Assembly (NCBI GenBank): GCA_035626575.1
Contig: DASPNK010000456.1
Location: 1 to 30,660 of the forward strand
Direction: 5' to 3'
DNA length: 30,660 nucleotides
DNA from: Planctomycetota bacterium
GTDB lineage: Bacteria; Planctomycetota; GCA-002687715; CAIWVZ01
The notes below the pieces were generated by a model. It searched no databases and was not told the origin of the DNA. It saw only the letters and a list, made by a program, of their open reading frames with translations. A program made the position numbers and the translations under genes. Shown piece by piece: positions 1 through 30,660 of this stretch. How positions within the stretch are numbered: position 1 is the stretch's first letter; each line of letters begins with the position of its first letter.

Positions 1-1118
1 ACCAGCGCGGCCGCGGCGGCCCACCACACGGAGTCTCCGCCCGGCGTCTGCCAGAAGAGGCCTCCGCCCGGGCTCGGGTCGGGCGTCCCGAACCCGAGGT
101 GCCCGAACTCGGCGAGCGTCCGCTCGAAGCGCAGCCACGCGAGGCCGGCGTTCTCCGGCAGGTGCCGGAGCAGCGCCATCGGTTCGGAGACGAGCAGGTG
201 TTGCTCCTTCCGCACGAGCTTCCACGGCGCGAAGACGCTCGCCGCCGCCGCGATCGCGAAGAGGCCCGCTGGCGACCGATCGGGAACGGCGCGCGCCGCG
301 GCGACGAGTGCGACCAGCAGGAAGACGATCGCGCCTTCGTCCTTCGTCACGGCCGCGCCCAGGGCGGCGCCCATCGCGATCCAGGGGCGCGAGCGGCCGC
401 GCGCGTCCGGCGCGAGCGCGCCGCAGGCCGCGACGAAGAAGCTCGCGAGCGCAGCGTCGGCGTAGCCCGACGACGCATGCCGCGCGAAAAGCTGGATCAA
501 TCCGACGAGCAGCGCGCCGAAGAACGCGCCGAGGAGGTTCCCGCGGCGCGCCGTCGCGTCGAACCCGGCGAGGAGCCCGAGGAGGCAGAGGAGAAACGGC
601 GCGAGGCGGTGGGGGCGCGTATCGACGGCGTCGAACGGAGCGCTCAGCAGCGCGTTGAGGAGCGGCAGCCCGCGCACGTACTCGGGGTGGTAATGGACGC
701 GGACTTCGCCCGGCTTCAGGACGGCGTGGAGGCGCGGCGGCGCTTCGTCCATCGCGATCGCCGTCGCGGGCGTCCAGATGTACAGCGCGTCGTGGGCGTA
801 GACCGCCGTGCGCATCGCGTCCGACAGCGGCGCCGCGAGGCCGATCGCCGCGGCGACGAGCGGCGCGAGCTCGGCGAGCGCGCGCCGTCCGCCCGTCGGG
901 GCGGAGGGCGACGGCGTCGTCGGAGCTTCCGCGCGCGCCTTGACGGCGCGCGCGGCGATCCACGCGAGGATCGACGCGCCGATCACGGCGGGCCAGGCGA
1001 ACCGCCCGGGGATCTTCAGGCACACCAGCGCGTGCGTCGCGCCGAGCATCCAGCCGATCACGGCGAGCGCGCGCGTGCCGCATCGCGCGAGCCAGGGGGA
1101 CCAGGCCGCGTCGCTCAC
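1..1118 (-). CDS. Multi-pass membrane protein, GT-C fold (ArnT/PMT/GT39-like) glycosyltransferase candidate; 3' end outside window
   Basis: Not in the ORF track because it has no stop in the window. Read by hand from GTG at 1118 (GTGA overlap with the stop of 1115..2248): MSDAAWSPWLARCGTRALAVIGWMLG...; I found no in-frame stop down to base 3. Many hydrophobic helices plus YAHDALYIW, HYHPEYVRGLP, SGYADAA and TKDEG, which resemble the D..W / H..YP / GYAD / K.EG pattern of uncharacterised GT-C proteins. Confidence 0.6.
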   Translation of the reverse strand, partial: MSDAAWSPWLARCGTRALAVIGWMLGATHALVCLKIPGRFAWPAVIGASILAWIAARAVKARAEAPTTPSPSAPTGGRRALAELAPLVAAAIGLAAPLSDAMRTAVYAHDALYIWTPATAIAMDEAPPRLHAVLKPGEVRVHYHPEYVRGLPLLNALLSAPFDAVDTRPHRLAPFLLCLLGLLAGFDATARRGNLLGAFFGALLVGLIQLFARHASSGYADAALASFFVAACGALAPDARGRSRPWIAMGAALGAAVTKDEGAIVFLLVALVAAARAVPDRSPAGLFAIAAAASVFAPWKLVRKEQHLLVSEPMALLRHLPENAGLAWLRFERTLAEFGHLGFGTPDPSPGGGLFWQTPGGDSVWWAAAAAL

Positions 1119-2248
1119 GGCGTCTCCCGGAGGCGCCACAGCGAGCCGACGCCGTTGTGGAAGATGCGGCGCGCGGTCGGCGGCGCGGTCGCGGGCCGCA
1201 GTTGGAGTACGTAAGTGTCCGGGGCCGACGGCGCGAGGGCGAACGGATCCTGGTCTTCCGCCGCGACGAGCACCTTCCGCGGCGCGATCCTTACCGCGAT
1301 CTGCTGGCTGGTGTGGCCGGGCAAGCCGCCGTGGAGCGGTCCGGCGAGGACGATCGACGCCGACGCCGGCGTCGACGCGCGGATCGCGCGCGCCATCGCG
1401 GCGACGCCTTCGACCGACGCGGCGTCGGTCGCGGCGTCGGCGCCCGGCCATCGCAGCGGGTCGGGGATCAGGGGGAACGGGCCGCCGAGAGGCGCCCGCA
1501 CGCCGTAGGGGCCGGGCGTCGACAGCGAAGGCAACATGCGAAGCCGCCACACGCCGTCGCCGACGGCGAGACCTCCGGCCCCGACGTGACGCGACGGATC
1601 GACCCGCTCGACGCCGCGGTCGAACGCGAGCGCGATGGCGGCGAGCGCGACGATCGCGAGGCCCGCGCGACGGGGAAGGCGGCGACGATGCTCCAGGCGG
1701 GGCAGCGCGAGAAGGGCGGCGAGGACGACCGCGACGGCGAACGCGGTGAGCGCGTGCGCCGACCACGCGAGCGCCTCGAGGTGCGGGACGACGGACGCCG
1801 TCGGGCCGCGTCCCCGGACGACGCCGCAGCGGTAAACGTCCATCTTCCAGCCGCCGGGCTCCGACGTGTCGACGAGGATCGGTTGAATGCAGAGGCCGTC
1901 GGCGGGAAACCGCTGCCACGGCGCGAGCACCCTGGCGACGCCCGACGCTTCGACGGTCCCCACGGCGACCGGAGTCGCCTTCTCCGCGAGCGAATCCGCC
2001 GCGACGGTGGTGATCGCGGCCTTCGAGACGACGGCGTGCGGACCCGTGGGCGGCCCGACGAAGACGAGCAGCCGGCGCCCCGGCGGCGCGTCGGCGATCT
2101 CGATCTCGAGGCCTTCTTCCGTCGCGCGGTAGGTCGCGTCGCGCGCTTCGCGGCACCCCGCGAAGAGCGGAATCGCGACGGCGAAGAGAACCTTCGCGAG
2201 GCGTCGACGCCGCGCCGCGGCGGGGTCTCGAAGCTGGTGGCGCGTCAT
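1115..2248 (-). CDS. Hypothetical membrane/lipoprotein, 377 aa
   Basis: ATG start, RRRRL then a hydrophobic stretch and lipobox-like LFAG-C32, two internal TM-like segments; its stop overlaps the next start (GTGA). Confidence 0.55.
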   Translation of the reverse strand: MTRHQLRDPAAARRRRLAKVLFAVAIPLFAGCREARDATYRATEEGLEIEIADAPPGRRLLVFVGPPTGPHAVVSKAAITTVAADSLAEKATPVAVGTVEASGVARVLAPWQRFPADGLCIQPILVDTSEPGGWKMDVYRCGVVRGRGPTASVVPHLEALAWSAHALTAFAVAVVLAALLALPRLEHRRRLPRRAGLAIVALAAIALAFDRGVERVDPSRHVGAGGLAVGDGVWRLRMLPSLSTPGPYGVRAPLGGPFPLIPDPLRWPGADAATDAASVEGVAAMARAIRASTPASASIVLAGPLHGGLPGHTSQQIAVRIAPRKVLVAAEDQDPFALAPSAPDTYVLQLRPATAPPTARRIFHNGVGSLWRLRETP

Positions 2249-2255
2249 CGTCCGC

Positions 2256-2264
2256 TGCTAAAAC
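2256..2264 (+). promoter_or_regulatory. Putative extended -10 promoter for tRNA-Gln(UUG)
   Basis: TG-C-TAAAAC followed by a GC-rich discriminator (gccgcgaccc), 10 nt before the tRNA. Confidence 0.45.
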
Positions 2265-2274
2265 GCCGCGACCC

Positions 2275-2346
2275 TACCCCGTGGTGTAATCGGTAACACA
2301 GCAGGTTTTGGTCCTGTTATTCCAGGTTCGAGTCCTGGCGGGGTAA
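2275..2346 (+). tRNA. tRNA-Gln (anticodon UUG), CCA not encoded
   Basis: Acceptor stem TACCCCG/CGGGGTA, D-arm GTGT..ACAC, anticodon arm GCAGG-TTTTGGT-CCTGT, T-arm CCAGG-TTCGAGT-CCTGG; U1-A72 pair. Confidence 0.95.
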
Positions 2347-2359
2347 TCGCTATTAAATT

Positions 2360-2388
2360 CCGCCGCGCTCGCGCGGCGGCGGTTTTCT
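2360..2388 (+). terminator. Intrinsic terminator after tRNA-Gln(UUG)
   Basis: CCGCCGC (2360-2366) pairs with GCGGCGG (2376-2382), followed by TTTTCT. Confidence 0.6.
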
Positions 2389-2519
2389 GAGGCGCGCCGC
2401 TCGCGGCGCGCTCGATCTTCGACTCCGCGCCGCTCGCGGCTTGGTTGTTGAACGACTCCGCGCCGCTCGCGGCTTGGCGACACCTTGACTTCGCGCCGCT
2501 TGCGGCTTGGCGGTTGCAT
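2388..2519. repeat. Tandem repeat, 4 units with exact 33-bp period and palindromic core
   Basis: Core CGCGCCGCT(C/T)GCGGC at 2393, 2426, 2459 and 2492. Units 2-4 share GACT(C/T)CGCGCCGCT(C/T)GCGGCTTGG (24 nt) plus 9 variable nt. Confidence 0.85.
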
Positions 2520-2795
2520 GAAGCCGCCGGCGCGGCGGGGACGGCGGCGGTTTAGCAGAAGGGGCGTCGGCGCACGCGCGGGGCGCCGGAACGCGACGGG
2601 GTGCGGCGCTCGGTGCGTCGCACTTCGAGGAGCGAGGGAGCGCAGGACCGTCGCACGCGAAGCGCGCGGCGGCACTGCTTCGCTGCGGTCGTCGGCGAAC
2701 GTCCCTGCGCGGTGAAGGTCGGCGATGCGGGGCCGTCGCGTCGCTGCGCGCCGCGCGCGGGCCTCCGCGGTCCTCGCGGGGCCGGGAGGCGGGCG

Positions 2796-2824
2796 TTGAA
2801 AGGCGGGGCGGGCGGGCCTATCTT
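2796..2824 (+). promoter_or_regulatory. Sigma70-type promoter for tRNA-Gln(CUG) and probably the glmU operon
   Basis: TTGAAA (2796-2801), 17 nt, TATCTT (2819-2824), standing out in very GC-rich DNA. Confidence 0.7.
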
Positions 2825-2890
2825 GGCCGCCCGTCGCGACCACCCGCGCGACGACGGCGACGCGACGCGTCGTCGGACGAGGGTGACCAC

Positions 2891-2962
2891 TGCCCTGTGG
2901 TGTAATTGGTAACACGGCAGGTTCTGGCCCTGCTATTTCAGGTTCGAGTCCTGACGGGGCAA
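2891..2962 (+). tRNA. tRNA-Gln (anticodon CUG), CCA not encoded
   Basis: Acceptor stem TGCCCTG/CGGGGCA, anticodon arm GCAGG-TTCTGGC-CCTGC, T-arm TCAGG-TTCGAGT-CCTGA. Confidence 0.95.
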
Positions 2963-3033
2963 TCGCTTCGATCCGCGTCGAGCGCGGATCCCGTCTCGCC
3001 GTCGGCGCCTTTTCCGTCGACACGGAGTTCCCG

Positions 3034-4374
3034 GTGCCGAAGCGCGTCGACGTCCTCATCCTCGCCGCCGGCGAAGGCAAGCGGATGAAGAGCCCGACGC
3101 CCAAGGTCCTCGTCGACCTGCTCGGGCGTCCGCTGGTCGGCCACGTGATCGAAGCGGCGCGCACGCTCGCGCCGCGGCGCCTGGTGGTCGTCGCCGGGAA
3201 GCGGCTCCCCGAAGTGAAGGCGGCGTTCGCCGGACAGCGCGACGTCGCGTTCGCGCTGCAGCCGCATCCGAAGGGCACCGCCGACGCGGTGGCTCACGGC
3301 CTCGACGTCCTCCCCAAAGCGGCCGGCGACGTCGTGGTCCTGTGCGGCGACGTGCCGTTGCTCACGGCGGAGACGCTGAAGGCGCTGCTGACCGCCCATC
3401 GTCGCGCACGAGCCGGCGTGACGGCGCTCGTGGCCGTGGTCGAAGATCCGACCGGGCTCGGGCGCATCGTCCGCGACGCGAAGGGCGGCTTCGTCCGCAT
3501 CGTTGAGGAGAAGGACGCCGACGTCGAGACGCGGCGGATCCGCGAGATCAACGCCGGGGTGTACGTGTTCGACGCGAAGCGTCTCCGTGCGCACCTGAAG
3601 AAGGTCCGCCCGAACAACGTGCAGGGGGAGCTTTACCTCACCGACGTGCTTGAGATCGAGCGGTCGTCCGGAGGGAAGGTGGCGCTCGCCGTCGCTTCCG
3701 ATCCCGCCGAGGTGTCGGGGGTCAACCGCCCGTCGGAGCTGGAGAGGGCCCAGGCCCTGCTTCACGAGCGGTTCATCCGCGCGCACCAGGAGCGCGGCGT
3801 GCGCTTCAAGGCGCCCCATTTGACCTACTTGGAAGCCGGGGTGGAGCTGGGCGAAGGGACCGTCGTCGAGCCTTTTGTGGTCCTCAGGGCGGGCGTTAGC
3901 ATCGCCGCTCGCTGCCGGGTCGGCCCCTTCGCGCACGTGCGTCCCGGGACGCGGCTCGAACAGGGGGTCGACGTCGGCGCCTTCGTCGAGGTCAAGGCTT
4001 CGCGCCTCGGCCCCGGCGCGGCGGCGCGGCACCTGGCCTTCCTCGGAGACGCCGACGTCGGCGCGGGCGCCAACATCGGCGCCGGCGTCGTCACGGCGAA
4101 CTTCGACGGACGGCGCAAGCACCGCACGCGGATCGGAGCCGACGCTTTCGTCGGGTCCGGGACGGTGCTGGTGGCTCCGGTGTCGGTGGGCGACGGCGCG
4201 ACGACGGGCGCGGGCGCGGTGGTCACCCGCGGTCGCGACGTCCCGCCCGGCGCCGTCGTCGTCGGCGTGCCCGCGCGACCGTTGGCGCGTCGGGCGGGCG
4301 AACCGGTCGGCGAAGAACGAACGCCGGCTTCGGCGGACGGGCGGCGTCGCGTTCGACGCGCGGCCCGGCGCTGA
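3034..4374 (+). CDS. glmU: Bifunctional UDP-GlcNAc pyrophosphorylase / glucosamine-1-P N-acetyltransferase
   Basis: ILAAGEGKRMKS..PKVL, LCGDVPLL, NNVQGELYLTD, then hexapeptide repeats with HLAFLGDA, NIGAG and NFDG; GGAG upstream of GTG. Confidence 0.93.
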   Translation: MPKRVDVLILAAGEGKRMKSPTPKVLVDLLGRPLVGHVIEAARTLAPRRLVVVAGKRLPEVKAAFAGQRDVAFALQPHPKGTADAVAHGLDVLPKAAGDVVVLCGDVPLLTAETLKALLTAHRRARAGVTALVAVVEDPTGLGRIVRDAKGGFVRIVEEKDADVETRRIREINAGVYVFDAKRLRAHLKKVRPNNVQGELYLTDVLEIERSSGGKVALAVASDPAEVSGVNRPSELERAQALLHERFIRAHQERGVRFKAPHLTYLEAGVELGEGTVVEPFVVLRAGVSIAARCRVGPFAHVRPGTRLEQGVDVGAFVEVKASRLGPGAAARHLAFLGDADVGAGANIGAGVVTANFDGRRKHRTRIGADAFVGSGTVLVAPVSVGDGATTGAGAVVTRGRDVPPGAVVVGVPARPLARRAGEPVGEERTPASADGRRRVRRAARR

Positions 4375-4422
4375 GGTCGCAGGGTCCGCGGCGACGCGGA
4401 CGGAACGGGATTCGAGAGAGTC

Positions 4423-5088
4423 ATGCAGATCACGCCTCTGAAGACCGAGCCGCGCAGCCGGCTCGGCAGCGCCGAATCGCGGCGCACGCGCAACCAAGGC
4501 CGCCTTCCCGCCGTGGTGTACGGCCTCGAGGGCGCCCCGCACGCCTGCTCGGTCGACGCGCGCGCGTTCGAGGAGCACCTCCACGCCGGCCATCGCGCGT
4601 TCCAGCTCGACGTCGACGGCAAGGCGCAGTCGGCGTTGCTGCAGGACGTACAGTACGACGCGCTCGGCGAGCACATCGTCCACCTCGACTTCAAGCGCAT
4701 CGACCTGAACCGGAAGATCCGCGTCAAGGTTCCGCTCACGTTCGTCGGCCAGCCGGAGGCGTCTTCGGGCGCGGTGGTCGACCACGTGTCGGAGGACATC
4801 GAGGTCGAGTGCCTCCCCGCCGAGATCCCGGCGCACGTCGAGGTGCCGATCGCGGCGCTCACCGTCGGGCATCACATCGAGGCCAAAGACGTCGCGCTGC
4901 CGAAGAACGTCGTCCTGGTCGGCGATCCGCACCGCACCCTCGTCTCCTATCACTTCAAGTCCGTCGAGCAGGCGGCGGCCGCGACCGAGGTCGCCGCGAC
5001 GCCCGCTCAACCGGAAATGACCAAGGAGAAGAAGGACGCGGCGCCCGCGGCCGACGCGAAGGGCGGCGACAAGAAAGACAAGAAGTGA
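4423..5088 (+). CDS. rplY: 50S ribosomal protein bL25 (long CTC/TL5 type)
   Basis: RRTRNQGRLPAVVYG, LLQDVQYD..IVHLDF, VECLPAEIP..IEV; acidic/Lys-rich tail. Confidence 0.95.
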   Translation: MQITPLKTEPRSRLGSAESRRTRNQGRLPAVVYGLEGAPHACSVDARAFEEHLHAGHRAFQLDVDGKAQSALLQDVQYDALGEHIVHLDFKRIDLNRKIRVKVPLTFVGQPEASSGAVVDHVSEDIEVECLPAEIPAHVEVPIAALTVGHHIEAKDVALPKNVVLVGDPHRTLVSYHFKSVEQAAAATEVAATPAQPEMTKEKKDAAPAADAKGGDKKDKK

Positions 5089-5099
5089 CGGTCTGACCC

Positions 5100-5792
5100 G
5101 TGGCGTCGCCTCGCTGGGTGGTCGGAATCGGGAATCCCGGTCCGGACTACGCCGCGACGCGGCACAACGCGGGCTTCATGATCGTCGACGCGCTCGCGGC
5201 CCGGCTCGGCGCCGCGTGGCGTCCGGACGGTGCGGGCGGGTCGGTCGCGACGGGGCGTCGCGGCGACGCGCCCTTCACCCTCGCGAGGCCGGGCACGTTC
5301 GTGAACCGCACGGGTCTGGCGGTCGCGCGTCTGCGTGACGTCGCGGGACCGGCCTTCGACCCGTCGCGGCTTCTCGTCCTCGTGGACGACATGGCGCTCC
5401 CGCTCGGGCGGCTTCGGCTGCGCGCCGCGGGGAGCGACGGCGGCCACAACGGTCTTCGCTCGGTGATCGCCGAGCTCGAGACCGACGCATTCCCCCGCCT
5501 TCGGGCGGGGATCGGCGGCGTCCCCGCCGCGGCGTGGCGCGAGCATGTGCTCGCGCCGTTCGACGCGGAGGAGACGGCGCTCATGGAACGGGTCGTCGCC
5601 AAGGCGGCGGAGATCGCGGAAGGCTTCCTCGACGGAAGGCCGCTCGCGGAACTGCAGGCCGAGGCGAACCGCGCCTTTCCCCGGAAACCCGTTCCGGGGA
5701 CCGGCGGTCCCGGTGATCGCGGCGAGCGCCGCGACGGGCCGCCCGACCGCGGGGCGCGGGGGGAGTCATCCCTCGCGGGAGAGCTTCAGTGA
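5100..5792 (+). CDS. pth: Peptidyl-tRNA hydrolase with ~35-aa C-terminal extension
   Basis: VGIGNPG..Y..TRHNAGF, VDD, GSDGGHNGLRS, RLRAGIG; follows rplY as expected. Confidence 0.93.
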   Translation: MASPRWVVGIGNPGPDYAATRHNAGFMIVDALAARLGAAWRPDGAGGSVATGRRGDAPFTLARPGTFVNRTGLAVARLRDVAGPAFDPSRLLVLVDDMALPLGRLRLRAAGSDGGHNGLRSVIAELETDAFPRLRAGIGGVPAAAWREHVLAPFDAEETALMERVVAKAAEIAEGFLDGRPLAELQAEANRAFPRKPVPGTGGPGDRGERRDGPPDRGARGESSLAGELQ

Positions 5793-6205
5793 AGTACGAA
5801 GGCATGTTCCTGCTGGACAACAGCAAGGTGAAGGCGGACGCCGCCGAGTGCTGCGGGGTGGTCTCCGACCTCCTCAAGAAGCACGGCGCGAACGTCGTGA
5901 AGATCGAGCGTTGGGACGAGCGGAAGCTGGCTTACGAGATCCGCGGGCAGAAGCGCGCCACCTACGTGCTGGCGCACTTCGAGATGGCGCCGGAGAAGCC
6001 GGCCGAGCTGCGCGGCGACGTGAACCTGAGCGAGAGCTTCCTTCGCGCGCTGGTGTTGAACGTCGGCGAGGACTTCCCCCCCTTCGTGACCGCCGCCGAA
6101 TATGAGGCGATGCGGCCCAAGAAGGAGGAGGAGCCGCAGGACGACGGCGGCGACCGCCGCCGGCGCCGCCGCGACGACGACGGGATGGAAGACTTCAACG
6201 CCTGA
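5789..6205 (+). CDS. rpsF: 30S ribosomal protein bS6
   Basis: MKYEGMFLLD, WDERKLAYEI, YVLAHF, LRALV; GTG start overlapping the pth stop. Confidence 0.92.
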   Translation: MKYEGMFLLDNSKVKADAAECCGVVSDLLKKHGANVVKIERWDERKLAYEIRGQKRATYVLAHFEMAPEKPAELRGDVNLSESFLRALVLNVGEDFPPFVTAAEYEAMRPKKEEEPQDDGGDRRRRRRDDDGMEDFNA

Positions 6206-6226
6206 TCGAGAAGGAAGGAGCCGAAC

Positions 6227-6520
6227 ATGCGCGGCATGTCTCAAGCGAAGCTCAAGGCCAAGGAAAAGAAGAAGCGTCTCAAGAAGCTCACCGAGCGCGG
6301 CGTCTGCCGCTTCACTCGCGGGCTGAAGGACCCGGCGGAGATCAAGAAGTCGCTCCAGCAGCTCGACTACAAGAACGTCGACCTGCTCGCGCGCTTCCTC
6401 ACGCCGCAGGGCAAGCTCTTCTCGCGCAAGCGGTCCGGCAACAGCCAGCCGGCCCAGCAGCGCCTGAAGGTCGCCGTGAAGTACGCCCGCCAGCTCGCGC
6501 TCATCCCCTACGTGGGATGA
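6227..6520 (+). CDS. rpsR: 30S ribosomal protein bS18 (non-zinc form)
   Basis: LDYKNVDLLARFL..GKLFSRKRSG, QRLKVAVKYARQLALIPY; SD AAGGAG upstream. Confidence 0.92.
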   Translation: MRGMSQAKLKAKEKKKRLKKLTERGVCRFTRGLKDPAEIKKSLQQLDYKNVDLLARFLTPQGKLFSRKRSGNSQPAQQRLKVAVKYARQLALIPYVG

Positions 6521-6587
6521 GACGCGCCGGTCGTCGCGGCGCGGCCGCGCGACCCCCATCGACCCGAAACGACCCCGAAAACAAGGA

Positions 6588-6607
6588 CGGCCCGCCGGAG
6601 CGGGCCG
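6588..6607 (+). promoter_or_regulatory. 8-bp hairpin between SD-like AAGGA and the rplI ATG
   Basis: CGGCCCGC-CGGA-GCGGGCCG. Confidence 0.55.
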
Positions 6608-6614
6608 ACACACC

Positions 6615-7124
6615 ATGGACGTCATCCTCATCCGCGACGTCGACAAGCTCGGCAAGCGCGGCGCCCGCGTGGCGGTGAAGCCCGGTTTCGCGCGGAACTT
6701 CCTCCTTCCGTTCGGCCACGCCGTGTTGCCGACCGCCGACAACATCCGGCGCACCGAGTCGCAGAAGAAGAAGTGGCTCGCCGAAGACGCCAAGCTCGTC
6801 GAAGCCGCGCGCGGCCTCGCCGACATGCTCAAGGACGTGACTCTCTCCTTCCTGGAGAAGGCGTCCGACGAAGGTCGCCTCTACGGCTCGGTCAACGACA
6901 AGCTCGTCGCGGCGAAGCTCGCCGAGAAGGGCTACAAGATCGATCCGCGCACCGTGCGCCTCGACGCCCCGATCCGCGAGATCGGCGACTACCAGGTGCG
7001 CCTCCGGTTCCACTCCGACGTGGAGCTGCGCATGCCCGTCCGCGTCCGCGCGGAGGGCTTCGAGAACTGGGAGCCCGGCATGCCGATGCAGCGCCAGGCC
7101 CAGGTCGACGCTCCGAAGGCCTGA
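6615..7124 (+). CDS. rplI: 50S ribosomal protein bL9
   Basis: MDVILIRDVDKLGKRG..V.VKPGFARNFLLP, GRLYGSV, PIREIGDY.V.LRFHSDV. Confidence 0.95.
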   Translation: MDVILIRDVDKLGKRGARVAVKPGFARNFLLPFGHAVLPTADNIRRTESQKKKWLAEDAKLVEAARGLADMLKDVTLSFLEKASDEGRLYGSVNDKLVAAKLAEKGYKIDPRTVRLDAPIREIGDYQVRLRFHSDVELRMPVRVRAEGFENWEPGMPMQRQAQVDAPKA

Positions 7125-7135
7125 CCGATCCGTCC

Positions 7136-7160
7136 GGCCGCGGCGCGCGTCGCCGCGGCC
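7136..7160 (+). other. 10-bp GC hairpin without U-tract between rplI and dnaB
   Basis: GGCCGCGGCG-CGCGT-CGCCGCGGCC. Confidence 0.55.
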
Positions 7161-7198
7161 CGCGGCCGCCCGACGTTCCCACCGCAGGAGGCGCTCGC

Positions 7199-8536
7199 GT
7201 GCACGACCCGGTCGACGGCGGCGTCAAGCCGCCTTACGACCCCGAGGCCGAGATGTGCGCCCTCGGGTCGGTCCTCCTGGACAACGCCGTCCTCGACGAC
7301 CTCGTCCGCTACGTCGGCGCGGACGACTTCTATCACCGCGCGAACCAGCTGATCTTCGAGGCGATCAAAGCCCTCGGGGAGCAGGTGGACGTGGTCACCC
7401 TCAACGCCGAGCTGTCGCGGCGGGGCGTGCTCGACCAGGTGGGCGGCAAGAAGTACCTCGCCGACCTGATGGAGGCGGTCCCCTCCGCGCACAACGTCTC
7501 GGCCTACGCGAAGCTCGTCCGCGACTGCGCGGTCCGCCGGCGGCTTCTCCGGGCGTCCGAGGAGATCCGCGGTCGCGCGCTCCACGGGGGAAAGACGCAG
7601 GACCTCCTCGACTTCGCCGAGCAGGCGGTTTTCGACATCGCCCACGAAGGGTCGCGCTCGGGCACGGTGCGCGTCGGCGACGTGCTGATCGACGTCTTCA
7701 AGCAGCTCGACGCGCTCGTCGGCACGCAGGGCGGCATCACCGGCGTCGATACCGGCTTCTTCCAGCTGAACGAGATCACCGCCGGTTTCCAGCCCGGCGA
7801 CCTGATCGTGATCGCCGCGCGCCCGTCGATGGGGAAGACCACCTTCACCCTGAACTGCGCGCTCAACGCCGCGAAGCTCCAGGGCCGGACCGTCCTCTTC
7901 TTCAGCCTCGAAATGGCGGCCGAGCAGATCGTCACCAACCTGCTCTGCTGCGAGGCGCAGGTGGACGCCTCCCGCGTGCGCCGCGGGCAGATGACCCACC
8001 ACGACTACGGCAAGTGGAACGAGGCCGCCGGCAAGCTGCACGAGCTGCGCTTTTTCGTCGACGCGACGCCGGGCATTTCTCCGGTCGCCATCCGCACCAA
8101 GGCGCGCCGGCTGCTGGCGCGCGAGAAGGCCCTCGACCTCGTGGTGGTCGACTACCTCCAGCTCATGTCGGGCGGCGACGCCGAGTCCCGGCAGCAGGAG
8201 ATCGCCGCGATTTCCCGCTCGCTGAAAGAGCTGGCGCGCGACCTCCGCTGCCCCGTGATCGCGCTTTCGCAGCTCAACCGCGCGCTCGAGTCCCGCAAGG
8301 ACCACCGGCCGATGATGTCCGACCTGCGCGAGTCGGGCGCCATCGAGCAGGACGCCGACCTCATCCTCTTCCTGCACCGCGAGGACTACTATTCCGGCGA
8401 AGCGGTCCCCGGCGATTTCGCCAGGGTGATGGAGATCATCGTGGCGAAGCAGCGCAACGGGCGCACCGGCAAGGTCGAGCTGAACTTTCTGCCGCATCAG
8501 TTCCGCTTCGAGAACAAGTCCGAGGGCTACGCATGA
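7199..8536 (+). CDS. dnaB: Replicative DNA helicase DnaB (445 aa, no intein)
   Basis: Start moved from the track's 6773 to GTG 7199 (AGGAGG 7 nt upstream). PPYDPEAE, Walker A ARPSMGKT, FSLEM, VVVDYLQLM, SQLNR, SDLRESGAIEQDAD, AKQRNG. Confidence 0.96.
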   Translation: MHDPVDGGVKPPYDPEAEMCALGSVLLDNAVLDDLVRYVGADDFYHRANQLIFEAIKALGEQVDVVTLNAELSRRGVLDQVGGKKYLADLMEAVPSAHNVSAYAKLVRDCAVRRRLLRASEEIRGRALHGGKTQDLLDFAEQAVFDIAHEGSRSGTVRVGDVLIDVFKQLDALVGTQGGITGVDTGFFQLNEITAGFQPGDLIVIAARPSMGKTTFTLNCALNAAKLQGRTVLFFSLEMAAEQIVTNLLCCEAQVDASRVRRGQMTHHDYGKWNEAAGKLHELRFFVDATPGISPVAIRTKARRLLAREKALDLVVVDYLQLMSGGDAESRQQEIAAISRSLKELARDLRCPVIALSQLNRALESRKDHRPMMSDLRESGAIEQDADLILFLHREDYYSGEAVPGDFARVMEIIVAKQRNGRTGKVELNFLPHQFRFENKSEGYA

Positions 8537-10956
8537 TCGGGTTCCGCGTCCCCCTCGCGGCCTGCGCGCTCGTCCTTCTCGCCGTCGCTCCCGCGGCGGC
8601 GCAGGATCAGGACGAGGGGCGGACGGTCGTCGCGATCGAGTTCGTCGAGCTGCGGCGCCTGTCGCCGGAGGCGGTGAAGGCGCAGATGGCGCTGAAGGAG
8701 GGCCGGCCCTTCTCCCGCGAGCTGCTGCAGCGCGACATCAAGACGCTGGTCGCGAACGACATCTTCTTCAACGTCCGCGAGGCGACCGTGCGCCCCGACC
8801 CTTCGGGCCAGGGCGTGATCGTGCGCATCAACGGCGAGGAGAACGAGCGCGTCCTCGACGTGATGTTCTTCGGCATGATCGACGCCGATCGCGAGGATCT
8901 CGCGCCGCTGGTGAAGACCCGCGCGGGAGGGCTCGCCGACGCGTTCACGCTCGAGATCGACCGGCGGGACATCGTCGACTGGTACCGGAAGAAAGGCTTC
9001 CACTACGTACAGGTGGAGGTGGTGCGGAGCCGGCTGGAAGGCGTCGAAGACGGGGTGGTGATCGTCTTCCGCATCACCGAGGGGCCCGAGGTCGAGATCG
9101 AGGAGGTGATCTTCGAGGGGAACCATTCCTTCTCGAAGGGCAAGCTCCTGAAGGCGATGAAGGAGACGTCCGAGGACGGCTTCCTCCGCGACGCCACGTT
9201 CGTGCTCGAAGAAGTCCAGCGCGACGTCGTCGCGCTCAACCGCTTCTACCAGGGCGAGGGCTATCTCGACGCCCGCGCGACGTTAATGGGCTTCGAGCCC
9301 ACGCCGGACTTCGAAGACGTCACGGTGCGCATCCGCATCGAAGAGGGCCGCAGGTACTTCGTGCGCGGCGTGCGCATCGAAGGCGTGACGCTGCTCGACG
9401 TCGCCGCGCTGCACGCCGAATTGGAGACCCTCCCCGGCGCGCCCTACCGGCCGGCGGGAGAAACGGCCAAGGACGTCCGTCGCATCCTCGACCGCTACCA
9501 GGAGCTCGCCTACCTCAACGCCGACGTCCGCGACGCCGCGACGGTCGACCTCGAGTCCAACCTCGTCGACGTCGTCATCCGCGTCGTCGAAGGGGAGAAG
9601 ATCTACGTCGGCGAGATCCGCATCCGGAACAACCTCGAGACCCGCGACAACGTCATCCGCCGCGAAATCGAGCTGTTCACCGGCGAACCGCTCAACCAGA
9701 AGAAGCTCGACAAGGCGCGCCGCCGCATCCAGGCCCTCGGTTACTGGGAGCAGTCGCCTCGGGGTTCGGTCGTCGAAGATCCGGTCATCCCGACGGCGTC
9801 GTTCGACGTCTATCGCGAGGCCTACGTCACGCTCCGCGACACCAACCGCGAGAACGTGAAGGACGTTGTCGTGGACGTCGTCGAGCGCGACACGGGGAGC
9901 ATCCGCTTCGCGGTCGGCATCGGCTCCAACGACGGGCTCATCGGCGACGTCACCTATCAGAAGAACAACTTCGACCCGTTCGACCTGCCCGAGGGCTTCG
10001 GCGACATCCTCGACGCCTTCACCGGAGGCGGCGACACGCTGATCCTTTCGGCGGCGCCGGGCTCGCGCTACTCGCGCTTCGGCGCGACCTACGTCAACCC
10101 GCGCGTGGGCGACGGCCCGTACTCGTTCCGGCAGGACCTGTACAAGTCGTTCTACCGGCGCGAAGAGTGGCGCGAAGACCGACTCGGCGGCCGCACGTCG
10201 GTGGGCCGTCGGCTCGGCGAGGACATGAGCGCCGGGATCAGCCTCCGCAACGAAGTGGTCGACGTGCGGCGCATCTCGACGAACGCGCCGCAGATCGTCT
10301 TCGACTTCGAAGGCGAGAACCTGGTCTCCGCCTTGCAGCTCGACTGGCGCCTCGCGCAGCTCGACGACTTTCTCGACCCCACCGACGGCTTCGTGGTCAC
10401 CGCGGCCATCGAGCACGCGGGCCTCTGGGGCGACATCCATTTCAACCAGGTGCTGGTCGAAGGCGAGTACTACATTCCGCTCGGCGAAGACGAAGAGGAG
10501 CGCGCGCACGTGCTGCGCCTCGACGCCCGCGCCGGCTGGATGAACGAATACGGCGATTCGCACGACGTGCCGGTCTACGAGCGGTTCTTCCTCGGCGGGC
10601 ACGGCTCGCTGCGCGGCTTCCGCTTCCGCGGCGCCGGCCCGCACGAGAACGGCACGCCGACCGGCGGCAAGGCGCTGTGGACCGCCGGCGCCGAATACGC
10701 GTATCCGATCTTCGGCGACGGCACGCCGGGGTCGCCGAACCTGCGCGGCGTGTTCTTCGTCGACACCGGATCGCTCGCGTCCTCGTGGAGCGACTCCGAC
10801 ATCGGCGACGTCCGCGTGTCGGTTGGGTTCGGTTTCCGCGTCGTGGTACCGTTCCTCGGTCCGCGTCCGATCGCCATCGATTTCGGGTTCCCGCTGAGGA
10901 AGTCCGACGGCGACGAAGAGCGGTTGCTGTCCTTCAGCTTCGGTTCGAACTTCTGA
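8533..10956 (+). CDS. bamA: Outer-membrane protein assembly factor BamA (5 POTRA + barrel, 807 aa)
   Basis: Start at ATG 8533 (ATGA overlap with dnaB); signal peptide AAA-Q; five POTRA-like units; ETRDNVIRRE, ERFFLGG..SLRGF, C-terminal FSFGSNF; followed by skp-lpxD. Confidence 0.93.
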   Translation: MIGFRVPLAACALVLLAVAPAAAQDQDEGRTVVAIEFVELRRLSPEAVKAQMALKEGRPFSRELLQRDIKTLVANDIFFNVREATVRPDPSGQGVIVRINGEENERVLDVMFFGMIDADREDLAPLVKTRAGGLADAFTLEIDRRDIVDWYRKKGFHYVQVEVVRSRLEGVEDGVVIVFRITEGPEVEIEEVIFEGNHSFSKGKLLKAMKETSEDGFLRDATFVLEEVQRDVVALNRFYQGEGYLDARATLMGFEPTPDFEDVTVRIRIEEGRRYFVRGVRIEGVTLLDVAALHAELETLPGAPYRPAGETAKDVRRILDRYQELAYLNADVRDAATVDLESNLVDVVIRVVEGEKIYVGEIRIRNNLETRDNVIRREIELFTGEPLNQKKLDKARRRIQALGYWEQSPRGSVVEDPVIPTASFDVYREAYVTLRDTNRENVKDVVVDVVERDTGSIRFAVGIGSNDGLIGDVTYQKNNFDPFDLPEGFGDILDAFTGGGDTLILSAAPGSRYSRFGATYVNPRVGDGPYSFRQDLYKSFYRREEWREDRLGGRTSVGRRLGEDMSAGISLRNEVVDVRRISTNAPQIVFDFEGENLVSALQLDWRLAQLDDFLDPTDGFVVTAAIEHAGLWGDIHFNQVLVEGEYYIPLGEDEEERAHVLRLDARAGWMNEYGDSHDVPVYERFFLGGHGSLRGFRFRGAGPHENGTPTGGKALWTAGAEYAYPIFGDGTPGSPNLRGVFFVDTGSLASSWSDSDIGDVRVSVGFGFRVVVPFLGPRPIAIDFGFPLRKSDGDEERLLSFSFGSNF

Positions 10957-10986
10957 CCGTCGACCCGGCCGGCGGGCCGGAGCGCG

Positions 10987-11006
10987 CCGCGCGCCGTAGC
11001 GCGCGG
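10987..11006 (+). other. 8-bp GC hairpin between bamA and skp
   Basis: CCGCGCGC-CGTA-GCGCGCGG; no U-tract. Confidence 0.45.
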
Positions 11007-11058
11007 GGCCCCGACCCCGCGACCTGCGCCGCGGACCCTCCGCAGTCAAAGGAACGCC

Positions 11059-11613
11059 ATGCGTCGCACCTTCCTCGCTTCGTTCGTCGCCCTCTTCCTG
11101 TGCGGAGCCGCCTCCGCTCAGGCGCCGGTTCCGCCCTTCGCCGTCGTCGACTTCGGCAAGGCGATCCTCGAGTACAAGAAGCACGCGGAGATGAACTCCA
11201 AGCTCGAGCAGGAGCTGGAGGCGGTCAAGGCGAGCGTGCACCGCGAGCGGCAACGCATCGCGGCGCTGAAGGAAGGCCTCGACCTGTTCATCGAGGGGTC
11301 GCGCGAGCGTCTCGACCAGGAGAAGAAGATCCGCCTCGCCGAGATCGAGGTCGATCTCAACACCAAGCTCGCCGCCTACGAGATCCAGGGCCGTATCGCC
11401 GAGAACCTGAAGAAGGTCTACGGCGACGTCGCGGACACGGCGAAGAAGATCGCCGAGGAGCGCGGCATCAAGCTGGTCATCTCCTACAACGGGAACCCGA
11501 TCACGGCGAAGACGGAAGAGGGCGTGAAGAACGCCATCATCACCCGCGCCGTGCTGTACGCCGACCCCTCGATCGATCTGACCGCCGAGGTGGTGGCGCG
11601 CCTCAACAAGTGA
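11059..11613 (+). CDS. skp: Periplasmic chaperone Skp/OmpH
   Basis: Signal peptide, [10 protein letters not shown], long coiled coil, [19 protein letters not shown]; sits between bamA and lpxD. Confidence 0.87.
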
Positions 11614-11617
11614 TCCC

Positions 11618-12673
11618 GTGATCACCACCGTCCGCGAGCTGGCGGCGTTGGTCGGCGGCCGCGTGGTCGGGAACGCCGACGCCGTCGTCGTCGGGTTCGC
11701 CGGCATCGAGACCGCCGGGCCGGGCCAGATCACGTTCGTCGCGCAGGAGAAGTGGCGCGCGGCTCTCAAGACGACCGCCGCCGCCTGCGTGGTCGTGCAG
11801 GAGGAGGACCCCGCCTGCGCCGCGGCGCAGATCGTGGTCGCCGACGCGAACCTCGCCTTCGCGCGCCTCGTGGCGACGGTGTCGCACCGCCGCGCCCTCG
11901 GCGCCGGCGGCGTCGACCGCGCCGCCCACGTGCATCCCGACGCGAAGGTCGATCCCACGGCCGCCGTCCGGCCCGGGGCGGTCGTCGCGGCCCGCGCCGT
12001 CGTCGGGCCGCGCACCGTCGTGGGGGCGAACGCGTACGTCGGCGAAGGCGCCGTGGTCGGCGCCGACTGCCTGCTGCACGCGGGCTGCGCGGTGCTCGAC
12101 GACGTGAAGGTCGGCGACCGCTGCATCCTGCACGCGGGCGCCGTCGTCGGCTCCGACGGCTTCGGCTTCGCGACCGACGCGCGCGGCGTGCATCACAAGA
12201 TCCCCCAGGTGGGCACCGTGGTCGTCGAAGACGACGTCGAGATCGGCGCCAACGCCTGCGTCGACCGCGCGCGCTTCGACGAGACCCGCGTCGGCCGCGG
12301 GACGAAGATCGACAACCTCGTGCAGATCGGCCACAACGTCGCGATCGGGTCGAACTGCCTCCTGGTCGCGCACTCCGGCGTCGCGGGCTCGACGGTCCTC
12401 GGGCGCAACGTCGTCCTCGGGGCGATGACCGGCGTGACCGGCCACGTGAAGCTCGGGGACGGCGCGCAGGTCGCCGCCATGAGCGGCGTGAGCAAGGATC
12501 TCGACGGCGGGCAGGGCTACCTCGGCGTGCCGGCGAAGCCGTACCGCGAGGGTCTGAAAGTGCGCGCGCTCACGCAGCAGCTCCCCGAGCTGAACGAACG
12601 CCTGAAGCAGGCGCTCGACCGCATCGCCCGGCTCGAAGCGAAGCTCGCCGCCGCGGAGGGCGCGCCTTCGTGA
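11618..12673 (+). CDS. lpxD: UDP-3-O-acylglucosamine N-acyltransferase
   Basis: ITFV, hexapeptide repeats, [37 protein letters not shown]. Confidence 0.95.
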
Positions 12674-13962
12674 GGAATCAGCGCACCCTCGCGCGCCCGG
12701 TGACCCTGCGCGGCGTCGCGCTCCATTCGGGGCGCGAAGTCACGCTGACGGTGAAGCCCGCCGAGCCGGACGCGGGCGTGAGCTTCGTGCGCGTCGACGT
12801 GCCCGGCCGTCCCCGCATCCCGCTCGACCGGCGCTCCGCGACGCGCCGCGACCGTCAGACCGCGGTCACCGACGGCAAGGTCGAGGTCGGCACCGTCGAG
12901 CACCTCGCCTCCGGGCTGTTCGTCCTCGGCGTCGACAACGTGACGTGCGAAGTCGACGGCGACGAGCTGCCCGGTCTCGACGGCTCCGCGCTGCAGTACG
13001 CCGAGGCGCTCCGGGAAGCGGGCCGCGTCGAGCAGAAGGCGCCGCGCCGCACGCTGGTGCTCGACAAGCCTGTCGCCGTCTCCGTCGGGGACGGCGCCAT
13101 CAGCGCGTTCCCGAACCCGGGCGGTCTGAAGGTCTCGTACACGCTCGACTACGGCCGCGCCCCCGGCCTCCGGCCTCAGCACGTCGTGGTCGACGTCTCC
13201 GAGGAGAAGTTCTTCTCGCAGGTCGCGCCCGCCCGCACGTTCTGCCTCGAGGCCGAAGCGCGGAAGCTCCAGGAGATGGGGTTCGGCAAAGGCGCCAATA
13301 CGCGCAACACGCTGGTGATCGGCGAGCACGGGCTCGTCGACAACGCCTACGTCCTCGAAGACGAGCCCGCGCGCCACAAGGTGCTCGACCTGCTCGGCGA
13401 CCTGCTCATGCTCGGGTCGGACCTGCAGGCCCACGTGGTGGCGGTGAAGACGGGGCACAAGGCGAACCTCGAGCTGGTGCACCGGCTCGCCGAGCGTCAG
13501 GAGGCCAAGGCCGGCGCGACGCTGCCCGAGGGCGCGCTCGACGTGAAGGAGATCATGAAGATCATCCCTCACCGCGCGCCGTTCCTCTTCGTCGACCGCG
13601 TGCTCTCGCTGGAGGGTTACCAGCGCGCCGTCGGGGTGAAGAACGTCTCGATCAACGAGCCGTACTTCGACGGACACTGGCCGGGCCAGCCGATCCTTCC
13701 GGGCGTCGTCCAGGTGGAGGCGCTCGCCCAGCTCGCGGGGGTTCTGCTCCTCCGCCGCCTCGCCAACACGCAGAAGGTGGCGGTGATGCTCGCCATCGAC
13801 AAGATCAAGTTCCGCCGCCCCGTCACGCCCGGCGACCAGCTCCGCCTCGAATGCGAGACGCTGTCGATCCGCGCGAGCTCGGCGAAGGTGCACGGCCGCG
13901 CGTCGGTCGACGGCGAGTCGACCTGCGAGACCGTGATGAAGTTCATGATGATGGACGCATGA
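12670..13962 (+). CDS. lpxC: Bifunctional LpxC (UDP-3-O-acyl-GlcNAc deacetylase) - FabZ (3-hydroxyacyl-ACP dehydratase), 430 aa
   Basis: Start GTG 12670 (GTGA overlap). LpxC: [33 protein letters not shown]. FabZ: [43 protein letters not shown]. Confidence 0.95.
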
Positions 13963-14777
13963 CGGTCATGGAGGGAACCGCGCCGACGCGCATCCATCCC
14001 ACCGCGGTGATCGACCCGAGCGCCGAGATCGGCCCGGGGTGCGACGTCGGCCCTTACGCCGTCGTCCGCGCCGGCGTGCAGATGGGCGCGAACTGCCGTA
14101 TCGGCGCGTGGTCGAGCGTCGGACCCTGGGTGCGGCTCGGGCGCGACAACACGGTCTACGACCACGCCGCCGTCGGCGGCGACCCGCAGGACAAGAGCTG
14201 GCGCGGCGAGCCCACCTGGCTCGTCCTCGGCGACGGGAACCAGGTGCGCGAGTTCGCCACCCTCAACCGCGGGACGTCGAAGGGCGACGGCGTGACGCGC
14301 ATCGGGAACCGCAACCTCTTCATGGCGTGCTCGCACGTCGCGCACGACTGCACGGTGGGCGACGGCTGCGTCTTCGCCAACAACGTCCTGCTGGCGGGCC
14401 ACGTCTTCGTCGAAGACGGCGCCATCCTCAACGGCGCGGCGGGCGTGCAACAGTTCACCACCGTCGGGCGACTCGCCTACGTCGGCGGGCTGACGCGCAT
14501 CGTGCACGACGTGCCGCCGTACATGATCGTCGAGGGCAACCCGGCGAAGGTGCGCAAGCCCAACGTCGTCGGCATGCAGCGCGCGGGCGTCCCCGAGGAG
14601 CGCATCGCCGCCGTGCGCGAGGCGCATCGCATGCTCTTCCGCAGCAAGCGCCCGCAATCGGAGGTCCTCGACGAGCTGGTCGGCCGCGCCGACGCCTCGC
14701 CGGAGACGCTGGAGCTGGTCGCGTTCCTGCGCCGCGTCGAGAAGGGCGCCAACGGCCGCGCCCGCGAGAAGAAGTGA
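13959..14777 (+). CDS. lpxA: Acyl-ACP--UDP-GlcNAc acyltransferase
   Basis: Start ATG 13959 (ATGA overlap; 13968 also possible). IHPTAVID, PQDK, IREF-like VREFATLNRGT, HVAHDC, LAGHV, HDVPPY, GNPA. Confidence 0.95.
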   Translation: MTVMEGTAPTRIHPTAVIDPSAEIGPGCDVGPYAVVRAGVQMGANCRIGAWSSVGPWVRLGRDNTVYDHAAVGGDPQDKSWRGEPTWLVLGDGNQVREFATLNRGTSKGDGVTRIGNRNLFMACSHVAHDCTVGDGCVFANNVLLAGHVFVEDGAILNGAAGVQQFTTVGRLAYVGGLTRIVHDVPPYMIVEGNPAKVRKPNVVGMQRAGVPEERIAAVREAHRMLFRSKRPQSEVLDELVGRADASPETLELVAFLRRVEKGANGRAREKK

Positions 14778-15793
14778 GCGCCGAGCCCCTCGCGGTCGCC
14801 GTCGTCGGCGCCGGCCATCTGGGGCGCATCCACGCCCGCATCCTCTCGGAGCTTCCCGGCGTCCGCCTCGCGGCGGTCGTCGACGCCGACCCGGAGCGCG
14901 CACGCGCCGTCGCCAAAGAGCGCCGCTGCCCCGCGTTGATCGACGCGTCCCAGCTCCCGGCCGACGTTCGGGCGGCGGTCGTCGCGACGCCCACCCGCAC
15001 GCACCACGCCGTCGCCGGCCCCCTGCTCGACCGCGGCGTCGCGTGCCTCGTCGAGAAGCCGATCACCGCGACCGTCGCCGAGGCGCGGGACCTGGTCGAC
15101 CGCGCCGCGCGCTCCGGCGCGACGTTGATGGCGGGCCACGTCGAGCGCTTCAACCCGGCGGTGATCGCGCTCATGGAGCGCGGGCTCAGGCCCCGGTTCT
15201 TCGAGGCGCACCGCGTCTCGCCGTTCAGCTTCCGCTCGGTCGACGTCGGCGTGGTGCTGGACATGATGATCCACGACCTCGACATCGTGCTGCACCTCGC
15301 CCGGTCTCCGCTGCGCCGCGTGGACGCGGTCGGCGTCGCGGTCACCGGCGAGCACGAAGACCTCGCCAACGCGCGCCTCGAGTTCGAGAACGGCGCCGTG
15401 GCCAACCTCACCGCCTCGCGGCTCGCGCTCAAGACCGAGCGCAAGCTCCGCATGTTCGCGCCGGGCTGCTACGCGACGATCGACTTCTTCAAGCGCGAGT
15501 CGCAGATCATCCGCCCCGGCGCCGATCTGAAGCGCGCGCTGGCCGACGGCAAGGCCGCGCTCGGCGCCGTCACGCCGCTGCAGCTCATGACGCGCGACCT
15601 TCTCCGCATCGAGAAGCCTCCGGTGAAGGAGGAGGAGTCGCTGAAGCGCGAGGACGCGGAGTTCCTCGCGGCGGTGCGCGAGCGCCGGGCGCCGGCCGTG
15701 ACCGGCGCGGACGGCCTCGCCGCGGTGGAGGCCGCCGATCGCATCACCGCTTCGCTGCGCGCGCGCGCCGAAGCGGACCGGGAGCCGACCTGA
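14774..15793 (+). CDS. Gfo/Idh/MocA-family NAD-dependent oxidoreductase, GnnA-like (UDP-GlcNAc 3-dehydrogenase candidate), 339 aa
   Basis: Start GTG 14774 overlapping the lpxA stop. VGAGHLGRIH, LVEKP, GHVERFNP, DVGVVLDMMIHDLD, ANLTASR. Confidence 0.85.
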   Translation: MSAEPLAVAVVGAGHLGRIHARILSELPGVRLAAVVDADPERARAVAKERRCPALIDASQLPADVRAAVVATPTRTHHAVAGPLLDRGVACLVEKPITATVAEARDLVDRAARSGATLMAGHVERFNPAVIALMERGLRPRFFEAHRVSPFSFRSVDVGVVLDMMIHDLDIVLHLARSPLRRVDAVGVAVTGEHEDLANARLEFENGAVANLTASRLALKTERKLRMFAPGCYATIDFFKRESQIIRPGADLKRALADGKAALGAVTPLQLMTRDLLRIEKPPVKEEESLKREDAEFLAAVRERRAPAVTGADGLAAVEAADRITASLRARAEADREPT

Positions 15794-16221
15794 TGACGAC
15801 GACCTGGGTTCGAGCCGCCGCGGCCGTCGCGGTCCTGAGCTGCGCAGGCTGCGCCTCCGACGCGCCGGGGCTCCGCGAATCGCTGACGCTGTCCGCGCCG
15901 GCGGTCACCTCCGACGGCTGGACCGGGGCGTGGGGGACGACCCGTCGCGTGGAGCTCGCGCCCAGGCTCCACGGCGGCCGGCTCGCCGCGCTCCGGGTCA
16001 CGGCGACCGACGAGCTCGGTCGGCCGGCGGCGTCGGCGCCCGCGGTGGTCGCGCTCGTCGACGGCGGCCGCGCGACGTCGTCGCCAGGCGACGGCGCGAC
16101 GACCGTCGTCACGTTCGATCCGCCGATCGCCGACGGCGCGCCGTTCGCCCTCGACGTGACGGCGGCCGACCCGGCGCCCGAAGCCTGGCGCCTCCGCCTG
16201 GTCCCGGTCGTCGTCTACTGA
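15793..16221 (+). CDS. Hypothetical lipoprotein, 142 aa
   Basis: ATG in a TGATG overlap with the upstream stop; signal peptide with lipobox CAG-C; beta-strand-rich mature part. Confidence 0.6.
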   Translation: MTTTWVRAAAAVAVLSCAGCASDAPGLRESLTLSAPAVTSDGWTGAWGTTRRVELAPRLHGGRLAALRVTATDELGRPAASAPAVVALVDGGRATSSPGDGATTVVTFDPPIADGAPFALDVTAADPAPEAWRLRLVPVVVY

Positions 16222-16979
16222 GCGGCGCCGCCCGGCCTCCGCGGCGGAGCGCCCATGCCGGCCGGCCGGCGCGTGCGCGGCCCGCGCAGCAGCAGGCCGA
16301 GATGCCCGCGCAGCGCCCGCCACACGCGCATCTTCGAGACGCCCGCTTCGCGCCGCCGCAGGGTCGAGGGGATCTCGACGACGCGCTTCCGGCGGCGCAG
16401 CGCGCTGAGGAGCATCTCCGCCGTGGCGTCGAAGCCGTCGCGGGAGGGGAGGCACTCGAGGAACGCCTCGCGGCGCCAGGCGCGGAATCCGCAGGTGAAG
16501 CACGACACGCCGCGGCCGCGCCCGAGCAGCCGCGCCCGGTGCGCGAGGGTCGCGCCCGTCGACAGGAGCCGTCGCCACGGCGCCGTCTCGCCGTAGGTCG
16601 CGCCCGCGCCGAACGGCGTGGCGCCCGCGACGTCGGCGCCCGCCTCGAGGCCGGCGAGCAGCTTCAGCGCGTCCGCCAGCGGGTAGGCGCGATCGGCGTC
16701 GTAGGTGATCACCGCTTCGCCCGCGACGTGCGCGGCGCCTTCGCGCACGGCCTGGCCGATCCCGCCGTTCGGCGTCAGCCCGAGCACCTTGCACGGGAAC
16801 CAGGCCGCGGCGGCGAAGTCGAAGAGCCGATCCGGCGTGCCGTCGACCGACCCGTCGTCGACGAAGACCACCTCGGGGAAATGCGGCTTGAGCAGGGCGG
16901 GGAGGTCGCGCAGCTCCTCGAACAGCGCCGGGAGCGCGTCGATCTCGTTGAAGCAGGGGATCAGCACCGAGACGAACAT
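16215..16979 (-). CDS. Glycosyltransferase family 2 (DPM1/polyprenol-phosphate glycosyltransferase-like), 254 aa
   Basis: C-terminal part of track ORF 16215..19595; ATG 16979 gives MFVSVLIPCFNE, VFVDDGSVDGT, YDAD, CFTCGFRAWRR, EIP..LRRREAGVSKM. Confidence 0.88.
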   Translation of the reverse strand: MFVSVLIPCFNEIDALPALFEELRDLPALLKPHFPEVVFVDDGSVDGTPDRLFDFAAAAWFPCKVLGLTPNGGIGQAVREGAAHVAGEAVITYDADRAYPLADALKLLAGLEAGADVAGATPFGAGATYGETAPWRRLLSTGATLAHRARLLGRGRGVSCFTCGFRAWRREAFLECLPSRDGFDATAEMLLSALRRRKRVVEIPSTLRRREAGVSKMRVWRALRGHLGLLLRGPRTRRPAGMGAPPRRPGGAAQ

Positions 16980-17030
16980 CGGCGGTCGTTGTAGCGCGGG
17001 GGCCGAAGGACGGCTTGGTACCCTCCCGCC

Positions 17031-17870
17031 GTGCCGGCCGAACCGACCGCCCCGCGCTCCGACCTGCGCGCCGCCGTGCGCGCGCTGCTGGCCGACGCCG
17101 ACGCGTTCGGCGTGCTCGGCGACGGCGCGAACCGCCGCCCGGCCGCCGACGTCGCGCGCGCTTCGACGCCCGCGCGCGGATTCGGTCCCGCGCCGACCGC
17201 GCCGACCGCGCCGGTCCCGCCGCCCCATGCCGCCGCCGCCGCCGCGACGCCTGCGACCTCCCCGGTCGCGGATCCCGCGACCGCGCTCGCCGGCCTCGCC
17301 TGCGAGATCGACGCGTGCCGCCGCTGCGCCCTCGGCGGGCAGCGGACGCGGTCGGTGCCTGGGCAAGGCTCGCCTCGCGCCGAGCTGGTGTTCGTCGGCG
17401 AGGCGCCCGGGGCCGACGAAGACCGCGAGGGCCTCGCGTTCGTCGGCGCCGCCGGCGCGCTGCTGACGAAGATGATCGGCGCGATGGGGTTGTCCCGCGA
17501 CGAGGTGTTCATCGCCAACGTCCTCAAGTGCCGCCCGCCGGGCAACCGCGAGCCGGCGCCGGACGAGGTCGCGCAGTGCCGCGGCTACCTCGAGCGACAG
17601 CTCGCCGCGATCCGCCCGAAGGTGATCTGCGCGCTGGGCGCGCACGCGGCGCGATCGCTCCTTCAGACCGAACAGTCCGTCGGCAAACTTCGAGGCCGCG
17701 CGCACCCGGCCTTCGGCGCGCAGGTCGTGGCGACCTATCACCCCGCCTACCTGCTGCGCACGCCCTCGGAAAAGCCGAAGGCGTGGGAGGACCTGAAGCT
17801 CGTCCTGAAGCTGCTCGGCCGCGAGCCGCCGGCGCGCGCGCCCGCGGCGGCGCCGGAGCCCGTCGCTTGA
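17031..17870 (+). CDS. udg: Uracil-DNA glycosylase family 4 (4Fe-4S)
   Basis: CRRC, VFVGEAPGADED..G.AFVG.AG.LL, NVLKCRPPGNREP..C, ATYHPAYLLR. Confidence 0.92.
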   Translation: MPAEPTAPRSDLRAAVRALLADADAFGVLGDGANRRPAADVARASTPARGFGPAPTAPTAPVPPPHAAAAAATPATSPVADPATALAGLACEIDACRRCALGGQRTRSVPGQGSPRAELVFVGEAPGADEDREGLAFVGAAGALLTKMIGAMGLSRDEVFIANVLKCRPPGNREPAPDEVAQCRGYLERQLAAIRPKVICALGAHAARSLLQTEQSVGKLRGRAHPAFGAQVVATYHPAYLLRTPSEKPKAWEDLKLVLKLLGREPPARAPAAAPEPVA

Positions 17871-17896
17871 CGACCGTTCTCGCGGACTCATAGGAT
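17867..17896 (+). promoter_or_regulatory. Sigma70-type promoter for the pilM-like operon
   Basis: TTGACG (17867-17872, overlapping the udg stop), 18 nt, TAGGAT (17891-17896). Confidence 0.55.
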
Positions 17897-17948
17897 GCCG
17901 CGACCTGCGCCGTGCCGCGCCCCCTGACGGGCCGCGGGGAATAGGAAC

Positions 17949-19631
17949 ATGAACCAGCTGCCCGTCTGGGGTATCGACTTGACGGCCGCGAACCTGCGCG
18001 CCGTCCGGCTCTCGCTCGACGCCTCGGGCAAGCCGCGCGCCGACGCCTGGGACGCCATCGATTTCGCCGAGGACGTCGAAGACGTGCGCGGGGTCGGCCG
18101 CTACGACGCGATGTCGAAGGCGGTGAAGCGGTTCCTGAAGCACCAGGACGTCCGCAACGCGCGCACGATCGTCTCCATCCGCGGCGAAACGGCCTTCAAC
18201 CGCACCGTGACGGCGCCCCAGCTCAACGACGAAAGCCTGGACAAGATCCTCGGCTACGAGGCGCAGCAGCAGATCCCGTATCCGCTCGACGACGTCTACT
18301 GGGACCGCCGCGTCGTCGGCCTGAAGGAAGGCGGCGACGTCACCGTCACGCTGTACGCGATCCGGAAGCAGCAGGTCGACGACCGCATCCGGAAGCTGCA
18401 CCTGATGCACCTGCCGGTCGACGCGGTGCAGCTCCGCCCGCTGGCGCTGCAGAACTTCTGCGCCGCCGAACGGCTGCTCGAGCACGGCACGGCGGTGGTC
18501 GATTTCGACTACGCGGGGCTCCAGATCCTCGTCTGCCACGACGACCGCACCTGGTTCCGCTGCCTTCCCACCGGGGCGTGCGACTTCGTCGAGCGGCTCA
18601 AGTCGAAGTTCCGGCTCGACCACGCCTCCGCGGTTCGGCTCGCGACCGGGCAGACGGCGCCGAAACCGTCCCAGGCCGCGGCGTTCGCCGCGCTCCGCGC
18701 CGCCGCCGCCGAAGAGACGGCCGCCGAGGTCGCGGGGCAGATCCGCTACTACCGCGAGCTTCACGACGCGCCGCCGATCACGCGGATCCATCTGTTCGAA
18801 GCCCACGCCGCGTGCCCGCCGCTGGCGGACGCGCTCCGCGCCGCGACCGGCGTCGAGACGCACCGGCCGATGGGCTTCAAGTCGCTCGCCGTCGAAGGCG
18901 AGGTGGTGGCCGTCGGCCTGCAGGACAACTTCGCGGGCCTCGCGCGCGCCGCGGGGCTCGCGCTGCAGGGCGTGGGCAAGGCCGACACCGCGGTCCGGCT
19001 TTATCCGGACACGATCCCGCGCACGTTCAGCCGCCGGAAGGCGGGCTACCTGCCCGCCGCGGCGTGCCTCCTCGTGATGGCCGTCGTCGGCTACTCCCAG
19101 CGCGCCGCGCCGCGCGCCCGCTTCGAGGAATTGAACGTACGGTTCGGCGCGAAGCTCGACGCCGTCCGGCGCGAACCGCGCGACAGGGTCGAGCGCGCGA
19201 AACTCGCCGACGACCCGGTCAAGCCGGTGATCGACCGTTGGACCGCGCGCGCGGGGGCTCGCGAAGGGCGCACGCCCTGGCTCCGCGCGCTGCTCGACGC
19301 GCTGAAGGCGGCCCCCGGCCGCGACGTCGGCGCCGCGCCCTTGCTCGTCGCCTTCGAAACCGGCGACGCGCCGGGCCGCGCCCTGAAGGCCGGCGTCGGG
19401 CGGCTCGTCCTCGCGCACGTCGAGAACGCCGCGCCGGCCGAGGTCGACGCGCGACTCGACGCGTTCGCCGCCTCGCTCGTCGGGAAGGAAGGGCTGAAGT
19501 CCGCGAAGCCCTCCGGCGACGGCTGGTCGGCGGCGGCGCCGCGCTCGGTTCCCGGCGGCGCCGACGACCGCCTGCTCCGCTTCCGCTTCCGTCACCGGGC
19601 CTACGACCTCGCCTGGGAGGACGCCCGATGA
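17949..19631 (+). CDS. PilM-like actin-fold protein fused to a PilN-like TM/periplasmic domain, 560 aa
   Basis: WGIDL, YEAQQQIPYPLDDVYWD, VTLYAIRK, VDAVQLRPLAL.N, GLALQG match the PilM pattern; then VRLYP, a TM helix, a coiled coil and an alpha/beta domain. Confidence 0.75.
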   Translation: MNQLPVWGIDLTAANLRAVRLSLDASGKPRADAWDAIDFAEDVEDVRGVGRYDAMSKAVKRFLKHQDVRNARTIVSIRGETAFNRTVTAPQLNDESLDKILGYEAQQQIPYPLDDVYWDRRVVGLKEGGDVTVTLYAIRKQQVDDRIRKLHLMHLPVDAVQLRPLALQNFCAAERLLEHGTAVVDFDYAGLQILVCHDDRTWFRCLPTGACDFVERLKSKFRLDHASAVRLATGQTAPKPSQAAAFAALRAAAAEETAAEVAGQIRYYRELHDAPPITRIHLFEAHAACPPLADALRAATGVETHRPMGFKSLAVEGEVVAVGLQDNFAGLARAAGLALQGVGKADTAVRLYPDTIPRTFSRRKAGYLPAAACLLVMAVVGYSQRAAPRARFEELNVRFGAKLDAVRREPRDRVERAKLADDPVKPVIDRWTARAGAREGRTPWLRALLDALKAAPGRDVGAAPLLVAFETGDAPGRALKAGVGRLVLAHVENAAPAEVDARLDAFAASLVGKEGLKSAKPSGDGWSAAAPRSVPGGADDRLLRFRFRHRAYDLAWEDAR

Positions 19632-20476
19632 CCGTGCTCAGAAACCCGGCCACGTTCTGGGCCGCGACCGCCGCGCTGGTCGTCGCCGCCGGCGTCACGT
19701 GGTTCATGAAGGTGGTCCCGGAAGAGAGGGCGCTGGAGAGCGCCGCCCGCGAAGCCGAGGCGTTGCGCGCCGAAGCGGCCCGCCTCATGCCGACGGCGTC
19801 GGGGCACGCGTACGCGCAGAGCGTCGAGCAGTTCGCCGTCGCGCGGCGCCGCCTCGCGCAGGACTTCGAGGCCCAGCGGCTGCGCGCCGCGGGCAAGCTC
19901 TCCCAGTGGTTCTCCGAGCTGACGATCCCGGAGGGCGCCGACAAACCCGCGCGCGACGAGTTCCAGCGCGGCTACGCGTTCCACCGCGACAGGCTCGACA
20001 ACGAGATCCGCGATCTGGTGCGCCGCGCGGGAGGCCCGGAGATCCGCGAAGCGGCGATCATGAAGCCCGCGTTCCTGAACGGCCCGCCGCCGAAGGAGGA
20101 CGAGATGCTGCGCTGGCAGCGACTCGCCAACGTCGAACGCTTCCTCCTCGAGGCGGCCGCGCAGCAGGCGGGCTATCCGATGCAGGCGCTCGAGGTCTCC
20201 GAAGAAGCCGCGCCGCTCAACGACCCCGACCCCGGCTATCTCCGCTACCGCGTGCGCGGCCGGTTCGCGACGCCGACCGCGCGCGTCGCGGACCTGCTGA
20301 CGGCCCTCGTGCACGGCGGCGACGAGTACGGCGTGTTGACCCGCCTCGACGGCGCGGCCGTGGAACCCGCAGCGCCGGACGCTCCGAAGGCGGCCGACGC
20401 CGATCCGCCGGTCGCCGTGGCCGTATCGCTCGCGCTCGGATTCCCGACGGCCGTTCCCGGCGGAGCCGCTCGATGA
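19628..20476 (+). CDS. PilO / Amuc_1100-like alignment protein, 282 aa
   Basis: ATGA overlap; N-terminal TM helix, coiled coil, alpha/beta C-terminus (YRVRGRF...LLTAL...LTRLDG); position after pilM/N. Confidence 0.55.
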   Translation: MTVLRNPATFWAATAALVVAAGVTWFMKVVPEERALESAAREAEALRAEAARLMPTASGHAYAQSVEQFAVARRRLAQDFEAQRLRAAGKLSQWFSELTIPEGADKPARDEFQRGYAFHRDRLDNEIRDLVRRAGGPEIREAAIMKPAFLNGPPPKEDEMLRWQRLANVERFLLEAAAQQAGYPMQALEVSEEAAPLNDPDPGYLRYRVRGRFATPTARVADLLTALVHGGDEYGVLTRLDGAAVEPAAPDAPKAADADPPVAVAVSLALGFPTAVPGGAAR

Positions 20477-21522
20477 GGGAAGAACATCTCGAGGTCCGCC
20501 AGAGCCCGCGGCGCGTCGACAACCCGATCCTCGCCAACGTCCACGTCGTCGTGTTCCTCGCCGCGCTGGCGCTGGTCGCGCTGCAGGCGGCCGGCGTGAT
20601 CCTCGCGCCCGCCTACGGGCCGCGCGAGCTGAAAGACGTCGAGGACGCGCACCAGGCGTTCGAAACCGCCGCCAACACCGCGCAGTTCCCGGTGGAGGCG
20701 CGCACCCGCGAAACTTCCGACGAGCTGGCGGCGGTCGCCGCTGCGCTCAAGCCCAAGCCGCCGCCCGCCTCGGCCCCGGTCCGCGGGCTCACGTATCCGC
20801 CCACCTACCTCGAGACCCTGAAGCCCGGCGCGTCGAACGAGATCAAGTTCGCGCCGCCGACGGGCGTACGCGCCTCCGCCGAAGTGGGCGGCGTCGACCT
20901 CGTCTGGGCCGACCCGGCGGGGAACAACGTCGCGATCGGCGAGTTCGAAATCCTGCGCTCGGAGGACGGGGGAGACCTCGTGCCGACCGCGAAGGTCAAG
21001 GGCGACCAGTTCGCCTGGCGGGACGCCTCGGCCGTCCCCGGCAAGGACTACGTCTATCGGGTCCGGGCGGTCACCCGGGAAGGCGCCGTCGGGTCGGCGG
21101 GCGTCGCCCGGTCCGATCTTTCCGACGCAGCCCAGGTCCGCGCCATCGCCGACTTCAAGATCGAACTGGTCGACTTCCTGCCCGACGCGGCGCGCTTCCG
21201 CGTCTCCCGGTGGAGGGACGGCGACTGGCGCACGCGGATCTTCGAGGTCGCGCAGGGGCGGCCGATCGGCGGGCGGGACGAGGCGCTCGGCGTGGATTAC
21301 TCCACCGGGCGCCGCCTGGCGTCGTTCGTCGTCGAGGAGCGCACGGAGCCCGCCTCCCGGGAGGAAGTGGTCTTCGGCCCCGACGCGAAGGTCGTGGTTG
21401 AAGACGGCGCGCCCCGGAAGGTCAAGGTCGTCCGCGACGTGATCGTCCGGAAGGCCGTCGCGACCGTCGACGGCGGCGCGCTGCCGCCGGAGACGCTGAC
21501 GCTCGAGAAACGCCCTCAGTGA
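20473..21522 (+). CDS. Membrane-anchored protein with Pro-rich linker and fibronectin type III domain (PilP slot), 349 aa
   Basis: ATGA overlap; TM at about residues 19-44; KPKPPPASAP; FN3 pattern PPTGVRA..VDLVW..FEILRS..WRD..VPGKDYVYRVRAV. Confidence 0.65.
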   Translation: MREEHLEVRQSPRRVDNPILANVHVVVFLAALALVALQAAGVILAPAYGPRELKDVEDAHQAFETAANTAQFPVEARTRETSDELAAVAAALKPKPPPASAPVRGLTYPPTYLETLKPGASNEIKFAPPTGVRASAEVGGVDLVWADPAGNNVAIGEFEILRSEDGGDLVPTAKVKGDQFAWRDASAVPGKDYVYRVRAVTREGAVGSAGVARSDLSDAAQVRAIADFKIELVDFLPDAARFRVSRWRDGDWRTRIFEVAQGRPIGGRDEALGVDYSTGRRLASFVVEERTEPASREEVVFGPDAKVVVEDGAPRKVKVVRDVIVRKAVATVDGGALPPETLTLEKRPQ

Positions 21523-21552
21523 GCGCGCCGGGGAATCCCGCGCACGTCGAGG

Positions 21553-21580
21553 TTGCGAGGGGAGGCCTCATCCCTATAAT
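21553..21580 (+). promoter_or_regulatory. Sigma70 promoter with perfect -10, upstream of the secretin gene
   Basis: TTGCGA (21553-21558), 16 nt, TATAAT (21575-21580). Confidence 0.7.
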
Positions 21581-21796
21581 CCGGCCTCCCGTTTGGAAGA
21601 AAGACGGACGAGCCGCGCCCGCGAAGACCTCCGGGCGCGCTCGGCGACACGCGCGAGTCGACATTCAATCGTTGGAACGAAGGTCCTGCGCCCGAGGAGA
21701 TCACGTCGCGTCCACCTGCCTGCCGTGGACGGCGTCGATCGGTGCGTCGGACTCGGTCGGGACGAGGCTCCCTTCCGTCATACGCGAGAACCGCTG

Positions 21797-24379
21797 ATGC
21801 AACGTTGCACCCATTCCCGGGGCGTCTGGTTGGTGGTCGGGGCCCTCTCCCTGACGGCGGGTTGCTCGTCGTCGAAGTCCGAGGAGGCGCCCGCGACGCC
21901 CCCGGTCGACGCGGGCGCGACGCCCGCGGCGACCGCCGCTCCGCAGGACCCGGCCGCCACGCCGACCCCGCAGGACGTCGCCGAGCGTCAACGGCAGATC
22001 GACGCCAAGCGACGCGAACTGTCCAACGCCGCGGTGCGCACCGGCCGCGAGCTGGCCGCGCAGGGCCGCCTCGCCGAGGCGCGGCAGGAGTTCCTCAACG
22101 CGTACAGCCTCGACGTGACCAACCGCGACGCGCAGCTCGAACTCGACAGGATGAACGTCCTGCTCGGCCGCGAGACGACGGGCGCCACGCCCCAGGCGCG
22201 GGACGAATGGGGCGGCCGCCTCGCCAAACAGGACGCCGCGATGGTCGAAGCGAGGCACCACATGAGCCTCGGCCGTCAGGCCCGCGCCGAAGGCGACCAC
22301 GCGCGCGCCGTCGAGCACTTCTCGAAGGCCTACACGATCCTGAAGGCCAATCCGTCGTTCGACGCCGACTTCAACGAAGCGAGCGTCCGCGCCGCTCTCG
22401 ACCAGGCCCGCGCCGACCAGCAGGCGGCGGAGCGCGACGAGCGCCGCGCCAACGCGCAGCGCGCGGCCGACGTCGAGCGTCAGCGCGAGGAGGCCGAGCG
22501 CGCCCGCGTGCGCCGCATGGTCGACGAGACCTACCGCCAGGCGGTCGATCAGTTCCGCCGCGAGAAGTTCGCCGACGCGCAGCGCCTCGCCGACGAGGTG
22601 ATCCGCCTCGACTACCAGCACGCGCAGGCGAAGCGGCTGAAGGAAGAGGCGCGCCAGGCCGAGATCGACCAGCGCCGCGCCGAGAACATCGCCGCCCACC
22701 GCGAACAGTGGCAGCGCTTCATCGAAGAAGTGACCGAGGCCCGCATCCCGCTCACCGACGACGTGACGTACCCGTCGCTCGACAAGTGGAAGCAGATCTC
22801 CGATCGCGGCCCGATCGAGCTGAGCCCCGAAGACCTGCGCCCGTCGGAGCTGGATGAAGACGTCCGCCGTCGTCTCGCCGGCACCGTGCTGCGCTCGGTC
22901 GACTGGACCGACAAGCCGCTCGCCGACGCGATCAAGTTCATCCGCAACACGGCGGGCGTGAACATCGTCGTCGACGCGGCGGTGAACGAGAAGGTCCCGG
23001 AAGCCGATCGCATCCTTTCGTTGACCTTCGACCAGATTTCGGCGGAGAGCGCGCTCAAGCTCGCGGCCGAAAGCCTCAAGCTGAACTACATCGTCGACGG
23101 CGGCCTCGTGCGCATCACCACGCCCGAGGAGATGGCCAAGGTCAAGACGACGAACTTCTACTTCGTCGGCGACCTCACCGGCCGCATCATGAACTACCCG
23201 GGCACCGAGCTGAACCTGAACCCGTCGGGCTCGGCGCCGAACCTCGGCGTGCCGGAAGAAGACACCGAAGAGAACCGCCCGCTCGAAGCCGACAAGGTCA
23301 TCGACATCGTCAAGAACGCCGTCGACAAGGCTTCGTGGGACGACGGCTCGGGCAACTCGATCGTCGACAAGAACGGCACGCTCGTCGTCAAGCAGACGGC
23401 GGCGAACCACCGTGCGATCAAGAGCGTCCTCGCCGATCTCCGCAAGACGACCGGCCTGCAGGTGATGATCGAGAGCCGGTTCATCTCGGTCGAGAACAAC
23501 TTCCTCCAGGACATCGGCGTCGACTTCCGCGGCCTGGGCGACAACTCGGGCGGCGTCGGCCTGCCGGGCCCCGGCACCAGCGCGCCGTTCGACGACAACG
23601 GGCTCCCGGGCACGTCGTCCCCGCTCGGCAGCGACAACTCGGCCGGCTTCTTCTACTCGCGCGGCGCCGACGGCGACATCCGCGGGCGCGCCGAGAACGT
23701 CTTCAACTCGGCCCTCGGCAATCCGGACACGCTGACGAGCTCGGGCGGGTTCTCGCTCCAGTTCGCCTACCTCGACGACACGCAGGTCGAGGCGATCCTC
23801 CGCGCGGTCCAGAAGTACGAGCGGGTGAACACGGTGACGGCGCCGAAGCTGGTGGTGTCGAACACCCAGCGCGCGCACCTGCAGGTGATCAACCACATCG
23901 CCTACGTGAAGGACTTCGACGTCGAAATCGCGCAGGCGGCGGTCATCGCCGACCCGGTGGTCGACGTGATCAAGGAAGGCGTCATCCTCGACGTGCGCCC
24001 GACGGTCTCCAACGACCGCCGGTTCGTCACCCTCGAGCTGCGCCCGACCGTCGCGACCGTCCAGCGCCCGATCCGAACCTTCACCACGACCCTCGGCGTC
24101 GGCGCGGCCGTCACCTTCGAAGTGCCCGAACTCAAGAAGGAAAGCATCAAGACCACGGTCGTGATGCCCGACGGCGCGACCCTCCTCCTCGGCGGCATGA
24201 AGTTCTACGAGGAGCAGGACTACAACTCGGGGATCCCGGTCCTCAAAGACATCCCGATCCTCAGCTTCCTGTTCTCGCGCAACGGCAAGTACACGAGCCT
24301 TCGGGACCTCATCGTGTTGCTGAAGGTGCGGATCATCATCGCGAACGAGCTGGAGCCGGGGAGCCCCTCGAACGTCTGA
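21797..24379 (+). CDS. Lipoprotein secretin (PilQ/GspD-like) with N-terminal TPR/coiled-coil region, 860 aa
   Basis: Start moved to ATG 21797; lipobox LTAG-C23; QVMIESRFISV, APKLVVSNTQRA, EGVILDVRPTVS, TTVVMPDGATLLLGG, GIPVLKDIPILSFLF, LIVLLKVRII. Confidence 0.9.
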   Translation: MQRCTHSRGVWLVVGALSLTAGCSSSKSEEAPATPPVDAGATPAATAAPQDPAATPTPQDVAERQRQIDAKRRELSNAAVRTGRELAAQGRLAEARQEFLNAYSLDVTNRDAQLELDRMNVLLGRETTGATPQARDEWGGRLAKQDAAMVEARHHMSLGRQARAEGDHARAVEHFSKAYTILKANPSFDADFNEASVRAALDQARADQQAAERDERRANAQRAADVERQREEAERARVRRMVDETYRQAVDQFRREKFADAQRLADEVIRLDYQHAQAKRLKEEARQAEIDQRRAENIAAHREQWQRFIEEVTEARIPLTDDVTYPSLDKWKQISDRGPIELSPEDLRPSELDEDVRRRLAGTVLRSVDWTDKPLADAIKFIRNTAGVNIVVDAAVNEKVPEADRILSLTFDQISAESALKLAAESLKLNYIVDGGLVRITTPEEMAKVKTTNFYFVGDLTGRIMNYPGTELNLNPSGSAPNLGVPEEDTEENRPLEADKVIDIVKNAVDKASWDDGSGNSIVDKNGTLVVKQTAANHRAIKSVLADLRKTTGLQVMIESRFISVENNFLQDIGVDFRGLGDNSGGVGLPGPGTSAPFDDNGLPGTSSPLGSDNSAGFFYSRGADGDIRGRAENVFNSALGNPDTLTSSGGFSLQFAYLDDTQVEAILRAVQKYERVNTVTAPKLVVSNTQRAHLQVINHIAYVKDFDVEIAQAAVIADPVVDVIKEGVILDVRPTVSNDRRFVTLELRPTVATVQRPIRTFTTTLGVGAAVTFEVPELKKESIKTTVVMPDGATLLLGGMKFYEEQDYNSGIPVLKDIPILSFLFSRNGKYTSLRDLIVLLKVRIIIANELEPGSPSNV

Positions 24380-24402
24380 CGCTTCGCGGTTCGAGGCGCG
24401 GC

Positions 24403-24434
24403 GGGCGCGCTCCGGCCTCCGGTCGGGCGCGCCC
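24403..24434 (+). terminator. Hairpin after the secretin gene (possible weak terminator)
   Basis: GGGCGCGC (24403-24410) / GCGCGCCC (24427-24434); only a poor U-tract follows. Confidence 0.3.
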
Positions 24435-24546
24435 CTCGCCTTTCGGCCGCTTCCGTTGAACCGAGGTTGCGTTGCCGGCGTTCGTCTTGTTATTCAGCGG
24501 TCCGCCGGGTTCCCTCCTTCCCCGGCGTCGTACGACGGAACTCACC

Positions 24547-27500
24547 ATGCGTACGTCTCGACCCGGCTTCGGCCGGTGGTCGGCGGTTCTTCTCCTCGCC
24601 TGCTCCGCCGCCGTCGCGCAGTCCGCCTCGAAATACAGCGACTACGAATGGGCGGAGGCGCTGGCCGGTCCGCCCTTCGGCTTCGACGACATGGCCGAGG
24701 TCATCTTCACGAAGATGACCTCGGACGCGTCGCGGTCCGAAGTCGAGAAGCTGCAGGGGCGCATGGGCGTCGCCAACCTCAAGCGCAAGCAGGCGCGCAA
24801 CGCGACGGGGATCGACTCGAAGCTCAAGCTCTTCGACGAAGCCGTCAAGGCGATCAAAGAGGTCAAGAAGGAGTGGCCGGACAAGCAGAAGGACGAGTAC
24901 TTCGACGTCGTCTTCCGCGCGGTCGACTTCCTGCAGGACCGCGGCGAACTGGCGATGGAGTCGGCGCTCGATCCTGAAACCGACCCCTCGAAGGTCGACA
25001 GCCTCAAGCAGAAGGCCTCGAGCGATTTCACCGAAGCCAAGAACGACCTCGCGAGCATCCGCGAGCAGTTCAAGGACGCCAAGGAGGACGGCAGCGAGGC
25101 CGAAGTCGCCAAGTGGCGCCTCAAGAACCGCGCGTGGTTCACCTACTGCGTGATGCTCTACAGCGAGGCGATGGCCGCGAAGGACGGCTCGGTCCAGCAG
25201 GGGCAGAGCCTCTCCGAAGCCGCCAACCAGCTCGAGGAGTTCATCCTCCACAACGAGGATGACGAGAACGTCGAGAAGATGCTCGGCGCCCTCTACGGGC
25301 AGGTGTGGCGCGGCAAGGTGCTGCGCGCGTCGAAGAACATCCCCGAGGCGCTCACGTCTTTCGAAGGTCCCATCGCCGTCGTGCGCTGGGACAACAAGGC
25401 GCCGCTCGACGAGGTGACCCAGGGGCTGGTCGAGCTCGCGTACTTCGAGCTGCTCGACACGCTCAACGCCGAGCGCCGCTTCGACGATGCCCGCGTCAAG
25501 GGCGAGGAGCTCGAGGCGCGCGCGAAGCTGAAGCAGATGACCCTCGGCGTCCGCGGCCGCGCCGCGCGCGTCGAGTTCGCGCGGGCGTGCTTCGAAACCG
25601 GCGAGGTGAGCCGGGCGCTCGAGGTCGCCGGCGAAATCGCCCGCGACGGCAAGAACGACCCGTCGGGCCAGCGCGCGACCAAGCTGATCGCGCAGATCAT
25701 CTCGTCCACGCCCGACAAGTCGCAGTTCAGCCCCGTCGTCCTTCTGAACGCGGCGCGCGGCGCCTACGTCGACCGTGCGACCGACGCGACCAAGCGCGAA
25801 GAAGCGATCGTCTACTTCCGCATGGCGCTCCCGCTGCTCGGACAGATCAAGTCCGAGGCCGAACGCGTCCAGGCGGCCGCCGAAGCGTGGTTCAAGTACG
25901 GCTACTGCCTGATGGAGAAGGACCTCCTTCTCGAGGCGGCGAACGCGTTCGCCGAGGGCTACCGCACCACGTGGGGCGCCCGCAAGGAGCTCCTGCAGAA
26001 CGACGAGGGCAAACAGTACGCGGGCGAGCTGTTCACGCGGTGGAAGAAGACCGCCGAAGAGTTCCAGCGCCGCACCAAGTCGCCGCAGGCCCAGGCGATG
26101 CTCGACGAGTTCAGCCTCGCGTCGCGCAATATGCCGCCGCCCGATACGTTGGCCTTCAGCCCGGGCGACGCCGCCTTCGAAGAAGCCGCGAAGCTCGAGA
26201 AGGCGGGTAAGTTCCAGGAGGCCGCCGACAAGTACCAGGAGGTCTGCGGCAAGCCGCCGGAGTTCACCGACGGGCTCGGCGGCCGGTACAAGGAACGCGC
26301 CATCGTCAAGCTCGGCGTCTGCCGCATGCAGGTCGCCAAGCGCCTCGCCGACAAGCGAAACCCGGAGGCGGAAGGCGCGCTGAAGGCTGCCGTGGCGTCG
26401 CTCGACGGCTTCCTCAAGCGCGTCGAAGACCCGCGCTTCACGGAGACCGACCCGCTCAAGCTCGAAGAGCGGAAGGTGGCGCAGGCCGAAGCGCGCTGGC
26501 GCATCAGCGACGCGTACCTCTCGCTCGCCGAAATCGCCAAGGACGACGCCGCGAAGCGCGCGCATCTCGCCGCGGCGGTCAAGGCCGTCGAGGGTTTCGA
26601 AGCGACGTTTGCAGGACAGCAGAGCCTTGCGATGTTCGCCGTGGCCAACCGCGTCGAAGCGCTCATCGCGCTCGAGCAGCTTCCCAAGGCCGAGGAGGAA
26701 TACCTCGTCGTCAAGAAGCTCGGCGCCGATCACGCCAAGGTCGCCGAAACCGCGCAGCGCCTCGGCAAGGCCCTCCGCGACGGCGCGGAGGCGAAGAAGA
26801 AGGGCTTGGATCCGAAGATCCAGCAGATGCAGATCGACGCTCTGAAGCCCCAGTTCCTCCGCGCGGCGAGCTACTACCGGGAGTGGATCCGCAACCCCGG
26901 CGGCCAGGCGGCCAAGAAGTTCGACAACTGGAGCGCCGTCGCCTACTACTTCTTCGACGCCGGCGATATGGCGTCGGCGGCCGAGTTGTACCGCGCCGCG
27001 CTCGATCAGTTCGGCAACACGACGAAGGCCGATCCGGGGCAGCTGCAGGCGGCCCGCTACTACCTGCTGCGGGCGAACGACCAGATGGTCGACGAGCTCG
27101 TTTCGGAGCAGAAGGACCCGACGCGACTGCTCTCGGAGAACGCGCGACTCCTCAGCGACCACCTGATGAAGCCGACGCCGGAAGGCGCGGCGACGGCCGG
27201 CGGGAAGAAGTTCCAGTACCACCTCCAGCTCGACGTGCTGCGCATCGCCGGCCGCACGTGGGGCGGCTTCATGGTTCGCCGGGGCGGCGCCTGGGCGTAC
27301 CTGCCCGCGATGGGCGAGTACCAGAAGGCGCTGGAGGTCTGGAACGACATCTACAAGCGCGCGGAGCGCGGGTCCGACCTCGACTGGGAGTCGACCTTCT
27401 ACCGCTACTACCTGCTGCACAAGTTGAACCAGCTGAGCAACTCGAACCTCGACCAGGTGAAGAAGCTCTTCGCGACGCTTGCGGCGACGACGCAGCGCGA

Positions 27501-27555
27501 TTTCGGGGGACCGAAGTGGAAACCGTGGTTCGAGTGGCTCGAGCGGCAGCTCTGA
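24547..27555 (+). CDS. Large exported all-alpha TPR-like protein, 1002 aa
   Basis: Start ATG 24547; Sec signal (AVA-Q); repeated TPR-like helices (EAWFKYGYCL..LLEAANAFAEGY, AYYFFDAGDMASAAELYRAAL); strong host-like codon bias. Confidence 0.75.
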   Translation: MRTSRPGFGRWSAVLLLACSAAVAQSASKYSDYEWAEALAGPPFGFDDMAEVIFTKMTSDASRSEVEKLQGRMGVANLKRKQARNATGIDSKLKLFDEAVKAIKEVKKEWPDKQKDEYFDVVFRAVDFLQDRGELAMESALDPETDPSKVDSLKQKASSDFTEAKNDLASIREQFKDAKEDGSEAEVAKWRLKNRAWFTYCVMLYSEAMAAKDGSVQQGQSLSEAANQLEEFILHNEDDENVEKMLGALYGQVWRGKVLRASKNIPEALTSFEGPIAVVRWDNKAPLDEVTQGLVELAYFELLDTLNAERRFDDARVKGEELEARAKLKQMTLGVRGRAARVEFARACFETGEVSRALEVAGEIARDGKNDPSGQRATKLIAQIISSTPDKSQFSPVVLLNAARGAYVDRATDATKREEAIVYFRMALPLLGQIKSEAERVQAAAEAWFKYGYCLMEKDLLLEAANAFAEGYRTTWGARKELLQNDEGKQYAGELFTRWKKTAEEFQRRTKSPQAQAMLDEFSLASRNMPPPDTLAFSPGDAAFEEAAKLEKAGKFQEAADKYQEVCGKPPEFTDGLGGRYKERAIVKLGVCRMQVAKRLADKRNPEAEGALKAAVASLDGFLKRVEDPRFTETDPLKLEERKVAQAEARWRISDAYLSLAEIAKDDAAKRAHLAAAVKAVEGFEATFAGQQSLAMFAVANRVEALIALEQLPKAEEEYLVVKKLGADHAKVAETAQRLGKALRDGAEAKKKGLDPKIQQMQIDALKPQFLRAASYYREWIRNPGGQAAKKFDNWSAVAYYFFDAGDMASAAELYRAALDQFGNTTKADPGQLQAARYYLLRANDQMVDELVSEQKDPTRLLSENARLLSDHLMKPTPEGAATAGGKKFQYHLQLDVLRIAGRTWGGFMVRRGGAWAYLPAMGEYQKALEVWNDIYKRAERGSDLDWESTFYRYYLLHKLNQLSNSNLDQVKKLFATLAATTQRDFGGPKWKPWFEWLERQL

Positions 27556-27583
27556 TCAGGCGTCCGCCTCCGGGAGTGAACGC

Positions 27584-28729
27584 ATGAACGTTCGTTGGAC
27601 GCTGGTGTTCGCGGCGTGTGTCGCCGCGACCGCGGTCGCGCAGGACAAGAAGGACGCGGGCAAGAACGGCAAACCCGCCGACAAGGCCGCCGAGAAGGCG
27701 GCGCCGCGTCCGATCGACCGCGTCAACCGCACCGGCGGCAAGCCGTCGGTCAAAGGCACGGTCACGGCGGAGACCTGCGTCGAGGTGGTGATCCGTCGCG
27801 AGAACAACACCGAGGAGCGCATCCCGGTCGACGACGTGCTCTCGGTCGACCGCGGCGACGCGCCCGAAGCGTACCGTCGCGGCGTCGCCGCGTTCGGCGC
27901 CGGCGATTACCCGAACGCCGTCCAGCTGCTCACCCGCGCGCTCACCGAGAACGCCGACAAGGCGTGGCTCGGCGAGGCGGCGAACTTCTACCTCGGCGAA
28001 GCGTCGCGCCTGAGCGGCAAGCACGACGACGCCGTCAAGGCGTACGACGCGGTCGTCGCCGCCAAGGGCGATTCCCGGTTCCTCGCACCGGCTCGACTGG
28101 GCCAGGCTCGCGCGCAGATCGCCGCCTCCCGGTTCCCGGACGCCGAGAAGACCCTCAACGGGTTCCTCGCGGAGGCCGAGGCGAAGAAAATCCCGCGCCG
28201 CCACGTCCTCAAGGCCCGCGAGATGATCGGGAAGAACCTCGAAGCGCAGAACCGCTTCGGCGAAGCCGTCGGGGCCTACGACGCCGTCGTCCGGGAGGCC
28301 GGGAATCTCGCCAAAGACGACCCCGGCGTCGCCGAACGGATCCGGACCGCGCAGCGAGCCAAGGCGTCCTGTCTGATCCGCGAGAAGAAGTACGACGAGG
28401 CGGCGCGGCTGCTCGACGGCCTGGCCGCCGACAAGTCGCCGGCAGGGGAGGCCATGGCCCTCACCGGCCGCGGCGAATCCCTCCTGGCGCAGGGCAAGTT
28501 CGACGACGCCCGGGCGACGCTCGCCCGGGTGATCGGAGCGCGCTTCCATGACGACCACGAGCTCGCGCGCGCCATGCTGCTGATGGCGAAAACCCTGCTC
28601 GAAATCGACAAGGAAGGGAAGGACGCGTCCGCCGCGAAAACGGCGCAGTCCTACCTGACCGATCTGGTAGAACAACACGCCGCATCCGAGTTCTCCAAAG
28701 AGGCTCGAATGCTCAAAGACAAGCGGTAG
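27584..28729 (+). CDS. Exported TPR protein with small N-terminal beta-domain, 381 aa
   Basis: Start ATG 27584 with GGGAG SD; signal peptide AVA-Q; KGTVTAET..IPVDDVLSV beta-domain, then about 6-7 TPR motifs (ANFYLGEA, ARLGQARAQ, ALTGRGESLL). Confidence 0.8.
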   Translation: MNVRWTLVFAACVAATAVAQDKKDAGKNGKPADKAAEKAAPRPIDRVNRTGGKPSVKGTVTAETCVEVVIRRENNTEERIPVDDVLSVDRGDAPEAYRRGVAAFGAGDYPNAVQLLTRALTENADKAWLGEAANFYLGEASRLSGKHDDAVKAYDAVVAAKGDSRFLAPARLGQARAQIAASRFPDAEKTLNGFLAEAEAKKIPRRHVLKAREMIGKNLEAQNRFGEAVGAYDAVVREAGNLAKDDPGVAERIRTAQRAKASCLIREKKYDEAARLLDGLAADKSPAGEAMALTGRGESLLAQGKFDDARATLARVIGARFHDDHELARAMLLMAKTLLEIDKEGKDASAAKTAQSYLTDLVEQHAASEFSKEARMLKDKR

Positions 28730-28810
28730 GAACGCCGCGTCACTCGTTGGATGAGCGTCGGCCCCTCCCGACGCTAGAGCTGAAGCTCGGATCACAGGAA
28801 GCACCGAACC

Positions 28811-29515
28811 ATGACTCGATTCTTGACGACGGTCGCCGTGCTGGCGCTCTGCGTCGCGCCGATGACCGCCCAGTCCCAGGAAGGGCAATACAACAGCACC
28901 GCCAGCCTCCTCATCAACGGCGGCGGCGGCATCGGCTACGTCATCGTCCTCATGTCGGTCGTCGGCTTCGCGCTGATGATCGAAGCCGCGATCACCATCT
29001 CGCGCAAGAAGCTGGCGCCGCCGGAGATCATCGATCAGCTCCGGTCGCACCTCGAGAACAAGGACTTCCAGGCGGCCTTCGACCTCTGCGAGCAGAACCC
29101 CGGCTACGTGACGAACGTCATGCACGCCGCGCTGCCGAAGGTCGACCACGGCTTCGAAAAGATGGAGGAAGCCGCGGGCGGCGTCGCCGAAGAAGAGGCG
29201 ATCAAGCTGCACAGCAAGATCTCCTACATGTCCCTGCTCGGCTCGGTGTCCCCGCTGCTCGGCCTGTACGGCACGGTGTGGGGCATGATGATGGCGTTCG
29301 AAACCATCGAGAAGCAGGCGTCGCCGAAACCGTCCGAGCTGGCGTTGGGCATCAAGATCGCGCTCGTGACGACCTTCCAGGGTCTCTCGGTCGCCATCCC
29401 GCTGAACGTCGGGTTCTTCTTCTTCCGCAACCGCGTCGTCTCGCTGGTGCTGGAGATGGGCGCGCTGATCGAAGACCTGCTCGAGCCGTTCCGCCCGGCG
29501 CCGGGACAGGGCTGA
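28811..29515 (+). CDS. MotA/TolQ/ExbB proton-channel protein
   Basis: SPLLGLYGTVWGMMMAF and GIKIALVTTFQGLSVAIP, with both conserved Thr; N-terminal signal-like segment. Confidence 0.92.
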   Translation: MTRFLTTVAVLALCVAPMTAQSQEGQYNSTASLLINGGGGIGYVIVLMSVVGFALMIEAAITISRKKLAPPEIIDQLRSHLENKDFQAAFDLCEQNPGYVTNVMHAALPKVDHGFEKMEEAAGGVAEEEAIKLHSKISYMSLLGSVSPLLGLYGTVWGMMMAFETIEKQASPKPSELALGIKIALVTTFQGLSVAIPLNVGFFFFRNRVVSLVLEMGALIEDLLEPFRPAPGQG

Positions 29516-29540
29516 GAGACCGTCGATCCGAGCTCGGGTT

Positions 29541-29562
29541 CCCCGTCGCTCCTGCGACGGGG
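29541..29562 (+). other. 9-bp hairpin between exbB and the first exbD
   Basis: CCCCGTCGC-TCCT-GCGACGGGG; no U-tract. Confidence 0.55.
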
Positions 29563-29589
29563 GGCCGTGACACGTAACGAGGAGCCGCC

Positions 29590-30177
29590 ATGGCGCTCAA
29601 GAAGCACAGCACGCCGACCGGCGAGGCGAAGGTCGATCTGACGCCGATGATCGACGTCACCTTCCAGCTCATCATCTTCTTCGTGCTCGTCACCGACATG
29701 TCGCAGCGCGAGCTGGAAGTGCTTACGCTTCCCATGGCGCCGATCGCCGTCGAAGACGTGCCCGATCCGAAAGACGAACGCATCGTCGTCAACATCGTCG
29801 ACCTCGACAATCCGGAGGTCACGGGCAACAAGAACCTCCCGCCGATCTTCATCCAGGGCCGCCAGATGACGTCGCTGGAGGAGATGCGCAAGGTGCTGTT
29901 CCAGCGCGCCGACCCGCGCCGCTATCCCGACACGACGCGGCCTCCGGTCAGCCAACCGCCGAACGGACCGCTGATCTACCCCTCGTCGAAGCCGCTGCTC
30001 ATCCGCTGCGATCAGCACCAGGTGTTCGGCTGGGTGCAGGCGGTGATGCAGTACTGCAGCTTTGTTCCGGGCAACCCGCAGAACGAAGAGCTGGCGAACA
30101 GCCCGTTCATCTACAAGATCGAGATCGGCGCGCGTCGAAAGGACGCCTCCGAAGTGGACCCGGCGACCGGGAAGTGA
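29590..30177 (+). CDS. ExbD/TolR-family protein 1
   Basis: DLTPMIDVTFQLIIFFVL with the conserved TM Asp (D22); LLIRCD..VQAVM; SD GAGGAG. Confidence 0.9.
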   Translation: MALKKHSTPTGEAKVDLTPMIDVTFQLIIFFVLVTDMSQRELEVLTLPMAPIAVEDVPDPKDERIVVNIVDLDNPEVTGNKNLPPIFIQGRQMTSLEEMRKVLFQRADPRRYPDTTRPPVSQPPNGPLIYPSSKPLLIRCDQHQVFGWVQAVMQYCSFVPGNPQNEELANSPFIYKIEIGARRKDASEVDPATGK

Positions 30178-30207
30178 TCGCGTTCGGGAAAGCGAGGGAG
30201 CACGCAC

Positions 30208-30660
30208 ATGGCGCGTAGAAGACGAGCCGGCTTGGACAAGATCCAGGAGAGCTACGAAATCGACTTCACGTCGATGATCGACGTGACGTTCCAGCTCCTG
30301 ATCTTCTTCATGCTCACCCTCAAGTTCAAAGTGCTCGAGGGCAAGCTGCAGTCATTGCTGCCGGCGGACAAAGGTCTGTCGAGCAAGCAGGAACAGATCG
30401 AATTCGAGGATCTTGAGATCATCCTCAAGGTGCTTGAAGAGGATAAGGGAAAGCCCGCCAGCGAGCGGCGCGTCCGCTACTTCCGGAACAAGAGCAACAC
30501 GCCCTTCGGCGTGTCGACCCCGGAATGGGATGCCGAGCGGAAGCAGTTCAAATGCGATCCGCCCGACACCATGGACCGCATCCGCGCGCACATGAAGTCG
30601 GTGCGCGAAGCGGCGCCGGAGGCGAAGGCGAAGATCAATGCGTGGCCGGAGGTGCCGAAC
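30208..30660 (+). CDS. ExbD/TolR-family protein 2, truncated by the window end
   Basis: Not in the ORF track. ATG 30208 with GAGGGAG SD: MARRRRAGLDKIQESYEIDFTSMIDVTFQLLIFFMLTLKFKVLEGKLQSLLP...; TM Asp D25; open to base 30660. Confidence 0.88.
   Translation, partial: MARRRRAGLDKIQESYEIDFTSMIDVTFQLLIFFMLTLKFKVLEGKLQSLLPADKGLSSKQEQIEFEDLEIILKVLEEDKGKPASERRVRYFRNKSNTPFGVSTPEWDAERKQFKCDPPDTMDRIRAHMKSVREAAPEAKAKINAWPEVPN

Follow-up and report, generated by a model that had tools for sequence, protein, structure and literature searches.

A GnnA-like dehydrogenase gene translationally coupled to lpxA in a probable Phycisphaerae planctomycete, with a predicted role in GlcN3N lipid A biosynthesis

The last gene of the lipid A operon in the window analyzed herein, 30,660 nt of contig DASPNK010000456.1, encodes a 339-aa protein (P0002; 14774..15793, + strand) that, judging from its sequence and its modeled fold, is clearly a homologue of GnnA, the UDP-N-acetylglucosamine 3-dehydrogenase of Acidithiobacillus ferrooxidans. 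We consider it fairly probable from these sequence comparisons that P0002 is the planctomycete GnnA orthologue, co-translated with LpxD, LpxC-FabZ and LpxA and feeding the synthesis of GlcN3N lipid A, and that DegT534, a DegT-family aminotransferase encoded on another contig, is its likeliest partner.

The genes described here all lie on the forward strand. The lpxD gene for UDP-3-O-acylglucosamine N-acyltransferase (11618..12673; NCBIfam TIGR01853, 325.9 bits with a cut-off of 242.5; NF002060, 362 bits) is followed by an lpxC-fabZ fusion encoding the deacetylase and the 3-hydroxyacyl-ACP dehydratase in a single frame (12670..13962; Pfam LpxC, 3.3e-81; FabA, 8.4e-28), by lpxA for the acyl-ACP:UDP-GlcNAc acyltransferase (P0001; 13959..14777; NF003657, 316 bits with a cut-off of 226; TIGR01852, 284 bits with a cut-off of 231) and by the gnnA-like gene, with which the operon ends. 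These four genes are chained by 4-nt start/stop overlaps, namely GTGA at 12670-12673 between lpxD and lpxC-fabZ, ATGA at 13959-13962 between lpxC-fabZ and lpxA, and, at the last junction, the TGA stop of lpxA (14775-14777) overlapping the GTG start at 14774. The reading frames of lpxA and the gnnA-like gene were both backed by GC3 frame analysis. Because the two upstream lpx junctions overlap in the same manner, and because a same-strand lpxA orthologue stands directly upstream of the gnnA-like gene in 47 of 77 related (Phycisphaerae) loci, the translational coupling of the two genes is not a matter of chance. Scans of the 420-nt gap 3' of the gnnA-like gene for terminators, promoters and Rfam families gave no matches. 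Further upstream, bamA with its Omp85 domain and POTRA repeats (8533..10956; Pfam Omp85, 1.5e-53; POTRA, 1e-43) and a skp/ompH chaperone gene (11059..11613; Pfam OmpH, 1.9e-14) were found, the former giving the lpx genes an outer-membrane context on their 5' side.

P0002 matched both Pfam domains of the Gfo/Idh/MocA family (PF01408, N-terminal, 5.1e-25; PF22725, C-terminal, 3.3e-11) and had the two-domain fold of this family with an N-terminal NAD-binding Rossmann motif. By sequence, its best match in the PDB was 7bvj (174.9 bits, E 2.7e-50), well ahead of the next solved relative (67 bits, E 1.4e-17). The AlphaFold model (mean pLDDT 89.6) gave the same picture in a Foldseek search, where 7bvj and 7bvk, both entitled 'UDP-N-acetylglucosamine 3-dehydrogenase GnnA from Acidithiobacillus ferrooxidans', filled the top five places (E 6.6e-34 to 1.2e-31) and the next fold match (1.9e-23) was ten orders of magnitude weaker; the superposition on 7bvj gave TM scores of 0.83/0.90 over 326 columns with 36% identity. 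GnnA is thus the closest characterized relative of P0002 in both sequence and fold, and other Gfo/Idh/MocA enzymes follow at a clear distance. On the equivalog model of the archaeal UDP-GlcNAc 3-dehydrogenase (NCBIfam NF040723), P0002 scored 180.8 bits over model positions 1-246 of 302, far below the cut-off of 450, which points to a related activity class and not to membership of the equivalog. An assignment as the UDP-GlcNAcA 3-dehydrogenase WbpB/WlbA was rejected, as no such entry appeared in the 60 top-ranked of the 62 matches by sequence in the PDB (E up to 1e-3), and none was present among the fold matches listed by Foldseek. A paralogue from the same genome, Gfo534, was more distant (72 bits, 35% identity over 221 residues) and formed a clade apart from P0002 with a support of 1.0.

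The protein carries the motifs GAGHLGRIH, EKP, GHVERFNP and DVGVVLDMMIHDLD. Across 80 homologues, G12-x-G14-x-x-G17, D37, E94-K95-P96, R154-S155-x-D157, D163-x-M-I-H167-D168-x-D170, S215-R216, R223 and R226 were invariant or nearly so, and EKP, RSxD, D163...H167-D168, S215-R216, R223 and R226 aligned to identical residues of 7bvj. A catalytic or substrate-binding role of these conserved residues would follow by analogy with the family. The RSxD...DxMIHDLD and SR...R..R blocks are common to P0002 and A. ferrooxidans GnnA and absent from Gfo534. The earlier note on this DNA, which had described a Gfo/Idh/MocA gene overlapping the lpxA stop and likened its product to GnnA, was borne out on both points: the TGA/GTG overlap, the two Pfam domains and all the quoted motifs are present, and P0002 groups with GnnA.

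The source MAG (83% complete, 729 contigs) probably belongs to the Phycisphaerae within the Planctomycetota, in agreement with the planctomycete host that had been proposed from the sequence: the 80 best related loci were all from Planctomycetota, mostly Phycisphaerae, and at least 120 P0002 homologues were listed, all of them planctomycete-like. GnnA-like homologues occurred in 174 of 201 sampled Planctomycetota genomes (87%). Cultured Phycisphaerae with the gene include Poriferisphaera sp. WC338 and Fontivita pretiosa B-254. The lpxC-fabZ fusion was retained in 47 of the 49 related loci having a match. As for the other flank, the commonest downstream neighbor of the gnnA-like gene was a convergent gene (25 loci); the related loci shared no conserved co-directional gene on its 3' side that might be an overlooked partner, and a same-strand DegT gene adjoined it in none of 80 loci. 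In several planctomycete lineages, lpxD-lpxC/fabZ-lpxA persists without a detected GnnA-like gene, so that this gene is dispensable for lipid A as such.

No DegT-family gene lies within the window, as the earlier note had stated of the GnnB aminotransferase, and the nine PF01041 matches in the MAG were all on other contigs. The only full-length DegT-family protein among them was DegT534 (C534:4327-5439), whose nearest relatives were C3 aminotransferases, i.e., an Archaeoglobus sugar transaminase, WbpE (E 2.2e-63), DesV, QdtB and Pcryo_0616. Its sequence makes DegT534 a plausible candidate for the GnnB partner of P0002, and the refuting case named in the earlier note, a genome devoid of any GnnB, does not hold to the extent of this candidate. 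On contig C534 it forms a cassette with the dehydrogenase Gfo534, which also matched NF040723 far below the cut-off, and the N-acetyltransferase Hex534, whose best PDB match was 3mqg (E 3.5e-51), which we take to be WlbB. Of the further lipid A genes, the MAG encodes lpxB, along with waaA. Neither LpxH nor LpxI, nor LpxK, was found in this 83%-complete assembly, which counts against the proposed pathway.

The distribution of the DegT534 clade bears on this candidate in both directions. Other Phycisphaerae genomes contain 2-4 DegT paralogues each, and in five complete or nearly complete ones the DegT534-clade member was the sole WbpE-like C3-type DegT, the other paralogues falling into separate clades; four of these five combined a GnnA-like gene with a lone DegT534-clade member, without a WlbB-like acetyltransferase. 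The clade was, however, present in 198 of the 201 Planctomycetota genomes, and because it is nearly universal, its co-occurrence with the GnnA-like gene over these genomes is uninformative. In genomes of families f34, f40 and f41, moreover, the DegT534-clade gene stood alone where no GnnA orthologue was found, and this lone occurrence together with the near-universality indicated that the presence of DegT534 has no specific link to GnnA. DegT534 belongs to the three-gene cassette throughout the order of the MAG. Genus g4 has this cassette as well but yielded no GnnA-like gene, and the aminotransferase thus has a GnnA-independent role. The prediction that genomes without a detected GnnA would always have the DegT534-clade gene beside a WlbB-like acetyltransferase held in g4 and in one f34 genome but failed in nine further f34/f40/f41 loci, and the argument from lone aminotransferases is therefore weak; in five genomes among those loci, a profile search found no GnnA orthologue.

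From these comparisons, we infer the substrate of P0002, its partner enzyme and the lipid A product as follows. P0002 would oxidize the 3-OH of UDP-GlcNAc to give the 3-keto sugar, which a PLP-dependent C3 aminotransferase encoded elsewhere would convert to UDP-GlcNAc3N; LpxA would then N-acylate this product at position 3, and the resulting lipid A backbone would consist at least partly of 2,3-diamino-2,3-dideoxyglucose with amide-linked chains. Amide-linked lipid A is accordingly a prediction that we regard as likely for the source planctomycete. DegT534 may stand at a branch point, from which UDP-GlcNAc3N would pass either to LpxA for lipid A or to the acetyltransferase for a diacetamido sugar of a glycan.

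A second LpxA paralogue, LpxA2, is encoded on contig C189, and tandem lpxA-lpxA-gnnA arrangements occur in other Phycisphaerae. The best PDB matches of the LpxA in the window were LpxA entries led by 6p9p/2jf2/1lxa (E 5e-63). Structure matches did not reveal the sugar-nucleotide selectivity of the two paralogues, as both matched 6p9p/2jf2/1lxa best, with 3hsq, presumably the Leptospira LpxA enzyme, almost equal. A broader scheme, to which we assign only a small chance, would have most Planctomycetota build their lipid A at least partly on GlcN3N, with the GnnA-like dehydrogenase, dedicated to lipid A, and Gfo534, dedicated to a glycan, feeding one shared C3 aminotransferase and with LpxA and LpxA2 dividing UDP-GlcNAc and UDP-GlcNAc3N between them to give a mixed or hybrid backbone; under this scheme, the lineages without a detected GnnA-like gene would serve as natural GlcN-only controls. 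The LPS of Gemmata reportedly contains glucosamine, an observation that counts against the GlcN3N reading. The literature searched yielded no lipid A structure for Planctomycetota.

Other explanations were weighed against this pathway. P0002 might be a true GnnA for lipid A whose partner is a dedicated GnnB encoded in the unassembled ~17% of the genome, with DegT534 serving the diacetamido-sugar cassette only. The fragmentation and incompleteness of the MAG, the several DegT paralogues of other Phycisphaerae and the invariable position of DegT534 inside Gfo534-Hex534-DegT534 within the order, even where no GnnA-like gene was detected, speak for such an arrangement. We nevertheless hold it to be unlikely, given that five (near-)complete Phycisphaerae genomes possess a single WbpE-like C3-type DegT, the DegT534-clade member, and that the GnnA-like gene was accompanied by an adjoining same-strand DegT in none of 80 loci. 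It is also conceivable, albeit quite improbable, that P0002 supplies UDP-3-keto-GlcNAc or a related keto sugar to a surface glycan, its adjacency to lpxA reflecting a shared UDP-GlcNAc supply or envelope co-regulation. Hex534 could convert UDP-GlcNAc3N to a diacetamido sugar, lpxA persists in lineages without a detected GnnA-like gene, and 30 of the 77 related loci had no lpxA directly upstream (about 25 of these had none in the 8 kb upstream). The cassette on C534, however, has its own dehydrogenase in Gfo534, and the 4-nt coupling to lpxA together with the adjacency in the majority of related loci favors lipid A.

Database names, i.e., 'predicted dehydrogenase', 'Gfo/Idh/MocA family oxidoreductase' and, once, 'Inositol 2-dehydrogenase', would instead suggest a generic enzyme of the Gfo/Idh/MocA family that acts on some other substrate, such as inositol, and P0002 did show a weak match to TIGR04380. 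Its score of 107.3 bits was far under the cut-off of 355, however, and the identification as inositol 2-dehydrogenase IolG was rejected; inositol dehydrogenase structures matched at least 30 orders of magnitude worse than GnnA, and both the conserved signature, which fits GnnA, and the lipid A operon context make this explanation highly improbable. The P0002 gene would be better annotated as a probable UDP-GlcNAc 3-dehydrogenase than as 'predicted dehydrogenase' or 'inositol dehydrogenase'.

If the proposed GnnA function in lipid A synthesis is correct, amide-linked GlcN3N lipid A would be present in most Planctomycetota (87% of the sampled genomes). Such lipid A withstands hydrolysis better, and Campylobacter owes to it a weaker TLR4 activation and a lower sensitivity to antimicrobial peptides (PMC8036547); for these reasons, its presence would bear on the envelope robustness of environmental planctomycetes. 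Neither the chemistry nor the enzyme family is new, and the P0002 locus is in this sense a fairly ordinary case whose gain is incremental.

Among the known systems, the WbpB/WbpE/WbpD (WlbA/WlbC/WlbB) pathway to UDP-2,3-diacetamido-2,3-dideoxy sugars has its three enzyme types mirrored by the cassette on C534, whereas P0002 is encoded outside that cassette; no WbpB/WlbA structure appeared among the 18 PDB matches listed for Gfo534 (E up to 1e-10). In A. ferrooxidans, gnnA, like the P0002 gene, adjoins lpxA, presumably in the order lpxA-gnnA-gnnB-lpxB, whereas the P0002 gene ends its operon with no gnnB after it. A. ferrooxidans GnnA (7bvj/7bvk; Sweet et al., 2004, cited in PMC8036547; Manissorn et al., 2020, cited in PMC9636410) shares with P0002 the full-length fold of two Gfo/Idh/MocA domains, as well as GxGxxG, the lysine of EKP, D-x3-H, RSxD...DxMIHDLD and SR...R..R. 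The two proteins differ in that P0002 and all its planctomycete homologues have GH(V)ERFNP where A. ferrooxidans GnnA has GH(I)KRVHP, and in that the C-terminal ~90 residues are too diverged to be aligned by sequence only. PMC8036547 and PMC5644692, both with reference to Sweet et al. (2004), confirm the functions ascribed to GnnA and GnnB. Mesorhizobium loti MAFF303099, which produces GlcN3N lipid A with gnnA and gnnB unlinked (PMC5644692), offers a precedent for a gnnA without a neighboring gnnB, as seen at the P0002 locus; its gnnA is also apart from the lpx cluster, whereas the P0002 gene is translationally coupled to lpxA.

The Gfo/Idh/MocA protein P0002 (339 aa, encoded at 14774-15793 on the plus strand) was found to be nearest to GnnA by both sequence and fold, in agreement with the GnnA-like assignment in the earlier note. 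Among all PDB sequences, its top match was 7bvj/7bvk (E 2.7e-50; runner-up 1.4e-17), entries titled 'UDP-N-acetylglucosamine 3-dehydrogenase GnnA from Acidithiobacillus ferrooxidans', and the same entries again ranked first in a Foldseek search with an AlphaFold model of P0002 (31 homologues as input, pLDDT 89.6), with TM scores of 0.83/0.90 across 326 columns and a lead of ten orders of magnitude over other Gfo/Idh/MocA enzymes. Across 80 homologues, the Rossmann glycines, D37, E94-K95-P96, R154-S155-x-D157, D163-x-M-I-H167-D168-x-D170, S215-R216, R223 and R226 were invariant or nearly so, and the RSxD...DxMIHDLD and SR...R..R blocks were identical to those of A. ferrooxidans GnnA. In contrast, these blocks differed in Gfo534, a dehydrogenase encoded on contig C534, which is the sole close paralogue of P0002 in the genome (35% identity, 72 bits) and falls in its own clade. 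P0002 scored under the model cut-offs for both the archaeal UDP-GlcNAc 3-dehydrogenase family and inositol dehydrogenase, and no WbpB/WlbA structure appeared in the best 60 of its 62 PDB sequence matches. Based on this PDB, fold, motif, paralogue and cut-off evidence, P0002 was assigned as a GnnA homologue, with UDP-GlcNAc 3-dehydrogenase activity predicted from its sequence and model.

Because the window has a G+C content of ~70%, ORF lists were crowded with spurious frames; the gene series was called from third-position GC analysis together with Pfam and NCBIfam scans. It comprises, all on the plus strand, dnaB (7199-8536), bamA (8533-10956), skp (11059-11613), lpxD (11618-12673), an lpxC-fabZ fusion encoding one 430-aa protein (12670-13962), lpxA (13959-14777) and the P0002 gene, followed by a convergent family-2 glycosyltransferase gene on the minus strand (16215-16979). 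Successive 4-nt overlaps (GTGA, ATGA and GTGA) join lpxD, lpxC-fabZ, lpxA and the P0002 gene; the previously described overlap of a Gfo/Idh/MocA gene with lpxA was thus confirmed as written, and every quoted sequence motif was located in the P0002 translation. A 90-codon plus-strand ORF with high third-position GC (15949-16221) was noted in the 420-nt gap between the two convergent genes (15794-16214), and scans of the gap and ORF for protein families, Rfam, promoters and terminators gave no matches.

Of 201 Planctomycetota genomes with a completeness of 90% or more, 174 encoded a homologue of P0002 (E 1e-20 or better). The best 80 related loci in the genome collection all belonged to Planctomycetota, mostly to Phycisphaerae (Tepidisphaerales, Phycisphaerales and Sedimentisphaerales), and included the cultured carriers Poriferisphaera sp. 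WC338 and Fontivita pretiosa B-254. An orthologue of the window lpxA lay immediately 5' of the homologue on the same strand in 47 of the 77 related loci with sufficient upstream sequence, and the lpxC-fabZ fusion was retained in 47 of 49 with a match. The GnnA-like gene was usually terminal in the operon; in the related loci, no co-directional gene was conserved 3' of it and no DegT gene adjoined it on the same strand. A tandem arrangement, lpxD ... lpxA-lpxA-gnnA, was observed in many Phycisphaerae and Sedimentisphaerales loci, for example L037:6303-7918, L044:6369-7914 and L048:6330-7911, where both lpxA copies lie directly 5' of the GnnA-like gene.

With P0002 as query, no GnnA-like gene was found in two families (f13 and f34) or in g4, a genus of the source MAG's own order, and a profile search of two f34 genomes found no GnnA orthologue. 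Genomes without a match in these three lineages retain lpxD-lpxC/fabZ-lpxA, and the GnnA-like gene is therefore an optional extra in making lipid A, which is what one would expect of GnnA. The g4 genomes G014 and G127 (2.6-2.7 Mb; loci L129 and L130) keep lpxD-lpxC/fabZ-lpxA, with LpxA 57-58% identical, and the P0002 query found no GnnA-like gene after lpxA or genome-wide; they could possibly serve as naturally occurring controls when the lipid A prediction is tested.

The earlier note had regarded the lack of any GnnB in the genome as refuting; a credible candidate was identified in the MAG (3.83 Mb, 729 contigs, 83% complete; the window is its contig C456), so that this objection is removed, with the protein, DegT534, being assigned as a GnnB candidate only. 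It is the sole full-length DegT/DnrJ/EryC1 protein in the MAG (C534:4327-5439, minus strand; model pLDDT 96), and the solved structures closest to it are those of sugar C3 aminotransferases, namely WbpE, DesV, QdtB, Pcryo_0616 and a sugar transaminase of Archaeoglobus veneficus. The gene is the last of a three-gene minus-strand cassette (C534:4327-7009, locus L009), in which Gfo534 (C534:6008-7009; best solved relatives 3c1a and GnnA, not WbpB) is followed by Hex534, a WlbB-like hexapeptide N-acetyltransferase (C534:5436-5936) whose stop overlaps the start of DegT534. The best match of Hex534 was 3mqg (E 3.5e-51), the entry for the 3-N-acetyltransferase WlbB (cf. references in PMC10622841). 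The predicted product of the cassette is a UDP-2,3-diacetamido-2,3-dideoxy sugar.

Eight of nine loci from the MAG's order carried the full cassette, and the remaining one showed the acetyltransferase and aminotransferase only; this conservation extends to g4, the genus of that order without a GnnA-like match. In the rest of the phylum, members of the DegT534 clade stand alone among varying neighbours, and four of five complete or near-complete Phycisphaerae genomes combine a GnnA-like gene and a lone aminotransferase of this clade without a WlbB-like acetyltransferase. This distribution fits a branch-point model, in which the aminotransferase would make UDP-GlcNAc3N for delivery to LpxA or, where one exists, to the acetyltransferase. 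The link between DegT534 and GnnA is not specific, since the clade is near-universal (198 of 201 genomes) and the prediction that its members would have an acetyltransferase partner in every genome where GnnA was not found failed at nine loci in three families. Alternatively, a dedicated GnnB gene may lie in the 17% of the genome that the MAG lacks; in Mesorhizobium loti, gnnA and gnnB are unlinked and lipid A contains 2,3-diamino-2,3-dideoxyglucose (PMC5644692).

Of the remaining pathway genes, the MAG contains lpxB (C306:9257-10447) together with two waaA-like matches. LpxH, LpxI and LpxK were not found there with TIGR01854, PF06230 and PF02606, which may reflect incompleteness or divergent enzymes and, because the MAG is 83% complete, is no proof of absence. 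A full-length LpxA paralogue, LpxA2 (C189:1352-2176, minus strand, locus L112; 36% identity to the window LpxA), is encoded remote from the other lpx genes and preceded by an ACT-domain-pair gene. It is not orthologous to the additional lpxA copies that stand in tandem in other Phycisphaerae, and sequence assigned a sugar-nucleotide preference to neither LpxA.

The reading of a GnnA-type diamino-sugar lipid A was thus supported, the lipid A product itself still being a prediction, which is easy to test at the bench owing to the phylum-wide distribution, the lineages without a gene match and the cultured carriers. Our literature search found no link of gnnA to planctomycete lipid A, and a chemical study by Mahat et al. 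in 2016 reportedly found glucosamine in Gemmata. In A. ferrooxidans, as in many other bacteria, GnnA and GnnB supply lipid A synthesis with UDP-GlcNAc3N made from UDP-GlcNAc (PMC8036547, PMC5644692). The planctomycete locus is a further member of this known system, the sole difference being an unlinked aminotransferase that a glycan pathway possibly shares.

Follow-up and report, generated by a model that had tools for sequence, protein, structure and literature searches.

A Planctomycetota-wide envelope gene cluster with an ExbB/ExbD motor cassette between two TPR-secretins, a candidate proton-powered secretin machine

The window analyzed here, a stretch of 30,660 nucleotides that constitutes the entire contig C456 of a soil MAG (83% complete), is one copy of an envelope gene cluster that occurs across the Planctomycetota. 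The gene content, the folds, the conserved catalytic residues, and the deep synteny of the cluster are reported below, and synteny provides good support for its being a functional unit. We give about an even chance to the reading that the cluster encodes a proton-powered secretin machine of three modules, probably for polymer uptake. The components of planctomycetal macromolecule uptake are still to be identified (PMC12673574).

Results

Gene content of the cluster

An earlier note had described nine plus-strand envelope genes at positions 17949-30660, and all of them were present there (Table 1). The cluster genes share one strand, and the gaps between them are short; the three larger intergenic gaps named in the note were confirmed as 274, 167, and 81 bp, and the remaining ones range from −4 to 74 bp. 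The cluster also runs beyond the window edge, as had been proposed: contig C476, the reverse complement of which begins with a peptide matching the end of the ExbD2 of genome G009, encodes another TPR-secretin in addition to a sulfatase-TPR protein. The window adjoins BamA-Skp-LpxD-LpxC/FabZ-LpxA genes. In a Pfam search, window proteins matched PilM_2, Secretin, TPR, MotA_ExbB, and, twice, ExbD.

Table 1. Features of the cluster in the window and on contig C476
Feature	Position	Strand	Size	Description
PilM-PilN fusion	17949..19631	+	560 aa	Actin-like cytoplasmic PilM domain, one TM helix, periplasmic tail
PilO-like/Amuc_1100-like bitopic protein	19628..20476	+	282 aa	Start overlaps pilMN stop by 4 bases
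TM-FN3 bitopic protein	20473..21522	+	349 aa	TM helix, helical stalk, tandem FN3-like domains
Promoter-like site	21553..21580	+		TTGCGA, 16 nt, TATAAT; in 274-bp gap before secretin 1
Secretin 1	21797..24379	+	860 aa	Lipobox LTAGC, N-terminal TPR/helical arm, N0-like and N-domain, secretin domain
T1, exported helical/TPR protein	24547..27555	+	1002 aa	Cleavable-type signal peptide
T2, exported TPR protein	27584..28729	+	381 aa	Small beta-rich N-terminal region, signal peptide
ExbB/TolQ-type proton-channel subunit	28811..29515	+	234 aa	Signal-like N-terminal extension
ExbD type 1	29590..30177	+	195 aa	TM aspartate, long periplasmic insertion
ExbD type 2	30208..30660	+		Cut by contig end; C-terminus on contig C476
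Sulfatase-TPR protein	Contig C476, after ExbD2		637 aa	Membrane protein (TM-anchored)
Secretin 2 (TPR-secretin)	Contig C476, after sulfatase-TPR		873 aa	

Scaffold genes and secretins

Residues 8-340 of the PilM-N fusion match PilM_2 (1.1e-21), and the protein scored 103 bits against NCBIfam Amuc_1101_fam (cut-off, 650) and 96 bits against pilM (cut-off, 133). Sequence-family searches returned no match for the PilO-like protein, and its label in the earlier note finds its backing in a predicted fold: the AlphaFold model (pLDDT 86) resembles Amuc_1100 first (best Foldseek match, E 4.5e-6, TM-score on target 0.54-0.65) and PilO next (3jc8_Oa and 2rjz). The TM-FN3 protein, of a family limited to Planctomycetota in the Atlas, occupies the slot held by PilP in pilMNOPQ; the top 50 Foldseek matches of its model (pLDDT 81.5) are generic FN3 tandems, with neither PilP nor GspC among them.

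Secretin 1 matches the Pfam Secretin domain (4.9e-29), and its profile matches include the solved PilQ, GspD, pIV, and RcpA secretins, a TPR region at 72-177, and the PilQ N0 domain at 360-446; it scored 102 bits against NCBIfam Amuc_1098_fam (cut-off, 750). Full-length orthologues were found in 4/4 same-family relatives and in most of the sampled order. The secretins flanking ExbB fall into separate clades, one with 48 members upstream and 0 downstream and the other with 26 downstream and 0 upstream, and secretins 1 and 2 are anciently diverged.

The motor cassette

The signal peptide of T1 is supported by the N termini of its orthologues. A word-indexed search with this protein recovered close relatives only, its Atlas neighbors are TPR proteins of Planctomycetota, and orthologues detected by profile HMM occupy the same slot in related loci. 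T2 matches TPR_16, TPR_2, and TPR_19, has YbgF/CpoB as its best NCBIfam match (51 bits; cut-off, 90), and always lies immediately 5′ of ExbB in related loci. ExbB matches MotA_ExbB (3.9e-24), is the sole genome copy matching at an E of ≤1e-25, and retains both channel threonines, with Ile at the position of E. coli E176; orthologues were found in 107/121 phylum genomes. Types 1 and 2 of ExbD match the Pfam ExbD family (8.8e-10 and 5.5e-8), the TM Asp of type 1 is invariant, and the essential aspartate that had been claimed for both proteins is kept in each. The order of type 1 before type 2 is fixed in 54/67 loci, and the gene 3′ of ExbD2 encodes a sulfatase-TPR protein, a third ExbD, or a second secretin across loci. 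TonB_C, TolA, TolB, a TonB-dependent transporter, and a vWA-type force transducer are all absent from the cluster, and no TolB scored over the cut-off in five genomes.

Conservation and linkage across the phylum

The phylum survey covered an even sample of 121 genomes, with a TPR-secretin threshold of E ≤1e-40. The ExbB type and the TPR-secretin are both present in 84/121 genomes and lie within ~10 kb of each other in 60 of these 84. ExbB-ExbD-ExbD follows a secretin in 46/62 informative loci, and a second secretin closes 35 of the 46. By these counts, which follow the synteny check suggested in the earlier note, the two halves are linked in most relatives. At least three families of the order preserve the complete arrangement PilMN, PilO, FN3, S1, T1, T2, ExbB, ExbD, ExbD, sulfatase-TPR, S2, and distant lineages without an upstream PilMN retain S, T1, T2, B, D, D, S as the core. 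The conserved core, as a correction to the nine-gene set of the note, is secretin-TPR (~1000 aa)-TPR (~380 aa)-ExbB-ExbD1-ExbD2-secretin. PilM-N, PilO-like, and TM-FN3 are a separable add-on, a PilM-N orthologue being located upstream of the secretin in 21/52 loci, and a promoter-like site of its own precedes the secretin; this site, a consensus match only, agrees with the consensus at 10/12 positions, and 2 such sites were found versus 0.6 expected.

Unlinked cases keep both blocks, since T1-T2-B-D-D occurs elsewhere in 5/5 genomes with adjacent secretins and also in genome G002. Both blocks are lacking in six ~99% complete genomes of one family (f32). In another family (f7), complete genomes carry the cassette by itself and remote from any secretin, and in 23 genomes the ExbB type is present without a TPR-secretin at E ≤1e-40; the motor may therefore have other targets besides these secretins, or may not act on them at all.

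The last observation bears on a rival explanation, in which T1-T2-ExbB-ExbD-ExbD is a Tol-like envelope-maintenance cassette, a stand-in for Tol-Pal in outer-membrane tethering or constriction that is a mere neighbor of the secretins. Their proximity would then stem from shared envelope regulation, with no action of the motor on them. Besides the solitary cassettes of family f7, this explanation can draw on the near universality of the cassette (107/121 genomes), the lack of an above-cut-off TolB in the five genomes, and the BamA-to-LpxA genes next to the window. The best NCBIfam matches, TolQ for ExbB and YbgF/CpoB for T2, point the same way, but every Tol match is far under its family cut-off, no TolA or TolB was found, and the cluster contains no Pal. 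Moreover, in dozens of families the position of the cassette is precisely the interval between two fixed secretin paralogues, which makes a chance neighborhood hard to credit, and we judge the Tol-like explanation to be quite improbable.

ATPases and platforms lie elsewhere in the genomes

GspE, PilT, and GspF were absent from all 128 related loci (2.18 Mb), and no ATPase-platform set is tied to the secretin by synteny in any of them. The statement in the note that ATPase, platform, and pilin are missing therefore holds for the cluster and, as to ATPase and platform, over the 128 loci, but not for the genome, where at least five GspE/PilB-like and at least four GspF-like genes are encoded on other contigs. 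In each of five genomes, a GspE-PilT-GspE-GspF set is an "orphan" without a nearby secretin, and the ATPase/platform sets number at least four in total. Pilus and type II secretion sets that are complete also occur elsewhere in the genomes, as canonical pilMNOPQ, the pilM of which (~200 bits) has its own secretin and pilB/T/C close by, and as T2SS-like loci with their own secretins; TBDR-ExbB-TonB loci are likewise separate. Given this separation, the ExbB of the cluster is a paralogue dedicated to it.

The cluster secretins could nevertheless be served by an ATPase set from another locus. This is the basis of a second rival, a filament machine with an accessory motor, in which PilM-N, the PilO-like protein, FN3, and the secretins supply the envelope components for a type IV filament system; ATPase, platform, and pilins would come from other loci, such as the orphan set present in 5/5 genomes, and ExbB/ExbD would merely aid assembly, placement, or retraction. 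PocAB-TonB3 assists type IV pili in Pseudomonas aeruginosa in a parallel manner, and pilMNOPQ is usually unlinked from pilBCD. The PilM_2 and PilO-fold matches fit this explanation, as does the description of the Akkermansia locus MUL2 as pilus-like, with a pilin-like Amuc_1102 (PMC13174399). It is set against a motor that is nested between two secretins rather than appended, a core cluster that lacks any PilM in distant lineages, the 128 loci free of syntenic ATPase/platform genes, and genomes already equipped with canonical pilM and T2SS-like loci having their own secretins. We consider the filament explanation unlikely.

Comparison with known systems

The idea of a new system without precedent did not hold. 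The first half of the cluster is the counterpart of Amuc_1098-1102 (MUL2), and a TPR/tolQ-like/two tolR-like cassette has been published (PMC12204202). MUL2 is required for mucin acquisition in Akkermansia muciniphila (bioRxiv 10.64898/2025.12.30.696933; PMC13174399), and the most abundant OM protein of this bacterium is Amuc_1098, a secretin of the outer membrane that has a TPR part at its N terminus (PMC4960237). Like the cluster, MUL2 encodes a TPR-secretin (Amuc_1098), a long PilM-like protein (Amuc_1101), and a PilO/PilN-fold protein (Amuc_1100). The window PilM-N and secretin match the MUL2 NCBIfam families weakly, at ~100 bits versus equivalog cut-offs of 650-750, and the PilO-like model is closest to Amuc_1100 crystal structures. 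Unlike MUL2, this cluster lacks both an Amuc_1102-type pilin-like gene and any Amuc_1099 match; its FN3 protein precedes the secretin, its secretin paralogues number two, and its locus incorporates the motor cassette.

Akkermansia MUL1 (mul1A = Amuc_0544, "mucin transport"), described by Davey et al. in 2023, reportedly consists of a pair of TPR proteins with ExbB and two ExbD. Provided that this gene content is correct, it is the same five-gene cassette as T1-T2-ExbB-ExbD-ExbD, compared by gene content alone, and it works with MUL2 in polymer import. MUL1 and MUL2 lie apart in Akkermansia, whereas here the two form one locus that places the motor between a pair of secretins. Mutants of mul1A colonize ~100-fold less well (PMC12570417).

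The published PVC cassette, of Planctomycetes and Verrucomicrobia and of unknown function, comprises a gene for a TPR protein, one tolQ-like gene, two heterologous tolR-like genes, and a force transducer of the vWA type (Williams-Jones et al., Mol Biol Evol 2025; PMC12204202), in a text with 0 occurrences of secretins. Like our cluster, it has a TPR gene directly 5′ of one TolQ-like gene plus a pair of dissimilar TolR/ExbD genes, but the vWA protein with its TolA/TonB-like SHLS helix is missing here. As in Ton and Tol-Pal, an ExbB/TolQ plus ExbD/TolR proton motor with conserved Asp and Thr would deliver energy to the outer membrane; in contrast to these systems, the cluster lacks TonB_C, TolA, TolB, and a TonB-dependent transporter, and on the outer-membrane side a secretin would take the place of the plugged 22-strand barrel. 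With PilMNOPQ/GspLMCD it has in common a PilM domain, PilN/PilO-type bitopic proteins, a secretin, and the order M, N, O, X, Q, but PilM and PilN are fused, the FN3 protein replaces the PilP/GspC HR domain, the lipoprotein secretin carries a TPR arm, and the cluster has no ATPase, platform, or pilin.

A third rival is a surface-motility machine like Myxococcus Agl-Glt, with a TolQ-like and two TolR-like proteins driving periplasmic TPR and outer-membrane parts and thereby moving adhesion sites. To our knowledge, gliding is not a trait found across Planctomycetota. The likeness, by architecture alone, lies in one TolQ-like plus two TolR-like proteins, matched by the fixed two-ExbD arrangement, and in large and small exported TPR proteins, recalling the Glt "core complex" of AglR/Q/S with the TPR proteins GltC, GltD, and GltE, a block also conserved outside gliders, with unknown function there (PMC3169522). 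However, the cluster has no GltG-like TonB-type anchor, no Glt homology was seen among the NCBIfam matches, and Glt relies on beta-barrel outer-membrane proteins and not on secretins. Motility is, in our view, highly improbable.

Discussion

The reading we prefer is the proton-powered secretin machine. Its first module would be an inner-membrane scaffold of the PilM-N fusion, the Amuc_1100/PilO-fold protein, and the bitopic FN3 protein; its second, the lipoprotein secretins, an anciently diverged pair in which both members have a TPR arm at the N terminus; and its third, a TonB-less motor cassette in which ExbB and two different ExbD join the exported TPR proteins T1 and T2. Proton flow through an ExbB pentamer with an ExbD1/ExbD2 pair would be converted into motion of the ExbD periplasmic domains, soluble T2 and T1 would span the periplasm to the secretin TPR arms in place of a TonB/TolA-like arm, and the motor work may gate or operate the secretin channels. 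Synteny is not contact, none of the RNA runs contained the locus, and the Ile at the E176 position of ExbB was also weighed against this mechanism. With no TM force transducer of the TonB, TolA, or vWA type and with cleavable signal peptides on T1 and T2, force transfer from ExbD is left unexplained. The earlier note had read the locus as a PMF-driven trans-envelope conduit; synteny bears out a probable functional unit, whereas the conduit itself, with its physical contacts, transport direction, and substrate, is what we infer.

The most likely use would be the energy-dependent import of large polymers into the periplasm, which is favored by analogy with the genetics of the related Akkermansia MUL loci. 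With its motor and its two scaffold proteins placed between a pair of secretin pores in the outer membrane, and without an ATPase in the vicinity, the cluster represents a testable candidate for the passage of large molecules across the outer membrane.

Gene content of the cluster and its continuation beyond the contig edge

The window is the entire contig C456 of a soil-metagenome MAG (729 contigs, 83% complete). Since the G+C content is about 70%, long spurious ORFs are abundant, and genes were called from third-position G+C together with homology. Re-calling returned, at unchanged coordinates, the nine plus-strand genes that the earlier note had described from 17949 to the contig end. Pfam matches in this cluster comprised PilM_2, Secretin, TPR, MotA_ExbB, and ExbD (twice), and the 274-bp gap 5′ of the first secretin (secretin 1) includes a promoter-like site whose TATAAT element is perfect. 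The locus was found in soil DNA runs only (n = 3).

The cluster was also predicted to run past the window edge, and it does. The reverse complement of contig C476 from the same genome opens with a peptide alignable to the C-terminal end of the second ExbD (ExbD2) of relative G009; from this alignment, C456 and C476 are judged to be adjacent and separated by a few codons. There, a sulfatase-TPR gene lies between ExbD2 and a second secretin (secretin 2). Orthologues of the sulfatase-TPR protein carry the N-terminal motif [LI]DT[CTFM]RAD, in which the residue after DT is variable, and the slot after ExbD2 is taken in relatives by sulfatase-TPR, a third ExbD, or secretin 2. Further 3′, relative G010 has a PilM-like gene similar to the second one of G009 (see the table), about 11 kb beyond secretin 2.

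On the 5′ side, the window carries an outer-membrane biogenesis block preceded by GlmU, L25, Pth, S6, S18, L9, and DnaB, and a glycosyltransferase and a uracil-DNA glycosylase (UDG)-like gene lie between this block and pilMN. The latter, directly 5′ of pilMN, appears from its motifs (GEAPG..., HPAYLLR) to be a family-4 enzyme with a long, Ala/Pro-rich N terminus; an overlapping ORF was rejected as lying in the wrong frame. A Pfam UDG gene occupies the same slot at locus L085. None of the UDG-like gene, the glycosyltransferase, and the BamA-Lpx block accompanies the cluster in relatives, and the UDG-like gene is outside the cluster.

Locations of the cluster and of related features
Feature	Location	Strand	Content
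Cluster, in gene order	C456, 17949-contig end	+	PilM-N, PilO-like, TM-FN3, lipoprotein TPR-secretin, T1 (1002 aa), T2 (381 aa), ExbB, ExbD, ExbD
ExbB TM3	C456, 29330-29350		Position of E. coli ExbB Glu176
Sulfatase-TPR	L011 (own contig C476), 3158-5071	-	637 aa, TM-anchored, sulfatase-fold domain (Pfam Sulfatase), C-terminal TPR
Secretin 2	C476, beyond sulfatase-TPR		Lipoprotein TPR-secretin, 873 aa
Outer-membrane biogenesis block	C456, 8521-15793	+	BamA (five POTRA domains), Skp/OmpH, LpxD, fused LpxC-FabZ, LpxA, Gfo/Idh/MocA oxidoreductase
UDG-like gene	C456, 17031-17870		Family-4 uracil-DNA glycosylase by motifs
Rejected ORF	C456, 17015-17893		Overlaps UDG-like gene
Genes 3′ of secretin 2 in a relative	L008 (G009:C14), 3883-17001		HAD hydrolase, asparagine synthase, 1049-aa TPR protein, FHA-GAF sigma-54 activator, double-FHA protein, second PilM-like fusion gene
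"Orphan" ATPase set	Own genome C38, C169, C166, C230; G003:C1:383355-389347; G009:C7:127077-132141		GspE, PilT-like, GspE, GspF
ExbB matches with an in-frame stop	G008:C71:11229-11846; G035:C40:16874-17554; G071:C304:25600-26289		One stop each (TGA, TAA, TAG)
Family f7 cassettes (two copies)	G099:C1:2012622-2013596 and other f7 genomes		TPR-ExbB-ExbD-ExbD

The TPR-motor cassette is linked to the secretins in relatives

Profile HMMs of the cluster proteins were employed to map 128 loci in Planctomycetota relatives; the search of genome contigs returned loci of Planctomycetota type only, a few of them mislabelled. The two halves that the earlier note had seen side by side, secretin and TPR-motor cassette (T1-T2-ExbB-ExbD-ExbD), are linked far beyond the expectation from chance or shared regulation. 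Among the 62 loci from species-representative genomes with sufficient sequence 3′ of the secretin, the cassette follows the secretin directly in 46, and a second secretin closes 35 of these 46; another 11 of the 62 have an adjacent secretin pair and no motor. The cassette occurs as a unit elsewhere in five genomes with adjacent secretins and in G002. The full eleven-gene order (PilM-N, PilO-like, FN3, secretin 1, T1, T2, ExbB, ExbD, ExbD, sulfatase-TPR, secretin 2) was found in at least three families of one order.

In an even sample of the phylum (121 genomes, almost all with a completeness of 90% or more), this ExbB type was present in 107 genomes and the TPR-secretin (E ≤ 1e-40) in at least 90, the latter count being a floor under stricter filters. 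Both were present in 84 genomes, the secretin alone in 6, ExbB alone in 23, and neither in 8, which include all six genomes of family f32. From coordinates, ExbB lies on the same contig as a TPR-secretin and within about 10 kb of it in 60 of the 84 genomes with both. These counts are given without a statistical test because related genomes are not independent.

The arrangement itself is also conserved. Secretins located 5′ of ExbB form their own clade (48 upstream, 0 downstream; support, 0.88), as do those located 3′ (26 downstream, 0 upstream; support, 1.0), and the two ExbD proteins, which are different paralogues, keep the same order at 54 of 67 loci, a third ExbD being added in 9. The clade split and the fixed ExbD order speak for selection on the arrangement.

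The cluster is modular, consisting of the scaffold (PilM-N, PilO-like, and TM-FN3), the secretin pair, and the TPR-motor cassette, of which the second and third are more tightly bound. This view is based on four observations. In distant lineages, genes of unrelated kinds (MiaB-like, FG-GAP/ASPIC, TPR) stand 5′ of the secretin while the core of secretin, T1, T2, ExbB, two or three ExbD genes, and secretin stays intact; of 52 loci, 21 have PilM-N 5′ of the secretin, and both linkages occur together in 15; three of five genomes without an upstream PilM-N have the fusion elsewhere, with no secretin nearby; and the promoter-like site stands before the secretin.

These linkage data bear on the possibility that the motor genes are a Tol-like cassette and a mere neighbour of the secretins. 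Family f7 (complete genomes, 44% G+C) does carry stand-alone cassettes, TPR(1207 aa)-TPR-ExbB-ExbD-ExbD, amid unrelated genes; the secretin-domain ORFs there are of a much longer type (1,250 to 1,700 aa) and lie at least some 36 kb from the cassettes, a distance that rules out motor-secretin linkage in this family. This speaks against a strict pairing of motor and secretins, as the cassette can work with other partners or alone. Family f7 carries two copies of the cassette, and a close TPR-secretin was absent. With regard to Tol-Pal (TolQ-TolR, TolA, TolB, Pal, CpoB), the NCBIfam TolQ, TolR, and YbgF matches of the cluster fall far below their cut-offs, and no TolB above the cut-off was found in five genomes. 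Set beside the linkage at 46 of 62 loci, a mere neighbourhood appears improbable to us.

Scaffold proteins and secretins resemble type IV filament components

PilM-N matched Pfam PilM_2 at 77.6 bits (cut-off, 27) and the TIGR pilM model at 96 bits, below its cut-off of 133. Structures of the PilO-like and TM-FN3 proteins were modelled because neither has a sequence-family match: TM-FN3 yielded zero NCBIfam matches, and a PilO-like profile yielded zero matches among PDB sequences, so that fold search alone gave matches. The best fold matches of the PilO-like model (pLDDT, 86) were the crystal structures of Akkermansia Amuc_1100 (E = 4.5e-6), followed by PilO of Myxococcus and Pseudomonas. The TM-FN3 model (pLDDT, 81.5) combines a TM helix with a helical stalk and two FN3-like domains; its top 50 fold matches were generic FN3 tandems and contained neither PilP nor GspC, and a role as a PilP/GspC analogue was therefore rejected. 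The secretin 1 profile matched solved PilQ, GspD, pIV, and RcpA chains (Pfam Secretin, 4.9e-29), with TPR repeats at residues 72 to 177 and a PilQ N0 fragment at 360 to 446, and a lipobox is present in both cluster secretins.

The cluster shares with type IV filament machinery (T4aP/T2SS) a secretin channel and a cytoplasmic, actin-like PilM/GspL-type protein with bitopic partners of the PilN/PilO (GspM) type. In such machinery an HR-domain protein, PilP/GspC, contacts the N0 domain of the secretin; its slot is filled here by a protein modelled as tandem FN3 domains, and the dedicated PilB/GspE ATPase and PilC/GspF platform are absent from the cluster loci. No GspE, PilT, or GspF homologue was detected in the 128 related loci (2.18 Mb) or in the window, and no pilin, pseudopilin, or prepilin peptidase gene was recognised within the cluster with Pfam or NCBIfam. 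The claim that ATPase and platform are missing therefore holds for the window and these loci but fails genome-wide, since several sets occur elsewhere. In each of the five genomes examined, a canonical pilM scoring about 200 bits lies near pilB/T/C and a secretin of its own, the T2SS-like loci likewise have secretins of their own, and there are separate receptor-ExbB-TonB loci. The ATPase/platform sets are either close to such other secretins or "orphan"; the orphan set of GspE, PilT-like, GspE, and GspF genes, with no secretin nearby, was found in all five genomes and stands out as the candidate should an ATPase serve the TPR-secretins. A filament machine to which the motor is an accessory, for which the PilM/N/O-type partners and this orphan set would speak, is in our view unlikely, as no ATPase or platform gene travels with the cluster at the 128 loci.

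The ExbB/ExbD motor and its possible transducer

The motor looks intact at the sequence level. The TM aspartate is kept in each ExbD, as the earlier note had read it, and the two channel threonines of ExbB are invariant. At the position of E. coli ExbB Glu176, Ile is found in the own genome and at locus L076, and Glu in G009 and L085. The ExbB matches of three relatives contain an in-frame stop, perhaps through misassembly or because the copies are decaying. Cluster ExbB was the sole match within its own genome at E ≤ 1e-25, and orthologues in other families scored 1e-30 to 1e-81. As the five genomes examined have separate receptor-ExbB-TonB loci, cluster ExbB is a dedicated paralogue.

The cluster has in common with the Ton system ExbB and ExbD with proton-pathway residues, except for the Ile at the E176 equivalent in the own genome. 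Neither TonB, with its TM helix, its Pro-rich linker, and TonB_C, nor a TonB-dependent receptor (TBDR) is present in the cluster; TonB_C and TBDR matches were obtained at other loci only, adjoining other ExbB paralogues. Candidates for a TonB/TolA-like transducer within the cluster were rejected in turn: T1 and T2 have signal peptides of the cleavable type, the sulfatase-TPR protein has its enzyme domain directly after the TM helix and lacks a Pro-rich linker, and the lone His in the helix of the FN3 protein is not conserved. Inspection of all TM proteins of the cluster revealed no conserved SHLS-type helix. A word-indexed protein search with T1 returned six close relatives besides itself, all without names.

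Relationship to Akkermansia loci and published cassettes

In NCBIfam, PilM-N is nearest to the Amuc_1101 family and the secretin to the Amuc_1098 family (1e-29, about 100 bits versus cut-offs of 650 to 750), and the predicted PilO-like model shares the Amuc_1100 fold with MUL2 of Akkermansia muciniphila. With an Amuc_1100-like fold and scores far below the equivalog cut-offs, the cluster appears to be a relative of the MUL2 type rather than an equivalog. As to the other MUL2 proteins, the pilin-like Amuc_1102 and Amuc_1099, the gene 5′ of pilMN is UDG-like, and the FN3 protein had no NCBIfam match. The other Akkermansia locus, MUL1, reportedly described by Davey et al. in 2023, is said to consist of two TPR proteins (Mul1B and Mul1A), ExbB, and two ExbD proteins and to be required for mucin import. 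The T1-T2-ExbB-ExbD-ExbD architecture presumably matches this gene content, which we take as a lead.

Amuc_1098, a 907-residue protein with TPR and secretin regions, is more abundant in the outer membrane of A. muciniphila than any other protein (PMC4960237). The MUL2 locus, Amuc_1098-1102, is important in mucin acquisition (bioRxiv 10.64898/2025.12.30.696933; PMC13174399), and mul1A (Amuc_0544) has been termed a mucin transport gene (PMC12570417). A PVC cassette of a TPR protein, a TolQ-like protein, two heterologous TolR-like proteins, and a vWA transducer has been described in a paper that does not mention secretins (Williams-Jones et al., PMC12204202). The cluster has the TPR, TolQ-like, and two unlike TolR-like genes in a row as well, whereas the downstream inner-membrane-anchored vWA protein with a TolA/TonB-like helix is absent 3′ of its ExbD2. 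The finding is thus partly known already, from a genetically studied Akkermansia relative and a printed partial description of the cassette. Our searches found no literature joining Planctomycetes, secretin, and ExbD and nothing relevant on crateriform structures and secretin. The Myxococcus Glt core combines AglRQS with exported TPR proteins (PMC3169522), a parallel to the cluster in architecture only, and we regard a gliding machine as highly improbable.

A proton-powered secretin machine as the favoured reading

The earlier note had proposed a trans-envelope conduit energised by the proton motive force, and this reading finds partial support. Its premises stand, in that the halves are linked and no ATPase travels with them; its mechanism is one that we infer from gene order alone. 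Read in this way, the cluster has an even chance of being a MUL-like secretin machine powered by protons, with polymer uptake as its most likely use. A more specific version, in which ExbB/ExbD1/ExbD2 and soluble TPR adaptors gate the TPR-secretin pair as the planctomycetal polymer-uptake machine, is put forward tentatively and is rather doubtful. The motor would gate the channel pair with ATPase and filament uninvolved, the soluble TPR adaptors and not a TonB-like arm would pass its action to the secretins, and the machine would provide the long-sought, energy-dependent route by which polymers enter the periplasm of planctomycetes whole.

Secretins are regarded as passive gates, opened by ATP-driven filaments, needles, or phage, and ExbB/ExbD motors are known to drive plugged barrels or Pal by way of TonB- or TolA-type arms. 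Should the coupling be real, a motor nested between two secretins in a deeply conserved cluster, and working without an ATPase or a TonB-like arm, would represent a third means of energising the outer membrane. By the logic of gene fusion, the fused planctomycetal form argues that the separate Akkermansia loci may act as one machine. Uptake of large polymers into the enlarged planctomycetal periplasm is energy-dependent, and its players are unknown according to a 2025 review (PMC12673574). Since these players are unknown and mucin import in Akkermansia needs related loci, the cluster offers a concrete gene set for work on polymer uptake in Planctomycetota.
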